Of a stretch of 64,000 bases of DNA, positions 1-64,000 are shown piece by piece. The position numbers were made by a program, and so were the translations under genes. The notes beneath the pieces were generated by a model that made no database searches, had not been told where the DNA came from, and saw nothing but the letters and a program-made list of their open reading frames with translations. Positions within the stretch are counted from its first letter, which is position 1, and each line of letters opens with the position of its first letter. The stretch is from a virus (taxonomy: Duplodnaviria > Caudoviricetes): positions 16,810-80,809 of IMG/VR virus record IMGVR_UViG_2872728642_000001. The stretch is one strand, 5' to 3'.

Positions 1-155
1 GATGGGCGGGCCGGCCCGGCCGAAGCCGGACCGGACGCGTCGGCGGGCTCAGGCCCGCCGATGATCCGCCAGTTGTCCAACATGTCCAGGCAGGGGTCTC
101 GCTGTTCGAGCGGAACCACCTGCCCGGTGTTGGCGTTGCGGTAGACGTAGGTCAC
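1..155 (-). CDS. Phage protein downstream of capsid (5' part only; MTYVYRNANTGQVV...)
   Basis: GTG at 153-155 overlaps the capsid TGA (GTGA coupling); open frame runs to the window edge. Confidence 0.65.
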   Translation of the reverse strand, partial: MTYVYRNANTGQVVPLEQRDPCLDMLDNWRIIGGPEPADASGPASAGPARP

Positions 156-1090
156 GCCGCGACCCCGTGGATCAGCACGGCCCTGTTGGCGTCGAGGGTC
201 TTGACGCCGTAGAGGCAGTCCACCGACACGATGTCCTGCTTTTTGGAGATGTCGTAATCCATCACCACCCTGACCCCAAACCCCTTGTAGCTCTCCACCG
301 CAGCGTTGGCCGCACCCTGCGGAAGCACCAAGGGCCTCGTCACCAACGCGAACGCCGTCCTGTGAAAAGCCACTCCGACCTCGGTGTTCGGCTGGCCAGC
401 GGACGGCGTACCGGTCGGCGCGTCGATGTTCTGCGTCTGGAAGGCATCGTGACCGAAAACCCGCCTACCCAACGAAGCCTCGCGGAGACCGTCCGTGTCC
501 CCCCTGACGTCGGCCTGATGAAACAGCGGATCCGACAGCCAGAGCGCCTCGATCTCCGGGCCGATCACCAGATGACGATCCGCCGCAGGCACGTTCCTCT
601 GGTTGAGGACCCTGCGCGCGTCGATCGCCGTCTTCGGGTCGTCGTACGGGTGGATCACCTCGCCGGTGACGCCCGCAGGCGTCGTCCCCGGGACGCCCAC
701 CCGCTGCACGATGTCGTTCCGCAGGCTCAGGATGTCCCGGTCGATCTTCTGCGAGATCGCCTCCATCGCCGGGTTGAGGAGCTGCGTACCGAAGTCCTCG
801 ATCTCCAAGGTCAACTCTTCGGCGGTGACCGCGAAGGAGACGTCGCTGAAGTGGTTCAGCGTGATCGGCACGCTGCCCTCGGACGCGTTCTGAATCTGGA
901 TGCCCTGCGCCCTGTTGAACTCGTTCGCCTGGAACACAGCGGGCTTCCGCACGGAGATCGTGTCACCCACACGAGATACGAACTCCTGCTCATAGTCACG
1001 GTGGACGAGCTGAGCCATCACACACGTCTCATAGAGCGTGGCGAGCGCCGCCTTGGCGATGATGCTCGGGGTCAGGAAAGTGTTAGCCAT
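152..1090 (-). CDS. Major capsid protein, P22 coat-protein-like
   Basis: 312 aa, N-terminus MANTFLTPSIIAKAAL...VHRDY...GDTISVRKP typical of this coat family; follows the scaffold gene. Confidence 0.9.
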   Translation of the reverse strand: MANTFLTPSIIAKAALATLYETCVMAQLVHRDYEQEFVSRVGDTISVRKPAVFQANEFNRAQGIQIQNASEGSVPITLNHFSDVSFAVTAEELTLEIEDFGTQLLNPAMEAISQKIDRDILSLRNDIVQRVGVPGTTPAGVTGEVIHPYDDPKTAIDARRVLNQRNVPAADRHLVIGPEIEALWLSDPLFHQADVRGDTDGLREASLGRRVFGHDAFQTQNIDAPTGTPSAGQPNTEVGVAFHRTAFALVTRPLVLPQGAANAAVESYKGFGVRVVMDYDISKKQDIVSVDCLYGVKTLDANRAVLIHGVAA

Positions 1091-1114
1091 TCGGGCCTTT
1101 CACCTCTTCAGGAA

Positions 1115-1135
1115 GCTAAAAGCGGTGCCGCTTCT
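1115..1135 (+). promoter_or_regulatory. 21-bp operator-like motif, copy upstream of the capsid gene (inverted orientation)
   Basis: GCTAAAAGCGGTGCCGCTTCT; family consensus GCTAAAAGCGGTACCGCAATC. Confidence 0.6.
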
Positions 1136-1140
1136 AGTGA

Positions 1141-1902
1141 TTAGGACGAGGCGCGCTTCTTACGCCTGGCGCGGAACTCGTCGATGGAGGGCTCGGAACT
1201 CGACGCTCGCTCACCAGGCCCGCCGGTGAACTCGCCTCCGCTCCTGGCTGGCGGCCCCGCCTGGGTGGCCGCCTTGAACTTCGGGTTGTTCTCCACCGAG
1301 GTCGTGATGATCTCGGTGAGTGAAGTGGAGAAGTCGTCAGCGTCCGGATCCATGTCCCGGACCGCCTTCAAAAAGCTCCTGCTGTCGAGCAGGGCGTCCG
1401 GATCCGCGCCGGCCTTCTGGCTGGCACGGTGGACCGCGAGCTCGATCAGGGCGCGGCGGTGCCGCTCCCTCTCCGAGTCGCGTTCCTTGGCCGTGGTGTC
1501 CCGCTCGGCCGTCAGCGTCTCGATCACCTTCTGCGGGTCGATCGGCTTCTCTTCCTCAGCCGCCAGGCCCAGGGCCTTGGCAATCTGCTGAGCGAAGTCC
1601 GTCTTGACCTGCTGGGTGATCTCCTCCTGCGACGGCCCTTGCTGGGCGGTCGCCTCGTCGGCCGTCTTCTGCGCGTCCTTCAGCTTGGACCGCCAGTCGG
1701 CCGCCTCCGAGCGGGTGTCCTTGATGAGCTTCTGCGCCCACGGCGGAAGCTGGTCCACCCGCTTCGCGTCGGGGTTGACCGCCGTATCGTCGGTCGCCGA
1801 CTGCTCGGGCGGCGTGACCTCGGCCCCAGCCGGAGGGTTCTGCTCCTGCTGCGGCTGGCCTTCGCCGCTTCCATCGGTGGTCGGCACAGTGTTTTCAGGC
1901 AT
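1141..1902 (-). CDS. Capsid scaffolding protein
   Basis: 253 aa, acidic, coiled-coil, 'LIKDTRSEAADWR' motif; between minor capsid and major capsid. Confidence 0.8.
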   Translation of the reverse strand: MPENTVPTTDGSGEGQPQQEQNPPAGAEVTPPEQSATDDTAVNPDAKRVDQLPPWAQKLIKDTRSEAADWRSKLKDAQKTADEATAQQGPSQEEITQQVKTDFAQQIAKALGLAAEEEKPIDPQKVIETLTAERDTTAKERDSERERHRRALIELAVHRASQKAGADPDALLDSRSFLKAVRDMDPDADDFSTSLTEIITTSVENNPKFKAATQAGPPARSGGEFTGGPGERASSSEPSIDEFRARRKKRASS

Positions 1903-1977
1903 GACGAGATCGCCCTCCTGGAGCGTGTCGTCGGAACATGGGAAAGGCCCGCGCCTGGCGAGCCCGAGAATGCGCGT

Positions 1978-3297
1978 CTATGCGCTCGAGCGGGTTTCCT
2001 GCTTGGCTGCGGCCTCGTCGCGGCGGTTCATCTCCTGCTCCAGTCGGGCCAACGCCTGCTCGTCGTGGCCGAACTTGCTGGCCAGGTCAGTGAGCTGCTT
2101 GTCGGTCAGCTCATCCAGGTCTGCGGGCGGCGCGTTGTCCTTCTCCCGCCCGGTCTTGCGCCGCAGCCCTGTTGCCTTCGCCAGTTCCTTGAGCTGCCGC
2201 TGATAGTCGGCCGTCTTGGCGTCCGCTTTCGCGCGGGCATCGTCGTCGAGCGCAACCGCCGCGCGCCGCTTGGTCTCCCGGACCTTCCGCTCCAGGTAGC
2301 GCTGCCGCTGCGACTCCCTGTAGTTGGCCTTCGACTGCACGACAGGCGCTGGCCTCGACACACCAGGGAGGTAGGCGTTCAGGCTGTGCCCACAGTTCGG
2401 GTGCAGCAGACCCGCCAGCCGCGCTTCCGCGACCGTCCCAGCGACATGGACGAACACCTGCACGCCCGTCGCCGGGTTCTCCTCCACGCGCATCCCGGCC
2501 GCCCCGGACAGGGCCAGCACCTCGCCCTCCCAGCGGGCGCACCGGTCGCACGTGTACGGCAGCCGCGACACGCTCACCAGGTTGATCCCGGCCTCGCGCA
2601 GCGTCGCCAGATGCCCGTCCACCGCCGCCCGCGCGGTCGCCGTCCGCATGGCCATCTCGGCGTAGCTGGCCATGCTCCATGTCCTGGGCGGGTTGGACAA
2701 GTCGGTGAAGCCCTTGATGCCTTCGGCCGTGAACCGGTCGAGTGCCCGCTGCGCCGCCTCCCGCCGAGTCTCCGCGCCGATCAACGCTCGGCTGGCCGCC
2801 TCAGCGATGACGTTGCGGTAGAGGTCGTCCACCGCACGCAGCGCGCCCTCATGCACCGACGTGACCATGCGGACGGTCTGCGCGGCCAACTCCGCAACGC
2901 CCTGGCCGGCGTTGATGCCCCGGCTCGCGCCAAGGTTCTTCGCGTCCTCCAGCACCTTGGCCAGCCGCTTCCGCACCTTCCGGTCATGGACCTGCAGCAC
3001 GGCACCGCGCACCGCGGCATCCATGCCTGCGGCCCACGTGTCCAGCACCGCGGCCTGTGCGGCTGCCCTCGAAGCGGCCTGCAGACGGCGGACGATCGCT
3101 TCGGCTTCCTTGCGGAGCTGGGTCACCTCGGCGAGCCGCTTGTCCGCCCAGTCGTCGCCGTCGTCGTTGTCGAGGTCCTTGCCGACTCGCGCCGCGATGC
3201 GTTCCAGCAGCGCCATCTCCGCGTCGGCGTACATGGCGGCAACCTTCCGCGCTTGCTCCAGGCCCTCCTCGATAGCGGCGGCTGGAGTGATCGACAT
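1978..3297 (-). CDS. Phage minor capsid / head morphogenesis protein (minor capsid 2 family)
   Basis: 439 aa; 'YAEMAMRT', 'CDRCARWEG', 'GLLHPNCGH', 'QRYLERKVR' motifs; directly after portal. Confidence 0.85.
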   Translation of the reverse strand: MSITPAAAIEEGLEQARKVAAMYADAEMALLERIAARVGKDLDNDDGDDWADKRLAEVTQLRKEAEAIVRRLQAASRAAAQAAVLDTWAAGMDAAVRGAVLQVHDRKVRKRLAKVLEDAKNLGASRGINAGQGVAELAAQTVRMVTSVHEGALRAVDDLYRNVIAEAASRALIGAETRREAAQRALDRFTAEGIKGFTDLSNPPRTWSMASYAEMAMRTATARAAVDGHLATLREAGINLVSVSRLPYTCDRCARWEGEVLALSGAAGMRVEENPATGVQVFVHVAGTVAEARLAGLLHPNCGHSLNAYLPGVSRPAPVVQSKANYRESQRQRYLERKVRETKRRAAVALDDDARAKADAKTADYQRQLKELAKATGLRRKTGREKDNAPPADLDELTDKQLTDLASKFGHDEQALARLEQEMNRRDEAAAKQETRSSA

Positions 3298-4871
3298 CAG
3301 TCCTCGCCGGTCGCGTCAGGGATCCACGTCTCGCCCAGCGTGGCCGGGTCCGGCACGTTGAGCCCAAGCTCATCGCGAAGCCGCTCCTTCTCGGCCTGGA
3401 TCTGCACGTCGTCCCAGTCGGGATGCACCCACCGGACCTTCGTGTCCAGGGACACGGCTTGCGCCCGGTTCAGCATGTCCAGGGTGCGGCCCATCGACTC
3501 CGGGTCCGGCATGACACCGTCCGGCCACTCCACGGTCGCCCGCTCGGCCACGACCTTCGTCCCGAACACGGCGTGATCGACGGCCAGCATCGCCTCCGAC
3601 AGCCACGCGAGCCGCGGTGTCCAGTAACCGATCTTCCGGCCACGTGTCGAGTAGGACCGGTGCTTCTCCATGTGGATCTCGGTCGCCGTCTTGGCCTGGC
3701 CACCGCTCCCCTCTGCGAACGACTGCAGCGCATACCCGGCGCCGCGAACGATCTGCTCCACCAGGTTCTTCGACGTGTCCGCATGCTCCTGCACGCGGAT
3801 CTTGAACTGGCTGAGCGTAATCATGCCGCCGGGGTTCTGCGGCGACGGCAGCATGCCGCCCAGCGGGCTGTAGATCTCCCGGTCCGGATCCCACGACGCT
3901 GCCTGCCCGCGCCCGGCCGTCGTCAAGTAGATCTCCGGGACGATGATTCGCGCCTTGCCGAGCCGCAGGTCCCGCATCCAACTCGTCCACGTCTCATCCA
4001 ACGCATCGAGCAGCGGTTCGACGCCCGCATAGTCCGAGCGGCCGATCGCCGTGCCCCGGATCGAACGGTGCGGCCTCATGTTCGGGATGTACTCGACCAG
4101 CAGGCCACGCTCGAACCCGCTGTCGAACCCGCCGTCCTCGTCCACCAGCTCGGCAAACTCGGCGGTCGCCGGGTGATCCTCCAGCGGCATCTGTCGGCCC
4201 AGATGATCCTCGTCGCCCAAGTACAGGCCGTGGAAGATGCGGCCCTGTTCGTGCTTCTCCAGGTGCCGCCACACCTCGCCCGACCGGTCGTCCTCGTACA
4301 CGACCCGCCAGAACGTCACCGCCTTGAGCCGACCGTTGTGGAACTCGGGCACAGCGGCGTCCGGCGGCAGCGCGTCCACGACCGGATGGTCAGCCATCGT
4401 CGTGTCCCAGCCCACCCGCAGGTAGACGCCCCCGTACGCGGCGGCCAACTCGGCGGCCTCCAGCAGGCTGCCGTACACGCCGGCCTCGTGCAGCACCGAG
4501 TCGAGCCGCTGCTGCCCCTTCTTGCCCTTCAGCTTCAGCGTCGGGGGCTCGCTGAACAGCAGGTCGGCGCTGGTGGCGGCGATGTCGGCGGCCAGCGGGA
4601 TGTGAAGCTTCGTCGCCCGCGACTGCGCCGCCGGGGTGGGCGTCCCCCAGAAGTAGCGGACCGCCCGCCCGAGGTAGCCGCCGAGGCGACCGATTGGCCG
4701 GTCCCAGCCCTTCGGGTCCATCCCCACCATCGGCGCTGCCCGGTTGCCTTCATACACCTGCGCCAGCTTGTCCGGGTCACCGCCGTACCAAGCGCCGTGA
4801 GTGTCGTAGAGCCGCATCTCCTGTCGGATCGCTGGCGGCGGCCACTCCTGATTACGCTCGGGAAGCGGCAT
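3297..4871 (-). CDS. Portal protein (SPP1/A118-like)
   Basis: 524 aa; 'IAATSADLLFSEPP', 'GRSDYAG...LDALDETWTSWMRDLRLGK' motifs; position in the head module. Confidence 0.9.
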   Translation of the reverse strand: MPLPERNQEWPPPAIRQEMRLYDTHGAWYGGDPDKLAQVYEGNRAAPMVGMDPKGWDRPIGRLGGYLGRAVRYFWGTPTPAAQSRATKLHIPLAADIAATSADLLFSEPPTLKLKGKKGQQRLDSVLHEAGVYGSLLEAAELAAAYGGVYLRVGWDTTMADHPVVDALPPDAAVPEFHNGRLKAVTFWRVVYEDDRSGEVWRHLEKHEQGRIFHGLYLGDEDHLGRQMPLEDHPATAEFAELVDEDGGFDSGFERGLLVEYIPNMRPHRSIRGTAIGRSDYAGVEPLLDALDETWTSWMRDLRLGKARIIVPEIYLTTAGRGQAASWDPDREIYSPLGGMLPSPQNPGGMITLSQFKIRVQEHADTSKNLVEQIVRGAGYALQSFAEGSGGQAKTATEIHMEKHRSYSTRGRKIGYWTPRLAWLSEAMLAVDHAVFGTKVVAERATVEWPDGVMPDPESMGRTLDMLNRAQAVSLDTKVRWVHPDWDDVQIQAEKERLRDELGLNVPDPATLGETWIPDATGED

Positions 4872-4883
4872 CGGCCACCCTCC

Positions 4884-5048
4884 TCATGTCTTCTCGATCT
4901 CCGACAGGGCGACGGCCAGTTGCGTCCAGCCGTCGGCTATGGAGACCTTGACCTCGACCATGTCCGGGTTGGGCTCGCAGTCGGCGCGCTCCAGGACGGC
5001 AGCGGCGTGAGCGGCGGCTTGTCGCCAGGTGATCGCCTGTTGGGTCAT
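4884..5048 (-). CDS. Small hypothetical phage protein (54 aa)
   Basis: ATG overlaps the upstream stop; fills the gap before the portal. Confidence 0.55.
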   Translation of the reverse strand: MTQQAITWRQAAAHAAAVLERADCEPNPDMVEVKVSIADGWTQLAVALSEIEKT

Positions 5049-5308
5049 CCGGCCTTCACCGGCCAGTGCCACGTGCCGGGCTCTGCGCCGAGCGCGACGT
5101 TGTACTCGTGGAACCCGCCGAGCTGGCCAGGCGTGAACACCCACAGGTGGACGTGCGACTCGTCGTCCAGCGGGGGCACTGCGCCGATCTTGACGCCCTC
5201 GGGGTCGAGCGTCGTCGTGTCCGCCGTAACGATCGCGGCGCGCACGGCGTGCAGGCCCTGCCGACCGCGATAACGGACGATATCGCCGGTGGCTGGGATG
5301 CGAAGCAT
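5045..5308 (-). CDS. Hypothetical phage protein (87 aa)
   Basis: ORF with RBS; SH3-like beta-rich sequence (P.TGDIVRY...HLWVFTP...GTWHWP). Confidence 0.7.
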   Translation of the reverse strand: MLRIPATGDIVRYRGRQGLHAVRAAIVTADTTTLDPEGVKIGAVPPLDDESHVHLWVFTPGQLGGFHEYNVALGAEPGTWHWPVKAG

Positions 5309-5317
5309 GAAGTCTCC

Positions 5318-5614
5318 TCAGATGACAGGGACAAGCCCGCCGGGAAGGACGGGCTTCTCGACGAGAGCGGACACCCGGACCCACGCCCGGTAGGTGCCTT
5401 CGGCCAGCGCCACCGCGCCGTCACCGCCAGGGCCAACGAGGATCTTCGCGTCAGCCCCGGCGGCGCTGTGGTTGTCCCACGTTGCGGCGTGCCAGTCCGT
5501 CTCGATCGGCTCGCCGTCCTCGTTTGTGAAAGCGACTTGCACGCCTTCACCACCGGACGGGCCCTTGACGGGGATGTACAGGAACTCCCGGCTAAGGGAG
5601 AAAATCGGTTCCAT
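5318..5614 (-). CDS. Putative virion structural protein, beta-sandwich (BppU-like/Ig-like)
   Basis: 98 aa beta-rich, 'LAEGTYRAWVRV' motif; RBS GGAGG upstream. Confidence 0.55.
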   Translation of the reverse strand: MEPIFSLSREFLYIPVKGPSGGEGVQVAFTNEDGEPIETDWHAATWDNHSAAGADAKILVGPGGDGAVALAEGTYRAWVRVSALVEKPVLPGGLVPVI

Positions 5615-5627
5615 GGGGTAGTCCTCC

Positions 5628-7628
5628 CTACGTTCGCGGTGAGCCTGCGCCCCAGTCGCGGCGCGGTTCACCAGCGGAGTACCTGCGGTATGGGGAACCC
5701 GCCGACCAGCGGCGGTAGATCGGGCCAAGCCCGGTGACGTCCCGGCCCAGGCTTGTCACGGTGGCCGTCTCGACCAGGACCGCCGCGTCCGTCGCGGACC
5801 GGGGAGCCTCGATTACGGCCTGGTCGTCGATGAAGGCGATGTCGCCAGCCGTGATCGCGGCCTCGCCCTGGACCGTCTCGACGAGCGTTGCGCTGTCGGC
5901 CGACGCCAGGCTCAGCGCGACCAACTCGACGATCTGGGCGGAGTCGCTGGCCTGCTTGAGGACGGCCACCTCGGCGACTTCTGTCAGCGCGCCGAGGTCT
6001 CCGGTCGCCGTCGCCACCGCCAGCGCCGCGAATTCGCTCAGCAGCGCGTGGTCGCTGGAGATCGGGCCGATCGTTTCGGCGATGGCCACCGATTCGGCCA
6101 GTGTGCCGCTGTCGCCGGTGGTCACCTGGACGCCCACCTGGGCGGTTTCGGCGAAGACCGCTTGGTCAGCACCCGACCAGCCGACCGTCAGCATCGACGT
6201 CTCGATCAACGACGCTTGATCGGCGCTGGGCTGCTCGCTGGCGATGACCGCAGCTTCCGCCAGCGCCGCCGCGTCCAACGAGGAGATGTCGGCCGTGGCC
6301 GCGGCCGTTGCGCTCAGGGTTCCGGTGTCGCTGGCCGCCTTCGGGATTCCGTCCGGCAGGACGGTGACCGCAGACGCCTCCACCACGGCCCCCGTGTCGG
6401 ATGCCGACTTGGTCTCCTGCGGAGGCCCAGTGACAGCCGGGGCGATGGCTAAGGTGTAGCCGGCCCGCCACTCCACCTCATCAACCGAAGCCACGAAGTT
6501 GGCCGAGGCGGTAGCCGCGTTGGACTGCAGAGCACGCGCCGCCGCTGCCAGAACGGTGTAGGTGCGCGACTGGACCCTCGTCAACGGGGTGAGCCCGGCC
6601 GGTGAGATGAAGGTCATGGTGGCGCCGAGCGCGTAGGCCGCGACCAGCCGGACCTCCAGGTCGCTTCCCGAGTCCGGGGTTATCCCTGGTGTCGTGACGT
6701 TCAGGCCGGTACCGTCTGTCGAGCGCATGATCTTCGGGACCGCCGTCAGCGACGCGTCCTTGATGGCCACGATCAAGCAGGCGCCGTCCGAGCCGCTACC
6801 CTGCGCGAACACAAACGAGGTCGGTTCGGACGACCCGGCACGCTTCCACCACACCCGGACCGCCTGGATGACGCCCAGCCCACTGGTGCCGTCCAGCGCA
6901 TCCAGCGGTTGCCAGGCGCTACCCCCGCTCGGGGTCGTCATGTTCGTGGTGGTCCCGCGATCCGCCGCCTGGACCGCAAGCAGCACATCATTCGCGACCA
7001 CACCGGCGGGAGCGGTGACGTTGTAGCTCGACGAGCCGGACGTCCCCGTTGATGTCGAGCGGACTGACGGTGGTGTGCCCGCCGCCTGCGGCTCGCCCGT
7101 CCAACGCGCCTCGACCAGACGCCCGCTGTCGCTGTTGGTCTTGGCCACCTCTGGCACGTGGGCGACGCTGGCCGCCTCGGCGAGCGCTGCGCTGTCGGTG
7201 GAACTCTTGGGCGTGCCCGTGTCGGGGACGGTGAACGACAGGTTGTCGATCCAGACCGCGTCGAAGCCAAGTGGGTCGTTGACCGAGTCGTCCTTGGTGA
7301 ACTGGAAGACCACCTCGGACGCGCCGGTCACGTTGATCGTGGCCTGGGCCCACGGGATGTTGCCCGACAGGGGCTCGAACGCCTGAACCCCGTCGATCAG
7401 GACGTAGAAGTCGTCCCAATCAGGCTCAGTGGAGACTCGGTAATAGAAGGTGAGACTCGTCGCCTGGGCTGGGACGGCAACCTTGGCCTCCGTGGTGCCG
7501 AGATGGTCGATGTCGAGACTCTTCAGCGACCAAGAGCCCGAAGCCGCCGAGTCCTGAGTCCTCGCCCAGTCTCCGGTGATGGTGAGGTTGAGGGTTGCGT
7601 CCTCGAAGTCCTCCAGGATGGTCGCCAC
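5628..7628 (-). CDS. Putative virion fibre/decoration protein with N-terminal carbohydrate-binding-like domain and ~14 degenerate S/TxDxA/GxLxE repeats
   Basis: 666 aa; jelly-roll-like N-terminus (EDFED...W...FYYRVSTEPDWDDFYVLIDG...WIDNLSF), then repeats. Confidence 0.6.
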   Translation of the reverse strand: MATILEDFEDATLNLTITGDWARTQDSAASGSWSLKSLDIDHLGTTEAKVAVPAQATSLTFYYRVSTEPDWDDFYVLIDGVQAFEPLSGNIPWAQATINVTGASEVVFQFTKDDSVNDPLGFDAVWIDNLSFTVPDTGTPKSSTDSAALAEAASVAHVPEVAKTNSDSGRLVEARWTGEPQAAGTPPSVRSTSTGTSGSSSYNVTAPAGVVANDVLLAVQAADRGTTTNMTTPSGGSAWQPLDALDGTSGLGVIQAVRVWWKRAGSSEPTSFVFAQGSGSDGACLIVAIKDASLTAVPKIMRSTDGTGLNVTTPGITPDSGSDLEVRLVAAYALGATMTFISPAGLTPLTRVQSRTYTVLAAAARALQSNAATASANFVASVDEVEWRAGYTLAIAPAVTGPPQETKSASDTGAVVEASAVTVLPDGIPKAASDTGTLSATAAATADISSLDAAALAEAAVIASEQPSADQASLIETSMLTVGWSGADQAVFAETAQVGVQVTTGDSGTLAESVAIAETIGPISSDHALLSEFAALAVATATGDLGALTEVAEVAVLKQASDSAQIVELVALSLASADSATLVETVQGEAAITAGDIAFIDDQAVIEAPRSATDAAVLVETATVTSLGRDVTGLGPIYRRWSAGSPYRRYSAGEPRRDWGAGSPRT

Positions 7629-7660
7629 CGCGTCCCCTCCCCGTCAGGCAGTCGCGTGGC

Positions 7661-8212
7661 TCAGGTCAGGGAAAGCTGCACCGTGAACACCCAGCTCGCG
7701 GCGCTGGTCTTGGTGCCAAGGCCCTCTACCTTGCGGTTGAGCATCCGCCCGCCGGACGCGCCGTTGAAGATCGCCCATTCGGCCCAGGCGAAGTTGGCCT
7801 CGCTGGTCGAGAACGTCGCCCTGAAGGTGACTGTGTTGGCGGCGGCGCCGGTGCTGTCGGTGTGCTGCGGGTATCCGGCGTCCATGCCCTTGCGGACCTT
7901 GTTGGTCCCCTGAAGGTCGGTCTGCAGCGGATCCACCGCGGCGGTGCCGTCGCCGACGCCGACCCTCGCGTTGGTCGCGTCGAACGCGGTCACGGCAGTG
8001 CCGCCGGTGAGGCGGTGCCACAGCGCGGACACCCCGCCGTACATCAGGGCGTTGCCCTCACGCTCGATCACCTCGAACGGGACGGCGTGCGGGCCGGTGT
8101 CGTCACCGTGGAACTTCTCCAGGCGCCAGGTGCAGCGCCACCGCGCGGTGTCGCGGCGGCCCACACCGGCCGCCAGGTGGCTTCCCTCGGTCAGTCGCGC
8201 GGTCTCCCGCAT
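7661..8212 (-). CDS. Putative fibre-base / tail-collar-like structural protein
   Basis: 183 aa; 'VGVGDGTAAV..LQTDLQG', 'TVTFRATF...EANFAWAEWAIFN...MLNRKV' resemble tail-fibre N-terminal modules. Confidence 0.55.
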   Translation of the reverse strand: MRETARLTEGSHLAAGVGRRDTARWRCTWRLEKFHGDDTGPHAVPFEVIEREGNALMYGGVSALWHRLTGGTAVTAFDATNARVGVGDGTAAVDPLQTDLQGTNKVRKGMDAGYPQHTDSTGAAANTVTFRATFSTSEANFAWAEWAIFNGASGGRMLNRKVEGLGTKTSAASWVFTVQLSLT

Positions 8213-8418
8213 AGTGCCCTCCCGGACATGCAGAAGGGCCACCCGCCGCGGATGGCCCTGACGTTGTGAAATGCACAGCGTGGCGTAGGCGCGGCCCCGG
8301 CCTGGTAGCCCCTCAACTACAGGGCCGGGACCGCACCTGGTGCTCGACGCACGCGGGTGGACGTGCGGAGCAGCGCACCCCTCAGCCCGCCACAGAACGG
8401 GGGTGCACGATCATGAGG

Positions 8419-9705
8419 TCAGTAGACCGGCTGCAGCAGCGGCAGCCAGGCCGCTTGCGTGGTGTGCAGGCCATACCTGGCAGCGTCCAGCGCGTGATCG
8501 TCCAATTTCACCGGGACGTCATCGCCCTTCTCAGCCTTCTTGTCGTCCCACGCGTACGAGCCGACCTCGTCGAGGAACCCCGACACCGAGCTATGCACCC
8601 GCAGGTGGTCAGCGCCGAGCAGGTTGGACACGGTGCGGATACCGTCGTTGACGGAGTTGTCCCCCATCGTCGGGGTGAAGCCGTCGCGCTGGAGCTGCGT
8701 GATGAACGACGCGGCGGACGGGTCCACCACCACCCACTGCGGCCGTACCCCGCGGGTGCCAGGGCCATAGGTGTCGGGGATGTTGTCCAGCCACGCGCCG
8801 AGCTTCTGGCTGTACTCGGCGTCGGTGAGTTGCTTCCGCTCGGCGCGGGAGTCCCAGCGGAACTCGCTGGCGAGGTAGATGCGCCGCTGCCCCTGGTCGT
8901 CGGGGGTGGACACGCCGATGAGGATGGCGTCGAACGGATTGACGGTGCCATAGTCAACGCCCAAGGCCAGCCACCGCTCCATGGGCGGCAACTCGGCGAC
9001 GACGTGCCGGTCCGGGTCGAACATGTCGTAGATCGCGCCCTCGGCCATGACCCAGCGGCCCTCAATGAACCGCTTGTACCAAAGCCCGGTGTACTCGGCC
9101 TTGAGCGCCTTGACGTACGCCGGATCCAACGCCGTGTTGTCGTCCAACCGGAAGTGCCAATGCCGCAGGTCAAGCTCATACTTCCGGTCGAGAAACTGCC
9201 GCTTCAACCAGTGGTTCGGAGCATCGGGATTTGTCGTCCCAAAGAGTTTGGCGCCCGTGACGCTGAGCCGGGCCAAGAGCTGGTCCCAGAACTCCCGCTC
9301 GATCAGCGTGATCTCATCGACGTACGCCCCAGCGCAGGTCATACCCCGCAGCCGGTTCTCCGACCGGGCGTCGTTCGACGAGATGATCTCGATACGCCGC
9401 CCGAGGATGTTCGCCGTGGGAGCACCCCGGGTGTAGATGATCCGCCGCGCGATCGGGCCGGTGATCGCCGGGTCCTGCAGCACGTCAAAGACGTTACGGG
9501 CGATGGTGTCGCTCGTCTTGCCCACGATCACCAACGAGCCCCCGCGCGGCGCGTTGGCGACGTACATAACCCACCGCAGCAGCGAGGCGATCGTCTTGCC
9601 CGACCGGATCGCCCCGCTCCAGATGTTCAAGCGCGCCGTGGACTCGCCGATCGACCTCAACTGCTTAGGGGAAAGGTTCAGCGGCGTCGGCGCCGGCGTG
9701 CTCAC
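8419..9705 (-). CDS. terL: Terminase large subunit (PBSX-type)
   Basis: Walker A 'GAIRSGKT', 'LRGMTCAGAYVDE', C-terminal RNase-H 'GVDYG' and 'DDHALDAARY'; GTG overlaps the terS stop. Confidence 0.95.
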   Translation of the reverse strand: MSTPAPTPLNLSPKQLRSIGESTARLNIWSGAIRSGKTIASLLRWVMYVANAPRGGSLVIVGKTSDTIARNVFDVLQDPAITGPIARRIIYTRGAPTANILGRRIEIISSNDARSENRLRGMTCAGAYVDEITLIEREFWDQLLARLSVTGAKLFGTTNPDAPNHWLKRQFLDRKYELDLRHWHFRLDDNTALDPAYVKALKAEYTGLWYKRFIEGRWVMAEGAIYDMFDPDRHVVAELPPMERWLALGVDYGTVNPFDAILIGVSTPDDQGQRRIYLASEFRWDSRAERKQLTDAEYSQKLGAWLDNIPDTYGPGTRGVRPQWVVVDPSAASFITQLQRDGFTPTMGDNSVNDGIRTVSNLLGADHLRVHSSVSGFLDEVGSYAWDDKKAEKGDDVPVKLDDHALDAARYGLHTTQAAWLPLLQPVY

Positions 9706-10187
9706 AGGCCGTCCCCCGACTCGATCTCGCCGATCACCTCGGCCTCGACGATGCTGTCCGTGTCGGGGTCGGGGATGGCGTGCTTCTGCTGGATCTGGAT
9801 CAGCAGGTTGCCCAGCAGCGACGCCATGTCGCCATCCGCGATGCCGTTGCGGTTGATCAGGTCCAGGCCCAGCAGAGTCGATCGCCGGTTGATGCACTTC
9901 AGCGCCGTCTCGCAGGCCTGAACCTCGCCCTTGACTACCTTCGGCCACAGCGACGCCATGATGCGGTCGAGCCGGTCGATCTCCAGCTTGAGAAGCTGCT
10001 CGCTGGCCATCTGCTCCTGCTTGGCCGCCTTCTGCAGCGCCCGGTCGATGTCCTTCGACACCGAGGCCGCGCCCGAGTAGCCCAGCCGATCAGCGATGAC
10101 CGTGGGAGACACCCCAGCGATCCGCATCTGCACGGCCTGGTAGCGCCGCTGGGAGATCTCGACCTGACGGGCCTTGCTGACGACCAT
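9702..10187 (-). CDS. terS: Terminase small subunit
   Basis: N-terminal HTH (RIAGVSPTVIADRLGY), 'INRRSTLLGLD'; directly upstream of terL. Confidence 0.75.
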   Translation of the reverse strand: MVVSKARQVEISQRRYQAVQMRIAGVSPTVIADRLGYSGAASVSKDIDRALQKAAKQEQMASEQLLKLEIDRLDRIMASLWPKVVKGEVQACETALKCINRRSTLLGLDLINRNGIADGDMASLLGNLLIQIQQKHAIPDPDTDSIVEAEVIGEIESGDGL

Positions 10188-10231
10188 GAGGGCAGCTCCT
10201 GATCTACTACGCTTCTCGGGTGCGGATGCGG

Positions 10232-10600
10232 ATGCTGACCGTCCGGCAGCCATGGGCGGCGTTGCTCGTCACGGGCATCAAGGACGTGGAGAACCGGAGC
10301 TGGGTCACGCCGTATCGGGGCAGGCTCCTGATCCATGCGGGCCTCAAGACCGACGCGGAAGGCTTCGAGCTGATGGAGGAGCTGGGCGTCGCCCTCGACG
10401 GGCCGCTGCTGCGCGGCGCGATCGTCGGGTCGGTGAACCTCGTCGAGATCCGCCAGGACAGCACCTCGCCATGGGCCCGCCCGGGAGAGAATCACTGGCT
10501 GGTCACTGACGCGCGACCAGCGGTCACGCCGATGGCCGCTGTCGGCGCGCTCGGGCTACGGCCGGCTCCGGCCGGTTGGACGAAGGCTTTCGCGGCCTAG
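10232..10600 (+). CDS. ASCH domain protein
   Basis: 'LTVRQPWAALLVTGIKDVENRSW...YRGRLLIHAG' ASCH signature; opposite strand; stop overlaps the stop of the ABC-GNAT gene. Confidence 0.9.
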   Translation: MLTVRQPWAALLVTGIKDVENRSWVTPYRGRLLIHAGLKTDAEGFELMEELGVALDGPLLRGAIVGSVNLVEIRQDSTSPWARPGENHWLVTDARPAVTPMAAVGALGLRPAPAGWTKAFAA

Positions 10601-11679
10601 CGCGGCGCCACGTACTCGAACGACACGACGCCGAGACGGCGCGGGTCGAGCGTCTGCGCGTGCATCCACTGGTGCTTGGAGCGGGTGCCGAGCTTCTTCT
10701 GGCCCTGGATCATCCGCCACCGCGGCGATCCGCTCCGGTAGGCGATCAGCGCCGGATGGCTGGACACCGATCGGTAGCGGAATCCCTGCTCGTACAGCCG
10801 CTGCCCCATCCACTCGGAGAATCGGACGCCGATACCGAGCCCCTGATAGTCCGGCAAGACCACCAACCGGTGCTCCATCTTCAGGTTCCGCGTCGCGGGG
10901 TGCTGGAAGTGGCGGTAAGCCAGGAACGCGACCGGCTCGCCGTCGATGAACCCGGCGAACTTCTTGCTGGAGCGGTGAAGCTCCGTGCTCAGATAGTGAT
11001 GGCGTGCGAAGACGGGCCAGAGCTGCCCATCGACCGGCCGGATTTCGAGCCGGAGCACGGGCCGGGGTTGAACCGACCTCCACTCGAACGAGCCCGTCGA
11101 GACGTCCAGCACCCAATCCGGCTGCAGCCACTCCAGCACGTCGTAATGGCATGTCACCGCAACGAACTGGCGGTCGCTGCGCCGTACGGTCTTCTGGATC
11201 GTGTGGCTAGCGACCCGCGCGACCTGGCGGTCCACGACGCTCGTGAACTCGTCGATGACGACCAGTTCTCCCGACTCGGCCAGGGCCCGAGCGATCGTTG
11301 CCCGGAACGCTTCCCCGTTGGACAGGGTCCGGTACGGCCGGAGCCACGCCGGCGGGGAGGACAGGCCGACCGCGCCGAGGAGCGCCACGATGTCCTTGAT
11401 GGACATGTCCGCCGGGAAGTCGTCCACCAGCGACCGGTCATCGGACCAGGTGTGCGGGCTGACGATGTGGTCGGGCCACAGATGCCGCGCGATACTGGTC
11501 TTCCCGGCTCCCGAGGGGCCGACGATCAGGCCGACGCTCCACGGCCGTTCCTCGATCGGCAGGTCCATCGCCCAGGAATTGCTCAGCCGCTCCTCCACGG
11601 GCACGTCGAACAGGCCCTGGATCTGGAGGACGCGGGCGGTCCGGTGGACCGGTGCCGACACGGTGATCTCGGCTCGCAC
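10597..11679 (-). CDS. ABC-type ATPase fused to GNAT (Mom-like) acetyltransferase
   Basis: Walker A 'GPSGAGKT', signature 'LSNGE', Walker B 'VIDEFTS', H-loop 'TCHYD'; GNAT acetyl-CoA motif 'RLVVLPDYQGLGIG'. Confidence 0.9.
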   Translation of the reverse strand: MRAEITVSAPVHRTARVLQIQGLFDVPVEERLSNSWAMDLPIEERPWSVGLIVGPSGAGKTSIARHLWPDHIVSPHTWSDDRSLVDDFPADMSIKDIVALLGAVGLSSPPAWLRPYRTLSNGEAFRATIARALAESGELVVIDEFTSVVDRQVARVASHTIQKTVRRSDRQFVAVTCHYDVLEWLQPDWVLDVSTGSFEWRSVQPRPVLRLEIRPVDGQLWPVFARHHYLSTELHRSSKKFAGFIDGEPVAFLAYRHFQHPATRNLKMEHRLVVLPDYQGLGIGVRFSEWMGQRLYEQGFRYRSVSSHPALIAYRSGSPRWRMIQGQKKLGTRSKHQWMHAQTLDPRRLGVVSFEYVAPR

Positions 11680-11713
11680 AGCACGACCTTCCAAGGGGTA
11701 GCGGGCGGCGGGG

Positions 11714-12355
11714 TTACATCAGGGCGCGGGCGCTCCAGCCCTGACCGGCGAGCTGGTTGAGGAGCTGCACCTGCTGCGCTTCGCTGTCGCAGGTGACCAC
11801 CACGCCCCAGACGACGGGCCGCGTATGGGTCTCGGCGTCGCCCGGTTCGGGCAACTCCTCCTCGTCGTCGGTGCCAGCCTGGTCGGCGCGGCCACCGCCC
11901 GGAGCCGGAGCGCGGTCGGGGGAAAGCGCCACCGCGTTGTCGGCGGCGATGGCGTCGGCCAGGTCGTCGAGATCCTGCTCCGTCCAGCCGGTGCCGTCGA
12001 GGTCGTCGAGGCTGCGCAGCAGCTCGGCAAGGGCCTGGTCGTCGTACCCGCCGATCTCGGCGGTGCGGTTGTCGGCGAGGAGGATGCGCAGCGCGGCGGC
12101 GTCGTCCACGTCGAGGATCAGCGCGGGCACCTGGCCCAGACCCTTGGCCTTCGCGCCCCGCCAGCGGTGCTCACCGGCGATGATCCGCATCCGGGACTTC
12201 TGGACCAGGATCGTGCCGTAGAAGCCGTTCTTCTCGATCGACTTGGCGATCACGTCCACGTCGCCCTGGTGCGGGTTGTCCGGGTGCGGTTCGAGATCGG
12301 CGACCGGCACCATGCGGTAGGTCTGGGAAACGATGGCGGGCATGGACGCGCTCAC
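11714..12355 (-). CDS. ParB/Srx-like N-terminal domain protein
   Basis: 'LEPHPDNP...IAKSIEKNGFYGTILV...IIAGEHRWRGAK' and 'ILLADNRTAE'. Confidence 0.9.
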   Translation of the reverse strand: MSASMPAIVSQTYRMVPVADLEPHPDNPHQGDVDVIAKSIEKNGFYGTILVQKSRMRIIAGEHRWRGAKAKGLGQVPALILDVDDAAALRILLADNRTAEIGGYDDQALAELLRSLDDLDGTGWTEQDLDDLADAIAADNAVALSPDRAPAPGGGRADQAGTDDEEELPEPGDAETHTRPVVWGVVVTCDSEAQQVQLLNQLAGQGWSARALM

Positions 12356-13410
12356 CCGCCTTCCTCGGCCCGAGGCCGGTAGCCGTTCCGGGTCCGCATC
12401 TGCGACATCTTCGCGCCAAGCGCGATCAGCGCGGCGACCTGCCACGTGCCCTTCTCAACCACCTCGTCATCGACCTCGACGGACCACGAGTCGATCGAGC
12501 GGCCCTCCCGGTACGGGATGCCGGGGGTGGCCGTCCACTGCACCGACCAGGACAGGCGGTCGCGCCACCGCAGCCGCGGCCGGCCGAGTCGTTCCCGCTG
12601 AAGCTGCAGACGCACCTCGTGTTGATCGCCCTCGGGCATCCGCACGACGCCCACCTGCTCGTCGCCGACCGGCTCGTAGCTGTACCGCTTGGGCCCAAAC
12701 AGGCGCTCCATCAGGTCGAAGCTGGCGTAACCCTGCTGCCACCACGGGGCGGCGCTGTCCCAGTATCCGCTGCGGCCCCAGAGAGCCCACCGGTACTGCC
12801 ACTCGCCGATGGCCAGGCGGACCTCGCGCGACTCATATCCGGTCGGGTTGAGTCGGCGCTGCACCCACCTGCCGTATCCCTCGGTGTGCACGTAGATGGC
12901 CAGCAGTCGGCCGAGCCGCAGGTGTGCGTCCAGCATGTGATCGCTGCCTGCGTTGCCGACCTCGAACCCGATCGAGAAGCCGGGAAGAGCTCGACTGCCG
13001 ACGACGACCTGTCCACCGATGGCGCCCCGCGGGCTTTCCGGATACGGGCCGGGCTTGCCCTTGTCGGCATCGTGGACGGGCGCGGTGCGTAGTCCGAGCA
13101 TCGCCATCCACGCGTCGGCCGCCAGTACCCGTGTGAGCGGGATCCACGGCCCGCTGTACGGGTCGCCCACCTGGTACTTCGCGGGGTCGAGCGACCCTTG
13201 CGGGCTGGGCCGGACTCCGCACCGGTCGCAGACGATCCAGCGGGCCGCGTGCAGGCCGGGCTCGCACGGGCCATAGCCGTCCACGACCGGCCGGTGGCCG
13301 CGCAGGCGGCAGATGAGCATGAGGCGGGGCAGGTCCGACAGCCACCACCCGCGATCGACGAGTGATTGGCTGTCGTCCTCTGCCTTGTAGTTGACGCTGT
13401 GCCAGCGCAC
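12352..13410 (-). CDS. Hypothetical protein (352 aa, Trp-rich, N-terminal C/H Zn-finger-like motif)
   Basis: GTG start with RBS GGAGG; coupled to the ParB gene. Confidence 0.7.
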   Translation of the reverse strand: MRWHSVNYKAEDDSQSLVDRGWWLSDLPRLMLICRLRGHRPVVDGYGPCEPGLHAARWIVCDRCGVRPSPQGSLDPAKYQVGDPYSGPWIPLTRVLAADAWMAMLGLRTAPVHDADKGKPGPYPESPRGAIGGQVVVGSRALPGFSIGFEVGNAGSDHMLDAHLRLGRLLAIYVHTEGYGRWVQRRLNPTGYESREVRLAIGEWQYRWALWGRSGYWDSAAPWWQQGYASFDLMERLFGPKRYSYEPVGDEQVGVVRMPEGDQHEVRLQLQRERLGRPRLRWRDRLSWSVQWTATPGIPYREGRSIDSWSVEVDDEVVEKGTWQVAALIALGAKMSQMRTRNGYRPRAEEGG

Positions 13411-13570
13411 GCCAGTGACCTCCGAGGGGTGAGAGGGGGAAACCCGGTCCCCGCCGGAAGCAGCGGGCCAGGACAGTGTTCTGTTACCTCACAGGCGGTA
13501 ACGCGCCTTCTACCAGACATGATTACGTAGTGGAGTCATTTGAATACACTTCGCTGCTAGCCGGAGGATC

Positions 13571-14275
13571 ATGGGTTTCCTGCGTCGGCCCTCACTTCTC
13601 ATCACCGCCGCAATCATGAGCGCGATAACTTCCACGCCCGTCTACACGTCTCCCGCCCTCGCCAAGCCAGCCGCCGAACAGGCACCGCCACCCCTGCTCC
13701 TGTGGGACGCGGTCACTGAACTGCCAGCAGCAACCGAGAGCCGCGACGGCTACAAACGCACCAGCTTCCACAAGACCCCATCGGCGCGCCTATGGATCGA
13801 CCTCGATCACGATGGCTGCGATACCCGCCGCGAGGTCCTCATCGCCGAGGCCGTCACCGCACCCGAGATCGGCCAGAAATGCACGCTCACCGGCGGCATC
13901 TGGCGCTCCTACTACGACGGCATCACCGTGGACAGCGCCGACAAACTCGACATCGACCACGTCGTCCCGCTGGCCGAAGCCTGGGACTCCGGCGCCTCGG
14001 CGTGGACCGTCGAACGGCGCGTCGCCTACGCCAATGACCTAAACGCCGAACACCACCTGGTGGCCGTCACCCAGCGCAGCAACCGGCAGAAGGCCGACCG
14101 GGACCCCGCCGAGTGGCTACCCCCGGACGAGCCGGTGCGCTGCCGGTACGTGGCCGAATGGACCGCGATCAAACGCCGCTGGCAGCTCACTGTGGACGAC
14201 CGGGAGAAGGAGACCCTGGAGGCAATCGCCCGCGGCTGCCCCAATGTACCCCTGGACGAACAGCCCACCCCTTGA
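13571..14275 (+). CDS. Secreted HNH endonuclease (DUF1524 / GmrSD C-terminal type)
   Basis: Signal peptide; 'DIDHVVPLAEAWDSGA', 'LVAVTQRSNRQKADRDPAEWLP', 'GCDTRREVL'. Confidence 0.85.
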   Translation: MGFLRRPSLLITAAIMSAITSTPVYTSPALAKPAAEQAPPPLLLWDAVTELPAATESRDGYKRTSFHKTPSARLWIDLDHDGCDTRREVLIAEAVTAPEIGQKCTLTGGIWRSYYDGITVDSADKLDIDHVVPLAEAWDSGASAWTVERRVAYANDLNAEHHLVAVTQRSNRQKADRDPAEWLPPDEPVRCRYVAEWTAIKRRWQLTVDDREKETLEAIARGCPNVPLDEQPTP

Positions 14276-14399
14276 TCGCTTGCCATCTCGGCATCACAAC
14301 CCCCGCCACCGGAGGAGCTGTCAGCCATCCGGCGATCGGGCCCCATCCTCCTCCGCCATCCGAGGCAGTACGCCTTCCCGAGGACCCATGGAGGTCATC

Positions 14400-14741
14400 A
14401 TGTCCCTTACTCGCCGCGTTCTGGCCAGCCTGACCAGCGCCGCAGCCCTCACCTTTGCTGCGGGAGTCGCGCAGCCCGCCGCCGCTGCAGTGCCCAGCCA
14501 TCGATGCGCTCAGGGCTACGTCTGCTTCTGGACCGGAGACGGCTTCCAGGGAGAGGTGTTCTTCTACCAGCCCGTCTCCGACTGGTGCGACGTCACTCCC
14601 ACCCAGCCAGCCCGCACGATCTACAACAACACCAACAGGCCGTGGGCTTTCTACCGGGACACCCAATGCGGCGCGCTGGACGCCACCCTCGCGCCGGGCA
14701 CGTGGAAGACCGGCCTGGAGTCCTACAGTTGGCGGTCGTAA
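14400..14741 (+). CDS. Secreted peptidase inhibitor family I36 protein (beta/gamma-crystallin-like)
   Basis: Signal peptide ending AxA; 'CAQGYVCFWTGDGFQG', 'IYNNT'; RBS GGAGG. Confidence 0.8.
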   Translation: MSLTRRVLASLTSAAALTFAAGVAQPAAAAVPSHRCAQGYVCFWTGDGFQGEVFFYQPVSDWCDVTPTQPARTIYNNTNRPWAFYRDTQCGALDATLAPGTWKTGLESYSWRS

Positions 14742-14749
14742 CGGACCCA

Positions 14750-14914
14750 TCACCAGACGCGCGTCAGCCGGTACTGTTCCACGTCCTCGGCGTGCCCCAC
14801 CGAGTACCGGCAGCCGCCGCACAGCGCACGGTCGGTCCACGTGCCCAGGTTGACCGCGCCGCAGTGGTGCAGCCACGCCGTCTTGTCCAGTGCGCTCGTT
14901 CTCGACCTGGGCAC
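14750..14914 (-). CDS. Small Cys/His protein (54 aa, MPRSRTSALDKTAWLHHCG...CGGC)
   Basis: Read by hand (not in the ORF track); RBS AGGAGG before GTG; follows the recombinase. Confidence 0.5.
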   Translation of the reverse strand: MPRSRTSALDKTAWLHHCGAVNLGTWTDRALCGGCRYSVGHAEDVEQYRLTRVW

Positions 14915-14923
14915 GTGACCCTC

Positions 14924-15892
14924 CTACTCCAGTAGCGACGCCACCACCTGAGAGGCGTCCTTCTCCAGCCGATCCCGGCTGTGCAGATATATCTCCGTCG
15001 TGGACACGTCGGCGTGGTTGAGGTCGAGCTGGATCTGCCGCATCGCCACGCCGGCCTCCTGCGCCAGCGACGCATAGGTGTGCCTGCACGAGTGCGGCCC
15101 CACCTTCGACGTGATGCCCGCCTGCATGGCGATGCGCCGCACCAGCTCGAACGCCTTCGACCTGCTCCAGCTCTGGCCGGTCGAGGTCGCGAACAGCGGA
15201 CCCGTCAGGTCCTGCAGCTCGATCCCTTCGCGGCGCGCCCGCTCAGCGAGGTAGATGTCCAGCGTGTGCGTCGTCTCCACCGGCAGACGTCGGGTGATCG
15301 TGTCGCCGCCCTTCACCGTGATGCGCAGCGTCCGGTACCCGCGGGCGAACCCGAGGTCGTCGATCTGCGCGTTGATTGCCTCGGAGATGCGGATCCCGGT
15401 CTGCAGCAGCAGCCGGATCAGCGCCGCGGTGCGCAGCCGTTCCCGGCCGTGGTCGGCGTCGGCCGCCCGGAGGAAATCCTGCGCCTCTCCCTTGGTGAGC
15501 GCGACCGTCTCGGAGTGCTTGCGCGGGATCTTCGGCCGCCGCGTCTTCTTGAACCGGTTGGCGTCGAGGGCTTCGGTCTCGTGCAGGTACTCGTACCAGG
15601 ACGACACCGACGACAGCACCTGAGCGACCGTCTTCGGCTTTGGCGGCCGGCGGGCCGTCTCCTGGTACCAGCGGGAGAACACGTCGCCGTGCGGCTTGCG
15701 TGCCTCCAGCGGGTCGAGGCCGGTCTCCGCGCAGAACTGGAACCAGCGCCGGATGTTCCGCTCGTACGCTTCGCGGGTGTGCGGCGAGTCATACGACCAC
15801 AGCCACGCCCGGGTCAGGTCGAGGATGATCGGCGGGAGGTCGAGCGGGAGCGCGAGGTCGCCGCGCGGCGCCTGGACCAGCTCGCCGGTCAT
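14924..15892 (-). CDS. Tyrosine recombinase, XerC/D-like resolvase
   Basis: Catalytic R (TGIRISEA), K (TVKGG), HxxR (HSCRH), H/Y (LNHADVSTTEIY); SAM-like N-domain (SPHTREAY). Confidence 0.92.
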   Translation of the reverse strand: MTGELVQAPRGDLALPLDLPPIILDLTRAWLWSYDSPHTREAYERNIRRWFQFCAETGLDPLEARKPHGDVFSRWYQETARRPPKPKTVAQVLSSVSSWYEYLHETEALDANRFKKTRRPKIPRKHSETVALTKGEAQDFLRAADADHGRERLRTAALIRLLLQTGIRISEAINAQIDDLGFARGYRTLRITVKGGDTITRRLPVETTHTLDIYLAERARREGIELQDLTGPLFATSTGQSWSRSKAFELVRRIAMQAGITSKVGPHSCRHTYASLAQEAGVAMRQIQLDLNHADVSTTEIYLHSRDRLEKDASQVVASLLE

Positions 15893-16173
15893 CCCTCACC
15901 GCCGAAGTGCTCGCACGCCTCTTCGACGCTCGCGCGGATCGACAGCTTGGCGCATACCAGCGACAGGATCGCGTCGAGGTCGTCCGCCGTGTACTCGGGA
16001 TGCTCGCGGGCCTGGCGGATCACCGCGCTGAGGACAGCCGCGGTGATGGACGCCGAGCGCAGGTCGATGCCCTCGTACTGGGCGATGATGTCGCTCAGCC
16101 GCTCGGAGGTGTGCTCGCGGCGGGCGTGCTCGGGCTCGTCCTGGCGGAAGAGGTCGGAGTAGTCGATGCTCAC
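15889..16173 (-). CDS. Hypothetical protein (94 aa)
   Basis: Overlap-coupled ORF in the recombinase operon. Confidence 0.65.
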   Translation of the reverse strand: MSIDYSDLFRQDEPEHARREHTSERLSDIIAQYEGIDLRSASITAAVLSAVIRQAREHPEYTADDLDAILSLVCAKLSIRASVEEACEHFGGEG

Positions 16174-16409
16174 CGAGTACCGCCATGCGAGAGTTCGTCG
16201 AGGAGCGCCCGCAGAGTTGGGTTGCCGACGGCGAGCGCTTCCAGCTCGGGACGAGCGTGCGCGTACAGCTCGGGGAGGAGCGGGTCGCGGGACTGCAGGG
16301 CGGCGGCGACTCCTTCGCCGGTCGCGTCGGGCCAGCGGAACCGGACACGAGCGATCAGGGTGTCGAACGCGGCGGCCGGGTGGAGCCGGTCACTGCTGGG
16401 GTTGCTCAT
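16170..16409 (-). CDS. Hypothetical protein (79 aa)
   Basis: First ORF of the recombinase operon. Confidence 0.55.
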   Translation of the reverse strand: MSNPSSDRLHPAAAFDTLIARVRFRWPDATGEGVAAALQSRDPLLPELYAHARPELEALAVGNPTLRALLDELSHGGTR

Positions 16410-16460
16410 GAGAGCACCTTTCACGAGGGATGTGGATCACTCGTGACGGTACCACGCAGA

Positions 16461-16488
16461 GCGGAACATAACGTGAATTATGTTCCCA
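16461..16488. promoter_or_regulatory. dif/loxP-like tyrosine-recombinase site GCGGAACATAA-CGTGAA-TTATGTTCCCA
   Basis: 11+6+11 layout, perfect 9-bp inverted arms GGAACATAA/TTATGTTCC, ATAA-N6-TTAT core as in Xer dif sites; ~50 bp upstream of the recombinase operon. Confidence 0.75.
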
Positions 16489-16624
16489 TCTCAGCGATCT
16501 TGGCCGCACCGTCAGACCGTAATGCGATCTCACCGAAGCCGGGACCCGTCCCGCCAGGAGCCACGAAGATAGGCGCATGGTCTTTTGGTTTGGGCATACC
16601 CGGAGTTGGCGTGGCGCTGCAGGA

Positions 16625-16999
16625 ATGAGCACCTGGCAGTTCGGCGTCCTCCACCTAGGGGCGGTCATCGGGTTGGGAGCGGCCACGGCCGAACTGCAAC
16701 TGCAGCATGCACTCTGGTGGTCTGCCCTGTTGTATGCGGTGTTGGGCTGGCTGTCCGGCGGGAAAGTGGTCTCGGAGCTGAGATGGGTACGCCCTCTGCC
16801 CAAGTCGAGACGCACCCGGGCAGTAAAGCTCGTGCTCGCCATCCCTGCTGCCACGCTGGGTCTTTGGGTCAACCCGGTTACCTTCTTCAGCCGGACGTTG
16901 GGGGTCGTCGAGCTGCAATTCATGCTGTGGGGGCCGATCGCCCTCTTCGGGCTGTGCATTGCTGCGGCCAGTTGGTACTTCTTCCGGGACTTTCGGTAA
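16625..16999 (+). CDS. Small multi-pass membrane protein
   Basis: 124 aa with ~4 hydrophobic segments; opposite strand to neighbours. Confidence 0.6.
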   Translation: MSTWQFGVLHLGAVIGLGAATAELQLQHALWWSALLYAVLGWLSGGKVVSELRWVRPLPKSRRTRAVKLVLAIPAATLGLWVNPVTFFSRTLGVVELQFMLWGPIALFGLCIAAASWYFFRDFR

Positions 17000-17027
17000 G
17001 GGCGGCCGACTGCCCCGATTAGCTAGA

Positions 17028-17249
17028 TCACTCGCTGACCGCCGCAAGCGCGCGGGCCAGCCTCTGCTTACCGCCCCGCGGCCGCAGCGGCGCCCCCGCC
17101 TCCTCCAGCAGCCGGTGAACGAACCCGTACGAGCGGCCCGTCGAGAGCGACAGCCCCCGGATCGACTCCCCGTCCAGGTACCGGCGCTTCAGCTCCGCCT
17201 TCAGCGTCTCGCGCTCGGCACCGGACACCCGCTGATACTTCCGAACCAT
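17028..17249 (-). CDS. Small HTH DNA-binding protein (actinobacterial HTH_58-type)
   Basis: 'LKAELKRRYLDGESIRGLSLSTGRSYGFVHRLLEEAGAPLRPRGG' signature. Confidence 0.85.
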   Translation of the reverse strand: MVRKYQRVSGAERETLKAELKRRYLDGESIRGLSLSTGRSYGFVHRLLEEAGAPLRPRGGKQRLARALAAVSE

Positions 17250-17274
17250 CACAGCCACCCCTGTCTGATTGCTC

Positions 17275-17544
17275 TCACGCAGCCGCCGCCAGCCGAACCC
17301 GCAACGCATCCCGGCCCTCCGGCGTCTCGGGCACTTCGTCGCCCCGCCAGATGCAGCCCTCGATCGTCGCCAAGTCGGCGAAGTCGTACACGACCTCGCG
17401 GCCAACCCGGCCCAGCACCCGGACGCCATACCTGCGCGCCCACTGCCGGATCGTCACCGCCTCCCGGCCCAGCCGGACAGCAGCGGTCTTCGCCGTCGCA
17501 GGGGACACCAACACCCCCCGAACAGCGGAAAGCCCCCGAACCAT
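17275..17544 (-). CDS. MerR-like HTH protein
   Basis: 'TAAVRLGREAVTIRQWARRY...VVYD'. Confidence 0.65.
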   Translation of the reverse strand: MVRGLSAVRGVLVSPATAKTAAVRLGREAVTIRQWARRYGVRVLGRVGREVVYDFADLATIEGCIWRGDEVPETPEGRDALRVRLAAAA

Positions 17545-17611
17545 GATCGGTCCGAGGGCACAAGTCTCTCCGTCGCTTGGAAGTGTTACACAGCCGCATC
17601 ACCAGGCGCAA

Positions 17612-17632
17612 GCCGACAGCGGAACCGCAATC
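17612..17632 (+). promoter_or_regulatory. 21-bp operator-like motif copy (inverted orientation)
   Basis: GCCGACAGCGGAACCGCAATC. Confidence 0.65.
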
Positions 17633-17721
17633 AGCGAGGATTGCGAGGGCCCCCCGCTGCAACAGGGAGCCCTCTTCCAACCTGGTCCTCAAAGGACATG
17701 GACAACACTAGCCCCCGAGGT

Positions 17722-18501
17722 TCAGCGCGCACCGCCAACACGCACACTCCCGCTACCTGCCTCCTCCTCAACCCGCCCCGACACCTCCCGCTCCGAAACG
17801 TGCGTCCCACACGACGCGCACACGTAGAAGCCTGCCTTCACGTCCCAGCGGAACGACCGCTCGCCACACCGGCACCGCGCCGGCGTCCACGCAGGCGGCT
17901 CATCCCCCACCATCCGTTCGAGCACCAGCCGCCACGACAAGACGAAGTCCACCAGGCCCACCAGGTCCTCACGAACGAGGACGCTCTCCAGCCGACCCGA
18001 CTCCGACAGCCAACCCACCGCCCGCGACCGAGCAACCGCCGACCGGACCCCGCTCGGACGCGGCCCCGCCCGCAGCCACACCCGCGCCCGATCCTCGAAG
18101 TCGAGCAGCCCGCCCGTCAGCTTCTCCAGCAGTTCCCCCACCGGCGACACCGCAGGCTTCGGCCTCGACCCCGACACCCTCGACCACTTCGACGGCGGCC
18201 GGAACCCATCCGCCTCCCGAGCGAGCTGCGCAGCGAACCCATCCACCTCCAACAGCGCTGCCCGAACCGACGCCGTACACCGACCGCACACCAGCGGAGC
18301 CCCCGGCCGCCAACGCAACTCCGGAACCTCCGGCTCGGCAGGCGGCTCACCGGCCTCGCCCTTCCTCACCCACTCGTCCACCAGGTCCGCATGCTCATCG
18401 CGCGCCCGCTCGAAAGCAGCCCACGCCCGACGCTGACGCCCATTACACGGGCCCATACACGCGCCCCGAACCATCGACACCCCAGAAGCAAGACCAGACA
18501 C
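17722..18501 (-). CDS. Zn-finger phage protein (possible late-gene regulator)
   Basis: CxxC pairs (CGRC; CRCG...CASC); position just upstream of the late region. Confidence 0.55.
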   Translation of the reverse strand: MSGLASGVSMVRGACMGPCNGRQRRAWAAFERARDEHADLVDEWVRKGEAGEPPAEPEVPELRWRPGAPLVCGRCTASVRAALLEVDGFAAQLAREADGFRPPSKWSRVSGSRPKPAVSPVGELLEKLTGGLLDFEDRARVWLRAGPRPSGVRSAVARSRAVGWLSESGRLESVLVREDLVGLVDFVLSWRLVLERMVGDEPPAWTPARCRCGERSFRWDVKAGFYVCASCGTHVSEREVSGRVEEEAGSGSVRVGGAR

Positions 18502-18671
18502 GGCACCCCCGACCCCGAGACGAAAACGCCCACCAGGCTACAAGATCAAATTCTTTTCGCAGGCACCAAGCCGAATGCAGCACTGGCCGGCCCCGATCCG
18601 GGGTACCCCCAGGGGCATGCGAAAGCGCCGAACCGCGCGATGCGGTCCGGCGCTGGTCGGCGCGGTGCGCG

Positions 18672-19364
18672 CTACGCGTTCGCCTTCACGTGATCGCGCA
18701 GCTTGCGAGCGCGGTCTGTGTCGTGCTCAATCTCGTGCCACGCCTTGCGCTGCACGTGAGACCGGATCGTCTGCAAGAGCCAGAGCGCCGCGCCAATGTA
18801 CTGGCCGGATGCGTCGCCGCCCTGGTTAACCGCTCGACGCTCGGCACGGGCGTAGTCCGATGAGGTCCACGACAAGTAGATCTTCCCGGCGTCGCTCATG
18901 CTCACGGTTGGGTCAAGGTGCACGACGTAGTGCGCGAGCACTTCGGCGCACGGCTCAACGGCACGCTTCACGGCTCGCATGTGCTCGCGTCGCTGCGCTT
19001 CGACGCTGCTTAGTGCGATGCTGGGGAGACTGGCCGTGATCCGGGCAAGGCCGTTCGTGGCGAGCGTGTATCCCGACCAGGGGGCGCGTGAGGCGAGCCC
19101 GGCGACCAGCCACACGCGGTCCCGGTAGCGGGCGACATGCCCGGTGTAGATCACGGTGCTGCCGACCGGGAGGTAAGCGGCCAGGGCATCCGCAGCTTCC
19201 TTGCCGATCTTGACTGCGCCGCTCTGCAACATGCCGCCAAGCTCGCACGGAACGCCTTCCGTCTGGCACTTCCGGCATGTGGCCTGGTGATCGGTCGCGC
19301 TACGGTGCGCGTTCATGGCGTGGTCGCGGGCGTTCTCGGCCTGGTCTCGGGTGACGGTGAACAT
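18672..19364 (-). CDS. Hypothetical protein (230 aa, N-terminal H/C Zn motif)
   Basis: ORF with RBS GGGAG; 'HQATCRKC...C'. Confidence 0.7.
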   Translation of the reverse strand: MFTVTRDQAENARDHAMNAHRSATDHQATCRKCQTEGVPCELGGMLQSGAVKIGKEAADALAAYLPVGSTVIYTGHVARYRDRVWLVAGLASRAPWSGYTLATNGLARITASLPSIALSSVEAQRREHMRAVKRAVEPCAEVLAHYVVHLDPTVSMSDAGKIYLSWTSSDYARAERRAVNQGGDASGQYIGAALWLLQTIRSHVQRKAWHEIEHDTDRARKLRDHVKANA

Positions 19365-19410
19365 GGGGGCTCCCTGCGGCGCTGCGGTGTTGGTTGGTGA
19401 GGGGTGGGGA

Positions 19411-19439
19411 GCGCGCCCGTGGTGGCGACACGGGCGCGC
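19411..19439 (-). terminator. Stem-loop after the 19449-20087 gene
   Basis: 11-bp inverted repeat GCGCGCCCGTG/CACGGGCGCGC. Confidence 0.5.
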
Positions 19440-19448
19440 CCGGTGCTG

Positions 19449-20087
19449 CTAGGCGTCGGCGCTCTCGGCGGCCTTGACCTCGGAGTCAGCCTTCAGAAGC
19501 GCAATGGTCGCCTTGACCTGGTCGAACGACAGGCCACGATCTTCCATGACCTCCGCGTACGTCTCTTCGTTGTGCGGGGCCTTGAACTTCTCGGCGAACT
19601 TCCACACGAGGCGGACGGCGGCCGTGTCGGCGGCGGTCTTCGCGGCGGCCTTCTTCCGGGCCTCGATTTCCTTGCGGTACTCGGCCATCTCGGGAAGCTC
19701 AGACAGGAAGTTCTGGACCTTGGTGGCGCTGGTACCGGGGACCTTGCCTAGCTCGGTGAGAGTCGCCTGACCGAACCCAACCTGAGCGGCTGCGTGCATG
19801 CCGATCAGGGCATAGGTGGTGAACTTGACCGCGCTCTTGCCGGTGCCGCGCGTGGCGATGCACTCGGCGGGAAGGTCCTTCAGCTCATCCCCGGTCATGA
19901 TCCGGTCGGCCACGCTGCCCTCAGCGCTGGCGGCGGCCAGTTCGTCAAGGCGGCCGGTTGCGGCGAGACCGATCACGGCGAAGCCGGTCGGGCGGGAGAT
20001 GCCCTGCCGGGAGAACGTGGCCTTGTGGGCGATGGTCACGCGCTCGATGGCGTCGTAGATCTCGGCGGGGTTGGTGCTGATCTTCAT
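19449..20087 (-). CDS. Hypothetical protein (212 aa)
   Basis: ORF with RBS GAAAGG and good codon bias. Confidence 0.75.
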   Translation of the reverse strand: MKISTNPAEIYDAIERVTIAHKATFSRQGISRPTGFAVIGLAATGRLDELAAASAEGSVADRIMTGDELKDLPAECIATRGTGKSAVKFTTYALIGMHAAAQVGFGQATLTELGKVPGTSATKVQNFLSELPEMAEYRKEIEARKKAAAKTAADTAAVRLVWKFAEKFKAPHNEETYAEVMEDRGLSFDQVKATIALLKADSEVKAAESADA

Positions 20088-20113
20088 TGGTGGTGCCTTT
20101 CGTGGTGTTGGGT

Positions 20114-20138
20114 GCCCGCCCGGACAGTCCGGGCGGGC
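20114..20138 (-). terminator. Stem-loop after the collagen-like gene
   Basis: 12-bp inverted repeat GCCCGCCCGGAC/GTCCGGGCGGGC. Confidence 0.55.
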
Positions 20139-20144
20139 GGTTCG

Positions 20145-20978
20145 TTAGAGCTGCTGCGTGCCGTCGATAGCGGTACCGCTTTCAGCAGGCTGAGCAGCGG
20201 TTTCGCTGGTATGCCTGCGCTTGCGGCGTCGCCATCTGATCAGCAGTCCGAGCGTTGCGGCTCCGACTGCCAGTAGGGCGGCGGCCCATGCGGACCACAC
20301 AGTTACGGGGTCGCCGGTGGCGGTGTTCGCCGCGTTGAGCTTGCCGGGATCGCCTGTGTCGGCCGTGCTGGGGTCGCCCTGGTCGCCCTTGGGTCCGGGC
20401 GATCCTGGCTTGCCGGACGGTCCGGCGGTTCCGTCGCGCCCGGCGGGCCCTGCGGCTCCGGTCGGTCCGGGCTCACCGGTACCAGCGGGGCCGGTCGGTC
20501 CGGTGGGTCCGGCGCTCCCGGTGGGGCCGGGGTCGCCCTGCGGTCCGGTCGGTCCGGGGTCGCCCTTGGGGCCGGTGCCGCCCTGCTCGCCCTGGGGTCC
20601 GGTGTCGCCCTTGTCACCCTTGGGTCCGGGGACCGGTACGGCGGTGACGGTCGCCGTTGGGCCGGGGTTGCCCTGGGGTCCGGGCGGGCCGGAAGGTCCG
20701 GGGGTTCCCATCGGCCCGGGGTCGCCCTGCGGTCCGGGAGGTCCGGTGACTCCGGGGTCGCCCTGGTCTCCCTTTGGTCCGACCGGTCCGGGGTCGCCTT
20801 GCGGGCCCTGCGGTCCGGGCGGTCCGGGCGGACCGCTGACGGTGACGGTTGCGGTTGGTTCGTCCGCTACCAGCGTTGCCGTGGCCACATCCCCTCCTGC
20901 CTGCGTGTTCGCTACCAGGAACGCGAGCGCCGCTACTGCGGTGAGCCACGCGAGCCGTTCGCTTGTTCGTATCTGCAC
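20145..20978 (-). CDS. Collagen-like (Gly-X-Y) exported protein with C-terminal membrane anchor
   Basis: N-terminal hydrophobic signal, two Gly-X-Y blocks, C-terminal TM then RWRRRKRR. Confidence 0.85.
20166..20186 (-). promoter_or_regulatory. 21-bp operator-like motif copy (inside the collagen gene 3' end)
   Basis: GATAGCGGTACCGCTTTCAGC on +. Confidence 0.65.
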
Positions 20979-21463
20979 ATGACAAAGAGTAGGGCGATAA
21001 TGACCTTTAAGGGGGTGGATTTTGGTAACAGTTTTCCGGCGGATTTATAACGATTATGTCACAAAACGGGGCGGCCTGGAGGCAAATCGAATACACGTTC
21101 GACTGATCGTCAGCGAGGCTGATCGTCTGCATTGGCACCTATTCGCCAGGTTCGCCGACTAGCGACGCATAGCCCACCCCCGGCTCGCATTTCGCGATCT
21201 TGATATCGCTAGAACGCTCTCAGATCTACGCAGAGCGCTTCACTTCCAAGGGGGCACTCCATGTACCGGACACGCGGTGATCGTCGCTCAGCGTCGCTCT
21301 CAGAGACGCACAGGATGCGTCTCATCTTCTGCGGTGCGTCAGATGCGTCAAAGGCGTCTCCAGGGACATGCGAAAACCCATCAGCGACGAGGAGGTGTGC
21401 TCGGCTCGTGCTGATGGGTTTCCGGCTCGTTTTGGCTGCTCTGGGGGTTGTTTTCGCGTGGTT

Positions 21464-21634
21464 TCAGGCCTGCGGCTCGTGGTTGTTTTCGGCATTTGCG
21501 CTGGTCACAGGGTTGTGTGGTGTGCCAACGCGGGTGAGGGCTTCGAGTGTGGCCATGTGCGCGGCGAGTTGTTCACCGGTCCAGTGGTGGATCTCGTCCC
21601 AGCATTGGGTGTGCTGGTCCAGGTGGTGGATCAC
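21464..21634 (-). CDS. Small hypothetical protein (56 aa)
   Basis: GTG overlaps the rep stop (GTGA). Confidence 0.45.
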   Translation of the reverse strand: MIHHLDQHTQCWDEIHHWTGEQLAAHMATLEALTRVGTPHNPVTSANAENNHEPQA

Positions 21635-22602
21635 GTGTGGTCCTTCCTGGCCTTGGCGTCGGCTGCGCACCCGATGCAGGGCAGCGTCTGGAAGTGGATG
21701 TGGCATCGGCCGGCCGGGCGGGTGGTCCGCGCGGCCTTGGTCTGCTCCTGCGCTTCCTGGTTTCGCGTGGTCTCGCGCCAGCCTCGGAGGTCTGCTGCGG
21801 GGATGCCTGCGACGTACAGGTGCAGGGCTTTGCGGACGTGGTTGTCGCGGGCGATCGTCTGGGCGATCCGCTCGGCTTCGTCCAGGGGGCATCCGATGCG
21901 TTTGGTGATCACTCTGGCGGCGCGGCTGGGGGTGTTGGGGTTGTCGTCCTCCTTGTTGATCTTTTCGTCGTCTTCTGGGTGGTGGTCGGCGGCCGGTCGG
22001 GTCGGTTCCTCCTCGACCCCGTACGGAGATGAAGAGGATTGAAGTTGAGGAGTGGAGAGAGGATTGGGGGGAAGTCCAGACTTCCCCCTTTTGCCTCCAA
22101 ACTTCCCCTTTTGCGGTCCAGACTTCCCCCTTTCAGTCCCGGAAACGGGGAAGCCTGGACTTCCCCCTTTTCCACCGGCCTCCCGGTCGTCCACAGCGTC
22201 ATCCACAGGAGAAACGGGGAAGTCTGGACTTCCCCGTTTCGGGTCGCGCGGCACCGATACGGGGAAGTCCGAAGGTCCCGCTTCGAGCTCCAGATCGAGG
22301 GGACGCGGCGGCTGCCCCGGCAAGTACCCGGGCATCGGAGGGATGTAGAACACGGTCGCCTTCCGGCGGCCGCCCCCGGTTTCGAGCACGACGAGCAGCC
22401 CAGCCTCGACCAGCCGCTCCCGCATCGCCTTGACCGACCGCACGTCGATCCTCGCCCAGTGGGCGATCTCCTCACGGGTCAGCCAGCCGGTACGAGTCGC
22501 GTCGTTGATCCGCCGGGCGATGGCGATCAGCGCGAGCAGATCCCTCGGCGGGGTCGCTTTCGGCGCGTTGATCGCCACCTCGTCGGCCAACTTGTAACCC
22601 AT
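21631..22602 (-). CDS. Phage replication initiator (N-terminal wHTH, lambda-O-like layout)
   Basis: 'LLALIAIARRIND..RTGWLTREEIAHWARIDVRSVKAMRERLVEAGLL' wHTH; internal repeat cluster; alternative start 22638. Confidence 0.75.
   Translation of the reverse strand: MGYKLADEVAINAPKATPPRDLLALIAIARRINDATRTGWLTREEIAHWARIDVRSVKAMRERLVEAGLLVVLETGGGRRKATVFYIPPMPGYLPGQPPRPLDLELEAGPSDFPVSVPRDPKRGSPDFPVSPVDDAVDDREAGGKGGSPGFPVSGTERGKSGPQKGKFGGKRGKSGLPPNPLSTPQLQSSSSPYGVEEEPTRPAADHHPEDDEKINKEDDNPNTPSRAARVITKRIGCPLDEAERIAQTIARDNHVRKALHLYVAGIPAADLRGWRETTRNQEAQEQTKAARTTRPAGRCHIHFQTLPCIGCAADAKARKDHT
22066..22270. repeat. Iteron/palindrome cluster (putative origin) inside the rep gene
   Basis: GGGGAAGTC-NN-GACTTCCCC units at ~22067, 22147 and 22211 (perfect 14-bp IR GAAACGGGGAAGTC/GACTTCCCCGTTTC, 22211-22240) plus half-sites at ~22101, 22116, 22261. 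Confidence 0.8.
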
Positions 22603-22661
22603 CAGGCCCCTTACGTGCTGGTTTTCCAAGGGAGCCACCGAGGGAAGAGGCGTCCCGCAAC

Positions 22662-22682
22662 GATAGCGGTACCGCTTTTAGC
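22662..22682 (-). promoter_or_regulatory. 21-bp operator-like motif copy upstream of rep
   Basis: GATAGCGGTACCGCTTTTAGC on +. Confidence 0.7.
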
Positions 22683-22684
22683 TG

Positions 22685-23209
22685 TCATCCGGCTCGTGGT
22701 GGCCGCCCCGTCAGGTCGTACGTCTGCCGCAGGCGTGGGTCGGACAGGACGTGATACGCGTCCCCGATTTCCTGGAACCGCCCGGCCACCTCCGGGTCGG
22801 GGTTGACGTCGGGGTGGAGTTGGCGGGCCAGCCTGCGGTACGCCTTCTTGATGTCGTCCGGGGTCGCCGTGCTGGCGACGCCGAGCAGGTCATACAGCCG
22901 CCCGGCCGGGGCGTGTCTGCGCGGGGGCCGCGGTGGCGGCGGGGTCTGGGCGCGCGGTCGTCCGGCGCAGGTGGCGGCGTGTGGCATCATCCGCTTCTCC
23001 CACGGGGCGATCGGCTCGTCCTCGGTGATGCGCCGTGACCGGAGCACCCTGTGGACGTCCCTCCACACGGCGGTGTTGCCGTCCGGGTGCGGGGCGGGGT
23101 CCACAGCGAGCTGGGCACCGCTCGCTGCGCGAGTCCACCGAACCTTCTTGCCGCAGGGCATCGTGGTCTTGCTGCCCTGGCACGGCTTGAGGTCAGAAGG
23201 AGACAGCAT
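22685..23209 (-). CDS. J-domain (DnaJ-like) protein with N-terminal Cys/His phage domain
   Basis: 'LYDLLGVASTATPDDIKKAYRRLARQLHPDVN...FQEIGDAYHVLSDP..RQTYD', HPD intact. Confidence 0.9.
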   Translation of the reverse strand: MLSPSDLKPCQGSKTTMPCGKKVRWTRAASGAQLAVDPAPHPDGNTAVWRDVHRVLRSRRITEDEPIAPWEKRMMPHAATCAGRPRAQTPPPPRPPRRHAPAGRLYDLLGVASTATPDDIKKAYRRLARQLHPDVNPDPEVAGRFQEIGDAYHVLSDPRLRQTYDLTGRPPRAG

Positions 23210-23242
23210 CCTGCCCCTCCGTGTCCCGATCGGACAGTTCGA

Positions 23243-24403
23243 TCACGCGGTACCTCCGTTGTACCGGGCGAACACGGCGTTGATGGCGTCGAGCTCCGTC
23301 TTCACCTGGTCGCGGTCGGCCTTCATCTCGTCCAGCTCGACGAGGAGGTCGGCGTGGGCGGCGCGGGCCTCGTCGCGCTGGGTGCGGGCCTCGTCGCGTT
23401 CGCGGATGGCCTGGTCCCGCTCGGCCTCGGTCCGCTGGATGGCCTGCTCGAATCCGAGGAGTGCCCGCAGCGCGGGGCCTGCGGTGGCCGGCGGCGTGAT
23501 CCCAACGGCCGGGGCGAGCGCGGCAGTCTTTCCGCTGGTCTTCCGCTCGGGTGTCTTCACTCCGGCCGCAGCCGCGACGGTGCGGGGATCGGGCTTCGGC
23601 GTGGTCTTGGTGATGGTGAGTCCGCCGTCGTTCCAATCCAGCGCGATCCACCAGACGGGCGGGTTGGCGCGGGGCCGGTGGCAGCGGGTGTGCTCGGTCC
23701 GGTTGAGGTACTGCCGGACTTCCTGCTCGTGCATGGTGTCCCAGTCGGGGCAGGCGGTCTTGATGATCTGGGAGAGGGCTCCCTGCCATTGCACGCCGAC
23801 GACACCGCCGTTGGTCAGCCGCTCGTCTCCCTGCTCGCGGGCCGCGTCGCGGAGGAGTCCCCAGAGGGCTTCGGCGTCGGCGAAGATGTCGCGGGGCTTG
23901 GTCCTGACGACGGTGGCGGTGTCGCCGATCTTCGGCACGGTGGTGTCTCCTTCGGTGGTGGCGGTGGTGGTGTTCTTGGTGAGGTAGGCGATTACCTCGG
24001 CCTCGCGGGCGTGCAGCATGTCCGCGTACGACTTGGACTCGACGGGGCCGGGGGTGTGGAGGAGTCCTCCTGACACGTACGGCTTGATGCCGTTCGCGAG
24101 GGCTGCGCCGACGAGTTCGTCAACGCTCCACCAGGTGTCACGGGGCATGGTGTCGGCTTTCTGAGTGGCGGGGTCGGTGGCGGCGACCATGGGTGAGGGT
24201 TTCGTGGGGTGGTCGTTCAGCAGGGATCGGATCTTGGTTTTGTAGTTGTCGAGGCCGCGGCCCATGGCCTGCAGCGGGATCTCGCCGGTGCGGCCGTTCT
24301 CCGGGTTGGTGATCAGGAACTTGCCGTTGGCGAGCTGCATCGTGAAGCCGAGGCGTTCCGTCTCGGCCTCGACGAGCTTCTTGACGTCGGACTTGTTGGT
24401 CAT
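23243..24403 (-). CDS. Hypothetical protein (386 aa) with C-terminal coiled coil
   Basis: ATG overlaps the upstream stop; heptad repeats ERDQAIRERDEARTQRDEAR. Confidence 0.7.
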   Translation of the reverse strand: MTNKSDVKKLVEAETERLGFTMQLANGKFLITNPENGRTGEIPLQAMGRGLDNYKTKIRSLLNDHPTKPSPMVAATDPATQKADTMPRDTWWSVDELVGAALANGIKPYVSGGLLHTPGPVESKSYADMLHAREAEVIAYLTKNTTTATTEGDTTVPKIGDTATVVRTKPRDIFADAEALWGLLRDAAREQGDERLTNGGVVGVQWQGALSQIIKTACPDWDTMHEQEVRQYLNRTEHTRCHRPRANPPVWWIALDWNDGGLTITKTTPKPDPRTVAAAAGVKTPERKTSGKTAALAPAVGITPPATAGPALRALLGFEQAIQRTEAERDQAIRERDEARTQRDEARAAHADLLVELDEMKADRDQVKTELDAINAVFARYNGGTA

Positions 24404-24945
24404 CTGGCGGGCTCCTTCCGGATGCGCAGCCCGAGGTGGTCGGCGTACGCGGCGGTCCCCGCTGCCCCCTTGCTGGCGGGGTGCAGGTGGGCCAGGACCT
24501 CGAAGGCGCCCCCGCGGCCGGCGGCGAGCCCGAGCATGAACCCGTTGCGGTACGGTCCGGCGGATTTGGCCAGCTCGGGGATGTGCCAGGGCGCGGGGTG
24601 CGTCTCGACGGTGACGCCGGGCGTGTAGTTGGCCCATTCGTACGTCCACCGGTCGCCGCCGGGTGGGTCGTCGGTGTCGGGGTTGTAGCCGACGATCACG
24701 TGGAGGCGTCCGCCGGCTCGCGCCAGCGTGGACTCGAGGTCGGCTCGGACTCTGTGACGGGCGGCGCCCCGCCACCCGGTGTAGACCAGGGTGGCGGGGC
24801 GCAGGCTGACGAGGGTTTCGAGCTGGGTCCGGAAGTGCTGCCGGACGTGGTCGGCGGCTTCGGGCGGGACGAGCTGGTCGTCGAGGCTGCGTTTGAGCAT
24901 GACGAGCAGGACGGCGCGCTCGCTCGGCGTCAAGTGGTCGAGCAT
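24400..24945 (-). CDS. SLOG-family (DUF2493/YspA-like) protein
   Basis: 'YTGWR', 'GGDRWTYEWA', 'VETHPAPW', 'SAGPYRN', 'SKGA' match the family pattern. Confidence 0.7.
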   Translation of the reverse strand: MLDHLTPSERAVLLVMLKRSLDDQLVPPEAADHVRQHFRTQLETLVSLRPATLVYTGWRGAARHRVRADLESTLARAGGRLHVIVGYNPDTDDPPGGDRWTYEWANYTPGVTVETHPAPWHIPELAKSAGPYRNGFMLGLAAGRGGAFEVLAHLHPASKGAAGTAAYADHLGLRIRKEPAR

Positions 24946-25382
24946 CAGCCGTCCCTGTGGGTGCAGGTGGCGACGGTGATGTTCTGGATGATCTCGATGA
25001 CCGCAGGCTTGAGCTCGCCGACCTCGTAGACCGGCCTGCCCAGCTCGTCGTGAACGAGGCGGCCCTGCTCGTCCTGGACGAGAGTGCTGTCGGCTCGGCC
25101 GAAGTTGCGGGAGCCCAGCCCGGTCGGCTGGACCTTGACCTTGGTGACAATGCGGCCGTCCGGCTTGGCGGCTTCGGCCTGGTGCTTGGGGTTGGCCGGG
25201 TCGAACCGGACCCATCGCCACTTGCCGTACTCGTATACGGCGTCCCAGATGTCGATGACGACGCCCTCTTGGATCTCGCACGACCGGTCGGACATGCGCG
25301 GGTAGAAGACGGTGGTGCCGACCGTGTACGGGTTGCCCCGCCAGTCGGTCAGGGTGCGCGCTTCGGCCTGCTCGCTGGTCAT
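24945..25382 (-). CDS. Hypothetical protein (145 aa)
   Basis: Coupled ORF, RBS AAGGC/GGAG. Confidence 0.65.
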   Translation of the reverse strand: MTSEQAEARTLTDWRGNPYTVGTTVFYPRMSDRSCEIQEGVVIDIWDAVYEYGKWRWVRFDPANPKHQAEAAKPDGRIVTKVKVQPTGLGSRNFGRADSTLVQDEQGRLVHDELGRPVYEVGELKPAVIEIIQNITVATCTHRDG

Positions 25383-25843
25383 GACGCCTTTCTCCTTCGG
25401 GTCTCCCAACCGCGCCGTGTCGCCTCGGAGCGGCACTCGCGGCATCGCGCACGGTCGTCCCCGTGCTGGCAGGGCACTGCCTCTGGCACGTACGAGAGCC
25501 ACGAGGTCAGTGCGCGATCGAACTGCTGGCGCTTCGCCGGCCCGAGCCACGTCCACATGACGACGCCCGTGTGCTGCACGTACTCGAAGGTGTTCACGGC
25601 CCACTGGTGGAACGGCTTGGCTCGCTCGTTCCGGCTGTTGTAGGGGCCGTTCACCTTGCCGACGCCAATCACGGCAGCGAACCTGTCGAGACGTTCGCGG
25701 TCGGACTGAGCGATGGAAATTCCGATCCGCCGGTACGGCGTGCCGCCCTCGGTTCGGCGGGTCACTCCGTAGTGGACATGGCCCTCACCGTCGAAGAAGC
25801 CCGCTGCCCAGGCCAGGGATTCGCGATCCACTCCGATGGCCAT
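25379..25843 (-). CDS. Free-standing single-motif LAGLIDADG endonuclease
   Basis: 'LAWAAGFFDGEG', 'ISIAQSDRERLDRF', 'FHQW'; C-terminal Cys motif. Confidence 0.85.
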   Translation of the reverse strand: MAIGVDRESLAWAAGFFDGEGHVHYGVTRRTEGGTPYRRIGISIAQSDRERLDRFAAVIGVGKVNGPYNSRNERAKPFHQWAVNTFEYVQHTGVVMWTWLGPAKRQQFDRALTSWLSYVPEAVPCQHGDDRARCRECRSEATRRGWETRRRKAS

Positions 25844-26415
25844 CAGACCTGCACCTCCCGTCCGGTGGTCGGCGCCTGATCGTCGTCGGCCGGCCCGAGG
25901 TAGCTCAGCCCGTAGTTCTCGCCTCGCTTCACCACGTGCCAGCGGCCGGTAACCGTGCCCCGGCTGACGGTGGTGGCGTTGAGCATCGTGCAGAGGTCCT
26001 TGAGGAACATGGGGAACTCGTGGTCGTCCTGGTCGGCTAGGAAGAACCGTGCTGCCGACCGGCCGCGCTCCCACCCGGTGATGCGCAGCGTGGCGGTGAA
26101 CGGCTCATTGGGTCGCCACTCGGCGTTGCGCTTCGGGTAGTGCATGAGGTTGCCCCGCTCGTCGTAGGGGGCTTCAGTGACGGGCATGTCGGTCCTTTCG
26201 GGGGCGGGCCACTTCGTGGCCTCGTCGATGATCACGTGAGAGGCGCGCTGGCCCTGCATGGTCCGGCGCGCCTTCATGCGCTGCTTGATCTGGTCTTGCG
26301 TCGGCGGGGCGTAGCGATGGAAGCCGACTTCTCGGGACCACCGCTGGAAGTGGTCGTATTGCGCCAGCCCGCACCAGCGGCATCCGGACGGCTGCGCCAG
26401 CACCCGCTCAGTCAT
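25843..26415 (-). CDS. Hypothetical protein; C-terminal domain paralogous to 26408-26773
   Basis: N-terminal CRWC-H Zn motif; 'PYDERGNLM...EPFTATL...RGRSA...FPM...GRW...RGENYG'. Confidence 0.7.
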   Translation of the reverse strand: MTERVLAQPSGCRWCGLAQYDHFQRWSREVGFHRYAPPTQDQIKQRMKARRTMQGQRASHVIIDEATKWPAPERTDMPVTEAPYDERGNLMHYPKRNAEWRPNEPFTATLRITGWERGRSAARFFLADQDDHEFPMFLKDLCTMLNATTVSRGTVTGRWHVVKRGENYGLSYLGPADDDQAPTTGREVQV

Positions 26416-26773
26416 GGCCGCGCCGCACCTGACGTCGTTCCCGCCGCGACATGTACAGCTGAATGCCGTACGCGCCGCCGCGGCGGTGGGCGATCCACTC
26501 GGCTTCGACGTGGCCGCCGGGTTCGACGCCGACCGTGCGGACGGTCTCGACGAATTCCGTCATGGACATGGGGAACATGCGGCTCTCGTCGTCGAGCCAC
26601 ACGACGTAGCCGGCGGCGCGGCCGCGCGCGAACTGGCCGAGCTGGAGTCGTGCGGTGAACGGCTCCGGAGCGCGCCACACGATCTCGCCTTCCGGGGTCC
26701 ATGCGGCGCGCAGGAGGTTGCCGAACTCGTCGAACGGCACCAACGCCTTGTCGTCGTCGAGGTCATCGGCCAT
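26408..26773 (-). CDS. Hypothetical protein, paralog of the adjacent gene's C-domain
   Basis: 'PFDEFGNLL...EPFTARL...RGRAA...FPM...AEW...RGGAYG'. Confidence 0.7.
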   Translation of the reverse strand: MADDLDDDKALVPFDEFGNLLRAAWTPEGEIVWRAPEPFTARLQLGQFARGRAAGYVVWLDDESRMFPMSMTEFVETVRTVGVEPGGHVEAEWIAHRRGGAYGIQLYMSRRERRQVRRGHD

Positions 26774-27023
26774 CGCCGTCTCCCCTGCCGATCTGGGCCA
26801 GGGCTTGGCGGGCGATGGCTGGACCGTGGAGCCCGCTCGGAGGTGCGGGGGGCGCGGGCTTGACGGCTGGAGGGATGTGGTCCCATCCGTTGGCGCGGAG
26901 CCAGACGATGAACTCGAACGCGAAATCCGTAGTGCTGTCCCGTTCCTCGGGATCGGTGCGGTCACGGTCGTAGATGCGCTGTGTGAGCGCTTCCATCGCC
27001 CTCTCGGCTGCCTTGGTCAGCAT
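26763..27023 (-). CDS. Hypothetical protein (86 aa)
   Basis: RBS AAAGGAG before ATG. Confidence 0.6.
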   Translation of the reverse strand: MLTKAAERAMEALTQRIYDRDRTDPEERDSTTDFAFEFIVWLRANGWDHIPPAVKPAPPAPPSGLHGPAIARQALAQIGRGDGDGR

Positions 27024-27316
27024 GGGGTTCTCCTTTCTCGTGCTGCTTTGCGCTGCAGGCGGCGCCGGTAGGCGCTGCGCTCGTCTTCGTCGAGGCCTCC
27101 GGCGACGCCGTATTGCGCTGCGCTGGCCTGCAGATGGAAGTCCAGACATTCGGTCAGGACGGGGCAGGTGCGGCAGAACTGCTTGGCCCGCTCGATGCGG
27201 GCTTCCTTCTGCTTGGGGGTCTCGCGGGGTTCGCCTTCGCCTGGGCCGAAGAACAGGGCGAGGTTCTGGCCCCGGCAGGCGGCGCTGTTCCGCCACCCCT
27301 TGTGGGCGGACATCAA
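27017..27316 (-). CDS. whiB: WhiB-family Fe-S transcription factor
   Basis: W..AAC...LFF, C-x2-C-x5-C, GVAGG turn, basic tail. Confidence 0.92.
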   Translation of the reverse strand: MMSAHKGWRNSAACRGQNLALFFGPGEGEPRETPKQKEARIERAKQFCRTCPVLTECLDFHLQASAAQYGVAGGLDEDERSAYRRRLQRKAARERRTPC

Positions 27317-27609
27317 CGCCTCCGCTCGGTGAGCCCCATTTCGCGCGCGGCGGCGCTGTACCGTTCGACCTGGCGTAGCGACATCCGCGTCTCAGCGGCG
27401 ATCTGCTGCAGCGTCTTGCCGGTGTTGATCAGCTCTGCGACGCGTTGCGCTTTGGCGAGGCTCCTCGGCGTGACGGGGATCCAGGCCGGCGCGGATTCGG
27501 GCCGGATGACTCGGTATCCCGCGTTGCCGAGCGCGTCGAGGATGTCGGTGGCGTTGGGGGCGGCGGACGTGAGGGCGTCGGTGATGACCTCGGTCGCCGT
27601 GTTACTCAT
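27313..27609 (-). CDS. HTH protein (98 aa)
   Basis: C-terminal 'GKTLQQIAAETRMSLRQVERY'. Confidence 0.7.
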   Translation of the reverse strand: MSNTATEVITDALTSAAPNATDILDALGNAGYRVIRPESAPAWIPVTPRSLAKAQRVAELINTGKTLQQIAAETRMSLRQVERYSAAAREMGLTERRR

Positions 27610-27634
27610 GGGCCTTTCTCCTGCTCATCCGCTT

Positions 27635-27655
27635 GATTGCGGTACCGCTGTCGGC
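27635..27655 (-). promoter_or_regulatory. 21-bp operator-like motif copy
   Basis: GATTGCGGTACCGCTGTCGGC on +. Confidence 0.7.
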
Positions 27656-28600
27656 TCATGCTGTCTGGCGCAGCTTGCCGAGGTTGAGCTCCGCCCGGAT
27701 CAGGAGGCGTTCCAGGGCTGCCCAGGTGGTGCCGAGCCGTTCAGCGAGTCGTTCTCCGTCGATCTGCTGCGTGTTCGGGTTGATCGGCGGGTCGGTGGCG
27801 AGGATGAACCGGGCGTCCTCGAGGAGGGCCTGGGTGTTACGCATGAGGCGGGCCCCGTCGAGGGTGCCTCTCTTCTGGAGCAGCTTGAGGTGGGTGTCGC
27901 ACAGCAGGCGTTCGTCCTTCGACCCGTTGATGCAGGTCGGGTAGGAGCAGCGAACGACTTGCCACGGTTTGGCCTCGGGGTCGTCGATGACGTCGGCCCA
28001 CGCTGCCGCTGGATACCAGCCGCTCGCGGCTGCCTGAGTGCTGGTGCTGGTCACAACAGCAGGGCGGCAGTGCTCGTACGGGTCGAGACCAACCAGCTCC
28101 TCATACGTCTCCCGCAGTTGGCGCGCGGTCCGGAGGAGGACCGTTGTTCTCTCACCGCGTCGGAGCTGCTTCTGGCTGTCCCAACTGGCTCCCATGTGGT
28201 CGGCCACGTGGCGCACGGGCCAGCCTGCGACGGAGAGCGCGCGCAGGCGTCTCATCGATCCCACCGCGTTGATCAGGTGGTGGTCCGGCAGGTCGTCCAC
28301 AGTGACCGTGAGGATTGCGTCGGACGTCCGCGCCGAGATCCGAGCTGGTGGAGGGAGCTTCCGGTATGCGCTTCCCTCGATGATGTGGCGAACAGCCGTG
28401 TGGGTCAGCCCGGCTAGTTGGCCGATGGCCTCATAGCTGATGAGCCAGGTCCTGTGCAGTTGCAACACGTGCTGGCGTGCCTGCTGAGCATCGACAAGGC
28501 CCCGCCAGGTGCCCGCCTTCACTTTCTTGTCGCGTTCCTGCCCATAGCGGCGGCGTGCTTCGGCGACCGCGTCCCGGCTCACTGGGTCATCTCCGGCCAC
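27656..28600 (-). CDS. Multi-HTH phage protein (314 aa)
   Basis: Two HTH-like segments, 'GSMRRLRALSVAGW', C-terminal C-x4-C...C-x2-H. Confidence 0.7.
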   Translation of the reverse strand: MAGDDPVSRDAVAEARRRYGQERDKKVKAGTWRGLVDAQQARQHVLQLHRTWLISYEAIGQLAGLTHTAVRHIIEGSAYRKLPPPARISARTSDAILTVTVDDLPDHHLINAVGSMRRLRALSVAGWPVRHVADHMGASWDSQKQLRRGERTTVLLRTARQLRETYEELVGLDPYEHCRPAVVTSTSTQAAASGWYPAAAWADVIDDPEAKPWQVVRCSYPTCINGSKDERLLCDTHLKLLQKRGTLDGARLMRNTQALLEDARFILATDPPINPNTQQIDGERLAERLGTTWAALERLLIRAELNLGKLRQTA

Positions 28601-29139
28601 GTCAGCTTGTCCAGCGCGGCGCGGTGCGCCTTCGGCATGTCCGCGAGCGGGTGCCCGAGGTGGTCGGAACCCAGCGCGGCCAGCGTCGCGGCGTCGGCCA
28701 TGTTGTGGTCGCCCCCGGTGACGAACATCGGCAGACGGCGGGCGATCGAATCGACGATCTCGCCCTTGCTGCCGCTGCCTTTTCCGAGCGCGTACGTCTT
28801 CAGCGTGGCCTGCGGCACCTCGACGACGGGCACCCCGGCCTCCGCGATGATGCCCATCGTCCGGTAGTAGAGGTACGAGCGTTCACCGGCGCCGCCGCGG
28901 CCACCGTCCTGCCGGTTGAACACCAGCTTCTCGACGAGGACGAGGTGGGCGTGCTCGGCCCTGGTGAGCACGATGATGCGACTGGCCAGGTCGTTGAGCG
29001 TCCGGTACTTGGTGAGCAGGGGCATGTTGGTGATGCCGTCTCGGCCGACCTTTTCGCACCAGCCGAGGCCGTTGGCCATGCCGGTGGCGGTGAGGGAGAG
29101 GTCGAGGCCGACGACGTGGAAGGGGATCACGGTTTCCAT
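28579..29139 (-). CDS. ruvC: RuvC-like Holliday junction resolvase
   Basis: 'VVGLDLSLTATG', 'VLVEK', 'TLKTYALGKG...K', 'HNMADAA'. Confidence 0.88.
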   Translation of the reverse strand: METVIPFHVVGLDLSLTATGMANGLGWCEKVGRDGITNMPLLTKYRTLNDLASRIIVLTRAEHAHLVLVEKLVFNRQDGGRGGAGERSYLYYRTMGIIAEAGVPVVEVPQATLKTYALGKGSGSKGEIVDSIARRLPMFVTGGDHNMADAATLAALGSDHLGHPLADMPKAHRAALDKLTWPEMTQ

Positions 29140-29360
29140 TCCTTCGGGGTTCTGAGGACCTTGTGTAGGTCGTGGTCAAGGAAGAAGTCGGACCACAATG
29201 CGGGGTTGGCGGCGACTTGCTCGGCCGGCCGGGCGGCCCGCTGGTCGCGGTTGCTGCGGGAGCGTCGCCGCTCAGCGCGATGGGCGAGGAGTGAGAGGAC
29301 GACGATCCCGGCGGCGGCCAGCACGGTGAGCGCGCCGATCGCCGCCAGGACGTCTTTCAC
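29127..29360 (-). CDS. Small membrane protein
   Basis: N-terminal TM then basic stretch. Confidence 0.55.
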   Translation of the reverse strand: MKDVLAAIGALTVLAAAGIVVLSLLAHRAERRRSRSNRDQRAARPAEQVAANPALWSDFFLDHDLHKVLRTPKEWKP

Positions 29361-29740
29361 GTGGTGCCGCCCTCGCGGGCGTCGAGCTTGGCGCGCAGCG
29401 CGGTCTTCTCTGCGGCGGTGGCGAGCAGGTCACGCTCGGCCGATTCGGCCCGCTGCACCTGCCCGCTCAGCTCCTCGTTCAGCTTGTAAGCCAGCTCGGA
29501 CGCGGCTTCGTACTGGGCTCGGAGCCCGATCATCTCGGTCTCGATGTCGCGTCGCATCATCTCGGCGCCGACGATCAGCCCAAGGAGGATGCCGACAAAC
29601 ATGCAGACGGTCGCGATGACCAGCGCCCACACACCGCCGAAGACGACCAGGCCGCCGAAGAACGCGACGAACACGCCGAGCACGAAGTACTTCTGGTACG
29701 GCTCAACCTTCGCGACGGCGATCTCGAACCTGGTCTTCAC
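29357..29740 (-). CDS. Two-TM protein with coiled coil
   Basis: Hydrophobic hairpin followed by heptads. Confidence 0.6.
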   Translation of the reverse strand: MKTRFEIAVAKVEPYQKYFVLGVFVAFFGGLVVFGGVWALVIATVCMFVGILLGLIVGAEMMRRDIETEMIGLRAQYEAASELAYKLNEELSGQVQRAESAERDLLATAAEKTALRAKLDAREGGTT

Positions 29741-30090
29741 TTCGTGACCTCGCCCTCGATACTGAGGATGTTGGGGTAGGACGAGGTGACTTCGACGCGC
29801 CACCCGTTGACCTTGAGCCGGTAGGTGCGGCCGGGCTTGATCGCGCCGTAGATGTCGGAGCTGTCGAACTTCAAGCTCAGCCAGGCGTCCGTGTTCTCAT
29901 ACACGCCCCGATCCGTGAAGATGAGGTACCTGCACGAGCGGCTGCTGTCGCAGACCCGCTCCTTCGACTCCACGGTGGCGGTCTCGATGCGGCCGGTGCC
30001 GGTCTTCGCCACCGCGACGCCGATGATGATCGCGAGGATGAGCGCGAAGAAGATGAGCCCGCCGATGACCTCGACGTCGTGGCGCCTCAT
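29737..30090 (-). CDS. Membrane-anchored OB-fold-like phage protein
   Basis: N-terminal TM; 'YLIFTD.GVYENTD...KFDSSDIYG.IKPG.TY.LKV.GWR...SSYPNI', a widespread phage family pattern. Confidence 0.7.
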   Translation of the reverse strand: MRRHDVEVIGGLIFFALILAIIIGVAVAKTGTGRIETATVESKERVCDSSRSCRYLIFTDRGVYENTDAWLSLKFDSSDIYGAIKPGRTYRLKVNGWRVEVTSSYPNILSIEGEVTK

Positions 30091-30470
30091 CGGCCACCGC
30101 CCTGGAGAGCGACGTCGATGCGCGCCTGCTGGTCGGCGGGGACGTACGGCCTCGTCATCTCGGCGATGAGCTTGGTCGCGGGCCGGCCCGCGAAGCTCTC
30201 CCCTTCGCCCGGTTTGTCCACGCGTAGCGCTTCCACGGTGAAGGGAGGGATCTCGACGCCGTGCTTGCGGAGCGCGGTGGCGAGGGATTCGACGTCGGGC
30301 AGCTCGCATGGGGTGTATCCGATCCAGAAGACCTCGACGTCCTCCCCGTCGATGGAGGCGGGAGGGTCGAACGCCGTGGCCCAGTAAGTGTTGAGAGGTG
30401 CATCCCAGCCGACCGTGATGACGCGGTCTTCGGGTGAGTCGGGCGGGTTGGGGATGGTGTAGCGGCTCAT
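30087..30470 (-). CDS. Hypothetical protein (127 aa)
   Basis: 'ITVGWDAPLNTYWA' pattern; RBS AAGGAAG. Confidence 0.7.
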   Translation of the reverse strand: MSRYTIPNPPDSPEDRVITVGWDAPLNTYWATAFDPPASIDGEDVEVFWIGYTPCELPDVESLATALRKHGVEIPPFTVEALRVDKPGEGESFAGRPATKLIAEMTRPYVPADQQARIDVALQGGGR

Positions 30471-30518
30471 GACTTCCTTAGTGGTCGGTGTCGGCGCGGG
30501 CCGGTCACGATGCTGAGG

Positions 30519-30773
30519 TCAGATGGCGGCGTTTTCGCGGGCGTACCGCTCGTTGTCGAGCTTCTGCAGCGAGGCCACGATGTCGCCGCGCCAGCCGACG
30601 ACGGCGCCGGACAGCTTGTCGGCGATCTGCAGGGCCTCCAGGAGGGCGGCCCGGTCATTTAGCGCCGCGGGGTAGCGGCGGTTCCCCATCGCGAGGACGG
30701 TTTCCTGGTCGGTCAGCCGATGTTCGACCGTGGCGGGGGTGACGTCGTCGTACTCGACGGTGATGGACTTCAT
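30519..30773 (-). CDS. Hypothetical protein (84 aa)
   Basis: RBS AAGGAG. Confidence 0.65.
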   Translation of the reverse strand: MKSITVEYDDVTPATVEHRLTDQETVLAMGNRRYPAALNDRAALLEALQIADKLSGAVVGWRGDIVASLQKLDNERYARENAAI

Positions 30774-30830
30774 GGGGACTCCTTGAGGGGCGGACCCGTC
30801 GTCGGCAGTGCAACGCCGGGCCGAGGTTGA

Positions 30831-31253
30831 TCAGATGAAGTAGTCGGGCTTGAGCGGGGTGTACGGGTCCTCGACCTCCTCGCCGTGCCAGGCGTTGGCG
30901 AGGCGGACGAGGACGACCCACGCGGCGTCGTGGACAGTGCGGGCCAGCGGCGTTCCGAGACGAGCGGCTTCGGACAGGTTCTGGTGCACGTCGCGGATCC
31001 GCTCCAGGCGCTCCCGCTGCTCGTCGAGCTGGTGACGGATGTTGGCGTAGTCCTCGCGAACGGTAGGTTCGGGTATGTACTCGACGAGCAGCCGGAACGC
31101 TTTGCAGAGCAGGCAGTTGCGGCGGTCTTGGCACGTTCCTGCGTGGTGCGCGATCTCGGCGAAAGTGGTGGCACGCCGCTCACGCTCGCGCTTGTCTCGG
31201 GTGAGTCGGTCAGCGCGGAGTGCCGCACGCTGGTCGTTGGTCAGGCGCATCAC
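30831..31253 (-). CDS. Hypothetical protein (140 aa) with H-x3-C-x5-C-x2-C motif
   Basis: Coupled to the upstream gene. Confidence 0.65.
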   Translation of the reverse strand: MMRLTNDQRAALRADRLTRDKRERERRATTFAEIAHHAGTCQDRRNCLLCKAFRLLVEYIPEPTVREDYANIRHQLDEQRERLERIRDVHQNLSEAARLGTPLARTVHDAAWVVLVRLANAWHGEEVEDPYTPLKPDYFI

Positions 31254-32962
31254 TGGCCGCCGTCCGGGGTGACTTCTCCGTCGCTGAGCTTCTGAAGGAA
31301 GGCAGCGAAGTCAGCGTTTGATGCCCCACCAACTGGCGTCTCTATGGCCTGCTCGAACGCGGCGGGCAACTGCTGGTTGGTGCCGCCGAGGTCGGACCAC
31401 ACGGCGGCGATGCGCTGCTGCAGGTCCTTGCGGCGGGCGGCGGCCTGCTGCATGAGCAGCTTGACCCCGTCGTTCACCTGGGCGGCGTTGAGCTCCTTCG
31501 TCGAGGTGACGGTGACGCCCATGTGCTCGGTGATCCAGGCGAATCGAGCTTCGTCGTTCTTCGCGGCCGACCCCTTGCCGGTGTGGCCCGTAACTCCTGC
31601 CTCGCCGAACCACACGCCGAGGTCGCGCAGCGCCTTGGCGGTGGGCTTCGGCTGCTCCTCGTCCTCGACGACCACCGCGTCCACGATGTCGTCGCCGTCG
31701 TCGGCCGGCGCCGCGGTGTTCTGCGCGCGGGCGGCCTCGAGGAGCGCTTCGGCGCGTTCGGACGCCTTGCGGGGTTCGTCCGCGATCGGACCTGCGGCGG
31801 GCTGGCCGAGCTGGTCGGCGAACTGCTGGAGCTGCTGCAGGGTCGCGTTCTTCATGGTGGTGCCGGTGCGGTCGCGGAACGCGGTGTGGAGCTGGCTCGT
31901 CGTTCCCGCCCACGCGGTCATGATGTGCTGGCGGATCCGGTCCGCTTCGGGGTCACTCGCCGCCGGCGGCGCGTCCGAGGCTGGCGCCGGGCTGTGCGGA
32001 GGGTCCTCGCGCGGAGCATTGCGCTCGTCCGGCTGTGCAGCGGCCGAGGCGGGTTGTCCCTGTGGGGCGTTCTTGTCCGGCGGCGGGGGGAAGGTGGCGA
32101 CGCGGGCCTTGGCCGCGGCCTCGACTTCCTCTCCTCGTCCCTGCCAGGCGGGGTCGAGCTTGGAGGTCCTCCAGACGGCCACGACCGCATCTCGGTCAGT
32201 GGCGGCCTCGATCATCGCAAGGTAGTCGGTCGCGGGCGCGGCCTCGATCGCCCGCTGACCGCCACCACCGCGGCCCAGCTCGGCGCGGCGCGCGACCTCG
32301 CCCGACATCAGCTCGTCGAAGCCGATACCCTCGATCGTCAGGCCGGGCACCATGTACGTGGTCGCCTTGACCACGTTGTCCTTCGGGTCGAGGAACGAGC
32401 CGGTGCGCTCGGCCACGTACAGCCAGGCGTCCACGTACGTCCCCGCGTGGGCCAGGAACTCGGCGGCGTTGGGCAGCTCGGCTGCGGCGTTGCCGCCCTT
32501 GCTGTCCAGCCGCCACAGGCCCAGGCTGGGCACTTCCTTGAGGAAGACACCGAGTCGGGTGTGGGGCTTGCACGGCCGCCTCTTGAGTTCGACGTCCGCC
32601 CCGCACAGGCACGGGCCGACGAACGGAGCCTGCATCGCGACGCCAGTGCAGCGGCGGATGCACAGCTTGCCGTCCCAGAGCTCCATGTTCTGGCTCAGGC
32701 CGTTGGGCGGGACGATGACGGGGATGCGCTGCGCGTTGGTGATGACCTCGAACTGCGGTCCCTGCGGCGACTTCCATGGCTTGACCTCGCCGCCGTACTT
32801 CTCGGCGACGCCCCGGATCATGTCCTCGGACGGCGACGTGAACCGGAACGTGTCGATCTTGCTGGGATACTCCTTGCCGTTCCGGCTGATCTTCTTGATG
32901 CCGAGGCGGATCCGGCCGTCCTGCCAGTGGCGGCGCTGCAGTACGGAGGGGTCGATGGGCAT
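31250..32962 (-). CDS. Gp3-like (recombination directionality factor-like family) recombination/replication protein with long C-terminal extension
   Basis: 'GRIRLG.K...YPSKIDTFRFTS', 'CIRRCTG', 'CKPHTRL', 'GLWRLDSKG.NAAAEL'; next to an exonuclease. Confidence 0.65.
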   Translation of the reverse strand: MPIDPSVLQRRHWQDGRIRLGIKKISRNGKEYPSKIDTFRFTSPSEDMIRGVAEKYGGEVKPWKSPQGPQFEVITNAQRIPVIVPPNGLSQNMELWDGKLCIRRCTGVAMQAPFVGPCLCGADVELKRRPCKPHTRLGVFLKEVPSLGLWRLDSKGGNAAAELPNAAEFLAHAGTYVDAWLYVAERTGSFLDPKDNVVKATTYMVPGLTIEGIGFDELMSGEVARRAELGRGGGGQRAIEAAPATDYLAMIEAATDRDAVVAVWRTSKLDPAWQGRGEEVEAAAKARVATFPPPPDKNAPQGQPASAAAQPDERNAPREDPPHSPAPASDAPPAASDPEADRIRQHIMTAWAGTTSQLHTAFRDRTGTTMKNATLQQLQQFADQLGQPAAGPIADEPRKASERAEALLEAARAQNTAAPADDGDDIVDAVVVEDEEQPKPTAKALRDLGVWFGEAGVTGHTGKGSAAKNDEARFAWITEHMGVTVTSTKELNAAQVNDGVKLLMQQAAARRKDLQQRIAAVWSDLGGTNQQLPAAFEQAIETPVGGASNADFAAFLQKLSDGEVTPDGGQ

Positions 32963-33936
32963 CAGGCGGCGTCCTTCCTGGTGGTCTTGCTCGGGGGCTG
33001 AATGGGCTTGTGGCCGCGCATTTCGAGCCCGTGGACGTAGTGCGCGAGCGGCAGCAGCCCGCAGAACGCGTCGAACGCGTCACGGTCGGCCGGGAGCGGC
33101 ACGAAGCCGTAGCCGTTCGTACGGAGGTTGAGAATCGCTGCGCCCGCAAACTCCGGAACGGGGAACTCGTGGCTGGCGTCGTGGTCGTCGGTCTCGCCGT
33201 ACCTGCACGACGGCGGGCACACCAGGGCAACCTCTGCGTTCCGCAGCGCTGCGAGTTGCAGGAGGTAGTCGTCATAGACGGCGCTGGCTGGCTTGGTCAG
33301 CGAGGTCTTCATATCGATGAGCCACAGCCCGGACGGGGTCGGGATCGGGTCTGCTGGGACCGCGCGCGGCTTGAACTTCGGCGCAATCGGCGACGTCGGG
33401 CCGGGGAACCGCAAGCGGGCCCAGATGTCGCTCGTACCGCCGTACGGGATCGTGCGGTTGAGCACCGTGCACTCGGCCGTCATGATGTCGCGACGCAGGT
33501 CCACCCCGAAGTCGGCGAGGAACTGGCGGTAGGACTCGACGAACGGTTCGGCTTCCTCGTCAGGGATGTACGCCTTGCCGAGATTGATCGCTTCGCCGAT
33601 GGCGTGGACGCGAGAGCCGAGGTCAGCCTTCTTGTCCCACTGGACTCGGTACTGCGCCTTGGCCAGCTTGATGAACGCTTCCATGTCGTCGGGGTCGGCG
33701 GCCGCGCGGTTCGCGGCGGGGAGGTTGTCCATCAGCCAGATCGCGGTGTCCCTCGCGGCGGCGGGGGCCAGGGCCTCGATCATGTGCTGGTCGATGGCGT
33801 TGGTGACGGAGATCTTCATCCGGTTGGGGTCGTCCGGGGCAAGCATCGGGTCGCAGTAGTAGCGGCCTGCGCTGGTGGGGACGGCGTGGCTCGGGTCGTA
33901 CTCGTCGCGCTCGTCCTCGCGGATGGTGATGCTCAC
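32962..33936 (-). CDS. PD-(D/E)xK exonuclease (Cas4/RecE-like)
   Basis: 'ISVTN', 'GSRVHAIGE', 'YGGTSD', 'LIDMKTS', 'LQLAALR'. Confidence 0.8.
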   Translation of the reverse strand: MSITIREDERDEYDPSHAVPTSAGRYYCDPMLAPDDPNRMKISVTNAIDQHMIEALAPAAARDTAIWLMDNLPAANRAAADPDDMEAFIKLAKAQYRVQWDKKADLGSRVHAIGEAINLGKAYIPDEEAEPFVESYRQFLADFGVDLRRDIMTAECTVLNRTIPYGGTSDIWARLRFPGPTSPIAPKFKPRAVPADPIPTPSGLWLIDMKTSLTKPASAVYDDYLLQLAALRNAEVALVCPPSCRYGETDDHDASHEFPVPEFAGAAILNLRTNGYGFVPLPADRDAFDAFCGLLPLAHYVHGLEMRGHKPIQPPSKTTRKDAA

Positions 33937-34136
33937 GCACCACCGCCGAGGTGCCCGTCATAGTCGGCCTGGCCGAACCAGCCGAACCGGTATTCGTCCT
34001 CGGTCATCGGGTCGAGGGCGGGCCCGCCGCGGTAGCTCGGTCGGCTTGGCGTGAGCTGGGGGTCGTCGGTATTGAGAGCGCCGAGGTAGGCGGTCAGCTC
34101 CGCTTCGGTGGGGAGCGCAGGGCTCGGTGGGGTCAC
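33933..34136 (-). CDS. Hypothetical protein (67 aa)
   Basis: Coupled ORF. Confidence 0.5.
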   Translation of the reverse strand: MTPPSPALPTEAELTAYLGALNTDDPQLTPSRPSYRGGPALDPMTEDEYRFGWFGQADYDGHLGGGA

Positions 34137-34339
34137 TGGGGGTCCTCTTCGTATTCGGCGGCCAGAAGCTTTCGGCCGGTCTCCTCGACGAGCTGATAGG
34201 CGGCGTCGTAGTCGCCGAGGACGTCGGCGAGCAGACGGGTGAGCGCGGACTTGGCGTCGGAGTTCCAGTGCTCGGCAGCTCTTGTGGCGATGAGCTGCGC
34301 CAGGTCGTCGGGAGGCGGCGCTTGCGTGATGTTGGTCAT
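34133..34339 (-). CDS. Hypothetical protein (68 aa)
   Basis: Coupled ORF after an operator-like site. Confidence 0.55.
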   Translation of the reverse strand: MTNITQAPPPDDLAQLIATRAAEHWNSDAKSALTRLLADVLGDYDAAYQLVEETGRKLLAAEYEEDPQ

Positions 34340-34342
34340 GCT

Positions 34343-34363
34343 GAATGCGGCACCGCTGTTAGC
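34343..34363 (-). promoter_or_regulatory. 21-bp operator-like motif copy
   Basis: GAATGCGGCACCGCTGTTAGC on +. Confidence 0.65.
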
Positions 34364-34658
34364 GGGGGACGTACTGGACGTGGACGAGGACAGCCTTGCC
34401 GCCTCCGTCCTTGGTGATGGTGCGGGTAACGGCTTGGAACGTTCCGCTGTCGTCGTTGCGGAAGCCGCGGTAGCCGTTCTTGACTGCGTTGTACAGGCGG
34501 TTGGCGTCACGCCTGCCTTCAGGGGTGTCGGGAGTTTCTGCGACGACAGCCCATCGGTTGGGGTTCTTCTGGAGTTCGGCGGCGATCGGCTCGTACTCCT
34601 TGTTGGTGGGGGTTTTGACAGGCGCCGGGTCTTCCCAGCGAAGGATGCCGTTGGGCAT
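34359..34658 (-). CDS. First early-operon protein (99 aa)
   Basis: Divergent from the repressor; 'W..IAAEL..NP.RWAVV' pattern common in actinophages. Confidence 0.7.
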   Translation of the reverse strand: MPNGILRWEDPAPVKTPTNKEYEPIAAELQKNPNRWAVVAETPDTPEGRRDANRLYNAVKNGYRGFRNDDSGTFQAVTRTITKDGGGKAVLVHVQYVPR

Positions 34659-34942
34659 GGCGATATGACGCTCCGTGGCTTGGGGGTTTGGTTTGCCGGG
34701 TGTTCATCTGTGCGTTCCCGTTTCGGTCGCACACGATCACACCGACATAACCGACACTATCGCGTCCTGACGCACCACGCAACGTCTGACGCGTCTTATG
34801 CGTCATCGCAGCTACCTCGCGTATGTCACGCTATGTAATCAGCAACTTCGCGATGACATATCACGCGTTGACGCGTCAGTTGATACCGTTGCGCCAGACT
34901 CGTATGACGCATCAAACACCCTGAAGGGACACCCAACTCGCC
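34659..34942. promoter_or_regulatory. Divergent promoter / genetic-switch region
   Basis: AT-richer gap between the leftward early operon and the rightward repressor; cluster of TGACGC motifs incl. TGACGCGTCA at 34869-34878. Confidence 0.7.
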
Positions 34943-35467
34943 GTGGCCGACCTCAATCAGCCCTCAGAAGTAGTTCAGTACCTCATTGATCGTCGCAAGA
35001 ATCCCGGAGGGCTCAAGCGAGGCATCCCCACCCGCGCCGCCGCCGCACGCGCAAAGGAACTGGCCCGCGAAGCGATGTCCGAACCCACCTGGCGACGCAT
35101 CGAATCGGGCGAGAGGATCCCGGAAGACCGGGAACTCGTGCTCATGGCAGCCGCGATCAACGACCTGGCGGGCGAGCCTCTCGTCACGCCAGACGACTTG
35201 TACGAGCGGAGCCGGCCAATGGCGGCCGAACTGTTCCGCGAGTGGATCCGTGAGCGCACTGCGGCCGACCCAGCGCTTGCGGACATCGACCCGAAGCTCG
35301 CTCCCGACTCCCTGCAGCAGATACTTCAGAAGATGCTTGGCGAAATCCGCGCGCTACGTGGCGTTACAGCCGCCGAGAAGGCCGAGATGGAGAAGATCCT
35401 GCTGTCGAACGTTGAGTCAACGCTGAAGGCGTACGGCGCCCAATTGCGCATCTTCCGACGCAAGTAG
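34943..35467 (+). CDS. XRE-type HTH repressor (putative immunity repressor)
   Basis: 'MSEPTWRRIESGERIP' HTH; divergent from the early operon. Confidence 0.7.
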   Translation: MADLNQPSEVVQYLIDRRKNPGGLKRGIPTRAAAARAKELAREAMSEPTWRRIESGERIPEDRELVLMAAAINDLAGEPLVTPDDLYERSRPMAAELFREWIRERTAADPALADIDPKLAPDSLQQILQKMLGEIRALRGVTAAEKAEMEKILLSNVESTLKAYGAQLRIFRRK

Positions 35468-35564
35468 CGGTCGTTCATCCAGTGGCGCAACGCCTAGGCA
35501 CCAAGCTGGAACTACGCGGAGACCCCGCACGCCAACGTCTTCCCCAGCGGCTTGACAACCATTC

Positions 35565-35852
35565 TCACCGCAGGCTAGTGATCTCCTCAGCAAAGCCTCG
35601 AACGGCCGTGCGTTGTTTCTGGCCGAGCGCGAGCACTCGGCGAACGGTGCGCACGCGCCGCCAGCCCGAGATGGCGTGGAACGTTACTGGTGCAGATACA
35701 GCCATGATCCACGCCAGCAGCAGCACCGCCGCCTGGCCGGTCAGTTTGTCCATGTCGATCAGGATGAGAAGGCAAGACGCCGTCGCCACCCAGCTCACGA
35801 CCGACATAGTCGCCATGCTGAGCAGCCACACGCGCGCCTCGTAACTGATCAT
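35565..35852 (-). CDS. Small 2-TM membrane protein
   Basis: Two hydrophobic helices, basic tail. Confidence 0.5.
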   Translation of the reverse strand: MISYEARVWLLSMATMSVVSWVATASCLLILIDMDKLTGQAAVLLLAWIMAVSAPVTFHAISGWRRVRTVRRVLALGQKQRTAVRGFAEEITSLR

Positions 35853-36150
35853 GAAGTTGGTCCCCGTCCTCTCCGCCGCCGACGTCACATACCGCCGATG
35901 TGCACGGACGGATCCAGTCCGAACACCTCTTAGTACCCCCGCATCGGGCTCCGACTCAGCAGGAGAAAAGACCGGCGACGGAGGCTGGCAAGCTTGTCGG
36001 CTGGCTTACTGCCAGAGCAAACGATCTTTCCCGCAGAGATGAATATTGTCAACTGACGGCTACCATTCCTGCCGGTCGTGTACCGTTGGCAATCAGGCTT
36101 AATGTAGGCGAACGGCGTCCGAATAGGGCAAGCCGGGCGTGAGGAATGGG

Positions 36151-36573
36151 GTGGCTGTGGCGACCTTCGCCGAGCGGCTAGAAGAAGCGTTGAAGGACAA
36201 GGGCTGGTCCGCCCGTCAAGCCCAGCGCGAAATGAAGCGCACCCATCCGGATCTGGCCATCACCCACGCCTACATCAGCGGTCTGCGGAGGGGCAAGCGC
36301 ACCAACCCTTCAACCGAGGTCGTAATCGCGCTAGCGCAGTTGTTTGACGTGTCGGTCAGTTGGCTTCTCGGTGAGGACCCGCCCCCACCGCAGCTCAGCG
36401 CAGAGGACCAGCAACGACACCAAACGGTCCGCGAGGGCCTGGCCGAACTCGGCGTGCAGAACATCGCCGAGCGCATGGTCGGCCTGTCCCCGCTTTCGCT
36501 GGAGGCCATCGAGAAGATGGTCGAGGCGATGCGCCAAGCCGAGCAACTCCACGGCAACACAGACGTGCAGTAG
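36151..36573 (+). CDS. XRE-family HTH regulator
   Basis: 'FAERL..AL...ITHAYISGLRRGKRTNPSTEVVIALAQLFDVSVSWL', 'VQNIAERMVGLSP.SL'. Confidence 0.9.
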   Translation: MAVATFAERLEEALKDKGWSARQAQREMKRTHPDLAITHAYISGLRRGKRTNPSTEVVIALAQLFDVSVSWLLGEDPPPPQLSAEDQQRHQTVREGLAELGVQNIAERMVGLSPLSLEAIEKMVEAMRQAEQLHGNTDVQ

Positions 36574-36624
36574 GCGATCCGATCACGGGCGCGGGTAGCC
36601 TGTCGCAGGCCTGACCGAAAGGTT

Positions 36625-37119
36625 GTGATATTGCCGTCCCCCACGCTACTGGCTGCCCTATCAACGGCGCCGCTCCCGCAGCCGTTCACCCTGGATGCTT
36701 TCATCGCTCGAATCCGGGCCGTACGGAAGCGCCCCCTGCACATGCTCGACCTGCCCGCCGAGGCCGCCAGCGCCGTATCCGGGATATGGGTCGCGACGAC
36801 GAAGGCCGACCACATCTTCGTCGCTCCCGGTGCCGCCGGGCTGCTGCGTGTCAACATCGTCTTGCATGAGGTCTCCCACATGCTTCTCGGCCACGGCAAG
36901 GTCGGCGGTGATGTCGAGGAGGCCATGCGCCGACTCCTCGGGCTCTCGGTGACGGGAATGGCAGCACGCAGCCGATACGAGACCGTCGAGGAGCGCGACG
37001 CCGAGAAGCTCGCCACGCTCATCCTGACGCGCGCCCACACCCCGCCCGAAGGCGGCGACGAGGGCCTGCGCAAGATCGGCAAAACATTCGGATACGACCT
37101 TGGAGGCGACGACGCGTGA
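36625..37119 (+). CDS. ImmA/IrrE-like HExxH metallopeptidase
   Basis: 'IVLHEVSHMLLGH', 'SGIWV', 'RSRYETVEERDAE'. Confidence 0.85.
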   Translation: MILPSPTLLAALSTAPLPQPFTLDAFIARIRAVRKRPLHMLDLPAEAASAVSGIWVATTKADHIFVAPGAAGLLRVNIVLHEVSHMLLGHGKVGGDVEEAMRRLLGLSVTGMAARSRYETVEERDAEKLATLILTRAHTPPEGGDEGLRKIGKTFGYDLGGDDA

Positions 37120-38222
37120 GCGTTGTGGACTGGATTGCCCTCGTGCTGCTGTGGGGGGCGTCGATCTCCCGCATACGGTCCGCCCGGCATTCATTCGAGC
37201 AGCGAATGCTGTGGGCCGCGTTTACTGCCCTCGCTTTATCCAGGGTGTTCTCAGCGGCACCCGTTGTCGAATGGATGGACACCACCACTGGCACCGAGTT
37301 GGCTACTCTGCTCCGCCACGTCACCGGCCTAGCCTCAGCGGCGTGTTTGCTGGCGTATGTAGAGGCGATCACCCGCCGGGATCGGCCGTCCCGGGCTCGC
37401 TGGGTCTGGCCGACCGCGCTGGCCGTCATTGTCTTGCTGTTCGTGATGTTTCTTTCGCGCGGGGGCCGCATCTACTGGGCGGACGGCGCGACCGGACCCG
37501 GGGAAACCGCCATTCAGGGCCGCATCTACCTGGTTGCGTTCGACGCGTGGCTGATGACGTGCGGATGCGCCGCGGCTTGGATGTTCGCCCAGCATGCGCG
37601 GCTTGCACCGCCGCTCCTGCGGTTCGGGCTGATCTTGTCCACCATCGGGAACCTCGCCGGCGTGGTCAACCGTGGCCACGTCATGGTGGTGAACGTGGCG
37701 CACCTGATCAACCCGGCCACCACCTGGCGGGAAATCCTGGTGCTGCACAAGACGTCGTTCCTCATCTGCATCGTGTTCATCACGGCGGGCACGTCAATTC
37801 CAGCCTGGCGCGCAGCGACCACCCGCCTGCGGCAACGGGCCGAACTGCGGGAACTGCAGCCCCTGTGGGAGGCGATCGTCCGCCAGTACCCAACCGTGTC
37901 GCTCGGTATGAAGGGCTCACTGCAGACCCGTCTCGTGCGCCGAATGGTGGAGATCCAGGACGGGATGCTGAACCTCACTTCGGTCCACGAACCGCCTGCG
38001 AACGGCGATCCCGCCGAGGTGGCCCAGTGGGTTGCCGAGGCATTGAAAGCCGCCCGCGCCGGTCAAGAGTCGGGGGTGCCGACTGGACGGATCCCTGGTC
38101 CGGATCTCACTGGCGAAGAAGACAGCACGGACAAGGTGAGCAGGGAGGCGGCATGGCTGCGTCAGGTCTCGGCACAGTTCAAGAAGATCAGCGCCGAGAG
38201 AGCCGCACAGCTCGCGTCTTGA
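37116..38222 (+). CDS. MAB_1171c-type multi-pass membrane protein (DUF6545-like C-domain)
   Basis: ~7 TM helices, then 'LQPLWEAI...P', 'RLVRRMVEIQDGML', 'EAAWLRQVS'. Confidence 0.8.
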   Translation: MSVVDWIALVLLWGASISRIRSARHSFEQRMLWAAFTALALSRVFSAAPVVEWMDTTTGTELATLLRHVTGLASAACLLAYVEAITRRDRPSRARWVWPTALAVIVLLFVMFLSRGGRIYWADGATGPGETAIQGRIYLVAFDAWLMTCGCAAAWMFAQHARLAPPLLRFGLILSTIGNLAGVVNRGHVMVVNVAHLINPATTWREILVLHKTSFLICIVFITAGTSIPAWRAATTRLRQRAELRELQPLWEAIVRQYPTVSLGMKGSLQTRLVRRMVEIQDGMLNLTSVHEPPANGDPAEVAQWVAEALKAARAGQESGVPTGRIPGPDLTGEEDSTDKVSREAAWLRQVSAQFKKISAERAAQLAS

Positions 38223-38550
38223 CGAAGCTTTTCGTAACCGCACATCTGCTGTAGGCCGGAACGTCCCCTGCTTGATCCTGCCAGCACCACTGCGAGTGCT
38301 CGCTGTCGGCGCCGTCGTGGTGGCGTTGATCGGATGGGCTCGCACGGAGATCCGCGACCACACGCCTGCTCAGGTGCTCGCGCGTACCGCGACCGGGGCG
38401 GCGGCCACCTGGGCGACGCTCGTAATTTTGCTGTGAGACGTTAAATCGGCGTCCGACGTCAACCATAGCCAGTACAAGATCGTCATACCATTAACGATTC
38501 TTGATGCCGACGCACTGCGGAGGCGCAACGAGAGGTAATGGGACTAGATC

Positions 38551-38787
38551 ATGACACGAGCGATGGCAGCAATCGCGCTGGTCTTTGTCGTGGGCACGGT
38601 GACGTTTGCGGTGTTTCTCGTCCATGCCGTCGGGTCCCGTGAAGTCGAGGGCCTAGACGTGGCCTTCATGGTGGCGGCCGGGCTAATCGTCGCTGTCAGC
38701 GCGCTGGCGGCTGTGCGCCGGCGCCCCGCAGCGTCAATCGTCGATGTTTACGCGATGGATGGCGGATACGAGCGCGTCGAGCGTTGA
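38551..38787 (+). CDS. Small 2-TM membrane protein
   Basis: Two hydrophobic helices. Confidence 0.5.
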   Translation: MTRAMAAIALVFVVGTVTFAVFLVHAVGSREVEGLDVAFMVAAGLIVAVSALAAVRRRPAASIVDVYAMDGGYERVER

Positions 38788-38865
38788 GAAACACATGGAG
38801 CCGGACAGGTCACAATCTGCCCGGCTCCATGCCCGTAATCGCAAACGCGGACACAACCCCGCAGG

Positions 38866-39351
38866 TCAACGGATATTCGGCCATTTATCGCGGCTTGTGA
38901 CGAACGTTCCGATCGCGGGCACGGTGTATACCCATCCCTGCTCACGGAGCAAAGCCACGGCGGCACTGGCGGTCTTCTTGGCCACGCCGTACTGCTCGAT
39001 CAACTCCAACTGCGAGGGCAGCACCTGATCCGGCCCGTAGTCACCCCGCTTGATGCCCTCTGCGAGGTCGGCGGCGATCTTCTCGAACTCACGCGGCTCG
39101 CGGATCTGCGGAGCGTCGCGCGGTCCGACGTAGGAGCCATCGGCACGGATGGTGTAGATGACGTCTGCCTCGCGCAGCACCTCCAGGGCTCTGCGCACTG
39201 TCAGCCGTGACGCCTGGTGGGTCGCGCACATTTCGGCTTCCGTGAGGAGTGCCTGGCCGGGCTTAAGTTTGCCGGCGGCGATGTCGTCCTTGATGGCGTT
39301 GACGATCACCTGGTAGATCGGCACTGGACCCCGTGGGCCTCGCTTCGTCAT
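38866..39351 (-). CDS. Tandem double GntR wHTH regulator
   Basis: Two GntR domains: 'IYQVIVNAIKDDIAAGKLKPG..L.TEAEMC...SRLTVRRAL' and 'FEKIAADL..GIKRGDYGPD..LPSQLEL...GVAKKTA..A'. Confidence 0.85.
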   Translation of the reverse strand: MTKRGPRGPVPIYQVIVNAIKDDIAAGKLKPGQALLTEAEMCATHQASRLTVRRALEVLREADVIYTIRADGSYVGPRDAPQIREPREFEKIAADLAEGIKRGDYGPDQVLPSQLELIEQYGVAKKTASAAVALLREQGWVYTVPAIGTFVTSRDKWPNIR

Positions 39352-39430
39352 GGCCGAAGTATACATACCGGGAACCTTTATAGACATTAGGGGTCTGCCG
39401 ATCGGGCGGGAAGGCGACGAGCCGAAGACT

Positions 39431-39466
39431 GGGGAGCCCCGGCGCCAAACGGCACCGGGGCTCCCC
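39431..39466 (-). terminator. Stem-loop ending the accessory-arm operon
   Basis: 12-bp IR GGGGAGCCCCGG/CCGGGGCTCCCC. Confidence 0.55.
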
Positions 39467-39528
39467 GCGTATTTGTGCAGATACGCGCGACCAGCTTACG
39501 CCGGGCCGCCCGTCAGCATCGCCTACCG

Positions 39529-39732
39529 TCAGGCAGACCCGTCCTGTTCGATCTGCTTCCACACCTTGGCGCCGGTCTCGACCAGATCGTCCTCGTTCTC
39601 GAAGTGGTCAAGGGCCCACCACAACGTGTTGAACTTGAGGTCGGCGGCGGCACAGACCGCCGCGCCGAGCTTGAAGAGGTCGCGCGCCTGATCGTCGGTG
39701 ACGCCAAGGTGGCTGAAGTCAACGGCCATCAC
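39529..39732 (-). CDS. Hypothetical protein (67 aa)
   Basis: Coupled ORF. Confidence 0.55.
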   Translation of the reverse strand: MMAVDFSHLGVTDDQARDLFKLGAAVCAAADLKFNTLWWALDHFENEDDLVETGAKVWKQIEQDGSA

Positions 39733-39944
39733 TTTTCACTGCCCTGCGCGGGCTCGCGCCCGGCCGGCTGGTCGGCGGCCAGCTCGGTGACCCAGTTGCC
39801 CATGACGAGCATCGCGACCAGGCCCAGACCGAGGATCCACGTGATCAGGCCGGTGTCCTTCATCAGATAGGCGAAGGTGAGCCACATCGCCAGCATGAGC
39901 AGCAGCGCGACGAGGCAGACGACGACGCGGATGGTGGGCTTCAT
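39729..39944 (-). CDS. Small 2-TM membrane protein
   Basis: RBS GAAAGGAA; two TM helices. Confidence 0.6.
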   Translation of the reverse strand: MKPTIRVVVCLVALLLMLAMWLTFAYLMKDTGLITWILGLGLVAMLVMGNWVTELAADQPAGREPAQGSEK

Positions 39945-39994
39945 GAGGGGGTTCCTTTCGGTGGAGGTGGGGATGGAGAGATTGTCGTGCGCGC

Positions 39995-40324
39995 TCACGC
40001 CTGCCTCCGGGTGTAGGCCAGGCATGAACCCTTGGAGCAGGTGGGCAGCGGCTCCCGCCCTGCGAGCTTGCGCAGTGCGGGGATAAACGGCTGGAGGTAC
40101 CAGATGGACGCCTCGATCAGGACCTGCAGCGCGCCGCCGACGGGGCCCATGACGTCGTAGACCATGGCGTCCTGCTTGACGTGCCTGCGCTCGTCGCGGC
40201 AGCCCTGGCACAGGTCGATCGGGTCGCAGGTGGTGATGAGGGACCACCGCTTGAGGATGCGCGGCGCGGTGTGGGCGACGCCGACCGCCCAGATCAGGGA
40301 CAAGACGTCCCACGAGGAGATCAC
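39995..40324 (-). CDS. Hypothetical protein (109 aa, CxxC motifs)
   Basis: Coupled ORF. Confidence 0.55.
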   Translation of the reverse strand: MISSWDVLSLIWAVGVAHTAPRILKRWSLITTCDPIDLCQGCRDERRHVKQDAMVYDVMGPVGGALQVLIEASIWYLQPFIPALRKLAGREPLPTCSKGSCLAYTRRQA

Positions 40325-40719
40325 TGCGGCCGCATCTCGTATGGCGTCAGCCCGTACCGGGTACTGAGCGTGCGGACGATCTCGATGGCCACGCGCCGGT
40401 CTTCGGCCTCGTCGTAGTCCTCAGGGTGGCTGTAGATCGGCTGGTCCTCGTCGTCGTATTCGAGGTCGAACAGCTCGGGCCGGTTGGGCATGTGGAGTTC
40501 CCAGGTGCCGCCGTAGTGGTCGGCGTCCCTCCGGGCTTCATCTCGGACTTCCTGCACCTCGACCCAGGCTCGGGTGAGGGTGAGGGCGTTCTCGTACTGC
40601 CCCTCGACGGCGGTGGCCTGGACGGATGCGGTTTCGGCCGACTCGCCGGGCTTGGCGCACAGCAGTCCGGCCACCTGGGCGATCTCGTCGCGAGTGATGT
40701 AGCCAGAGATGCTGGTCAT
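40321..40719 (-). CDS. Hypothetical acidic protein (132 aa)
   Basis: Coupled to the exonuclease stop. Confidence 0.6.
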   Translation of the reverse strand: MTSISGYITRDEIAQVAGLLCAKPGESAETASVQATAVEGQYENALTLTRAWVEVQEVRDEARRDADHYGGTWELHMPNRPELFDLEYDDEDQPIYSHPEDYDEAEDRRVAIEIVRTLSTRYGLTPYEMRPQ

Positions 40720-41420
40720 CGGCTGCACCGGATCGCGTCGTACACATCGCGGTCGAGGCGGGCGTCCCCGAGCGCGGTGTGCTTGGTGCCCGCGTCCTGG
40801 GCGACGCCAACGATCTCCCAGGACGGGCTGTCCATGTAGCCGCCCAGCCAGTCCTCAACGTACGGCACGGCCTCGGCTCCGAACGCCTCGTCCACCTTGC
40901 CGTCGTAGGCGGACAGTCGGCCGTCTACGTAGCCGATCAGCAGGGCGCGGATGTCGATCATGCGGTGGTGGGCGGTGAGGAGCTGCCCGTTGGCCCGCAG
41001 GAACTTGTCCACGAACTTCCGGTCGTGGGTCGGGTTGTTGGCGACGATGGTGGCACCGTCCAGCTCTCGGGCGATCGTGGCGGCGATGCTTCCGGCGCTG
41101 GCCTGCATGTACCAGTCGCCCTCTGCCGGGGGCTCGCCGGTGTACTCGTGGATCCACGGACTGCCGAGGTTGATGGCGGGCGAGAGCTTCCGGCCAGCGC
41201 CGATGGGCGAGCGCCTGACGCGGCACCGCTCGTAGTACCGGCCGACCTTCAGGGCGTTGGGGTCGGCGAGCGTCAGGTCCGGGCGGACCTGCCACCAGTG
41301 TTCGATGTCGGTCCTGATCGGCTGGCGCAGGTCACGCATGATGAGGCCGATCTCCCAAAGGTCGCCGTGGCGTTCGTCGAGGGAGGTCGTTTCAAGGTCG
41401 AGGAAGGCGAGTTTCTTCAC
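40716..41420 (-). CDS. DEDDh 3'-5' exonuclease
   Basis: ExoI 'FLDLETT', ExoII 'NNPTHD', ExoIII 'HTALGDA'. Confidence 0.88.
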   Translation of the reverse strand: MKKLAFLDLETTSLDERHGDLWEIGLIMRDLRQPIRTDIEHWWQVRPDLTLADPNALKVGRYYERCRVRRSPIGAGRKLSPAINLGSPWIHEYTGEPPAEGDWYMQASAGSIAATIARELDGATIVANNPTHDRKFVDKFLRANGQLLTAHHRMIDIRALLIGYVDGRLSAYDGKVDEAFGAEAVPYVEDWLGGYMDSPSWEIVGVAQDAGTKHTALGDARLDRDVYDAIRCSR

Positions 41421-41473
41421 GTGCTTCTCCCGTGTGAGGGGGGAGCTTCCCCGCCCGGGCGGGCGAGGAAGCT

Positions 41474-41494
41474 GATTGTGTTAGCGCTTTTAGC
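41474..41494 (-). promoter_or_regulatory. 21-bp operator-like motif copy
   Basis: GATTGTGTTAGCGCTTTTAGC on +. Confidence 0.55.
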
Positions 41495-41849
41495 GGAGAT
41501 AACCAGGGCCTTTGTCGCCGCCGTGCATGCGAACTCGGAACTCTTCCTCGGACGTGAGGGCGAGCGCGGGAAGCGTTTCGATCCCCTCGCGCCTGGCCTT
41601 CCAGATGCGGTGCCAGCCGTCGATGGGGATGTTCCCGGTACCCTCGAAGGGGACGAGGATCAGGGGACGGGTCAGGTCCACGGTGGCGGCGTGGGCCTTA
41701 TTGACGTAGACCAGCCACAGCAGCGCGGCGGCCCTTTCTACCTGGATGCAGTCGGGCTCGCGGCCCTCGACGATGCGCATGGCGGCGGTGACGTTCCATG
41801 CGTAGAAGCCGAGGCGGAACGTCTCTCGCACACGTTGCTGCCCGGTCAC
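41490..41849 (-). CDS. Minimal ParB/Srx-like protein
   Basis: 'DLTRPLILV...IPIDGWHRIWKA...G..TLPA'. Confidence 0.6.
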   Translation of the reverse strand: MTGQQRVRETFRLGFYAWNVTAAMRIVEGREPDCIQVERAAALLWLVYVNKAHAATVDLTRPLILVPFEGTGNIPIDGWHRIWKARREGIETLPALALTSEEEFRVRMHGGDKGPGYLR

Positions 41850-42331
41850 GCCCACTTCTCTTCCTCGATGGCGTCGGTGAGGCTGTTGATGAGCCCCAGA
41901 GCCTCTTCGAGGGTGATCCTTTCGAGACTGCCCTCGACGGTGCGACTGCCGGGCAGGGCGGCGATCTCGATGATGTTGCTGCCGTCCGCACGGAGGACTG
42001 CGACGGGCGAGCCTGCGCAGGTGTACTCGTGCGGTTCGGGCGTGGGCAGGAGGACCCAGCCTTCGGCGTCGTGCTCCTTCCAGGTGGTTTCGAGGAAGTC
42101 GGGCAGCGGTCCGTCCAACGTGTCCGAGTAGATGTCCGCGAGGCACAGCACGTCCACGTCGTCGTAGTAGTCGTGGTTGGCGAAGAAGTCGGCCGGAGCC
42201 TCTGTCCCCCAGAAGTGGGTCTGGAAGACGGGGCCGATCTCGTCGGGCCGGGCGTTGGGGATGATCTCGTAGTGCTTGATTTCGATCTGGCCGTTGTTGG
42301 GGTTGGTGCGGGTGTAGAGCCGGGTTTCCAT
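41846..42331 (-). CDS. Hypothetical acidic protein (161 aa)
   Basis: ORF with GAAGG RBS. Confidence 0.6.
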   Translation of the reverse strand: METRLYTRTNPNNGQIEIKHYEIIPNARPDEIGPVFQTHFWGTEAPADFFANHDYYDDVDVLCLADIYSDTLDGPLPDFLETTWKEHDAEGWVLLPTPEPHEYTCAGSPVAVLRADGSNIIEIAALPGSRTVEGSLERITLEEALGLINSLTDAIEEEKWA

Positions 42332-42573
42332 GCGAACGCCCTTCGGGTTGCAGTGTTGGTGCCGGTAGCGGCGTGCCACCAGGTTGCGTAAGAAAATGAT
42401 CATGCGCATTGCGATCACTCTTATATTACATTAAGTAGGGCGATATGGATAACTAGGAGGGTTGCACTTGTGAGCTTGGGAAATGAGCAGCAGGGGACGC
42501 TACACGCGACACGCGCGACACGGACCCCGTACGGTGAGATCAAACGCCACAGCACAGCCACAGGAAGCCACAC

Positions 42574-43107
42574 ATGTCGCACACCCCGGAGCCGTCGCAG
42601 GACTCGCACCTCGCCCTGTTCGATGACCTCACCACCGAGCAGCAGCAAGAAGCGGGGCCGCAATCAACACGCCGATCTGGGTCACGGCGGGTTCGAGCAG
42701 TCCGATGGACCGGCCTCGCCCCCACTAGCATCTACCTGTACCAGCACCTCGACGACCGCCTCACCACGGCTCTTGAAGAAGACGGTCGGGGTCCGCAAGA
42801 AGCTTGGGAGCTGGCGATCAACGCGTACTGCGACGCGCTGCAGCCGCCCATCAAGACCGAGTTTCCTGAACCGATCAAGAAGGCCGACCTCGCGCTGCCG
42901 CGCGACCCCAGCCAGATGCCCGGCACACCTCGCGCATACCCCGTCGCGCCCCTTGCCACGGTCCGGCTCAAGCGGAACACGAGGGCCAGGCTCGCCGCCG
43001 CGTGCAGACAGGAAGCGATGGGCGGAATGGCCGTCCTCAACGACGCCATGGAGGCATACCTCGACGAGCGCGACCTGGTCAATGTGGACGAGGACGACTC
43101 CGAGTAA
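42574..43107 (+). CDS. Putative tandem ribbon-helix-helix protein
   Basis: Two beta-alpha-alpha segments ('TSIYLYQHLDDRL...AWELAINAY', 'ATVRLKRNTRARL...VLNDAMEAYL'). Confidence 0.5.
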   Translation: MSHTPEPSQDSHLALFDDLTTEQQQEAGPQSTRRSGSRRVRAVRWTGLAPTSIYLYQHLDDRLTTALEEDGRGPQEAWELAINAYCDALQPPIKTEFPEPIKKADLALPRDPSQMPGTPRAYPVAPLATVRLKRNTRARLAAACRQEAMGGMAVLNDAMEAYLDERDLVNVDEDDSE

Positions 43108-43120
43108 CTGAGCCGCTGCC

Positions 43121-43708
43121 TCATCCACGCCAGCGGCGCTGTCGCTCTCCGGCCGTCCCCGCGGGCATGCTGAAGCCGTAGTCGGCGGCCTTGCTGCGCC
43201 AGCGTTCAAGGGTCTTCTCCGGGTTCGCGGCGGGCCGGTTCTCCTGCACGTACTCCTTCAGGGTGCGCCGGAAGTTCGGGTCGTCGAACCGCTGCTTGAG
43301 ACGTCCGAGCTGCTCGGCGTCGAGCGGGTCCGGCTTGCCGACGTCGAGGGACTGCGCGAGCAGCGCGTGCCCCTCTGCGTCCGGCAGCAGCCCTTCCTCG
43401 GGCCGGCAGCCGTACGGGCACGGCATCGACTCGACCGCGCCCCAGAGGTGACAGGACATCGGCCGGACGTCGTACACGCTGCACTGCCCGTCCTTCAGCG
43501 CAGGACAGGTGTAGTCGCCGGTCTCGATGAGCTGGGCCAGCGCGTCCCGGTGGTGCGGAATCTTCACGCCTCGCTCCCGGATTCGCTGGTGCTCGCGCGG
43601 GTTCATCCCGACCGGGCCGCAGCTATCGACGCACAAGCCCTTGCAGCCTGGCTGCGGCACCGCGGCGTACAGCTCGTCGAGGGCGGCGTCCATGTCAGAT
43701 CGCTTCAC
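43121..43708 (-). CDS. YkgJ / CxxCxxCC-type Fe-S or Zn cluster protein
   Basis: 'CKGLCVDSC', 'CPALKDGQCSVYDVRPMSCHLW'. Confidence 0.85.
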   Translation of the reverse strand: MKRSDMDAALDELYAAVPQPGCKGLCVDSCGPVGMNPREHQRIRERGVKIPHHRDALAQLIETGDYTCPALKDGQCSVYDVRPMSCHLWGAVESMPCPYGCRPEEGLLPDAEGHALLAQSLDVGKPDPLDAEQLGRLKQRFDDPNFRRTLKEYVQENRPAANPEKTLERWRSKAADYGFSMPAGTAGERQRRWRG

Positions 43709-43776
43709 GTGGTGTCCTTCGCAAATGGAAACGTCGGCGGTCCGCGCCCCCGCAGCGGACCGCCGACGAGCTGGTG

Positions 43777-44055
43777 TTACTTGTTGACGGCGGCCTTGAC
43801 CTTCGTGGCCGCCTTGAACCGCATGACCCACTTGCCGGGCACCTCGACCACCTCGTTGGTGTTCGGGTTCCGGCGGGCCGTGGCCTTGTGATAGCTGCGG
43901 TCGAACACGCCGAGCCCGCCGACGCGGGCCTCACCACCGGCGGCGACGGTGCCGACGATGATGTCGATGAACGCCTGGACGCCCCGCGCCGCGGCGGCGC
44001 GGGACGGCGCGTTGGTCCGCTGGCGGAACTCCTCGATGATGTCTGCCTTGTTCAC
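43777..44055 (-). CDS. hup: HU-family histone-like DNA-binding protein
   Basis: 'NKADII', 'GLGVF', 'RRNPNTNEVVEVP', 'FKAATKVKAAV'. Confidence 0.92.
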   Translation of the reverse strand: MNKADIIEEFRQRTNAPSRAAAARGVQAFIDIIVGTVAAGGEARVGGLGVFDRSYHKATARRNPNTNEVVEVPGKWVMRFKAATKVKAAVNK

Positions 44056-44413
44056 GCTGCACTCCCCCGAGAGTGACGATGGATTGACACGAGACCGTAG
44101 AGTACGCGCCAGACGCATATGACACATCATTCGCGCCAGTTGCGCAACCGTGAGCGCTCTACCGGCTCCACAGGGCACGGGTTCCCATTGCTGCCGATCT
44201 GCCTACTGCGGGCGAGAGAGTTGGCCCTAGTCAGGCCAGAACCTCTTCTGCGCGATGATGCGGCATCCCACCACACAGGCTGACGCCACCGGGCGTATCG
44301 ACCAGCAACAGGCCGTTGCGTATCACTCCATCGACTCGTCGACAGTCGTAACGATGTGACGCCTGGCCGCGACACACAAAGTGGCCAGTTTTCCTAGCAA
44401 GGTGGTGGCCAAG

Positions 44414-45430
44414 ATGGGAAGCGTTGTTTTAGATCTCGCCGTTAGCCTCGTCGCAGCCTTTGTGATCCTTTCGCTGGTGGTGTACGGAATCAGCGAGGCA
44501 ATATTCGCAGCGTTCTCCACACGCCCCAAATTTCTGTGGGCATACTTACGCGACACTCTAGATGGCGGAATTGCTACCGGCGAAGGCTGGCTACCAGTCT
44601 CCACGGCCAGCACCGTTCGCATCTTGCGCTTCACCAGGGATCCGCGCCCAGCGTATTCAGACGAGCCTCCGCCGCCTTTGCCTGATGCGTCCAAACTCCC
44701 CAACTGCACGTTCACCGAGCTACTATACGAGCGCATTCGCGAAATGGACCATGCTAGAGGCAGGCGTACCAGCATTAGTCACATTCCAGCTAAGCGCTTC
44801 GCCTTAGCGATCAGCGAAATTTCTGAGGCTTTCAGTAGCGTGGAACAGATGCTCGATTCTATGAAAGCCAGGCACAGTCCAGCGCATGCGCCGTTAAGTG
44901 CACTCTGGGCAGGCTCGCAAGGCGACTACGATCGGTTCCAGCGAGGAGTAGAAGAGTGGTTCGTGGCCGAGATGCAGCAGTTGAACAGGCTTTATCGCCG
45001 CCACACCCGGGGCCCGTTGATGGTGCTCAGTACACTACTGACAATTTTCTTTACAATAGACTCATTTGAATACGTCCAAGCAATTATCGACGATAACGCC
45101 CTCCGAAGCCTGCTATCTGCTAACGACACAATCGCCGAACCGCTTGCCGCAAGGTGCCGCCTAGAAGAGGGCGGATCCTACTGCCTCAGCCAACCACCGA
45201 TCATCCAGGTATTCGGCAATGCACCGATCAGCATGTCGTTCTCTACTGGCCCGCCAACTGCACACTGGAACGGCGTAGAGTGGATGGAGCGACTTATCAC
45301 TCCTCCTCACTGGTTAGGCTTTATTGCGACAATCGTAGCCCTTATGTTCGGGGCTCCCTTTTGGTGGGACCGGCTCATGTCGGCCATCGGCCTCGGAGGG
45401 GCAAATACTGAAAAAGCCTCCACGTTTTGA
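44414..45430 (+). CDS. AT-richer membrane protein (moron, unknown function)
   Basis: N-terminal TM 'VLDLAVSLVAAFVILSL', C-terminal 'GFIATIVALMFGAPFWWDRL'; visibly lower GC and opposite strand. Confidence 0.75.
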   Translation: MGSVVLDLAVSLVAAFVILSLVVYGISEAIFAAFSTRPKFLWAYLRDTLDGGIATGEGWLPVSTASTVRILRFTRDPRPAYSDEPPPPLPDASKLPNCTFTELLYERIREMDHARGRRTSISHIPAKRFALAISEISEAFSSVEQMLDSMKARHSPAHAPLSALWAGSQGDYDRFQRGVEEWFVAEMQQLNRLYRRHTRGPLMVLSTLLTIFFTIDSFEYVQAIIDDNALRSLLSANDTIAEPLAARCRLEEGGSYCLSQPPIIQVFGNAPISMSFSTGPPTAHWNGVEWMERLITPPHWLGFIATIVALMFGAPFWWDRLMSAIGLGGANTEKASTF

Positions 45431-45473
45431 TCGATGCGGCATGGACAGAGCGTTTAGCCGCGTGCGACTTCCT

Positions 45474-45749
45474 TTAATGAGCCCATATGTGGCCGTCGAT
45501 GAGCGCGCGGGCCTGCTCGTACGCTTCGTCCACGGTGATGCTGTAGTTCTGGGCGACGATGAGGTCCACCAAGTCGTTGACCGCGCGGGCGGCGTCCCAC
45601 GCGGACACAGTCTGCACGGCCTGGTCGTCGGATTCGGCGGCGAGCGCGGCGAAGCCGATCTCCTTGACCGCCTTGTCGGTAGCGTCCTGCAGCAGGGCGC
45701 GCCTGCACTGGTCGAGCGGTTCACGGCAGTGGAAGCACATAACGGACAT
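45474..45749 (-). CDS. Hypothetical protein (91 aa, CxxC-x5-C)
   Basis: ORF after the TGT-like gene. Confidence 0.55.
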   Translation of the reverse strand: MSVMCFHCREPLDQCRRALLQDATDKAVKEIGFAALAAESDDQAVQTVSAWDAARAVNDLVDLIVAQNYSITVDEAYEQARALIDGHIWAH

Positions 45750-45762
45750 CAGAGGGCCCCTT

Positions 45763-46521
45763 TCAGATCAGGGTGAGTTGTACGGGTTCGGGCGCGTGGG
45801 CGGGGGTGCGCGGTGGAGCCGTGACCGGGCGTGTGGAGGCGAGGTCGTAGCGGCCGTCGTACGGGTCGTGGACCAGCTCGCACGCGTCGATCAGCGACGG
45901 CGCTTTCTCAAGCAGCAGTTGCCACGTCCAGCGCAGAACGGACGGCAGGTGCTTGTCTGGGCCGTTGGCGAGGAGTGTCCCGTCAGCGGAGTCGGCGTCC
46001 ATCGCCGCCGCGGCGTACCGCATCCGCTTGAACGAGTTGACCCGCCCGACGTGGACCCACAGCCCGGCAGCGCACGCGGCGCGCGCGAGCACGGCGGCTG
46101 CGGGGCTGAGCTTCCAGGACGTTGATCCGCCGATGAACAGGCAGTCGAAGTCCTCCCAGGCCCACCAGTCGCAGAATTCGAGGTAGTCCTGGGCGACCAT
46201 CGCGACCGGGTATCCCATTCGCCGGATGCGGTCGAGGTACGGGTATGAGCGGTTCACGGTGGCGAACGCGTTGAAGGGGAGGTCGGGCGCGGTCGCGAAC
46301 AAGCACCGGTCGGCGAACGGCGCGCGTTCCTCCAGCCACTCCATGTACGCCTCGTCGCCGACGTACGTGCTGCCGAAGATGCCAGAGTCGGCGGCCCACC
46401 AGCCCTCCTCGGGGACGCGGTTGCCCGAGGAGGGGGTGAGGATGGCGCCGAGCCGGCGCGCGTGGACGTGCTCCCGGATCCGCGCGGTGGACGGCGGCGC
46501 CAGATACAGCGGCGCGTACAT
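45763..46521 (-). CDS. TGT/DpdA-like TIM-barrel base-exchange transglycosylase
   Basis: 'WAADSGIF' (DSG motif), 'APD', 'AQD', 'LFIGG', 'VHVGRVNS', 'DSADGT'; ATG overlaps the PP-loop gene stop (TGATG). Confidence 0.65.
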   Translation of the reverse strand: MYAPLYLAPPSTARIREHVHARRLGAILTPSSGNRVPEEGWWAADSGIFGSTYVGDEAYMEWLEERAPFADRCLFATAPDLPFNAFATVNRSYPYLDRIRRMGYPVAMVAQDYLEFCDWWAWEDFDCLFIGGSTSWKLSPAAAVLARAACAAGLWVHVGRVNSFKRMRYAAAAMDADSADGTLLANGPDKHLPSVLRWTWQLLLEKAPSLIDACELVHDPYDGRYDLASTRPVTAPPRTPAHAPEPVQLTLI

Positions 46522-47309
46522 CAGTAGCAAGCCGCCGCGGTGTCGAACAGACTCGGCTGCCGGACCTTCTTGCGACGACGGACCAGCCCGGCCTCATACC
46601 GGCGGCGCAGCTCCGCGAGCGTCAGCGGGTATTTGACCCCGGCGACAGTCTCGGTGAGGATCGCCACGTCCTTGTCGTGCGTGACGCGGAACTTCTCCTC
46701 CAGTTCCTCGGCGTAGGCGTACCGCTCCGGGAACTTCTCCAGCGTGAGCAGCCATTGCTCGCGCCCGGCTCGGACGCACAGGCCGCCGCAGTTGTTGTGT
46801 TCGTAGCCCAGCTCGTACAGACGAGGCACCGCGATGCCGAGCGCCCTGCACTCGTCGAGCATGCGGTCCTTGCCCCAGTGCGGCTCGTCGCACATGGGGA
46901 ACTCGACTTGCCACGGCGACCAGCCGGCCACGGTGCCCGGCAGGCGTCGAGTCTCTGCGTGGTCGAATCCGACGTAGGCGATGGTGTGGTCGGGGTCGCA
47001 GTGCTCGGTCATCCATTTCCGGCACGGCACCTGCTTGAGGTGCTTGCTGCAGGGCGCGAGCCGCGAGTTGCCGAGCCACTTGACGTCGAAAAACACCTCG
47101 AACGGCGTTCTGCCGTCCGCGACGATGGTCGGTGCGACGCCCAGGTGGGCGCTGGCGTCGTCCATGAACCGGTAGAGGTCTTCGTCCTCGGTGAGGGTGT
47201 CGGCGAACAGCAGCACGAGGTTGTCCGTGCCGTACCGGGCCTTGACTCGCCGGGCGGCGTGAAACGAGCCGATGCCGCCGCTCATCTGCACGACATGGCG
47301 GGTGGCCAT
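46521..47309 (-). CDS. PP-loop ATPase (PAPS-reductase-like, adenine-nucleotide alpha-hydrolase fold)
   Basis: N-terminal 'VQMSGGIGS', 'FADTLTEDEDLYRF', 'PCSKHLK', 'HNNCGGLCVRAG'. Confidence 0.8.
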   Translation of the reverse strand: MATRHVVQMSGGIGSFHAARRVKARYGTDNLVLLFADTLTEDEDLYRFMDDASAHLGVAPTIVADGRTPFEVFFDVKWLGNSRLAPCSKHLKQVPCRKWMTEHCDPDHTIAYVGFDHAETRRLPGTVAGWSPWQVEFPMCDEPHWGKDRMLDECRALGIAVPRLYELGYEHNNCGGLCVRAGREQWLLTLEKFPERYAYAEELEEKFRVTHDKDVAILTETVAGVKYPLTLAELRRRYEAGLVRRRKKVRQPSLFDTAAACY

Positions 47310-47354
47310 GACGATCTCCTTCGCTGAAGAGAAGGGCCCCGCCGTACGGGCGGG

Positions 47355-47375
47355 GCCGGAAGCGGGACCGCAATC
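47355..47375 (+). promoter_or_regulatory. 21-bp operator-like motif copy (inverted orientation)
   Basis: GCCGGAAGCGGGACCGCAATC. Confidence 0.6.
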
Positions 47376-47381
47376 AGCGGC

Positions 47382-49301
47382 TCAAGCTGCGTTGTCGTAC
47401 TCGAAACGAGACAGCTCGATCCCCAGGAACGCCTCGATCAGGGCGCAGGTCAGAATCTCGGCCATGGGCGGCGGGACCGCGTTGCCGATGAGCTTCACCT
47501 TGTCTCGGGCACTGTCGGCGACGAACACGTAGCGGTCCGGGAACGACTGGGCCCGCTGGAGCTCCGGGATCCGGAGCATCCGGAACAGGATGGACGACAC
47601 GTCGATCTGGCCGTCCGGGGTGAGCAGCGCCCACCGGTCCCGGGTTGGGATCGTCCCCAGGGGCTCGTCCACGCTCTGCGTGCGCCCGTTGCCGTAGTAC
47701 GCCATGAGCAGCGTCTCCGGCAGGGGCAGGCCAGGCGGCGCGGTGACGAGCGACTGGTGCCCGGTCGTGGTGACCGTCCGCATGTGCTCGCTCGTCGGGG
47801 TGACGTGCTCGCGCCCGTCGCCCCGGCTGCCGTTGTTGCGCATGAGCAGCGCTGGCGGCGGCTGCCAGCCGGGAGGGACGCCGAGCCCGTGGTGGAAGCC
47901 GCCGGCCGTGACCGCGTGCGCGGGGTCCTCGAACGCGGGCCGGGATTTGAACTCGTCGCCACCGCCCCGGAACGGGAACATCAGCGGCAACATGCCGTCC
48001 TTGAAGGCTGGGTCAGTAGCCAGCCCGTGGTTGGAGCCGTCCGAGACGAGGGTGGCCAGCGGGTCCGTGGTCGGGTCTGTGTTGCGCGGTCGGCCCGAGC
48101 GCATGAGCGACAGGAACGAGGGGAACACGCCTGGCTGCGCGTCCGGGGGGAAGGCGATGCCATCCTCGTTCCGGGTGGTGCTGGTCCGCTTCGGCATGCT
48201 GACCGGCCGTGCCACCTTCCCGTCGCGGCCTTCGCACGGCACGACGAGCGCGTTCGCCTCCCGCGTAGTGAGCGCGGGGATCGGCTCGTCCACTCCCCTG
48301 GGCCCGTCGTTCCAGGTGCCGCCCGCGGGCGTGATGAACGGTTTGATCCAGTGTTCCTCGACCCCGGCGCGGATGCGGGCGATCGTCTTGGGCGCCAGGC
48401 CCTCGGGCTTCTTCTTCGTCTTCTTCCTGGAGCCGATCGGGGTGCCGAGGTCGGTCCAGTCGATCGTGTACGCAGCCGGGAGACGGGGCGGTTCGATGAG
48501 CTGGCCTTGGCACGCGGCCTCGGGGCACACCCACACGTATTGGCCGTTCTTGATGCCGTAGACACCCACGTCCACGCCGCGCTTCTTCCACGCGCGGACG
48601 GCCTGCACCCATCCGCCGTGGCGGGGGCAGAAGGCGTACGGGTCGAACCACTTGCGGTAGTTCGGCGTGCGCCCGACGCTCTCGTGGATGCCGGAAATAA
48701 GCATCCGGTCGCGGGACTGCGGGGTCGGCAGCGTGGTGCGTCCCTGCACGTGCGCGGCGTTTACGGCGTGGATCTGGATGATGTAGCCGAGCTTCCGCAG
48801 TTCCCGGATCCACCGGTCCCAGTGCGCCCACAACCTCGCCTGGACCACGTTCTCGACGCCGAACCCGAGCACCGGCTTGCCGTGTTTCTCCTGGCAGTGG
48901 CGCAGGTAAGTGACGACCTCCTCCATCAGAGCCCTCGACCGGATGCGGGTCTTCTGGTGCTCGGTCAGGTTGTCCAGGTCGTCGGCCCAGAGGGCCATCT
49001 GGTTTTCCTTGTCGAAGTACCGCGTCTCGCCCGAGGCCGTGGAGAACGCTGGACAGGCCGGCGAGGCCCAGAAAAAGCTGGCGTACGGAAACTTCTCGAT
49101 GGCATCGGCCTGCTGGACGTCGCCGAGCCAGAAGTTCACGTCGGGGTGGTTCTCGACGTACGTCCACTTCGCGGGCTTGGCGTGATTGGCAGCGAACCTA
49201 ATCTTGGTGCCAGGGACGGCGGCGATCCCGGTTCCAGAGCCGCCGCCGCCCGCGAACATCTCGACAACGTCGATGTCGTCGGGGAAAAGCCGGTTCAGCA
49301 C
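47382..49301 (-). CDS. C5-cytosine DNA methyltransferase
   Basis: Motif I 'MFAGGGG', IV 'SPAC', VI 'ENV', VIII 'PQSRDR', X 'IGNAVPP'. Confidence 0.92.
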   Translation of the reverse strand: MLNRLFPDDIDVVEMFAGGGGSGTGIAAVPGTKIRFAANHAKPAKWTYVENHPDVNFWLGDVQQADAIEKFPYASFFWASPACPAFSTASGETRYFDKENQMALWADDLDNLTEHQKTRIRSRALMEEVVTYLRHCQEKHGKPVLGFGVENVVQARLWAHWDRWIRELRKLGYIIQIHAVNAAHVQGRTTLPTPQSRDRMLISGIHESVGRTPNYRKWFDPYAFCPRHGGWVQAVRAWKKRGVDVGVYGIKNGQYVWVCPEAACQGQLIEPPRLPAAYTIDWTDLGTPIGSRKKTKKKPEGLAPKTIARIRAGVEEHWIKPFITPAGGTWNDGPRGVDEPIPALTTREANALVVPCEGRDGKVARPVSMPKRTSTTRNEDGIAFPPDAQPGVFPSFLSLMRSGRPRNTDPTTDPLATLVSDGSNHGLATDPAFKDGMLPLMFPFRGGGDEFKSRPAFEDPAHAVTAGGFHHGLGVPPGWQPPPALLMRNNGSRGDGREHVTPTSEHMRTVTTTGHQSLVTAPPGLPLPETLLMAYYGNGRTQSVDEPLGTIPTRDRWALLTPDGQIDVSSILFRMLRIPELQRAQSFPDRYVFVADSARDKVKLIGNAVPPPMAEILTCALIEAFLGIELSRFEYDNAA

Positions 49302-49570
49302 CCGGACTCCCTGCGGGACGACTCCTCGGCGGCGGACCGCGCGGCGCGGGTCTGCGCGACGGCCTTCGCCAGCTCGCCCTCCGTGGGGAACGGGACGCGG
49401 ATCATCTCCGGGAGCTGGCGGTAGATGATGCGGCCGGTGGCCGTGACGACCGCCTCGTAGCGGCCAGGGAATGACCAGAACACGGACACGGCCCGCAAGG
49501 CTCGGCTCGCCTTGACAAGCGCCATCGCGGAGTGATTTTGGGCAGGGGGTACTGCGGAGTGGCGGTTCAT
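49295..49570 (-). CDS. Hypothetical protein (91 aa)
   Basis: ORF between the MTase and the second PP-loop gene. Confidence 0.45.
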   Translation of the reverse strand: MNRHSAVPPAQNHSAMALVKASRALRAVSVFWSFPGRYEAVVTATGRIIYRQLPEMIRVPFPTEGELAKAVAQTRAARSAAEESSRRESGC

Positions 49571-49602
49571 CTGTGGTGTTGCCTTTCGCGAATAGCGAGG
49601 GG

Positions 49603-50775
49603 TTAGAACGAGAGCGAGAGCTGGGCGGGCCCGTTGAGCCCGGCCAGCCATGCCGTCTCGAAGGAGCGATAGGTCTTGTCGTTCGCCAGCGCGGGCGCGG
49701 CGGTCAGGATGTGCTCGACGCACGGGTAGTAGAGGTTCCGGGTGCGCAGCCACACCCGGTGGTGGCGGCCGTCCGTCTCGACCTCGCGGCCGAGCAGGTA
49801 CGCGGCCCGGTCGAGGTGGGCGAGCATGTCGGCGCGGGTGCCCTCGACGAGGAGTTCCAGCGACCGGTGGGTCTGGCCGCGGGCCATCGCGTCGCCGGGC
49901 TTGGCCGCCATGGCGCGGCGCACGTCGTAGATCGCCCACGGCATCCGGTCAAGGTGCCGCTCGAACAGGTCCAGGAGCGGCCCGCTGTCGGGGTTCGAGG
50001 CGATCAGGTCGTACAACTGCTGGCCGGCGAGGAGCCCTTGGCGCGGGTTCACCGCGACGGCCAGGTGCTCCATCGTGAGGCCGAGCAGCGCTTCATAGGG
50101 GTTGGCCAGGTAGCGCGGGATGGTCCGGTCCCGGCCTTCTGCCAGGGAAAATGCGTAAGGGCACTGGACGCACGCTGACTTCGGCCATCGCACGCCGAGC
50201 CGGTCGAGGACGTACTGCTCGCAGTCGTCGCGGTACCAGCCCCACTCGATCAGCGGGTAGGACGGGATCCGCGTGCCGGGGCCGAGCGGCATGTCACGCA
50301 TCATCCGCTTGGCTTCGCCCGCCTCGAAGCCGATGACGTGGACGAACTCCTCGTTGCCGACGATCTGGGCGATGATCTGGTCAAGGACCCAGCCCTTGAA
50401 CTTCAGGCTGCACTTCCTGATGCCGCCGGACTGAGGCACGGTCGCTACCGACAGCAGTTCCTCGCTGAGCCGGTAGGCGCCTGGCGCTGACGTCAGGCAC
50501 AGGATCGGGTGGGTGGTGTCGTCGAGGATCACGATGCCGTCCGCCTGGCGGCGGCCAGCTCGGGCGACCTGGATGGTGCGGACGCCGTGGCGGGCGAGCA
50601 GCGGGTAGATGTGCTGTTCGACGAGGTAGGCGGTTTCCACCCATTCGTCTCCGGTCTGCGCCGTCACGATCACGAGGTCTCGCAGGTCGAACCAGCGCGA
50701 CGCTGGCTCGGTGAGCCAACGCAGCAGGATCGCCGTCGAGTCCAGGCCGAGCCCGTATGAGAAGATGATCTTCAC
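49603..50775 (-). CDS. Second PP-loop (PAPS-reductase-like) ATPase
   Basis: 'FSYGLGLDST', 'RKCSLKFK', 'YPLIEWGWYRDDC', 'PKSACVQCPY'. Confidence 0.8.
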   Translation of the reverse strand: MKIIFSYGLGLDSTAILLRWLTEPASRWFDLRDLVIVTAQTGDEWVETAYLVEQHIYPLLARHGVRTIQVARAGRRQADGIVILDDTTHPILCLTSAPGAYRLSEELLSVATVPQSGGIRKCSLKFKGWVLDQIIAQIVGNEEFVHVIGFEAGEAKRMMRDMPLGPGTRIPSYPLIEWGWYRDDCEQYVLDRLGVRWPKSACVQCPYAFSLAEGRDRTIPRYLANPYEALLGLTMEHLAVAVNPRQGLLAGQQLYDLIASNPDSGPLLDLFERHLDRMPWAIYDVRRAMAAKPGDAMARGQTHRSLELLVEGTRADMLAHLDRAAYLLGREVETDGRHHRVWLRTRNLYYPCVEHILTAAPALANDKTYRSFETAWLAGLNGPAQLSLSF

Positions 50776-50833
50776 GGGGTCTCCGGAGAGGCCCCCGCCT
50801 CTCGCTCGGGGCGGGGGCGCGTTCGGTCGGCGG

Positions 50834-52450
50834 CTACTGCTCGGCGGGGATGACCACGACGACCGTGTTGATGGCCGTGGCCGGAGCGAACGACTCGGGA
50901 GGCAGAGGCTCGAACTCGCCGTCGCGCTCCTCAACTAGGGCGCGGAACTTCTCAGCCGCCTTGAACTGCTGGAAGATCACCCCGGCGGCCATGACAGCGA
51001 CGAGCCTGCCTCCGGGCTTGAGGAAGCGGAGGGCGTGGGTGACGTGCGCGATGTCCTTGCCGCCGGAGAACGGCGGGTTCATCACCACGCGGTCAAACAG
51101 CTCCTCGCCCGGCTCCATGTCGAAGAAGTCCCGGATGTGGATGCTGTTCGCGCCGGGGACACGCTCGGAGAGAACGCGACCGAGGCCCTGGTCAAGCTCG
51201 ATGCAGGACACGACGGCACCCAGTTCGACGACCGCCGCCGCGATGTTGCCGGTGCCCGCTGAGGGTTCGAGCACCATCATGCCGGGCTGGACGTCGGCCA
51301 GGTCCAGCAGCTTGGCGACTACGGCGGGTGGGGACACGAACGCCTCCCGGTCCCGGCCCACCGTCATGTTGTTGGCCATAGTCGCGGTCGCCCGAAGCTT
51401 CTCGGTGTCGAGCTTCGGCACATCGACCTTCGGCCTGCCCAGGGCCTTCTTCGCGGGCTGATTTGGCGCGAGGACGGCCGGACCGTCCTCGCCGTGCGGG
51501 CACTCGACTCGGCGGATGTCGGTGTACTTCACCTTGTCGGGCCAGGAGTAGCCAGACTCGACGGCGACCGTGACCTTGTTGACCTTCACCACGGTGCGTG
51601 CCCGGATCCCCCAGTAGTGCACGGTGTCGCCGATGTGCACGTTGTGCTTGCCCCACTCGATGTACTCGCCCGCTGAGACCGCCGCGGCGAGCTGCGCCCG
51701 GTCGTACTCAAGCTGGTTCTCGAGCTGGGCCTTGCGGGCGAGCAGCATCTCCCGGTGGTCGCCGGTGGCGGCCTCGTGAGGATCGATGTAGATCGGCTTC
51801 CCCTGGTGGTCGAGGTGCCTGCGGGTGTAGCCCTCCAACGACCGCTCGATCTTGCGCAGCTCGGCCTCAGTCGTCTTGATTCGGCGCGCGGTCACGGTCG
51901 GAGTCGCGGAGCGCCGCATCTGGTTGCCGACCGCGTTGGCGCGCTCAGCGGCGCTCTGCGCCTGGTTGTCCTTGTCGATGCTCTTACGCATCGCCTGGTC
52001 CATCCGCTTCCGGTCGCGCCGGGCACCCCGCTCGGAGTGGTGACCGACCAGGATGGGCTGACCCGCGGCGAACCGCTCACTGATCTGGTGCGCCCGCTCG
52101 TGCGCGGCGGCCGCCGCGCCAGCGTGCCGCCCGGCCTTCGCCTCCAGCGCGTCGCGGCGGTCTTCGAGCCGTTCGGCCTTGTCCTCCAGAACCTGGGCGT
52201 GGTCGCGGTGCTCGTCGTCGATCTCGACGGTGACCTCGAACCCCGCTTCGCGCAAGGCCTTCGCCGCGGCGTTGATCGCCCAACGGTCGGCGACCCGGTC
52301 ACGCGAGTTCCGCAGCCCGATCATGCGGAGGGAGGGGAAGAACCTGAAGTTGCCGTTCTCCCACTTGCGGATGATGTCGAACACGCCGTCGCCCTTGCGG
52401 GTGCCATAGACGAGGGTGCCGTCTTCGTGGTTGTGCTTGATCGTGATCAA
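50834..52450 (-). CDS. DUF3560 domain fused to an amino (N6A/N4C-type) SAM methyltransferase
   Basis: 'GQPILVGHHSER' (DUF3560); 'LEPSAGTG' and 'VMNPPF' MTase motifs. Confidence 0.85.
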   Translation of the reverse strand: MITIKHNHEDGTLVYGTRKGDGVFDIIRKWENGNFRFFPSLRMIGLRNSRDRVADRWAINAAAKALREAGFEVTVEIDDEHRDHAQVLEDKAERLEDRRDALEAKAGRHAGAAAAAHERAHQISERFAAGQPILVGHHSERGARRDRKRMDQAMRKSIDKDNQAQSAAERANAVGNQMRRSATPTVTARRIKTTEAELRKIERSLEGYTRRHLDHQGKPIYIDPHEAATGDHREMLLARKAQLENQLEYDRAQLAAAVSAGEYIEWGKHNVHIGDTVHYWGIRARTVVKVNKVTVAVESGYSWPDKVKYTDIRRVECPHGEDGPAVLAPNQPAKKALGRPKVDVPKLDTEKLRATATMANNMTVGRDREAFVSPPAVVAKLLDLADVQPGMMVLEPSAGTGNIAAAVVELGAVVSCIELDQGLGRVLSERVPGANSIHIRDFFDMEPGEELFDRVVMNPPFSGGKDIAHVTHALRFLKPGGRLVAVMAAGVIFQQFKAAEKFRALVEERDGEFEPLPPESFAPATAINTVVVVIPAEQ

Positions 52451-52509
52451 AGTGCCTCATCAGGTGAGGCGCAGGGCAGCAGCCACCCGCCGCCCTGCGC
52501 GGGGGTGGA

Positions 52510-52749
52510 TTACTGCTGGGGGCCGTGCTCGCAGTCGTGGAGCAGGTGGTCGTCCATCGCGCCGTCGAGCAGCGCGATTCGGGTCTTGTCGCTCTCCCAC
52601 GCGGCACTGACCCGCTCGCGACACAGCAGGCAGACGACTTGGTAGTGCCGCCCCTGGCCCGGGCTGGCCGGGATGTCGTAGTAGCCGTAGCCGCGGGCGT
52701 TGCGGGCGAGTTGGCGGCGGCCACCCTTCGTCGCCGGGTCGAGGTTCAC
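52510..52749 (-). CDS. Small Zn-finger-like protein (79 aa)
   Basis: CxxC...H..H.C; GTG overlaps the upstream stop. Confidence 0.55.
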   Translation of the reverse strand: MNLDPATKGGRRQLARNARGYGYYDIPASPGQGRHYQVVCLLCRERVSAAWESDKTRIALLDGAMDDHLLHDCEHGPQQ

Positions 52750-53387
52750 TCCTCGCCGTCCTCGTCCGACTCCAGGAGCTGGGCCTGCATGAGCTCGACG
52801 ACGATCACGCGGGGAGGCTTGGAGCCGGCCCGGGGCGCGAACACGGCGCAGTCCGGCGGGCACTGCGTGGTGCGGTCGTCCTCGCCGGCCGGGGCGGTGC
52901 CGCAGTACGGGCACCGGGCGCGCGGCACGGTCTGGGCGACGTCGAACGTGCCCTTCTTCACGTAGTAGCGCGGCCCGCGCTTGGAGGACTGCCAGCCGTC
53001 CTCGGCCTGCTCCTTCTCCTTGGCCTTCTCCTCGTCGGTCTTCTTCCGGCCGACGTGGCGCCACGTGCCGAGCGACTTCTCTCCTTCGGCCACGGCGCGG
53101 CCCTGGCTGAGCCAGTAGTCGAAGCCGCCGCAGTGGGTGAGGGGGCGGCGCTGCGCCGCGAGGAGCAACGCGTTCTGCAGCGAGTAGCCGGGCTCGTCGC
53201 TGGCGGGGTCGAGCTTCCAGCCGATGCTCGCCGCGATGTCGCGGAAGTGCTCCAGCTCGGCTGGGTTGGTCAGGCACAGCACGGCGTAGGCGTGCAGCGC
53301 CTCGCGTGCTCCGGTGCGGCTGGCGGCGCTGCGGTCCTTCTGCGCCTGGGTGACTGGGCGGCGCTTGCGCTTCTTGGCGGTCACCAT
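52746..53387 (-). CDS. ArdC-like ssDNA-binding (anti-restriction) N-domain protein
   Basis: 'YSLQNALLLAAQ', 'GGFDYWLSQGRAVAEGEK', 'GTFDVAQT'; lacks the MPTase HExxH domain. Confidence 0.75.
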   Translation of the reverse strand: MVTAKKRKRRPVTQAQKDRSAASRTGAREALHAYAVLCLTNPAELEHFRDIAASIGWKLDPASDEPGYSLQNALLLAAQRRPLTHCGGFDYWLSQGRAVAEGEKSLGTWRHVGRKKTDEEKAKEKEQAEDGWQSSKRGPRYYVKKGTFDVAQTVPRARCPYCGTAPAGEDDRTTQCPPDCAVFAPRAGSKPPRVIVVELMQAQLLESDEDGEE

Positions 53388-53413
53388 TGCGGCCTTCTCC
53401 CTTTTCAGTTGGC

Positions 53414-53434
53414 GATTGCGGTAGCGCTTTTAGC
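53414..53434 (-). promoter_or_regulatory. 21-bp operator-like motif copy
   Basis: GATTGCGGTAGCGCTTTTAGC on +. Confidence 0.7.
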
Positions 53435-53436
53435 GC

Positions 53437-53691
53437 TTAGGAGTGAGTGATCTCGTGGCTGTCCGGGATGGACACGGCGCGGTTGCACGCCAGGCACTCG
53501 TAGCCGTCGCTCTCGAAGCTGCTGTCGCCGAGGTGCGCGGTTATCACGCCGTTCTCCGAGAGGGACAGGACGTTCTCTCGGCTGGCCACGTCCAGTTCGA
53601 CGATGTTGTTGACGGCGCGGCAATTGGGCCAGGGGCAGACGAGCTTGCCGTCCTCGATGAGGACTTCGGGCTCATCGGGGTCGCGGGACAC
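53437..53691 (-). CDS. Small Zn-ribbon protein (84 aa)
   Basis: CPWPNC ... CLAC. Confidence 0.6.
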   Translation of the reverse strand: MSRDPDEPEVLIEDGKLVCPWPNCRAVNNIVELDVASRENVLSLSENGVITAHLGDSSFESDGYECLACNRAVSIPDSHEITHS

Positions 53692-54137
53692 TACACCGCC
53701 ACCTCGCCCTCGGCTCGGACGTGCGTGGTCAGCGGGCTGCCCGTGGTGCCGCTGTCGTAGCGGACGATGAGCCGGACCTTCGTCTCGTCGTCAGGCCTGA
53801 TGTCCTTCACCGTCCCGGCCTGGTCGCCGACGATGACCCGCTGGTCGATGCGGAACGCCTGCATCTGCTCCCGGTTGCCGCGCAGGAAGCTGGCCAACTG
53901 CTCGCTGCCGATCAGCTCCGAGGGCTTCGACCGGCCGGGGTATTGAAGGGCGGCCGCCAGCGCGGTGCTGCCCTGGAATGCCACGACGATCTTCCAGTCG
54001 TCGCGAGTCAGGATCAGCTCCGTCGTGCCGTCGTCGGTCGCGCCGGGCTCGATGGCCCACCCGCACACCCGCGCCCTCGTGGTGATCACGCTGTGGCTGG
54101 TGTTCGGGTTGGTGGCGGGCCTGATTCTCCTGCTCAT
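53691..54137 (-). CDS. Hypothetical protein with C-terminal SH3/Tudor-like segment (148 aa)
   Basis: 'FRIDQRVIV...GTVKDI...LIVRYD'. Confidence 0.55.
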   Translation of the reverse strand: MSRRIRPATNPNTSHSVITTRARVCGWAIEPGATDDGTTELILTRDDWKIVVAFQGSTALAAALQYPGRSKPSELIGSEQLASFLRGNREQMQAFRIDQRVIVGDQAGTVKDIRPDDETKVRLIVRYDSGTTGSPLTTHVRAEGEVAV

Positions 54138-54538
54138 CGGGTGCCTCTCAGTGCGGACACGACGCGTGCCGTGTCGTAGACAGGGTTGGGGAGGTCCGCG
54201 GGGGCGCCGCACTGGCACAGGCCGGTGATGATGACGCCGCCGCGTATGTCGAGCCACCACCGGTTGGCGGCGGGCGGGAAGTAGTGGCTGAGCAGCACTG
54301 CAGCGAGCTCGTTGCGTGGCCGGTCGCCGGGGTGCGACAGCCGGCCGACGATCAGGCGGGCGGCGGGGTACTCCTCGACCTCGGAGATCTCGGTGTCGTT
54401 GTCGCCGTCGCCGAGGGTCAGCGCGGCCGTCAGGTGCCGCGGGTCGAAGCGGTCGCCTTCGTCGGCCGTCCGGAGTTGCACGCGCGTGATCCAGGCCGGG
54501 CTCGCGGCGAGCAGCAGCCCGATCAGAGTGCTCGTCAC
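54134..54538 (-). CDS. Hypothetical protein (134 aa)
   Basis: GTG overlaps the phosphatase stop. Confidence 0.55.
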   Translation of the reverse strand: MTSTLIGLLLAASPAWITRVQLRTADEGDRFDPRHLTAALTLGDGDNDTEISEVEEYPAARLIVGRLSHPGDRPRNELAAVLLSHYFPPAANRWWLDIRGGVIITGLCQCGAPADLPNPVYDTARVVSALRGTR

Positions 54539-55263
54539 TCGGGCTCTCCCTCGCGCGGGATGAGGTCGATGACGGCGACTGTCGTGTTGTCGCGGCCACG
54601 GCCCTGCCTGGCCATGTCGAGCAGCGACGCCGCGACGTACTCGCCGGACAGGTCCGGCGCGGCCATGCGCGCCAGGTCGTCGAGCATCGCGTTCATGTGG
54701 TCGGCCCGCCCAGCGAGCGGCAGGTGCGCGGTCAGACCGTCCGAGGCGAGGATGATGCGGGCGTAGTCGTCGGTGTAGATGAGCAGCCGGTGCGGCCAGG
54801 TGCCTTCGCCCTCGTGCTTCTCCTCGACGTTGCACGGAGTCCCGCACGGGTGGCAGGAGGGCACGGTCAGCGGGATGACCTTGCCGTCCTGGAGCACGGC
54901 CCAGGCGGGTGAGTCGCCGGCCCAGGCCATGTCGAGCAGCCCTGGGGTGATCGCGGCGACGACCGCCGTGGTGATGCCTTCCTGACCGGGAGGGGCGTCC
55001 TCGTTGCGCTGCTGCAGGTAGGTGCGGGCCGCGTGCAGGCCCTGGACACCGCTGTTGGTGGAGCCGGTGACCGCCGCGGCGATCTGCGCGCTGATCTGGG
55101 CGGCGTCGGCCGCGTCGGAGTCGTCGCCCGCGCCGTCACACACCGCGACGGCCAGCGCCCAGGAGCCGTCGAGGACGGCCACGTAGTCGGCCTGGGTGTG
55201 GCGGCTGTTCTGGATGCTGTCGTAGAAGACGCGGGCGACGCCCGGCACGTACAGGAGGGGCAT
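54535..55263 (-). CDS. PP2C/PPM-family Ser/Thr protein phosphatase
   Basis: 'QAD', 'AVCDGAG', 'TTAV', 'WAGDS', 'LASDGL', 'DNTTVAVI'. Confidence 0.88.
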   Translation of the reverse strand: MPLLYVPGVARVFYDSIQNSRHTQADYVAVLDGSWALAVAVCDGAGDDSDAADAAQISAQIAAAVTGSTNSGVQGLHAARTYLQQRNEDAPPGQEGITTAVVAAITPGLLDMAWAGDSPAWAVLQDGKVIPLTVPSCHPCGTPCNVEEKHEGEGTWPHRLLIYTDDYARIILASDGLTAHLPLAGRADHMNAMLDDLARMAAPDLSGEYVAASLLDMARQGRGRDNTTVAVIDLIPREGEPE

Positions 55264-55274
55264 GGGATTGCCTT

Positions 55275-55553
55275 TCAGTTGTTCCAGCCCTGCTCGGGCA
55301 GGCAGTTGAGGAGGCCGATGATCTGGGTCGCGCCGTCGCGCTTGCGGGTGCTGAGGTTGGTCTGCCAGGTGAGGGAGATCCGCAGGGCGCGGCCCTTGGC
55401 GGCGGAGACGTCGAGGGTGCCGAAGTACAGGCCGCGGCTGAGCCGGAGCTGGTAGATGCGGCGGTACGGCTCATTGGGAATGTTCACGGTGAACCCGTCA
55501 GCGCGGAGCCGGTTGATGATTCCGGACGCGCTGCGGTTGGGCTGCATAGGCAT
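55275..55553 (-). CDS. Hypothetical basic protein (92 aa)
   Basis: RBS GAGGA; ORF in the operon. Confidence 0.55.
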   Translation of the reverse strand: MPMQPNRSASGIINRLRADGFTVNIPNEPYRRIYQLRLSRGLYFGTLDVSAAKGRALRISLTWQTNLSTRKRDGATQIIGLLNCLPEQGWNN

Positions 55554-55627
55554 GGTGCTGGTCCTCTCGTGGGCAGCGCCGAGCCGCCCCGGGCCGCCGC
55601 CCCTGGGGCAGGGCAAGGTGTGATCGG

Positions 55628-55795
55628 CTAGTTCCAGTTGATGGAGCAGGCGACGTGGTGTTCCTTCGGGGGCGCGTCGGCGCGCGCCCAGCAGTCGCCG
55701 CACTGGTCGTGGATCTCGACGGGGAACACGCTGGTGATGGTTTCCGGCTCCTGTTCGGTGACGTGACGGTCCCGATCGGCGGCTGGACTGTTCAC
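55628..55795 (-). CDS. Small Cys/His protein (55 aa)
   Basis: RBS AAAGGGGAG; H-x2-C-x2-C...H-x3-C. Confidence 0.45.
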   Translation of the reverse strand: MNSPAADRDRHVTEQEPETITSVFPVEIHDQCGDCWARADAPPKEHHVACSINWN

Positions 55796-55935
55796 GAATG
55801 CTCCCCTTTCGGGCGGTCTCTCTCGGCCGGATACGTGCGTTACGCTGGACGGCACTGGGTCTTCGTGGCGATGAAGACTTTGTGGTGTTGGGATGGCCGG
55901 GCCTGTGGCAGGCCCGGCCATCGGCGTTCCCGCGC

Positions 55936-56502
55936 CTACGCGAGGGCCATGACGCGCAGCGCCGCCGGGTTGACCGGCTCGACCCACACGCCTTCAGGCA
56001 GCGGAACCGGCTCGTACTCCACCGGCGAGCAGTCCAGCCGGCCGCCGTGGCTGGCCAGGAACGTCCAGTCGTCCAGGCCGTGATCCCAGACGATGACGCG
56101 ACCGCTGCCGTCGTCCCAGTCGGCGTCCATGACCTGCGGCCAATAGTTGCGGTCGCCGTGGAAGTGCTCGCCGATCGCGTCGGCGATCTGCTGTGCCAGC
56201 TCGTCACTGATCTCGGTGATGATGGCGTTCGTCGAGGTAATCGTGTTGATTGCGGTACCGATTTCGCCGGTGCGAGTCGCCAGCATGGCGTCGAACAGCG
56301 TGGAGCCTTCCTGCATCGCGTGCCGGATCGCCTCGTCGGCGTGGACTGGGCCCCAGTCTGCGGTCTCCATGATGGCGACGAGAGCTCGCCGGGCGTGCCC
56401 GTACGGGCCGGGGTCGCGGGCGAGCTTCTGGTTATCGGCCTGGTTGAGGCGGCGCAGGACGAGCAGCAGGTCTTCGGCGATGCCACGGGTGGTGGTGTCC
56501 AT
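55936..56502 (-). CDS. Hypothetical protein (188 aa)
   Basis: ORF with good codon bias. Confidence 0.65.
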   Translation of the reverse strand: MDTTTRGIAEDLLLVLRRLNQADNQKLARDPGPYGHARRALVAIMETADWGPVHADEAIRHAMQEGSTLFDAMLATRTGEIGTAINTITSTNAIITEISDELAQQIADAIGEHFHGDRNYWPQVMDADWDDGSGRVIVWDHGLDDWTFLASHGGRLDCSPVEYEPVPLPEGVWVEPVNPAALRVMALA

Positions 56503-56525
56503 GATGTTCCGTTCGGGTGACGGGG

Positions 56526-56675
56526 TCAGATGAGACCCATGGCGAGCAGGGGCGAGACGTGGCCGTCCGGGCAGGAGCCGTCCACCTCGATCTCGTAGCC
56601 GTCCGGGCAGATCGGGGTGTCGCCGTAGACGCTCCACTCCCAGCCCTCGGGCAGGTCGATCAGGTCACTCAGCAT
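56526..56675 (-). CDS. Small acidic protein (49 aa, MLSDLIDLPEGWEW...CPDG...CPDGHVSPLLAMGLI)
   Basis: Read by hand (below the ORF-track cutoff); RBS GAAAGGA. Confidence 0.6.
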   Translation of the reverse strand: MLSDLIDLPEGWEWSVYGDTPICPDGYEIEVDGSCPDGHVSPLLAMGLI

Positions 56676-56697
56676 GTTCGTTGGTCCTTTCGTGCGG

Positions 56698-57756
56698 TCA
56701 GTGGCCGGTGTTGGCGCAGACGGGCTTGCCGTGCGTCGTGCGGGAGAGGGCGGGACCGTCGCAGGTGCGGCAGGTGGCGCGCTCGCTGATCACGTCGAGC
56801 GCGGTGTCGATCGCCGCGCACGCTGCGGCGAACAGGCGCCGCTTGCAGTCGAGACCGGCGTTGCCCCGGACGACCTGCTCGTAGTCGAGCCGGTCGTCCA
56901 CGGCGGCGCGGGTGGCGCTGGTCAGCAGCAGCTCGACGCCCGTGTGGTCGAGGCCCCACTTAGCGGGGTCGGTGGCCTGGGCGGCGGTGAACGTGGCCAC
57001 GAGGAGCGCGTCCATCAGCGAGCCGCGCTCGTCGAGCTTCTTCCGGCCAGCGATGTAGTACGGCATGGGGCGGCCGTCGTGGTATTCGACGGCGGGCGGC
57101 GTCTTCTGCGGGTCGGTCGGGGCGACCTCGTGGGCGTCGTTGTCGGGGTGACTGTCGCTCTCGCCCGTCAGCTTCCAGCCGTTACGGTCGAGCAGACCGT
57201 CCAGCGCGAGTGCCTCGTTGCCGAGGGGGACGCCGGTGTCCAGGATGGCGACGATCTTCGGCAGGGGGAACAGCGTCGTCTCGCCGTCTTCGGTGTCCGC
57301 TTCGGCCTCGGCGATGGCCACCAGGTGGTGCGGCGGTAGGGACGCGCCGTCGAGGCCCAGGGCGAAGGTGTCGGGCTCGTCGATTGCCCTGGCCAGGTAG
57401 CGGGTGGCCGCGTCGGTCGCCTTGGTCGTGACGGGGGACGTCTCGGCCGGCTTGTTGCGCTCGCCGAGGTCGAAGACGACGTGCCGGAGGACGGTCATCT
57501 GACCTTCGGGGGTGAGGTCGTCGTACGTGGCGTCCTCCGGGTACGACGTGAGGCCGGTGTCCTTCTCGTAGGCGAAGTGGTGGGCGGCGGTCTGGGTGAC
57601 GGTGTGCAGGTTGTCCTCGTACTGGTCGGGGGTGGCCGGGTCGGTCAGGAGCCGGGCGATGGTTGCGAGCATCTGGCTGGTGGTGCCGCCCGCGTAGCGG
57701 AGTGCCTTGACTGTGATGAGCAGTTCGGTGTGGGTTCGGGCGATCATCGTGGTCAT
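56698..57756 (-). CDS. Hypothetical protein (352 aa, C-terminal CxxC...C)
   Basis: RBS AAGGG; first gene after the 57824 operator. Confidence 0.7.
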   Translation of the reverse strand: MTTMIARTHTELLITVKALRYAGGTTSQMLATIARLLTDPATPDQYEDNLHTVTQTAAHHFAYEKDTGLTSYPEDATYDDLTPEGQMTVLRHVVFDLGERNKPAETSPVTTKATDAATRYLARAIDEPDTFALGLDGASLPPHHLVAIAEAEADTEDGETTLFPLPKIVAILDTGVPLGNEALALDGLLDRNGWKLTGESDSHPDNDAHEVAPTDPQKTPPAVEYHDGRPMPYYIAGRKKLDERGSLMDALLVATFTAAQATDPAKWGLDHTGVELLLTSATRAAVDDRLDYEQVVRGNAGLDCKRRLFAAACAAIDTALDVISERATCRTCDGPALSRTTHGKPVCANTGH

Positions 57757-57823
57757 GTCGTTTCCCTTGTGACATGCCGCGACCCCGCGACCGTGGCGGT
57801 CGCGGGGCCGGAGCCTGTTGGTT

Positions 57824-57844
57824 GATTGCGGTGCCGCTATCAGC
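57824..57844 (-). promoter_or_regulatory. 21-bp operator-like motif copy
   Basis: GATTGCGGTGCCGCTATCAGC on +. Confidence 0.7.
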
Positions 57845-58170
57845 ACATCTTGTCGGGCATGTCCAGCCGGGCGGTGGTGCCGGTGGAGGCGTTCTGTCTG
57901 GCGTTTCGGCTGTTCAGAAGCGGTGTTTCGTGGTGTTTCGTCTCCGACGCTAACACATGCGAGGGGGTGGAGTAGATATTAAGGGGTGCGGTGATCAAGC
58001 TACTCCATAACGATCCGATTAACGCGTCAGACGCGCTCTAAGCGATTCAAAGCATCTGACGCGTTATATGTATCAGACGCACACCGAATGCTCGTCTCCG
58101 TTGATCTGACGCGCGTACAGCACGGGTCCAGAGGGTTTACGCTCCCCGGCTCTCGCCTTTACCGCGTAGA

Positions 58171-58494
58171 TCAGGATTTGTCGTTTTGTCGGTACGCGCG
58201 GGCCCGCATCCGCGCCCGCGCCAACGACACCCGGCGCCGCTCCGCCTCTTCGTCCTCCACCTTCGGCTCGACTTCCGGCGGCGAGGTCTCGACGAGCCGG
58301 GATTGCCCCTCGATCGACTGCTGCACCTTCGCGTCGATCCAGGCCCACCGCCCCTCCTCCACCACCCGGCGCGGACGCGCCGCCTCCTGTTCACGGGCAC
58401 GTATCGCCCGAGCAGCAGCCGGTGACGATCGCGCCAGCAGATCGCGTGCTCGCTGCGCCCGCTCGGCGTACTCGTCGCTCACGACGCCAGCCAC
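58171..58494 (-). CDS. Hypothetical charged protein (107 aa)
   Basis: Overlaps the end of the second rep gene. Confidence 0.55.
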   Translation of the reverse strand: MAGVVSDEYAERAQRARDLLARSSPAAARAIRAREQEAARPRRVVEEGRWAWIDAKVQQSIEGQSRLVETSPPEVEPKVEDEEAERRRVSLARARMRARAYRQNDKS

Positions 58495-59543
58495 CGAAGG
58501 CGCTCGGCCTCCCGCTGCAGCCGCTTCGCGTCCAACGCTGCGCGCGCCGCCCGGTAGGTCTCACCCGGGCCAGACGAGGAGCCCAGCTCTGCCGCAGGGG
58601 GGCCCGCGAGGGCTTCCGCTCTGCTCAGCCTCGGAGCAGGCTCGACCGGCCCACCGACGCGTCCAGCGTGCATCGCCTGCAGCCGCTCGTGCATGACGGC
58701 CTGCTCAGCGCGGAGCTGGGCGGCAGCCACAGCGAGCCGCTGCGACTTGCCGGGCAGAGGCCGGCCGTGCTCGTTCAGCCACGCCGACAGCCGGAACCGC
58801 ACCCAGCCCGGGACGTTGCGGATCTGGTCGCGGCTGGTCCAGGTGTACGTCCAGGCCGCCCCGTCCGGCTGGTGGTCGAGGGCGTGCAGCACGTCGGCGG
58901 CGGTCCAACCAGCAGCGACGAAGACCCTGGTCAGGTGCCGGATGTACCACGGGGACAGCCGCCGCAGGGTGGTGCTGGCGTCGTGGATCTTCTGGGCGAC
59001 CTGGAGCGCGTGCTTGCGAGTCCCCGGCGTGGCGGCGGTCTCGGTCGTCGTCGAGATTCGGTTTCGGCGGCGCGGAGATGATCTTTCCTCGCGCGCGTGC
59101 GTAGGACCTTCCTTGACTCTCTTAGGGAGAGTCAAGGAAGGGGGTTCAGTTGTCGTTTTGTCGGTGCGCGCGTCGCCTTCGTCCAGCTCGGGGGCAGGCG
59201 TGCAGAGCACCCAGACGGCCGCCCGGTTCCCCAGGCCGTCTTCGGTGAGCCCGAACTGGTTGCCTCTGCGGTAGCGGTTCGTGGTGCCCTCCTCGACGAC
59301 GCCGAGGAAGCCGCGCTCGCGGAGCCACCGGATCCAGCGCTTCACGGTGGACAGCGCCAGGTCGAGGTCATCAGCGATGCGCTGCTCGGTCGGGCGGGTC
59401 GTCAGCGTGGTCCAGTCGGCCCAGTCGGCGAGCTTGCCCGCTACCTCTGTCAGGTTGCGGTAGGCGTGGCACTTCAGCGCGAGCGCGTCAGGGTACTCCT
59501 TGACGGCGCGAAGGAACGCCTGCTGGGAGGGAGTGCGCCGCAT
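58479..59543 (-). CDS. Second replication-initiator-like wHTH protein
   Basis: 'ADWTTLTTRPTEQRIADDLDLALSTVKRWIRWLRERGFLGVVEEGTT' wHTH; internal 14-bp palindrome. Confidence 0.7.
   Translation of the reverse strand: MRRTPSQQAFLRAVKEYPDALALKCHAYRNLTEVAGKLADWADWTTLTTRPTEQRIADDLDLALSTVKRWIRWLRERGFLGVVEEGTTNRYRRGNQFGLTEDGLGNRAAVWVLCTPAPELDEGDARTDKTTTEPPSLTLPKRVKEGPTHAREERSSPRRRNRISTTTETAATPGTRKHALQVAQKIHDASTTLRRLSPWYIRHLTRVFVAAGWTAADVLHALDHQPDGAAWTYTWTSRDQIRNVPGWVRFRLSAWLNEHGRPLPGKSQRLAVAAAQLRAEQAVMHERLQAMHAGRVGGPVEPAPRLSRAEALAGPPAAELGSSSGPGETYRAARAALDAKRLQREAERLRWLAS
59108..59140. repeat. Perfect 14-bp inverted repeat inside the second rep gene (candidate origin element)
   Basis: CTTCCTTGACTCTC-TTAGG-GAGAGTCAAGGAAG. 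Confidence 0.7.
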
Positions 59544-59755
59544 GCCCTCGGGGACAGCCGACAGGACCGCCGCGCGGGATGGGCTGGACGAGGATTGTGA
59601 GGCGTTCGGCCGTGATGGGCGCCGGTGGTGCGGGCGCGCCGAGGGGAACGCTGGGCGAGGTGATATCTTCGGCTCCTAGCATCTGGGGCACCTCCCGATC
59701 GGCCTGGGCGACCAACCTGTGGGCCGGTCAGGGGTGCGGTGTCACTGGTGATGTG

Positions 59756-59790
59756 AAGGCGCTCTCCGCTTCGGCGGGGGGCGCCTTTTT
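59756..59790 (+). terminator. Intrinsic terminator on the + strand (antisense to the rep leader)
   Basis: AAGGCGCTCTCCGC-TTCG-GCGGGGGGCGCCTT then TTT; two G-U pairs form only in +strand RNA; cUUCGg loop. Confidence 0.7.
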
Positions 59791-60079
59791 CGTTCTCTGG
59801 CCTGGGGCGGCTCCTGAGGGGTGGCGACCTGGAGGGCTCTCGCCGTGTTCCGGCGGTCTCGTGTGATACAAATAATACAACTCGACGCGTCTGACGTGTC
59901 AGACACACCATAGCGCGCTCTCTGCGTCTATACGAGACGTGCGCGCAGAGATCACCAAGCGCGACGGGACGACCCCGCTGATGACGGGTTCACGCGGCCT
60001 CAGGCCCGCGACCAGGCGAAACCGTCAGACCGGAGCAGCCTCGCCGCGCGCCGACCCCCACCCCTCAAGGAGAAGCACG

Positions 60080-61354
60080 ATGGCCCGCGTCAAGGACCTG
60101 TGGTTCAAGACCGTGACGGACCCGAACGGCGCACAGAAGCGCGAACAGACCGCCCGGCACGGGAAAGGAAAGCGCTGGTTAGCGATCTGGACGAACCTCG
60201 AAGGCCGCGAGCAGACGAAGGCGTTCATCAAGAAGACGGAGGCCGAGAAGCACGGCTCGATGATGGAGGCCGACAAGATGCGGGGGAACTACATCGACCC
60301 GAACGGCGGCAAGACGCGCCTGGCTGCCCTCGTCGAGGGCGAGGAGGGCTGGCTGGCGTCCCTCACTGCCGACCCGTCCACCCGGCAGATCTACGAGATC
60401 TACTGGCGGGTGCACATCAAGCCGAAGTTCGGGCAGCGGGAGATCGGCTCACTCCGGCCGAGTGAGATCCGTGCTTGGGTCAAGCAGCTCGAGAAGCGGC
60501 TGGCGAAGAGCACGGCCAACCGCGTGCTGGCCTTTCTCGATCAGCTCCTGCAGAGCGCCGTGGATGATGACCTGATCGCCAAGAATCCGTGCGCGTCGAA
60601 GGTCGTCAAGAAGCCCAAGGCCGAGGCACGGAAGGTAGTGCCGTGGTCGATGCAGCGTCTGCAGGCGGTGACCGAGGCGCTTGCAGAGCGGTACCGGATC
60701 CTCGCGACCTTGGGCGCGGGTCTCGGGCTTCGCCAGGGCGAGATCTTCGGTCTGGCCGTGGACGACGTGGACTTTGACAAGGGCATCGTCCACATCCGGC
60801 AGCAACTGAAGATGCTCGACTCCAAGCTGCTGTTCGGGCTGCCGAAGCATGATCGCGAGCGGACGATTCCTCTGCCCGAGTCGGTTGCCCAGGTCCTACG
60901 GGAGTACCTGGGGCGGTTTCCGGCCCGGGAGGTCGCTCTGCCCTGGGAGGAACTGGACGGGGAGTTGATCACCTTGCGGCTGATCATCACCAGCCGGGAG
61001 TCCAAGGCGTTGAACCGCAACTACATCAACACCTACGTCTGGAAGCCCGCTCTTGTGCGGGCAGGCGTGGTCACTCAGGCGGATCTCGACGCGCGGGTGC
61101 CAGGGCGTCGGAACCAGAGGAACCGCAAGCACGGCATGCACGCCCTGCGGCACATGTACGCCAGCTTGCTGCTCGACGCCGGCGTGTCCGTCAAGGCCTT
61201 GGCCGAGTACCTGGGGCACATGGACCCTGGGTACACGCTCCGGGTGTACACGCACCTGATCGCTGGCACCGAAGGCCGGGCGGCGAACGTCATCGACACG
61301 GCGTTCCGCCATGAAGTCCCGGAGACCGGAACAGAGCCGGAACAGCACCCTTAA
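60080..61354 (+). CDS. int: Tyrosine integrase
   Basis: RBS AAGGAG; R (GLRQGE), K (PKH), HxxR (HALRH), LGH, Y (YTH); arm-binding and SAM-like N-domains. Confidence 0.95.
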   Translation: MARVKDLWFKTVTDPNGAQKREQTARHGKGKRWLAIWTNLEGREQTKAFIKKTEAEKHGSMMEADKMRGNYIDPNGGKTRLAALVEGEEGWLASLTADPSTRQIYEIYWRVHIKPKFGQREIGSLRPSEIRAWVKQLEKRLAKSTANRVLAFLDQLLQSAVDDDLIAKNPCASKVVKKPKAEARKVVPWSMQRLQAVTEALAERYRILATLGAGLGLRQGEIFGLAVDDVDFDKGIVHIRQQLKMLDSKLLFGLPKHDRERTIPLPESVAQVLREYLGRFPAREVALPWEELDGELITLRLIITSRESKALNRNYINTYVWKPALVRAGVVTQADLDARVPGRRNQRNRKHGMHALRHMYASLLLDAGVSVKALAEYLGHMDPGYTLRVYTHLIAGTEGRAANVIDTAFRHEVPETGTEPEQHP

Positions 61355-61390
61355 CGATCAAGGGATCAGCAGGTCAGTACAGCCTGTAGA

Positions 61391-61409
61391 TCACACCTAC
61401 GACGTGTGA
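61391..61409. other. Candidate att core (prophage boundary)
   Basis: TCACAC-CTACGAC-GTGTGA: 6-bp IR around a 7-bp overlap, 37 bp after the int stop; coincides with an orphan gene 3' end (VDHTYDV*) followed by a strong hairpin. Confidence 0.5.
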
Positions 61410-61438
61410 CGGCTGGTTCTCGTACAGAACCGGAACGC

Positions 61439-61473
61439 AACGGCCCGGCATCGGCTCGCGATGCCGGGCCGTT
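61439..61473 (+). terminator. Strong stem-loop on the host side of the att site
   Basis: 15-bp perfect IR AACGGCCCGGCATCG/CGATGCCGGGCCGTT. Confidence 0.75.
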
Positions 61474-61596
61474 TGCGCATGCACGACCGGGCTTCGAGCA
61501 GCCGATCCCGCGCCCGGACCGGCGCCGCGCACTATATTCCAAGACAGTGATGCGTCCTTGGCGTCCCGAGGAAGGTCGTGCGAGTTGCAGAATTTC

Positions 61597-62202
61597 GTGG
61601 ACCAGCTTCCCGCACTGATCGGCGTCCTGCTGGGCGCGGTCGGGACGTACAGCGTCACCGCGCTCACCGAGCACAAGAGGTGGAAACGGCAGCTCGCCAC
61701 CAGGTGGGACGAGCGGCGCGTGGTCGCTTACATGGACTACGCGCATGCCATCAAGAAGACCATCTCGATCTGCGTCAAACTGGCCTCCCAGCGGGGCGTG
61801 GGCGCCGAGCTGAACTTCCTGGCCCCGGAGTATTCCGATGCGGACCTGGCCGCGGCGGAGGAAGGCCGGACGGTGAGCTGGGAAGCCGTGCTGCTCTTCG
61901 GCAGCGACGAAGCGATCGCGGCCGGAAGAAGGTGGCACGAGGCCGTCTTCCGCTTGGAGCTGATCGCCACCGGGCAGGAGGCGGACCTGTCCTGGGATTC
62001 CGCGATCAAGGCGACGAGCCGTGCCCGCGGGGAGTTCTACAGAGTCGTCAAGCGTGAGATCGGCATGAGGGAGACAGGCGCGTCCGGCACCTACGACTGG
62101 CAGCTCAACACCTTTCTGGGCAGGCTGCCTGGCCCTCCGGCCGCCGAGAGCCTCCCGCCGGCCGGCCTCCGCCCGGGGCTGGACCGTTCAGGTGAGGCGT
62201 AG
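61597..62202 (+). CDS. Hypothetical host protein with N-terminal TM
   Basis: 'LIGVLLGAVGTY' TM then helical body. Confidence 0.65.
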   Translation: MDQLPALIGVLLGAVGTYSVTALTEHKRWKRQLATRWDERRVVAYMDYAHAIKKTISICVKLASQRGVGAELNFLAPEYSDADLAAAEEGRTVSWEAVLLFGSDEAIAAGRRWHEAVFRLELIATGQEADLSWDSAIKATSRARGEFYRVVKREIGMRETGASGTYDWQLNTFLGRLPGPPAAESLPPAGLRPGLDRSGEA

Positions 62203-62427
62203 CCCCGCACCGTGGCGATGAGCTCTCCGGATCGGTGTTGACCACCAGCGGCCACAGCAGGCTGCTCCCCCGCCGCCTGTCCAAGATCATCCCCTACGAG
62301 GCAGGCGACTGGCCCCGCGATACCGCAGAGCACACCTGTTGCATGGATTAGGACACGGAGCCGCGCGACAGCTCCTGCTTCACTTCACGGCGTACGAGAT
62401 TCCGTGAACAAGATCCAGGAGAAAACC

Positions 62428-62943
62428 ATGTTCCGTGTTCGTCGGCAGTTCGCCGCGCTCGCGCTGACCACCGCCGCCCTCGGCGCCACGGCCGCCCTGG
62501 CGGCGCCCGCACACGCGGCCGGGGCCACGGCCCGGGTCGTCGGCGGGATCGTGATCATCCAGGGCACGACCGGCAACGACAGCATCGACGTCGTCCAGTC
62601 GGGCAACAGCGTGCGGATCAGCTCGGTCCTGCACTCGGTCACCTCCGGCGGCGCCCCCTGCGTCCAGCTGGGGGCCGTCGTGTCGTGCCCGGCCACGCAG
62701 CTGTCGGTGCAGGCCAGGATGGGCTCGGGCGACGACGTCGTGCGCGTCACCTCCTCCACCATCGACACGACCCTGATCGGCAACGCCGGGACCGACAGGC
62801 TCTCCGGCGGGTCCGACAGGGACTTCCTCGACGGCGGCCCCGGCAACGACTTCCTGTCCGGCAACGCCGGCGTGGACAGCGCCCAGGGCGGCGACGGGGT
62901 CGACTCGTGCACGGCCGAGACCGAGGTCAACTGCGAGAGCTGA
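62428..62943 (+). CDS. Secreted Ca-binding protein with hemolysin-type (RTX) nonapeptide repeats
   Basis: Signal peptide; [42 protein letters not shown]. Confidence 0.85.
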
Positions 62944-62946
62944 TCG

Positions 62947-62984
62947 GCGGCCCTCCCGTCCCTCCCCCGGGACGGGAGGGCCGC
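62947..62984 (+). terminator. Stem-loop after the RTX-repeat gene
   Basis: 16-bp IR GCGGCCCTCCCGTCCC/GGGACGGGAGGGCCGC. Confidence 0.7.
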
Positions 62985-63046
62985 TTCGCGCGCCCGCCGC
63001 TAGGGTGTGCTGATCACGCAACCGACCCGAGCCGAACGGACGCCGC

Positions 63047-64000
63047 ATGACGATCTCCCCGCTTCCGGTCACCCGCAGAGGCCTGCTCAAGCTCGGCGCC
63101 GCGGTCACCGCCACCACCGCGCTGACCCCCGCCCGGGCCGCCTCCGCCGCGGACGGCCGCTTCGAGCTGACCGCCCCTTCCACGTCGCTGATCTGGCGCA
63201 AGGCCCTGTACGACGAGACGGTCATGCAGTCGTTCGCCATCGACAACGCCCACGGCCACATCTACACCGTCCAGGTCAAGAACGGCGCGGGCTCGGACGC
63301 GGCCGGCCACCTGTGCCTGACGAAGCTGAGCCTGTCGGGCACGATCCTCGGCCACATGTACCTCATGGGCTTCGGCCACGGCGTGCAGATCGGCGTGGAG
63401 CCGTCCGGGTCGGCCGCCCACCTGTGGACGGAGACCGACGGAGTCTCCAGCGACGGCAGCTCCCGTGGCAGCAGGCTGTGCCGCTTCACCTTCGTCAACG
63501 GGCGGACGCTGACCACCTCGTCCTCCGCGCTCACCAAGTACGCGCCGGTCGCGGGCGCCACCAACACCACGTGCACGATCGACCCGTCCACCGGCCGCCT
63601 GGTGATGCGGTACTGGGCCGGAGGCTCGTTCCGGTTCGCGGTGTTCACGCTGGCGTCGGTCAAGGCGGGCTCGCCCCAGAAGCTGTACGACATCGCCCAG
63701 CCGGGCGGCCTGGGCACCTTCCAGGGGTACGCGGCCTACGGGAACTTCGTCTACGTCCTGACCGGCAACTCCTACGACATCAGCCCGCCTCCCGGCAACA
63801 CCTACCTCACCTGCCTGGACCTGCGCACCGGGAACCAGGTGCAGCGGGCCAGGAGCGTGGCCGGCAAGTCGCTGAACTACCGGGAGCCGGAGGGCATGGG
63901 CATCCAGATCGTCTCAGGGGCGCCGCGGCTGTGCCTCGGCCTGGCCTCCGAGCCGGGGCCGCGGCTGGCGAGCATCTTCTACAAGACCGAGCTGATCTGA
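63047..64000 (+). CDS. Tat-exported beta-propeller protein (TagC / phage RBP-like family)
   Basis: Tat signal 'TRRGLL'; 'VMQSFAID', 'GFGHGVQIGVE', 'TFQGYA', 'YREPEGM'. Confidence 0.75.
   Translation: MTISPLPVTRRGLLKLGAAVTATTALTPARAASAADGRFELTAPSTSLIWRKALYDETVMQSFAIDNAHGHIYTVQVKNGAGSDAAGHLCLTKLSLSGTILGHMYLMGFGHGVQIGVEPSGSAAHLWTETDGVSSDGSSRGSRLCRFTFVNGRTLTTSSSALTKYAPVAGATNTTCTIDPSTGRLVMRYWAGGSFRFAVFTLASVKAGSPQKLYDIAQPGGLGTFQGYAAYGNFVYVLTGNSYDISPPPGNTYLTCLDLRTGNQVQRARSVAGKSLNYREPEGMGIQIVSGAPRLCLGLASEPGPRLASIFYKTELI

Follow-up and report, generated by a model that had tools for sequence, protein, structure and literature searches.

Does a ParB-linked gene for an ATPase joined to an acetyltransferase, lying next to the terminase of a prophage and facing an ASCH gene, belong to a system that writes and erases acyl marks on DNA? 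A sequence-only reading of the window (the whole 64,000-nt stretch analysed here, positions 16,810 to 80,809 of IMG/VR record IMGVR_UViG_2872728642_000001) had proposed that an ABC-GNAT fusion protein acylates DNA bases and that the ASCH protein removes or recycles the acylated nucleosides, or protects the lysogen. Following up this proposal, we find the writer reading of ABC-GNAT well supported by its context and the eraser reading of ASCH only partly supported. Judging from what was observed (genes present and their conserved order, motifs, folds, fusions and distribution), the interpretation that we favour, tentatively and with somewhat less than even confidence, is that this prophage cassette is a phage DNA-modification system acting around packaging, in which a ParB-guided ABC-GNAT acylates DNA and ASCH limits or reverses the mark.

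Layout of the cassette

All genes named in the sequence-only reading were recovered where it had placed them, as judged by Pfam, PHROGs and inspection of the gene ends. The features are as follows.

12352..13410, minus strand: 352-aa protein of unassigned family (without Pfam, PHROG or NCBIfam match)
11714..12355, minus strand: ParB/Srx-like protein (Pfam PF02195, phrog_723; listed open reading frame 11714-12445)
11080..11679, minus strand: ABC-type ATPase domain of the fusion protein (motifs, alignment, AlphaFold model, Foldseek)
10597..11073, minus strand: GNAT acyl-transferase domain of the fusion protein, including the stop codon at 10597-10599 (PF00583, alignments, domain model)
10597..10600, no strand: CTAG, overlap of the two convergent TAG stops (read from the sequence)
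10226..10600, plus strand: ASCH-domain protein, TRIP4/ASC-1-like, Glu-type subgroup (PF04266, phrog_3193)
9702..10187, minus strand: small-terminase-like HTH protein, terS (HTH_23, phrog_645; listed open reading frame 9702-10253)
8419..9948, minus strand: large terminase subunit, TerL (Terminase_6N E 2.6e-10, Terminase_3)

The 352-aa gene is probably the first of the ParB/ABC-GNAT transcription unit; its product had no match in Pfam, PHROG or NCBIfam, the Atlas search was empty, and a search of the other ABC-GNAT loci gave no homologue. The ParB gene starts at GTG 12355, overlapping the TGA of this upstream gene (GTGA coupling), and stops with TAA at 11714-11716, 34 nt before the ABC-GNAT start at GTG 11679, which has a GGAAGG ribosome-binding site ahead of it (listed open reading frame 10597-11694, minus strand). 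On the opposite strand, ASCH starts at ATG 10226 or 10232 and stops with TAG at 10598-10600 (listed open reading frame 10220-10600, plus strand). The overlap of the two stops that had been described is real, the ABC-GNAT stop being the reverse complement of 10597-10599 and CTAG being common to both genes, and ASCH does sit directly against terS, with the two genes divergent and approximately 40 nt between their starts (terS at ATG 10187, GGAG 8 nt upstream). The position of terS is kept in relatives, and co-transcription of terS with ParB and ABC-GNAT would require the transcript to run through ASCH in antisense orientation. Since the listed TerL frame overlaps terS, the true TerL start probably lies near 9700; TerL matched actinophage terminases by blastn. 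A sigma-70-consensus scan found no promoter for ASCH, a result that is uninformative for an actinobacterium of 68% G+C.

An ATPase-acyltransferase with conserved motifs and a generic fold

In Pfam searches, the ABC-GNAT frame (10597-11694) matched ABC_tran (E 1.6e-7) and the GNAT family Acetyltransf_1 (E 9e-6), and it corresponds end to end to phrog_11143 (E 3.5e-104, residues 9-363 on profile positions 2-350 of 357). It is 36.5% identical (tblastn E 1e-52) to a protein of Tenacibaculum phage pT24 that has been named as an example of ABC-GNAT (PMC7824862). The PHROG 11143 family is very common, its protein clusters numbering in the thousands and 69 records of cultured phages containing it, and as described in PMC7824862 and PMC4738411, Iyer, Aravind and colleagues predicted that it acylates a DNA base.

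The catalytic motifs are kept in both halves of the protein. The ABC domain has Walker A (GPSGAGKT), the signature (LSNGE), Walker B (VVIDEF), the D-loop (SVVDR) and the H-loop (CHYD), with G59, K65, S125, G127, D148, E149 and H183 invariant in an alignment of 42 sequences, and the GNAT domain has an HHYL motif and the acyl-CoA motif A (R-x-V-V-L-P-D-Y-Q-G-x-G-x-G), in which R276, P281 and G285 are invariant in the alignment and G287 is nearly so. The AlphaFold model of the whole protein (pLDDT 93) returned only nucleotide-binding domains of ABC-transporter ATPases in Foldseek, while the separately modelled GNAT domain (pLDDT 89) gave a flat list of generic GNATs in Foldseek, VIA-align and a PDB profile search, with Z-scores of 12-14 over approximately 130 residues, and matched protein, polyamine and antibiotic acetyltransferases equally well. 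As far as these predicted models go, the fold matches give no help in choosing a substrate and contain no pointer to nucleic acid. They bear on a rather unlikely alternative, namely that ABC-GNAT acetylates a protein (ParB, terminase, portal or a host protein) to regulate packaging or take over the host, with ASCH as an unrelated accessory gene in a variable pre-terminase slot. The nearest folds indeed include RimI-type and N-terminal protein acetyltransferases alongside many other kinds, and RNA polymerase is a known target of phage GNATs (PMC7824862).

ParB, terminase and donor-pathway neighbours point to DNA

The ParB partner matched PF02195 (ParB_N, E 2.2e-12) and phrog_723 (E 8e-42). Its N-terminal ParB_N domain, in which AGEHR represents the GxxR nucleotide-binding motif, is joined by an acidic linker to a conserved C-terminal mini-domain of approximately 35 aa; G57 is invariant and R60 nearly invariant among 21 aligned partners. 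Only ParB_N was detected, the centromere-binding HTH and the C-terminal dimerisation domain of partition ParB proteins not being found, and the score against TIGR00180 was 38, below the cut-off of 58. Whereas canonical ParABS ParB carries a C-terminal dimerisation domain, the window protein has a family-specific mini-domain. There is precedent for such a partner, as ParB has been shown experimentally to activate phage thymidine dioxygenases (5mYOX; PMC13229309).

As had been assigned, the module belongs with the predicted phage DNA-modification genes that lie next to terminases and are linked to ParB. After de-replication of the ABC-GNAT loci at 70% into lineages, ParB is the gene immediately upstream of ABC-GNAT in 57 of 66 (86%) and a terminase lies downstream in at least 33 of 54, the co-occurrence counts here and below resting on home-made profiles and being lower bounds. 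These terminases belong to four unrelated families (Terminase_6, PF03354, GpA and Terminase_3), with small subunits of HTH type or Terminase_4 beside them. Natural fusions of ParB_N to ABC-GNAT also exist (P0127; P0131, on three independent contigs; and L012, a single open frame), as do fusions of ABC-GNAT to the large terminase (P0133-P0136), and since the latter are 48-50% identical to each other over their whole length, they represent a maintained clade. As judged from sequence, both kinds of fusion tie ABC-GNAT to DNA at packaging.

The enzymes that adjoin ABC-GNAT in relatives look like parts of hypermodification pathways: aspartate decarboxylase and CoA-transferase III in phage Jace, a formyltransferase in phiE255, L018 and L036, an amidotransferase nearby in L012 and a methyltransferase in Axumite. 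Given these neighbours, namely the decarboxylase with the CoA-transferase, or the formyltransferase, an acyl group other than acetyl is conceivable. In the Mu-like phage phiE255, ABC-GNAT lies just after the tail-fibre genes, which we take to be the place of mom in phage Mu. Elsewhere, the niche between ParB, the optional ASCH and the terminase houses TAGT, ADDT, QueC and radical-SAM DNA-modification genes.

A protein substrate within the packaging motor would also be compatible with the terminase fusions. However, the strict ParB pairing and the ParB fusions, the adjoining acyl-donor and formyl-transfer genes, the niche shared with proven DNA-modification enzymes and the presumed mom-like position in phiE255 all speak against a protein substrate, and an ATP-driven ABC dimer is not known from protein acetyltransferases.

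ASCH retains the residues of ac4C hydrolases

The ASCH protein matched PF04266 (E 4.8e-6, 27.7 bits against a cut-off of 21.2) and phrog_3193 (E 1e-35). Its sequence GIKDVENR fits the octapeptide G-x-K-x-x-E-x-R of the Glu-type 'GKER' subgroup, as defined along with the Thr-type 'GKTR' subgroup in bioRxiv 10.64898/2026.02.27.708502, and K19, E22 and R24 are invariant in 11 ABC-GNAT-linked ASCH proteins. The closest solved relatives are human TRIP4 ASCH structures (E 2e-10, PDB sequence search). The comparison with E. coli YqfB drawn in the sequence-only reading does not hold in this respect, as YqfB-type proteins (approximately 103 aa) are of the Thr type and the window protein has Glu, not Thr, at the fifth motif position; nor was YqfB among its PDB sequence matches up to E 10.

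The Lys and Glu of GxKxxExR are essential for the removal of N4-acetylcytidine (ac4C) in TthASCH, EOLA1 and TRIP4 ASCH (bioRxiv 10.64898/2026.02.27.708502), and all 19 of the ASCH proteins assayed were hydrolases. By analogy with these three proteins, the window ASCH may be an N-acyl amidohydrolase. The retained Lys/Glu/Arg motif supports the eraser proposal; on the other side, ASCH is optional (approximately 22% of lineages) and often found beside non-acyl modification genes.

The known ASCH substrates, ac4C nucleoside and ac4C in tRNA, invite a further alternative, that the pair acts on RNA like TmcA/NAT10 and YqfB, with cytidines of host or phage tRNA or mRNA being acetylated, ASCH removing ac4C, and translation being re-tuned in infection. 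TmcA likewise joins an ATPase to a GNAT, and the ASCH genes that are common in phages without ABC-GNAT could target host ac4C. We nevertheless consider an RNA substrate very unlikely. ParB is a DNA clamp, and DNA is also indicated as the substrate by the fusions of ABC-GNAT to ParB and to the packaging motor. In Pfam, the window protein matched only ABC_tran, generic AAA families and Acetyltransf_1/7, the TmcA-type helicase, GNAT_acetyltr_2 and the tRNA-binding domain being absent, and the only stretch in which NAT10 chains matched the GNAT profile was motif A (26 residues, E 0.046). Thus, of the likeness to TmcA/NAT10 that had been noted, the joining of an ATPase to a GNAT remains, but with an ABC domain in place of a RecD-like helicase and a generic GNAT it is an analogy only.

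The ASCH linkage is recurrent but optional

Across 123 ABC-GNAT-centred loci, all 29 ASC-1-type ASCH matches lay 76-3542 nt downstream of ABC-GNAT, and none was found in the 693 kb of upstream flank of the same loci, so the arrangement is not due to chance. Matches of the window-derived terS profile to the antisense frame of ASCH were left out. ASCH accompanies ABC-GNAT in approximately 22% of lineages and is absent from approximately 78%; in 13 of the 15 ASCH-bearing lineages the two genes are convergent with overlapping 3' ends, and tail-to-tail overlaps of 4 to approximately 155 nt occur in 19 of 21 convergent loci, while streptococcal phages and a few others have the genes codirectional. 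Three ASCH subfamilies fill the slot, all with the catalytic GxKxxExR motif, and the linkage recurs across phyla. In Leptospira phage LE3, both genes are present with no ASCH within 3.5 kb of ABC-GNAT. A PIG-L de-N-acetylase occupies the same convergent slot in four planctomycete loci; as these loci are related and may represent host flank, the genes beyond including a transaldolase-like gene, we do not count it as evidence for a non-homologous replacement of ASCH.

Viewed from the ASCH side, the association is looser. ASCH-centred viral loci were gathered with an alignment query, a single ASCH protein query having reached close relatives only, and ABC-GNAT was present in 11 of the best 80. 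Hence, the co-occurrence count suggested earlier gives a divided answer: the pairing recurs across phyla and in three subfamilies, but in a minority of loci from either side. Most genes of the window's ASCH subfamily lie away from ABC-GNAT, often beside ParB and glycosyl-, amino-acid- or deazaguanine-type DNA-modification enzymes, with TAGT, ADDT, QueC or radical-SAM genes as partners, and the modifications made by these are not obviously reversible by an amidohydrolase. The sharing of one ASCH subfamily with such enzymes argues for a general companion of ParB-linked cassettes rather than a dedicated acyl eraser.

This distribution raises the possibility, which we regard as somewhat unlikely, that ABC-GNAT writes as proposed and ASCH is a non-catalytic reader that binds flipped-out modified or unmodified bases for ParB-linked modification or packaging complexes, for example to tell finished phage DNA from other DNA or to shield marks from modification-dependent nucleases. 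The loci that pair ASCH with TAGT, ADDT, QueC or radical-SAM genes offer no amide to hydrolyse, ASCH domains have been predicted to bind modified bases and are fused to ParB-HTH/methylase proteins in cyanobacteria (PMC4738411), and TRIP4 ASCH is reported to bind nucleic acids. On the sequence distribution, a general reader or ParB-linked role indeed appears to fit better than a dedicated eraser. However, the Lys/Glu/Arg pocket is invariant and the assayed ASCH proteins are without exception hydrolases, it is improbable that one and the same invariant pocket would read marks that differ in chemistry, and the convergent overlap of the genes is peculiar to ABC-GNAT loci.

Proposed mechanism

Returning to the favoured interpretation of ParB-guided acylation limited or reversed by ASCH, we infer the substrate, acyl group, timing and role of ASCH as follows. 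ParB would act as a nucleotide-gated DNA clamp or activator that recruits ABC-GNAT to phage DNA or switches it on there. ABC domains dimerise on ATP, and the single ABC domain might in this way bring two GNAT domains onto DNA, where they would transfer an acyl group from acyl-CoA to the exocyclic amine of a base, N4 of cytosine being our best guess. This prophage lacks donor-making genes, which makes acetyl-CoA the probable donor. The marked DNA would then be packaged and be protected against host restriction. ASCH, the optional partner, would limit or reverse the mark, most likely as an N-acyl amidohydrolase or at least as a binder of the modified base.

Given its antisense position within the late operon and its overlap with the writer's 3' end, ASCH would be expressed when this operon is silent, in lysogeny or early infection, and read-through would shut it down when writer and terminase are made. 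Here we speculate on a timed switch, in which the late operon marks DNA at packaging and ASCH expressed in the lysogen strips leaky self-modification or the DNA of related incoming phages. If so, stripped incoming DNA would be re-exposed to host restriction, amounting to superinfection exclusion, and the cassette would become the first natural system known to acylate DNA and to encode an eraser for it. We consider this switch decidedly unlikely. Counting against the favoured interpretation as well, the phages in which ASCH is codirectional with the writer do not fit simple temporal antagonism.

Significance and comparison with known systems

N-acylated bases have not yet been demonstrated in any phage genome: our literature search found no report of acylated bases in phage DNA, and the chemistry is known for no ABC-GNAT family member. 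Nevertheless, the phages and prophages that carry the candidate writer number in the thousands and come from different bacterial phyla; among them are phages of Gordonia, Rhodococcus, Lactococcus, Streptococcus, Pasteurella and Burkholderia that are easy to culture. Should the prediction prove right, this would represent a new chemical class of phage DNA modification, a second case of ParB partnering a base-modifying enzyme and possibly the first eraser of a DNA mark encoded beside its writer. With the terminase fusions, the donor-pathway neighbours and the reciprocal ASCH survey in hand, the question can be tested directly and suitable phages can be chosen.

Among known systems, that of Tenacibaculum phage pT24 is the closest, with the same protein family, a ParB partner and a terminase-adjacent position ('ParB-Tls loci', PMC4738411); nothing essential differs, and the window copy adds the convergent ASCH gene. 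The 5mYOX thymidine dioxygenases (PMC13229309) similarly combine a ParB-like partner with a post-replicative base-modifying enzyme, often near the terminase, but that enzyme is an Fe/2-oxoglutarate dioxygenase, whereas the window encodes an ATPase-acyltransferase with putative ParB dependence. Mom of phage Mu, a member of the GNAT superfamily, modifies an amine on a DNA base (adenine, acyl-type) as a means of escaping restriction; unlike ABC-GNAT, it has neither an ATPase domain nor a ParB partner, and no Mom-named family or structure appeared in our Pfam, PDB-sequence and fold searches with ABC-GNAT, lists from which distant kinship could escape. TmcA/NAT10 shares the joining of an ATPase to a GNAT, and the ASCH erasers YqfB, TthASCH, EOLA1 and TRIP4-ASCH share the Lys/Glu(Thr)/Arg motif; TmcA/NAT10, however, consists of RecD-like helicase, GNAT_acetyltr_2 and tRNA-binding domains, while the window protein has an ABC domain, no tRNA-binding domains and a DNA-type context. 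As such, the window holds an ordinary member of a known family with predicted DNA-base acylation.

Gene order in the window

The window has a G+C content of 68% and is part of a 13.8-Mb actinobacterial genome; among the matches listed, the closest relatives of its proteins come from Nonomuraea. A prophage arm spans 150 to ~15,900, almost all of its genes being encoded on the minus strand. Matches to Pfam, PHROGs and NCBIfam identified the genes, and gene ends were read directly from the sequence, which gave the following order:

13410-12352, minus strand: gene for a 352-aa protein without a Pfam, PHROG or NCBIfam match, first in transcription order
12355-11714, minus strand: ParB/Srx-like gene (ParB), whose GTG start overlaps the TGA of the upstream 352-aa gene
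11679-10597, minus strand: ABC-type ATPase fused to a GNAT acyltransferase (ABC-GNAT), with a GGAAGG ribosome-binding site
10226-10600, plus strand: ASCH-domain gene, occupying the 410 nt that separate the ABC-GNAT stop from the terS start
10187-9702, minus strand: terS-like HTH gene (small terminase)
ending at 8419, minus strand: TerL, the large terminase

The ASCH and ABC-GNAT genes share the CTAG at 10597-10600 in their TAG stops, and the profile matches and gene ends bear out in every detail the gene content, coordinates and overlapping stops of the sequence-only reading. The fusion gene is present in one copy in the genome. A weak terminator-like hairpin lies ~70 nt past the ASCH stop, and a sigma-70 consensus scan, uninformative at this G+C content, called no promoter near ASCH. 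The 352-aa protein (12352-13410, minus strand) is translationally coupled to ParB via a GTGA overlap, and the other loci examined lack a counterpart of it. A GmrSD_C/HNH-type nuclease gene (13571-14275), encoded on the plus strand and so oriented against the phage genes, separates the cassette from the integrase (14924-15892). Its family is associated with modification-dependent restriction, so this nuclease may be relevant to superinfection.

A conserved enzyme tied to ParB and packaging

The ABC-GNAT protein aligns over its full length with PHROG 11143 ('unknown function'; E 3.5e-104). In two homologue alignments, of 13 and 42 sequences with identity down to 31%, Walker A (G59, K65), signature (S125, G127), Walker B (D148, E149) and H-loop (H183) residues of the ABC domain are invariant or nearly so, as are the HHYL motif and motif A (R276, P281, G285, G287) of the GNAT domain. 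With its catalytic motifs conserved in this way, each half is evidently, on alignment grounds, under selection as an enzyme. The family is large, with at least 7,885 clusters at 90% identity (E ≤ 1e-5), at least 572 matches among GTDB species representatives, 40 loci in a single IMG/VR scan and 69 cultured-phage records, among them Tenacibaculum phage pT24, from Actinobacteria, Firmicutes, Bacteroidota, Proteobacteria and Leptospira.

To describe its surroundings, 123 loci centred on ABC-GNAT were scored with custom-built neighbour profiles and clustered at 70% identity to remove close kin. A same-strand ParB gene precedes ABC-GNAT by no more than 700 nt in 57 of 66 lineages, and a terminase gene follows within 5 kb in at least 33 of 54, a lower bound since the profiles covered only some terminase families. 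The cassette belongs, as proposed, to the ParB-linked, terminase-adjacent class of predicted phage DNA-modification genes. Its terminases come from families unrelated to one another (Terminase_6N/6C, TerL_ATPase/nuclease, GpA, Terminase_3), with small subunits of HTH_23 or Terminase_4 type, which ties the cassette to packaging itself rather than to one phage lineage.

Three kinds of variant were found among longer proteins (P numbers denote protein matches, L numbers loci of relatives, with coordinates in that locus). ParB_N is fused to ABC-GNAT in P0127 and P0131, the latter encoded on three independent contigs (L124-L126) from three samples, and both parts share a single open frame in L012 (7326-9062); a convergent ASCH with overlapping 3' end is present at these fusion loci. 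In addition, P0133-P0136 (817-856 aa) join an entire ABC-GNAT to an entire large terminase; they come from different sources and share 48-50% identity along their whole length, and thus form a maintained clade rather than an assembly error. One such fusion gene (L123, 445-2979) heads a Mu-like head module, with an ASCH gene (9-404) just upstream. Of the new arguments for an enzyme that acts together with ParB and at the packaging motor, and hence on DNA, the fusions to ParB_N and to the terminase are the strongest. Inteins (Hom_end/LAGLIDADG, intein_splicing) interrupt the genes of P0125, P0132 and P0139, and an HNH endonuclease is inserted in that of P0128. In phiNIH1.1 (L002, 5016-5944), L034 and L045 the ABC and GNAT halves are encoded in separate reading frames that meet at the domain border, the GNAT half being without annotation in phiNIH1.1; streptococcal phages appear to encode the enzyme as two separate genes.

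Neighbouring enzymes offer hints about the acyl donor. In the Rhodococcus/Gordonia phage Jace (57% identity), the space between ABC-GNAT and a convergent ASCH (L001, 6110-7221) holds genes for an aspartate decarboxylase (E 2e-33) and for a fragment of a family III CoA-transferase (E 2e-8), which might plausibly provide a route to beta-alanyl-CoA. The Jace ASCH gene (gp89) is labelled as an HTH protein in its record. A formyltransferase (Formyl_trans_N) directly follows ABC-GNAT in one subclade (phiE255, L129, 5128-5742; L018, 9095-9739; L036, 9155-9850); in the Mu-like phiE255 this pair is located, without ParB, just after the tail-fibre genes, the place where Mu carries mom. A class II amidotransferase adjoins ABC-GNAT in L012, and a methyltransferase separates it from the terminase in Gordonia phage Axumite. 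These neighbours resemble variable hypermodification pathways centred on the acyltransferase. The window has none of these donor, formyl, amidotransferase or methyltransferase neighbours, so that the simplest assumption there would be an abundant donor such as acetyl-CoA.

ASCH as a recurrent but optional partner

The window ASCH has its nearest relative in the ASCH domain of human TRIP4/ASC-1, whose solved structures it matches at E 2e-10, and its octapeptide, GIKDVENR, is of the Glu type rather than the Thr type of YqfB. According to a 2026 preprint (bioRxiv 10.64898/2026.02.27.708502), all 19 ASCH proteins tested, including that of TRIP4, remove ac4C from tRNA, the Lys and Glu of the motif being essential and, in TRIP4, also the Arg. 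K, E and R are invariant in 11 diverse ABC-GNAT-linked ASCH genes (25-55% identity).

In 15 of 68 lineages an ASC-1-type ASCH follows ABC-GNAT at a distance of up to 4 kb, convergently in 13 of the 15, and the ends overlap tail to tail in 19 of 21 convergent loci, by 4 to ~155 nt. Two more ASCH subfamilies with GxKxxExR fill the same slot, namely that of phiNIH1.1, co-directional with ABC-GNAT, and a mini-ASCH of ~95 aa, convergent in L034 and Pasteurella phage Pmp13 and co-directional in L027. Elsewhere in ~1.4 Mb of ABC-GNAT locus flanks, no ASCH was matched. The linkage is real, recurrent, with three subfamilies in the slot, and independently evolved, yet optional. In a close Nonomuraea relative of the prophage (L044), a DDE transposase gene of an insertion sequence (9134-10045, minus strand) lies between the two genes. 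In four related planctomycete loci the convergent slot holds a PIG-L family de-N-acetylase gene on the minus strand (L073, 9122-9829; L075; L081; L082, 9144-9851), which could be a non-homologous ASCH stand-in or host flank, a transaldolase-like gene lying beyond it.

The reciprocal survey, with the ASCH alignment A7 as query, matched at least 500 IMG/VR contigs. In the best 80 loci, only 11 have ABC-GNAT within 6 kb, all convergent. ParB without ABC-GNAT accompanies ~15 of the 80, with ASCH mostly co-directional and upstream. Beside ParB in sampled loci are a TET-associated glycosyltransferase (TAGT; L146, L176), an amino-acid:DNA transferase (ADDT; L150), QueC (L163) and a radical-SAM enzyme (L145), families of other DNA hypermodification pathways; all five loci read ASCH, then ParB and the hypermodification genes, upstream of the terminase. 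Among cultured phages the window-type subfamily is found in 151 records, most of them, by genus counts, without ABC-GNAT (e.g. Erwinia and Dickeya jumbo phages). ASCH is therefore a general companion of ParB-linked cassettes, in line with direct ParB-ASCH fusions reported by others according to PMC4738411, and the convergent, overlapping orientation is special to ABC-GNAT loci.

Discussion

ABC-GNAT is found in the ParB/[ASCH]/terminase niche that bona fide DNA-modification enzymes hold elsewhere, which supports a DNA substrate. The 'writer' half of the sequence-only reading is well supported by context, and we consider acylation of DNA by ABC-GNAT rather probable. The core idea is already published as a prediction, since Iyer et al. 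proposed DNA-base acylation for this family (as related in PMC7824862 and PMC4738411); our literature search found no experimental test of it.

A functional link between ASCH and the cassette is likely. That ASCH erases the same mark is plausible and in part supported, by the retained K/E/R motif and the recurrent linkage, but somewhat less likely than not, as the subfamily also stands beside ParB cassettes lacking ABC-GNAT; for a general companion, the data do not require a role limited to acyl erasing. The convergent overlap would fit an antagonist role for ASCH, with late read-through towards terS and TerL switching its expression off. The combined statement, that ABC-GNAT marks phage DNA around packaging with ASCH as an optional partner, falls a little short of an even chance, and stands above the eraser claim because it covers two roles for ASCH, as hydrolase or as binder of the modified base.

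With regard to known systems, AlphaFold gave a confident two-domain model of ABC-GNAT (pLDDT 93), in which the ATPase half resembles ABC nucleotide-binding domains by fold comparison, while the other half is a generic GNAT by structure and profile, with no special likeness to NAT10/TmcA or another GNAT subfamily in fold and sequence comparisons. The comparison with TmcA/NAT10 drawn from the sequence therefore holds as an analogy and not as a family relationship, and the window cassette is a typical example of a known, predicted kind.

Follow-up and report, generated by a model that had tools for sequence, protein, structure and literature searches.

A dif-like site and its adjoining Xer-like recombinase in a large Nonomuraea-type prophage: a probable multimer-resolution unit common to phages and actinobacterial plasmids

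The recombinase and its upstream palindrome

We analyzed a 64,000-nucleotide stretch of DNA (hereafter, the window), which corresponds to C2:6,488,190-6,552,189 of a 12.78-Mb chromosome and has its nearest protein relatives in Nonomuraea. On the minus strand, the window contains a complete open reading frame for an Xer-like tyrosine recombinase of 322 aa (P0001; 14924..15892). This protein has the domain structure of the tyrosine recombinase superfamily, with a PF00589 catalytic domain (3.5e-24, 85.9 bits) and an N-terminal SAM-like core-binding domain (PF02899; 1e-06, 29.3 bits). In an alignment to Escherichia coli XerD (1a0p), the catalytic positions are occupied by R168, K194, H267, R270, H293 and Y302, in agreement with the original prediction of a complete XerC/D-like recombinase with all catalytic residues, and none of the six varies among 15 orthologues with identities down to 46%. 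The top family-model scores were those of XerD, XerA and XerC, and the nearest solved structure among the PDB matches is XerD; Cre was missing from the PDB matches at an E of 1e-5 or better. The scores lay far below the equivalog cut-offs of TIGR02225 (XerD; 139.1 versus 329.6 bits) and TIGR02224 (XerC; 134.6 versus 335 bits), as well as below the curated cut-offs for XerA (136 versus 220 bits) and XerS (75.7 versus 267 bits). Judged by its sequence, the recombinase is Xer-like, yet it falls outside every curated Xer family.

Upstream of the recombinase lies a dif-like 28-mer with an 11-6-11 layout, GCGGAACATAA-CGTGAA-TTATGTTCCCA (16461..16488, not assigned to either strand), which includes a perfect 9-bp inverted repeat, GGAACATAA-CGTGAA-TTATGTTCC, at 16463-16486. 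Read in operon orientation, the site is TGGGAACATAA-TTCACG-TTATGTTCCGC, and a gap of 51 nt separates its end from the ATG (16409) of the first small ORF. Thus, the 28-bp site, its perfect repeat and its distance of about 50 bp were as originally described; the ‘three-gene operon’ to which it was assigned was not, because the small ORFs are not conserved (see below).

With up to three mismatches allowed, the window contains the 28-mer a single time; the expectation from shuffles is 0.00 occurrences. The original prediction had noted a single copy in the window, and the same held when the whole 13.77-Mb assembly was searched at this threshold. The looser pattern ATAA-N6-TTAT occurs 14 times genome-wide, or about once per Mb, and has no further occurrence inside the window. 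Neither the window nor the genome contains a second site within three mismatches, which rules out a switch that works by inversion or excision with a recognizable partner. We also considered a telomere-resolution site; the non-palindromic spacer led us to reject it.

Linkage and covariation of the site and the recombinase

To characterize this arrangement across relatives, we took from other Streptosporangiaceae genomes 24 loci whose recombinases are orthologous (51-94% identity). Of these loci, 23 have exactly one CATAA-N6-TTATG upstream of the gene, at 23-1458 bp from the recombinase start. In the exception, locus L021, the site is absent, the recombinase is frameshifted and the upstream DNA is rearranged. 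Absence of the site beside orthologous recombinases had been named beforehand as the observation that would speak against the pairing, and it was not what we found.

We then aligned 28 sites for covariation analysis. The inner CATAA/TTATG is constant in all of them, and the four arm positions 9-12 vary jointly on both sides. The covariation score of the arms was 0.375, compared with 0.115 ± 0.021 in shuffles, none of which (0/500) reached the observed value; slid controls gave scores of 0.18 or less. The two outermost positions are unpaired, so that the real arms are 9 bp long and the functional palindrome is 9-6-9. Three arm types were found, GGAACATAA, TGGTCATAA and CCCYCATAA, and they coincide with three clades in the maximum-likelihood tree of the recombinase, with support values of 96/94, 100/99 and 100/100. 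This correspondence points to three site specificities that follow the recombinase clades. Two arm types can occur together in one genome, for example in N. sediminis and in strain LPB2021202275. The spacer drifts freely among close relatives, except that its first base is always T in gene orientation.

The recombinase is the sole protein that is constantly linked to the site. Given this linkage, and given that the arms follow its phylogeny, the recombinase is the best candidate for the site-binding protein. Symmetric arms together with a single linked gene suggest that it would bind as a homodimer.

Conserved flanks and variable small genes

The sequences on both sides of the site are also conserved. 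Directly upstream of it in operon orientation is a 15-bp flank motif (16489..16503, minus strand; CCAAGATCGCTGAGA here, consensus TCAAGATCGCTAAGA), which was found in 24/24 anchored loci, distant clades included, and is possibly a promoter or an accessory element. The conserved leader that separates the site from the first ORF (16410..16460, minus strand) has a TANNNT element, here TACCGT (16446-16451, 9 nt past the site), and a ribosome-binding site, GAAAGG. All 16 aligned leaders share the TA of this element, including those followed by different ORFs. A consensus promoter scan (sigma-70) gave no match in the window. We rejected a leader RNA hairpin, which by eye looked compensatory in a few loci but for which RNAalifold predicts no consensus structure. 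The parts that are constant across loci are therefore the flank motif, the site, the leader with its TANNNT and GAAAGG elements, and the recombinase.

The genes between the leader and the recombinase are variable cargo. Small ORF 1 (79 aa from ATG; 16170..16409, minus strand) is not positionally conserved, and only part of it recurs, in three loci (L019, L025 and L007). Small ORF 2 (94 aa, GC3 0.93; 15889..16173, minus strand) adjoins the recombinase in only one other locus (L004). Neither has a family match, and with neither being conserved we rejected them as partners of the recombinase. Both look like real genes in the present genome, though they are not conserved beside orthologous recombinases. 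The commonest first gene between site and recombinase belongs to a 67-aa family (MSVRxFPLTLRV...), and in three loci there is no intervening ORF at all, so that the site is 23-50 bp from the recombinase start codon. Because the two small ORFs are not conserved, the ‘three-gene operon’ is a local accident. On the other side of the recombinase, a Cys/His-rich ORF of 54 aa (14750..14914, minus strand; GC3 0.91) has an AGGAGG 6 nt ahead of its GTG that overlaps the recombinase stop. It adjoins the recombinase in 11/24 loci, and a family search with it gave no match.

The location of the site within this conserved promoter/leader region makes autoregulation by site binding plausible. It also raises the possibility that the palindrome is an operator only, to which the recombinase or another protein binds to control the operon without recombination. 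The site is placed between the conserved upstream motif and the conserved TANNNT element and leader, the Nonomuraea loci all share CATAAT (the left arm plus the spacer's first base), and a divergent membrane ORF, itself not conserved, begins 88 bp from the site; all of these would suit an operator. However, the six catalytic residues, invariant down to 46% identity, would be needless for a mere repressor, Xer dif sites have the same CATAA/TTATG core, and the palindrome shows no constant link to any other DNA-binding protein. Together with the plasmid evidence described in the following section, these observations lead us to regard a purely regulatory palindrome as quite unlikely.

Homologues on plasmids and other phages

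Homologues of the recombinase with 31-37% identity were found on actinobacterial plasmids. A (R)ATAA-N6-TTAT(Y) palindrome was present upstream of the gene, sometimes with small genes in between, in seven of the eight plasmids examined, namely Kocuria pKPAL3 and plasmids of Rothia, Micromonospora, Verrucosispora, Pseudonocardia (two) and Streptomyces. The spacers of these sites start with C. In pKPAL3, the homologue is ORF4 (37.5% identity to P0001 over 91%), and GTCATAA-N6-TTATGAG is located 33 bp upstream of it. Lowered segregational stability upon deletion is a classic multimer-resolution phenotype. According to PMC5711781, ORF4 is dispensable for replication, and its deletion, alone among those of the four ORFs, markedly lowers segregational stability; the searched parts of that report name no site for ORF4. 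Both the stability phenotype of this homologue and the retention of the palindrome on plasmids, despite spacers that start with C, argue against a role as operator only.

We also examined homologues in other phages. Isolated Arthrobacter and Gordonia phages carry homologues of 31-34% identity that are annotated as integrases, and in all three of the phages examined (Maja, Jablanski and Auxilium) the homologue adjoins a second integrase gene. No comparable site was found within 3 kb of the homologues in these three phages, nor within 3 kb of IMG/VR homologues with 35-48% identity. Thus, the rule that a site accompanies the recombinase is established only in the closer clade and among the plasmid homologues.

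The prophage, its integrase and the host chromosome

A separate tyrosine integrase of 471 aa (59939..61354, plus strand; PF00589, PF22022 and PF14659) is encoded elsewhere in the window, outside the module. The 17-bp sequence CTACGACGTGTGACGGC (61397..61413, plus strand) begins 43 bp past the integrase stop and represents the attR core; its direct-repeat twin lies 98.4 kb to the left, beyond the window, at C2:6451195, where it covers the stop codon of a host gene. Between the two copies the G+C content drops from approximately 0.73 to approximately 0.68, and the change occurs exactly at the copies. These repeats and the drop in G+C content delimit a prophage of about 98.4 kb in a Nonomuraea-type actinomycete host, integrated by the 471-aa integrase and carrying the module in its middle, with the palindromic site at C2:6,504,650. 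The prophage encodes an SPP1-type portal, a minor capsid protein (SPP1 gp7-like), a large terminase, ParB-N, ABC-GNAT, an HNH nuclease and methylases, and ParA is absent from it. The early genes lie on one side of the module and the packaging genes on the other.

The host has its own XerD-like and XerC-like genes elsewhere (324 and 319 bits), and a dif-like site, TTGCTCGATAA-TGAACA-TTATGTCAAGT, at C2:3,847,461. This site is roughly opposite dnaA (C2:10.18 Mb) and matches the Frankia dif given in PMC3025954. We therefore rejected the phage site as the chromosome's own dif, which is the Frankia-consensus site at 3.85 Mb. The phage site is 2.66 Mb away from it, so that the module does not lie at the chromosomal dif near the terminus and does not qualify as a XerC/XerD system. 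It had been suggested originally that the module may target the host dif; the two sites match at 16 of 28 positions and at three of the six spacer positions, and the arms of the phage site track the phage enzyme, so that this suggestion is not supported.

If the recombinase were a second integration system, then the site would serve as an attP for similar sites in other hosts or replicons, dif-like ones included. The core does resemble dif, and integrase is the annotation given to the homologues from isolated Arthrobacter and Gordonia phages, which adjoin a second integrase in the three cases examined. However, the site is intact and internal in 23 loci, most of which are flanked by conserved phage genes, and the full-length recombinase-bearing phage contigs that we examined each contain a single intact site. 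There is no second site within three mismatches in the host genome, the resemblance to the host dif is limited as described above, and spacers differ among close relatives. In addition, the prophage ends are explained by the other integrase and its 17-bp repeats, and the site is not divided into attL/attR hybrids there. Taken together, we consider integration by the Xer-like enzyme very unlikely. The recombinase and its site were initially proposed to be a pair independent of the integrase, and this proposal is borne out in that the site co-varies with the recombinase while a different integrase carries out integration. Because the adjoining site is intact and internal and another enzyme integrates, there is reason to stop calling small recombinases of this kind in actinomycete phages integrases.

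Free circular relatives and the proposed function

Two relatives of the prophage were found outside a chromosome. In N. antri, the whole phage is represented by one contig of 99,127 bp that is collinear with the present prophage, though in circular permutation: the left end and the integrase end meet (attP-joined), and one gene is split across the contig ends. This contig is a free circular form of the phage. In N. maritima (C75), a related contig of 94,716 bp is a whole viral genome according to IMG/VR and has a 38-bp end overlap; it is likely circular, though the overlap falls in a repetitive coding stretch. Among its genes is one for a ParA ATPase whose Walker A box is deviant. Neither a further tyrosine recombinase nor a resolvase-domain match was detected in this contig, which leaves the Xer-like enzyme as the sole site-specific recombinase found there. 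The N. maritima relative is likely a phage-plasmid.

On the basis of these results, we consider it reasonably probable that the site and the recombinase constitute a self-contained, Xer-type, Cre/lox-like multimer-resolution unit that regulates itself. Four elements of this reading, namely binding, recombination, the role in resolution and autoregulation, are what we infer from the comparisons. The 28-bp site would be the cognate target of the adjoining recombinase, two monomers of which may bind the two 9-bp arms and exchange strands across the 6-bp spacer. With one site per phage genome, the partners in recombination would be copies of the site on sister or multimeric circular phage genomes. 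Circular dimers or multimers would in this way be converted to monomers whenever the phage DNA is circular, that is, following infection or excision, in the course of theta replication, or in the plasmid-like prophage of relatives. Binding to the site probably limits the expression of the enzyme as well, given that the site sits in the conserved promoter/leader of its own operon. A role in resolving multimers of an extrachromosomal form had been put forward at the outset, and it gains support from the free circular relatives, the ParA-bearing relative and the stability phenotype of the pKPAL3 homologue.

Some features of the present locus count against the resolution reading. The prophage is integrated and has no ParA, and hence the need for resolution here is indirect. 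Moreover, headful packaging needs concatemers, so that multimer resolution could oppose the lytic cycle of a phage with a headful-type packaging module. Further points against this reading are the more distant phage homologues beside which no comparable site was found, the promoter scan that gave no match, and the repetitive stretch in which the N. maritima overlap falls.

The enzyme might instead act in the reverse or intergenomic direction, fusing monomers into multimers for headful packaging or letting co-infecting relatives swap genome halves at a fixed point. Packaging of the headful type is suggested by the terminase, portal and SPP1 gp7-like genes, the location of the module between early and packaging genes would suit either activity, and the DNA just past the site is highly mosaic. 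Simple tyrosine systems are also reversible, and MrpA of SCP2 multimerizes an mrpS plasmid in E. coli (PMC4685060). On the other hand, the plasmid homologues occur without packaging, the pKPAL3 phenotype is one of stabilization (PMC5711781), and the differing arms of co-resident modules would block genome exchange. For these reasons, we find multimer formation or genome exchange improbable.

We also considered a broader view of multimer resolution, in which the unit is a lifestyle-independent ‘monomeriser’. One lineage of actinomycete phages of approximately 95-100 kb would switch between integrative (Int) and plasmid (ParA) states, and its co-evolving arm specificities would serve as labels of incompatibility or identity, preventing recombination among co-resident phages; as a further possibility, the same enzyme may also make multimers for headful packaging. 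This view is speculative and, in our estimation, unlikely.

Comparison with known recombination systems

The closest functional parallels are Cre/loxP of the phage-plasmid P1 and Dre/rox, in which a single phage tyrosine recombinase acts on a simple palindromic site beside its gene, and in the case of Cre/loxP keeps the circular phage DNA monomeric. The unit described here is likewise phage-borne, with one recombinase and one palindromic site and without a second recombinase gene, and the N. maritima relative resembles a plasmid-prophage with ParA. Each whole phage contig has a single site, and there are circular relatives, as in Cre/lox-type systems. In contrast to Cre/loxP, the present copy belongs to a prophage that is integrated and encodes an integrase as well, the site is of the dif type (9/11-6-9/11) rather than the 13-8-13 lox type, and the enzyme is closest to XerD.

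Modules with one Xer-type enzyme and a site close to its gene are represented by XerA/dif of archaea, XerH/difH and XerS/difSL, and large plasmids are also known to carry recombinase machineries beside recombination sites (PMC5357621). Our unit shares with XerA, XerH and XerS modules the 11-6-11 layout, the ATAA/TTAT core and the linkage of gene and site, the last being found in 23/24 loci and 7/8 plasmids. Unlike these modules, it is borne by phages and plasmids and not by the chromosome terminus, and the host keeps XerC, XerD and dif. Its occurrence on a prophage, phage circles and plasmids, in a host with its own XerCD/dif, does not fit a system for chromosome-dimer resolution. Chromosomal XerCD/dif and the IMEX elements have the same CATAA-N6-TTATG core; the present unit differs from both in having its own recombinase and symmetric arms, in not being integrated at dif, and in arms that co-vary with the phage enzyme. 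It is therefore not an IMEX, which is also indicated by the limited match of its site and spacer to dif.

MrpA/mrpS of the Streptomyces coelicolor plasmid SCP2* both resolves and forms plasmid multimers (Warth et al. 2011, cited in PMC3218068 and PMC4685060). It is similar to our unit as a tyrosine recombinase with a short site on an actinomycete replicon. However, MrpA shows only 23% identity to the recombinase (E of 3e-5, pairwise), and no ATAA-N6-TTAT was seen upstream of mrpA. We thus rejected membership of the same family; MrpA/mrpS is a functional analogue from another subfamily. By contrast, pKPAL3 ORF4 (‘XerD’) is a true homologue with an upstream palindromic site; it differs in that it resides on a 4.4-kb multicopy plasmid and in the sequence of the arms.

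Modules that combine a recombinase with its site are already well known. What is new here is a dif-type unit with co-evolving specificities that is common to actinobacterial plasmids and large Nonomuraea phages, and we found no description of such a unit in the papers searched. It links the stability gene ORF4 of pKPAL3 with numerous plasmid genes that lack annotation and with a core gene of large Nonomuraea phages, and it names a DNA site for all three alike. At least three natural specificities (GGAACATAA, TGGTCATAA and CCCYCATAA) on minimal sites of 24-28 bp occur in high-G+C hosts, and these arms are candidate orthogonal Cre/Dre-like tools for actinomycete engineering. The strain itself has a paralogue (38%) on its own 854-kb replicon, with an ATAA-N6-TTAT-type site approximately 12 bp before the start.

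Surroundings of the site and its operon

A 15-bp motif, TCAAGATCGCTAAGA, directly adjoins the dif-like site in all loci (window 16489-16503), occupying the same place in L002-L025, the loci with orthologous recombinases from other Streptosporangiaceae. In the TGGTCATAA clade, GATC recurs immediately past the site, and in the others it recurs within the leader. Because the phage encodes DNA methylases, methylation-sensitive control is conceivable.

The commonest first gene past the site encodes a recurrent protein of 67-102 aa (MSVRxFPLTLRV...VVFRKV; L002:3725-3928, and also in L005, L006, L008, L011, L014, L007, L009, L019 and L020); neither Pfam nor PHROG gave a match for this protein, and the window lacks it. 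A Cys/His-rich ORF of 54 aa (window 14750-14914), translationally coupled to the recombinase gene and with no family match, is kept after that gene in 11 of the 24 loci at 65-89% identity. On the other side of the site, a non-conserved membrane-protein ORF (16577-16999, plus strand) is divergent from the recombinase operon, and further upstream of the operon lie the genes of a conserved HTH_58 protein and of a MerR/excisionase-like protein of 89 aa (17028-17544, minus strand).

Related phages and extrachromosomal forms

We also analyzed related phage contigs. That of N. maritima (G002:C75, 94,716 bp; loci L126-L130) is likely to be a phage-plasmid relative: its ends overlap by 38 bp, it carries no integrase gene, and it encodes a ParA (65174-66037). 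The protein encoded ahead of this ParA has 279 aa and contains repeats of a ribbon-helix-helix-like unit. An ATP-grasp and methyltransferase pair lies close to the contig start. The N. antri contig (G003:C11, 99,127 bp; loci L131-L135) is of the same phage type and was assembled as a free attP-joined circle, which nonetheless encodes the integrase; its coverage is 128 according to the contig name. In the isolated actinophages Maja, Jablanski and Auxilium (L029, L118, L119), a small Xer-like 'integrase' homologue adjoins a second integrase gene, either serine or tyrosine; to our knowledge, the role of this homologue has never been studied.

Sites and recombinases of the host genome

On the 12.78-Mb chromosome (C2), the sequence TTGCTCGATAA-TGAACA-TTATGTCAAGT (C2:3847461-3847488; L031:9462-9489), located about opposite dnaA, is likely the chromosomal dif. 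No second dif-like copy was seen within 100 kb of it with up to 8 mismatches allowed, and a tyrosine recombinase frame of 377 aa (C2:3840675-3841556) lies 6 kb away.

The 854-kb replicon (C1) carries a paralogous module (C1:385389-386448; L030:6390-7551), in which the site, TACCCCCATAA-TCCTTC-TTATGGTGTAC, lies ~12 bp upstream of the recombinase start. This recombinase is 38% identical to that of the phage, and its second conserved His is replaced by N (MGNASS...GYHDRH). Tyrosine recombinase genes also occur two in a row at C1:803733-806163 and three in a row at C1:723445-726127 (region C1:722932-726127), the latter with the look of a recombinase-in-trio and preceded by an ATAA-N6-TTAT palindrome, ATTCTGCATAA-CACCGA-TTATGCGGCGG.

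What the first reader, a model, noticed from the sequence alone, without database searches (positions are those of the whole stretch)
45763..50775. Candidate new DNA base-hypermodification system: TGT/DpdA-like transglycosylase coupled to a PP-loop ATPase, beside a C5 MTase and a second PP-loop enzyme, with no Que genes
Seen: four adjacent co-oriented genes. PP-loop #2 (49603-50775; SYGLGLDST, KSACVQCP), C5 MTase (47382-49301), PP-loop #1 (46521-47309; SGGIGS, HNNCGGLC) and a 252-aa protein with DSG, LFIGG, HVGRVNS and DSADG motifs whose ATG overlaps the PP-loop #1 stop (TGATG coupling). Known: TGT/DpdA enzymes swap guanine for 7-deazaguanine bases using DSG-type aspartates; QueC, which tailors those bases, is a PP-loop ATPase; phage deazaguanine marks block restriction. 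Inference: neither PP-loop protein looks like canonical QueC, and folE/queD/queE are absent from the window. The pair may therefore insert a scavenged host base and then adenylate/amidate or thiolate it, or work together with 5mC, giving an uncharacterised modification.
Basis: partly seen in the sequence, partly recalled or inferred. Interest (0 to 1): 0.85.

Follow-up and report, generated by a model that had tools for sequence, protein, structure and literature searches.

The report
Importer-less clamp-tailed DpdA among modification genes
An integrated phage-like element of a Nonomuraea-type actinomycete carries a row of separately shuffled DNA-marking genes, one of which belongs to a large unnamed branch of the DpdA enzymes that swap guanine in DNA for a 7-deazaguanine base; the proposed two-enzyme "new hypermodification pathway" is not supported, but where this branch gets its base in this host is unexplained.

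Summary
All four genes are real, intact and co-oriented, and the TGATG stop/start overlap is there.

**The 252-aa protein.** It is a TGT/DpdA-superfamily TIM barrel. It belongs to a large family with no Pfam model (3,379 clusters at 50% identity). SEA-PHAGES annotators already call its phage members "DpdA-like".

**Partner genes.** The family's usual partner is not a PP-loop gene. It is a YhhQ/Vut_1 importer gene immediately upstream, in about 42 of 80 genome loci and 61 of 80 viral loci. QueF-like or QueC/QueD genes sometimes accompany it. The family is therefore a salvage-type DpdA.

**PP-loop #1.** It adjoins the DpdA-like gene only in the window's closest relatives, and 77-78%-identical relatives lack it. 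By itself it belongs to a family of more than 2,000 stand-alone phage PptA/SspD-like proteins. PP-loop #2 is a second PAPS-reductase-fold family. The block reads best as a mosaic anti-restriction island, not one pathway.

**Two observations not in the finding.**
- The window's lineage has no importer gene. Six of six host genomes checked have no YhhQ and no QueC match.
- The DpdA-like protein and PP-loop #2 carry family-conserved C-terminal sliding-clamp-binding-type tails. PP-loop #1 has one only in its close relatives.

Earlier notes of this scan reached similar "unlinked neighbours" verdicts on other DNA.

The parts
45763..46521 (-). DpdA-like TIM-barrel transglycosylase (252 aa). Catalytic core is about residues 1-205; residues 223-252 are a low-confidence linker ending in QLTLI, a sliding-clamp-binding-type tail.
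   Evidence: AlphaFold model: pLDDT 85.7, eight beta-alpha units. VIA-align top hits: ArcTGT Z 14.0, Cap10 13.9, TGT 13.3, DpdA 7ui4 12.1. Matches to viral structures are dominated by phage DpdA. hhalign against six canonical phage DpdA: probability 78.6%, E 1.7e-5. phrog_15826 at 1.5e-60. Phage homologs are annotated 'DpdA-like tRNA-guanine transglycosylase'. Tail conservation.
46521..47309 (-). PP-loop #1: PptA/SspD-like PAPS-reductase-family enzyme (262 aa). Motifs SGGIGS, APCSKHLK and NNCGGLC. Ends ...QPSLFDTAAACY.
   Evidence: phrog_424 at 2e-43. PADLOC SspD model at 9.6e-16 over its full length. PDB 21fy_C 'PptA' at 7.1e-12. Pfam PAPS_reduct scores only 16.9 bits, below the 22.5 cut-off. 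48% identical to mycobacteriophage 'PAPS reductase-like' proteins.
47382..49301 (-). C5 cytosine DNA methyltransferase (639 aa). Residues of about 215-560, between the N- and C-terminal motif blocks, match no methylase model.
   Evidence: PF00145 at 1.6e-21, two stretches. TIGR00675 at 2.2e-14. PADLOC type II MTase models. Catalytic motifs are visible in the translation.
49603..50775 (-). PP-loop #2: 390-aa two-domain protein. The N-terminal domain (1-217) has a PAPS-reductase fold with SYGLGxDST, a conserved Cys122 and KSAC202xxC205P. The C-terminal domain (218-390) has no structural match. Ends ...PAQLSLSF, a clamp-binding-type tail.
   Evidence: Model pLDDT 92.2. VIA-align: PAPS reductase 7rge Z 12.4, CysH 10.8, APS reductases about 10. 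phrog_424 at 7.6e-8. No Pfam, NCBIfam or PDB sequence hit. Family alignment and tails.
50834..52450 (-). Upstream neighbour in the same gene array: DUF3560 domain fused to an amino (N6-type) DNA methyltransferase.
   Evidence: PF12083 at 3.6e-19 plus methyltransferase models. PHROG DNA methyltransferase families. Co-occurs with the DpdA-like gene in 11 of 80 genome loci.
52746..53387 (-). ArdC N-terminal-domain (anti-restriction type) protein, same array.
   Evidence: PF08401 at 5.1e-5.
45474..45749 (-). 91-aa ORF 13 bp downstream of the DpdA-like gene. Conserved in the closest relatives. Not a transporter.
   Evidence: tblastn 71-87% identity in L004, L005, L006 and L008, and 38% in L007. No family hit. 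The translation shows no hydrophobic segments.
59939..61354 (+). Tyrosine integrase near one end of the integrated phage-like element that carries the array.
   Evidence: phrog_1 integrase at 1.9e-55. A close relative of the region (L091, 85% identical DpdA-like gene) lies on a 79-kb IMG/VR viral contig.

Best explanation
The block is a stack of independently mobile DNA-modification (anti-restriction) genes in the early or accessory arm of an integrated phage-like element. It is not one biosynthetic pathway.

**(1) The 252-aa protein.**
- It is a member of a large subfamily of the DpdA/TGT base-exchange enzymes that has no Pfam model.
- Across that subfamily the gene is normally fused into a two-gene cassette with a YhhQ/Vut_1 7-deazaguanine-precursor importer, sometimes with QueF or QueC/QueD.
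- Its most likely activity is therefore post-replicative exchange of guanine in the element's DNA for a salvaged 7-deazaguanine base.
- In the window's lineage (a 27-member clade) the importer gene is absent. The enzyme carries a disordered linker ending in a sliding-clamp-binding-type motif (QLTLI). This should dock it on the host DnaN clamp so that it works on replicating DNA.
- The source and identity of the base in this host are unresolved.

**(2) The two PP-loop proteins.**
- They are two different PAPS-reductase-fold, cysteine-cluster enzymes of the phage PptA / SspD / DndC kind.
- Most likely they are ATP-dependent sulfur transferases that draw on host cysteine-desulfurase sulfur and mark DNA independently of the DpdA-like enzyme.
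- PP-loop #2, and in this lineage PP-loop #1, also end in clamp-binding-type tails.

**(3) The methyltransferases.** The C5 methyltransferase and the upstream DUF3560-amino-methyltransferase add ordinary methyl marks.

**Shown:** folds, homologies, gene-neighbourhood statistics, tail conservation, absence of Que and importer genes.
**Inferred:** base exchange on DNA, sulfur transfer, clamp binding, anti-restriction role.
For: **DpdA identity**
- Eight-stranded TIM barrel. The TGT-family structures ArcTGT, Cap10, TGT, DpdA and QTRT2 are at or near the top of an exhaustive structure scan. Phage DpdA dominates the viral structure hits.
- hhalign against 9g-type DpdA gives probability 78.6% and E 1.7e-5. 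It aligns D45 to the invariant DSGA Asp, D80 to the invariant LD..G Asp, and G131/G132 to the invariant GG.
- Five colinear motifs are shared with Sonali DpdA.

**7-deazaguanine context of the family**
- A Vut_1/YhhQ gene (PF02592) lies immediately upstream in about 42 of 80 genome loci and 61 of 80 IMG/VR loci.
- A QueF-like gene is present in about 4 and 10 loci respectively. QueC is nearby in 5 viral loci and QueD in 5, both together in 4 (L112, L122, L132 and Sonali itself).
- Phages Aoka, Bhagsy and ReqiPine5 show the same cassette.

**Mosaic arrangement**
- PP-loop #1 is adjacent only in L004-L006 and L091. It is absent in L007, L008 and L018.
- The PP-loop #1 family has more than 2,216 members, mostly stand-alone, in 89 phage records. 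None of those listed is among the records that carry the DpdA-like gene.
- Neighbours across the loci are mostly methylases and integrases.

**Clamp-binding-type tails**
- Only 4 of 71 window ORFs have such a tail, and 3 of them are these enzymes.
- Tails occur in 56 of 121 DpdA-like and 39 of 120 PP-loop #2 homologs, against about 1% of internal 16-residue control windows.
- The tail follows a low-confidence linker in the model.
- The canonical dpdA of phages 9g, Seurat and RHph_X3_2 lies within two genes of a phage sliding-clamp gene (directly beside it in 9g).

**PP-loop proteins**
- PptA PDB hit, SspD model, PAPS-reductase fold and conserved Cys triads.
- Role of SspD/DndC/BrxP as sulfur acceptors and donors for DNA phosphorothioation: PMC12839542.
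Against: - No biochemical data exist for any of the three enzyme families.
- TGT-family Z-scores (12-14) barely exceed those of generic TIM barrels (11-13). The profile alignment covers only the first three motifs.
- The host has no QueC, TGT, YhhQ, QueF or QueT match. Five other hosts of the same clade lack YhhQ, QueC and a QueE-like gene. A 7-deazaguanine substrate therefore has no identified source in this lineage.
- A 'DpdA-only' mycobacteriophage (Orion, a different DpdA group) had no detectable deazaguanine (PMC6884629).
- PAPS-reductase-like genes of three different subfamilies lie within about 3 kb of the DpdA-like gene in roughly a dozen independent loci, including directly adjacent in ReqiPine5 and L027. 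This may be more than chance.
- The PP-loop #1 tail is conserved only in close relatives: 4 of 120 by the strict pattern.
- Clamp binding could not be modelled.
Confidence: 0.55

Rival explanations
1. The DpdA-like enzyme and PP-loop #1 (perhaps also #2) form one pathway. The PP-loop enzyme adenylates and then thiolates or amidates either the free base before insertion or the inserted base in DNA. The product would be an uncharacterised hypermodified guanine.
For: - The TGATG translational coupling is conserved in four relatives.
- PAPS-reductase-like genes of three subfamilies sit within about 3 kb of the DpdA-like gene in about 12 independent loci. They are directly adjacent in ReqiPine5 gp02/gp03 and in L027.
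- The lineage lacks the usual importer and host preQ0 genes, so something else must supply or complete the base.
- The host makes CDG through a FolE-QueD-QueE cluster.
- There is a precedent for a TGT-like plus PP-loop pair: CBASS Cap10/Cap9, both recovered as structural neighbours.
- The DpdA-like protein, PP-loop #2 and, in this lineage, PP-loop #1 carry clamp-binding-type tails.
Against: - Adjacency of PP-loop #1 is confined to one element lineage. L007, L008 and L018 lack it.
- About 90% of 160 family loci have no PAPS-reductase-like gene nearby.
- PP-loop #1 homologs are abundant in phages that lack the DpdA-like gene.
- Neither PP-loop protein matches QueC.
- The CDG cluster is absent from five other hosts of the clade.
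- Gene overlap is common in phage gene arrays and does not by itself show a functional link.
Confidence: 0.15
2. In this importer-less clade the enzyme no longer installs a 7-deazaguanine. Either it is effectively idle for want of substrate, or it has another role. Possible roles are exchange with a different base, or glycosylase-type action on DNA for anti-defence.
For: - Six of six hosts checked have no YhhQ and no QueC match.
- Only about 16 of 121 genomes of the host family have a full-length QueC.
- Mycobacteriophage Orion, a DpdA-only phage, had no deazaguanine in its DNA (PMC6884629).
Against: - All conserved pocket and catalytic positions are identical between the importer-linked and importer-less groups: D45, A78-P79-D80, Q111, G131-G132, K137, H157-G159-R160-N162, D180-G181. 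Only three conservative group-specific changes were found.
- The clade is diverse and intact across several actinomycete families, which argues for continued selection.
- Other uptake routes for soil-borne preQ0 or queuine cannot be excluded.
Confidence: 0.2
3. The enzyme acts on tRNA, as classical TGT does, and reprograms host translation rather than marking DNA.
For: The fold is TGT-like. The database name given to homologs is 'tRNA-guanine transglycosylase'.
Against: - There is no PF01702 match.
- P0001 shows no Cys/His zinc cluster and no domain beyond the barrel in its translation and model.
- The nearest sequence relatives with a known function are DNA-modifying phage DpdA.
- The C-terminal clamp-binding-type tail points to DNA.
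- The gene sits among DNA methylases.
Confidence: 0.05

Closest known systems
Phage DpdA of the 9g/CAjan type (DpdA1; Hutinet et al. 2019, PMC6884629; 2023, PMC10516641)
   Same: TIM-barrel TGT-superfamily fold. Colinear DSG, (A/L)xD-V-x-GD, IGG, H-x-G and DS motifs. Carried by phages or prophages among anti-restriction genes. The family context includes QueC, QueD, QueF and YhhQ genes. Canonical dpdA lies beside or within two genes of a sliding-clamp gene in 9g, Seurat and RHph_X3_2.
   Different: About 100 residues shorter (core of about 200 aa). No Pfam TGT or DUF6610 match. Sequence similarity is detectable only by profile-profile comparison (E 1.7e-5). Four pre-2019 phages that carry it (ReqiPine5, Majeke, Ksquared, Sonali) are not named in the 2019 catalogue's held supplementary files. 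The usual partner is an importer rather than a synthesis pathway. This clade adds a host-clamp-binding-type tail and has no importer.
SEA-PHAGES 'DpdA-like tRNA-guanine transglycosylase' genes (Arthrobacter phage Aoka gp40, Mycobacterium phage Bhagsy gp55, Rhodococcus phage ReqiPine5 gp03; phrog_15826)
   Same: Same protein family: 44-55% identity over the catalytic core, phrog_15826 at 1.5e-60.
   Different: Those phages have a Vut_1/YhhQ gene immediately upstream (Aoka also has a QueF-like gene). The window's lineage has neither, and carries a longer C-terminal linker and tail.
[quoted passage not shown]
   Same: A DpdA-type gene without preQ0 synthesis genes. The base source is uncertain. 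The host (Mycobacterium) lacks queuosine metabolism.
   Different: A different DpdA subgroup. Orion DNA was found unmodified. Nothing has been measured for the present family.
PptA of a Vibrio phage (PDB 21fy chain C) and SspD/DndC/BrxP PAPS-reductase-like sulfur-transfer enzymes of DNA phosphorothioation systems
   Same: PP-loop #1 aligns to PptA over about 210 residues (E 7e-12) and to the SspD model over its full length (1e-15). It shares the N-terminal PP-loop, a CS-K-K motif and a C-x-x(x)-C motif. PP-loop #2 shares the fold and an equivalent Cys triad.
   Different: No SspA/B/C or DndA/D/E partners were seen in the Pfam/PHROG scans of ten neighbouring genes. Both proteins are stand-alone phage versions. 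PP-loop #2 has an extra 170-residue C-terminal domain with no structural match. The function of PptA is not known to me. The note that entry 21fy also holds IscS comes from earlier AI notes and was not checked here.
CBASS type IV Cap10 (TGT-like) with Cap9 (QueC-like)
   Same: A TGT-fold protein together with a PP-loop ATPase. Both appear among the structural neighbours: Cap10 Z 13.9 for the 252-aa protein, Cap9 Z 8.7 for PP-loop #2.
   Different: By the titles of entries 9ntn/9nto, Cap9 and Cap10 are seen bound to the CdnD cyclase carrying an 'NDG' modification, i.e. a protein target rather than DNA. No CD-NTase is present here. The PP-loop proteins here are PAPS-reductase-like, not QueC-like. 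The pairing is not conserved.

Membership tests
TGT/DpdA superfamily | (beta/alpha)8 TIM-barrel core most similar to TGT-family structures | tested here: met
   Model pLDDT 85.7 with eight strands. ArcTGT 1iq8 Z 14.0 (rmsd 3.7, 221 aligned), Cap10 13.9, TGT 3unt 13.3, DpdA 7ui4 12.1 and QTRT2 12.1 are at or near the top of 48,161 chains. Generic TIM barrels reach 11-13, so the margin is small. Phage DpdA dominates the BFVD hits.
TGT/DpdA superfamily | First catalytic Asp in a DSG motif, and substrate-pocket Asp and GG motifs in colinear order | tested here: met
   D45, D80 and G131-G132 are invariant in 40 homologs. In hhalign (probability 78.6%, E 1.7e-5) they align to the invariant D72 (DSGA), D114 and G162 of 9g-type DpdA.
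TGT/DpdA superfamily | Second catalytic Asp (nucleophile) after the last barrel strand | tested here: inconclusive
   An invariant D180 in DSADG lies in the same order as the invariant DSS of canonical DpdA. The profile alignment did not extend that far.
Bacterial/archaeal tRNA TGT (Pfam PF01702) | Match to the family model | tested here: not met
   No PF01702 hit for P0001 or any of 40 homologs, even at E <= 10. The classical TGT zinc-binding and tRNA-binding subdomains were not tested separately; P0001's translation shows no Cys/His cluster, and four family members have a CxxC...CxxC insert instead.
DpdA4 / DUF6610 (PF20314) | Match to the family model | tested here: not met
   No hit in the Pfam scans or in a whole-genome scan at E <= 10. 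It is only the nearest named cluster in a language-model feature search (score 0.92).
Functional phage DpdA (7-deazaguanine DNA insertase) | Genomic association with 7-deazaguanine synthesis or salvage genes | tested here: met
   Met for the family: Vut_1/YhhQ adjacent in about 42 of 80 genome loci and 61 of 80 viral loci, with QueF-like and QueC/QueD in further loci. Not met for the window itself or its 27-member clade. The host has no match to QueC, YhhQ, QueF, QueT or TGT models.
Functional phage DpdA (7-deazaguanine DNA insertase) | Guanine/7-deazaguanine exchange activity on DNA | not testable with these tools
   Needs LC-MS/MS of DNA or an in-vitro exchange assay.
PAPS-reductase-like PP-loop enzymes (PptA / SspD / DndC kind): PP-loop #1 | Sequence match to family models and to a solved member | tested here: met
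   phrog_424 at 2e-43. PADLOC SspD at 9.6e-16, positions 1-250 of 277. PDB 21fy_C PptA at 7.1e-12. Pfam PF01507 is below its cut-off (16.9 against 22.5 bits).
PAPS-reductase-like PP-loop enzymes: PP-loop #2 | PAPS-reductase fold with an N-terminal PP-loop and conserved cysteines | tested here: met
   7rge Z 12.4 (rmsd 3.7, 162 aligned), CysH 10.8, APS reductases about 10. Invariant G8, G10, D12, S13, T14, C202, C205 and nearly invariant C122. Only a weak PHROG hit (7.6e-8) and no Pfam hit.
QueC (PF06508) | Match to the QueC model | tested here: not met
   No PF06508 hit for either PP-loop protein at E <= 1. B. subtilis QueC is only a distant structural neighbour (Z 7.8).
Ssp / Dnd phosphorothioation system | Presence of the partner proteins (cysteine desulfurase, DndD/SspC ATPase, DndE/SspB) | tested here: not met
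   Pfam and PHROG scans of ten neighbouring genes show methylases, ArdC-N, PP2C and a replication initiator, and no such partners. A host housekeeping desulfurase could substitute (PMC12839542). That was not tested.
C5 cytosine DNA methyltransferase | PF00145 match with catalytic motifs | tested here: met
   PF00145 at 1.6e-21. FAGGGG, PAC-PAFS, ENV, QSRDR and GNAVPPP are visible in the translation.
Sliding-clamp (DnaN) client proteins | C-terminal QL[SD]LF / QLxLxL-type motif after a flexible linker | tested here: met
   The tails are QLTLI, QPSLFD... and QLSLSF. They are enriched 30- to 45-fold over internal control windows in the DpdA-like and PP-loop #2 families. The linker has pLDDT below 50.

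The most novel reading that the evidence does not exclude
The importer-less, clamp-tailed DpdA clade is found in actinomycetes that can neither make preQ0 nor import it through YhhQ. It may install at the replication fork a guanine replacement that is not one of the known 7-deazaguanines. Alternatively, it may depend on the neighbouring PptA-like PP-loop enzymes to make or finish the base. Either way the result would be an undescribed DNA modification.
Probability: 0.15. Interest if true: 0.8.

Novelty: new variant of a known kind. Interest (0 to 1): 0.5.

Why it matters
DpdA enzymes are treated as the signature of 7-deazaguanine DNA modification in viruses.

- **An unnamed branch.** This protein belongs to a large branch (about 3,400 clusters at 50% identity) that has no Pfam model. 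Four phages that carry it are not named in the supplementary files held for the 2019 survey. The branch is almost always paired with a YhhQ importer, so salvage-based deazaguanine marking may be much commoner in soil phages than current catalogues suggest.
- **A puzzle.** The window's lineage carries the enzyme without the importer, in hosts that lack known deazaguanine sources.
- **A testable idea.** Phage DNA-modifying enzymes, here two or three different ones in one block, may be tethered to the host sliding clamp.

For the finding as written, the main message is a caution. Adjacency and a 1-nt gene overlap in a phage accessory island do not make a pathway.

Tried and rejected
- **Sequence searches on the 252-aa protein.** Pfam, NCBIfam, PADLOC and PDB sequence searches found nothing.
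- **Foldseek against the PDB.** It returned only generic TIM barrels, with TGT at rank 25. The exhaustive aligner was needed to bring TGT-family structures to the top.
- **DUF6610/DpdA4 membership.** Rejected: no HMM match.
- **Single-sequence hhalign to Sonali DpdA.** Weak: probability 16%. It improved to 78.6% with a six-sequence DpdA alignment.
- **ReqiPine5 PAPS reductase.** No BLAST similarity to either PP-loop protein.
- **PP-loop #1 against the PP-loop #2 profile.** Weak: probability 10.9%. They are treated as different subfamilies of one fold.
- **Host CDG cluster as the general base source.** Rejected, because five other hosts of the clade lack a QueE homolog with this query.
- **Changed substrate pocket in the importer-less clade.** No group-specific changes at conserved positions.
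- **Downstream ORFs as hidden transporters.** Rejected on inspection of the two translations.
- **Literature.** Searches for PptA found no paper on this protein. 'DpdA-like' occurs only in genome announcements and in papers on other DpdA types.
- **Canonical DpdA as a single query.** A viral-contig scan found only the query's own contig.
- **Plasmid search.** A large ORF of the element had no match in the plasmid collection.

Full report
**1. Observation**

The window is about 68% GC. A codon-position filter (GC3 of at least 0.8) picks out a long array of minus-strand genes from about 59.5 kb down to about 40 kb. The four ORFs of the finding are in it.

- 45763-46521: 252 aa.
- 46521-47309: 262 aa.
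- 47382-49301: 639 aa.
- 49603-50775: 390 aa. The 443-aa TTG ORF reaching 50934 begins with low-complexity sequence overlapping the end of the upstream gene. The GTG at 50775 puts the PP-loop at the N-terminus, as in homologs.

The stop of the 262-aa gene and the start of the 252-aa gene share one base, reading TGATG.

**2. Setting**

The upstream genes in the same array are as follows.
- A DUF3560 domain fused to an amino-methyltransferase.
- An ArdC N-terminal-domain protein.
- A PP2C phosphatase.
- A replication-initiator-like protein.

A tyrosine integrase lies at 59939-61354 and a second one at 14924-15892. Several proteins match phage families, including an exonuclease and a DNA polymerase exonuclease subunit. 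One protein resembles early proteins of Streptomyces phages mu1/6 and VWB. A close relative of the whole block, with an 85% identical DpdA-like gene, lies on a 79-kb IMG/VR viral contig. The best homologs come from Nonomuraea and other Streptosporangiaceae. I did not verify structural genes, so I call it an integrated phage-like element.

**3. The 252-aa protein is a DpdA/TGT-superfamily enzyme**

Pfam, NCBIfam, PADLOC and PDB sequence searches find nothing. It matches phrog_15826 ('unknown function') at 1.5e-60.

The fold evidence is as follows.
- An AlphaFold model built on 40 homologs has pLDDT 85.7 and is an eight-stranded beta/alpha barrel. Residues 223-252 are of low confidence.
- An exhaustive structural comparison against 48,161 chains puts archaeosine TGT (Z 14.0), Cap10 (13.9) and bacterial TGT (13.3) on top. 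DpdA (7ui4) and QTRT2 score 12.1. Unrelated TIM barrels reach 11-13, so fold alone is suggestive rather than decisive.
- Among predicted viral structures, the hits are dominated by phage 'queuine tRNA-ribosyltransferase' (DpdA) proteins.

The sequence evidence is as follows.
- A profile-profile comparison with six canonical phage DpdA proteins (9g, Seurat, a Rhizobium phage, Bipper, Megan, Sonali) gives probability 78.6% and E 1.7e-5.
- It aligns the invariant D45, D80 and G131/G132 with the invariant DSGA Asp, LD..G Asp and GG of DpdA.
- By inspection, all five conserved motifs are colinear: DSGIF with DSGAF, TAPDVVGD with AALDVIGD, IGG with IGG, VHVGR with LHGLG, and DSADG with DSSSW.

Phage homologs at 44-55% identity are already annotated 'DpdA-like tRNA-guanine transglycosylase' in 12 of the 23 matching phage records, all in SEA-PHAGES format.

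The protein is not a member of Pfam TGT or of DUF6610/DpdA4. The family is large: 3,379 clusters at 50% identity at E <= 1e-3, and 1,261 at E <= 1e-30. Four pre-2019 phages that carry it (ReqiPine5, Majeke, Ksquared, Sonali) are not named in the supplementary files held for the 2019 DpdA survey.

**4. What the family travels with**

This is the strongest functional evidence.

- In phages Aoka, Bhagsy and ReqiPine5, the gene immediately upstream encodes a Vut_1 (PF02592, YhhQ-type) membrane protein. YhhQ is named as the preQ0 transporter in PMC6884629.
- In Aoka, a QueF-like gene lies between the two.
- In 80 loci from species-representative genomes, a homolog of these importers ends right at the start of the DpdA-like gene in about 42.
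- In 80 IMG/VR loci this holds for 61. A QueF-like gene is present in 10. QueC is nearby in 5 and QueD in 5, both together in 4.
- Phage Sonali has the gene a few kb from a ParB-DpdA-QueC-QueD-QueE cluster.

The family is thus firmly tied to 7-deazaguanine metabolism, mostly through salvage. Other recurrent neighbours are DNA methylases and an integrase.

**5. The PP-loop coupling is not conserved**

- PP-loop #1 is adjacent in L004-L006 and L091, which are the same element lineage at 80-87% identity. It lies 1-2.7 kb away in L169 and L057.
- L007 and L018 (77-78% identical DpdA-like gene) and L008 (75%) have the C5 methylase next to the DpdA-like gene without PP-loop #1.
- PP-loop #1 belongs to a family of more than 2,216 proteins of about 240-260 aa.
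- That family occurs in 89 phage records, 60 of them mycobacteriophages. None of the listed ones is among the phages with the DpdA-like gene.
- The family matches phrog_424 (2e-43), the PADLOC SspD model (9.6e-16, full length) and the solved 'PptA' chain 21fy_C (7.1e-12).

PP-loop #2 is a separate family with no Pfam model (316 hits).
- Its model (pLDDT 92) has an N-terminal PAPS-reductase-fold domain: 7rge Z 12.4, CysH 10.8.
- Its 170-residue C-terminal domain has no structural match.
- It has an invariant SYGxGxDST loop and conserved Cys122, Cys202 and Cys205.
- Neither PP-loop protein matches QueC.

PAPS-reductase-like genes of three different subfamilies lie within about 3 kb of the DpdA-like gene in roughly a dozen independent loci. 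They are directly adjacent in ReqiPine5 and L027. This is about 8% of loci. I could not compute a proper background rate.

**6. Two observations not in the finding**

(a) The base has no identified source in this lineage.
- A maximum-likelihood tree places the window in a 27-row clade (support 94/99) in which no member has the importer. The clade is nested among importer-linked rows.
- The window's genome (13.8 Mb, four contigs, 100% complete by marker genes) has no match to QueC, TGT, Vut_1, QueF or QueT models.
- Five other hosts of the clade have no Vut_1 match and no QueC match at E <= 1e-10.
- Only about 16 of 121 genomes of the host family have a full-length QueC.
- The window's host does carry a FolE-QueD-QueE cluster on another contig. 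Its QueE-like gene is 47% identical to phage Sonali QueE.
- That cluster also holds a phosphoribosyltransferase, methyltransferase, radical-SAM, aminotransferase, HAD and SAICAR-synthetase-like genes. It looks like a deazapurine-nucleoside biosynthetic cluster.
- The five other hosts lack a QueE homolog with this query, so this cluster cannot be the general source.
- The conserved pocket residues do not differ between importer-linked and importer-less groups. That argues against a switch of substrate.

(b) The enzymes carry clamp-binding-type tails.
- The 252-aa protein ends in QLTLI, PP-loop #1 in QPSLFD-TAAACY, and PP-loop #2 in QLSLSF.
- Only 4 of 71 likely genes in the window have such a motif in their last 16 residues, and three of them are these enzymes.
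- In homologs the motif occurs at the C-terminus in 56 of 121 (DpdA-like) and 39 of 120 (PP-loop #2). About 1% of internal 16-residue windows have it.
- For PP-loop #1 it is confined to close relatives and scattered others.
- It follows a variable, low-confidence linker.
- It is anti-correlated with the importer. Among the 79 DpdA-like ORFs tallied (some loci contribute more than one), 21 have the tail only, 40 the importer only, 5 both and 13 neither. These ORFs are related to one another, so the counts are not independent.
- The pattern matches the known bacterial beta-clamp-binding consensus (QL[SD]LF / QLxLxL; my own knowledge).
- Canonical dpdA lies within two genes of a phage sliding-clamp gene in 9g, Seurat and RHph_X3_2, directly beside it in 9g.

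**7. Mechanism proposed**

The element stacks independent marks on its DNA.
- N6-type and C5 methylation.
- A DpdA-type guanine exchange, probably for a 7-deazaguanine.
- One or two PptA/SspD-like reactions, probably sulfur transfers.

SspD, DndC and BrxP accept sulfur from a cysteine desulfurase and pass it to the DNA backbone (PMC12839542). The non-methylase enzymes would be recruited to replicating DNA by the host clamp.

The folds, homologies, neighbourhood statistics and tail conservation are shown. The chemistry, the target and the clamp binding are inferred.

**8. Comparison with known systems and verdict**

The closest known systems are phage DpdA systems (PMC6884629, PMC10516641), including the unresolved 'DpdA-only' group. 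For the PP-loop genes, the closest are PptA and SspD/DndC.

This is a new variant of a known kind: an unnamed salvage-type DpdA subfamily, here in an importer-less, clamp-tailed form.

Earlier notes of this scan reached similar 'unlinked neighbours' or 'DpdA plus YhhQ' verdicts on other genomes. I used them only as leads.

Noticed in passing
L088 (G000 contig C1:356000-375900), about 9100-17900 of the locus: The host carries a cluster of QueD-like PTPS, QueE-like radical-SAM (47% identical to phage Sonali QueE), GTP cyclohydrolase I, phosphoribosyltransferase, methyltransferase, a second radical-SAM, DegT aminotransferase, a kinase-like gene, HAD phosphatase and a SAICAR-synthetase-like gene, flanked by transposases. 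It looks like a 7-deazapurine nucleoside antibiotic cluster, without a QueC. The host can therefore make CDG although it lacks preQ0 genes.
   Followed up: partly
L172 (phage 9g), L176 (phage Seurat), L174 (Rhizobium phage RHph_X3_2): The canonical dpdA gene lies next to, or one or two small genes from, a phage-encoded DNA polymerase sliding-clamp gene. This fits the idea that DpdA enzymes work with a clamp.
   Followed up: no
L025-L060 and L068, L073 (genome loci), about 1.2 kb downstream of the DpdA-like gene: In 15 loci the YhhQ + DpdA-like cassette sits next to a tyrosine integrase, at the edge of a prophage. That is a typical position for lysogeny-expressed cargo.
   Followed up: no
L039, L040, L041, L043: Identical YhhQ + DpdA-like loci on ~39-kb contigs are assigned to MAGs of different phyla (Dehalococcoidia, Gammaproteobacteria, Stappiaceae). 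This is probably one phage genome binned into unrelated MAGs.
   Followed up: no
Alignment A1, rows P0078, P0089, P0109, P0121: Some family members carry a CPxC...C-x-x-C zinc-ribbon-like insertion right after the GG motif. It is absent in the window's protein.
   Followed up: no
L003 (Arthrobacter phage Sonali): One phage carries both the DpdA-like gene (gp81) and a canonical ParB-DpdA-QueC-QueD-QueE cluster (gp86-90). The two transglycosylases are probably not redundant; they may differ in motif or base.
   Followed up: no
window 49603-50115 (C-terminal domain of PP-loop #2, residues 218-390): A well-predicted alpha+beta domain (pLDDT above 90) had no structural match in the full-length search. 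It was not folded and searched on its own.
   Followed up: no
window 54535-55263 and 52746-53387: A PP2C-type phosphatase and an ArdC N-terminal-domain protein lie in the same early array. The ArdC-N protein also ends in a weak QAQLL motif.
   Followed up: no
window 14924-15892 and 59939-61354: There are two tyrosine integrases about 44 kb apart. The element's boundaries and the presence of virion genes were not established. No tRNA gene is in the window.
   Followed up: partly
L010-L017, immediately upstream of the DpdA-like gene: In a sister group of the importer-less clade, the position of the importer is taken by a 156-aa protein with an RNA polymerase alpha-CTD-like domain (PF03118, 1.5e-6).
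   Followed up: no
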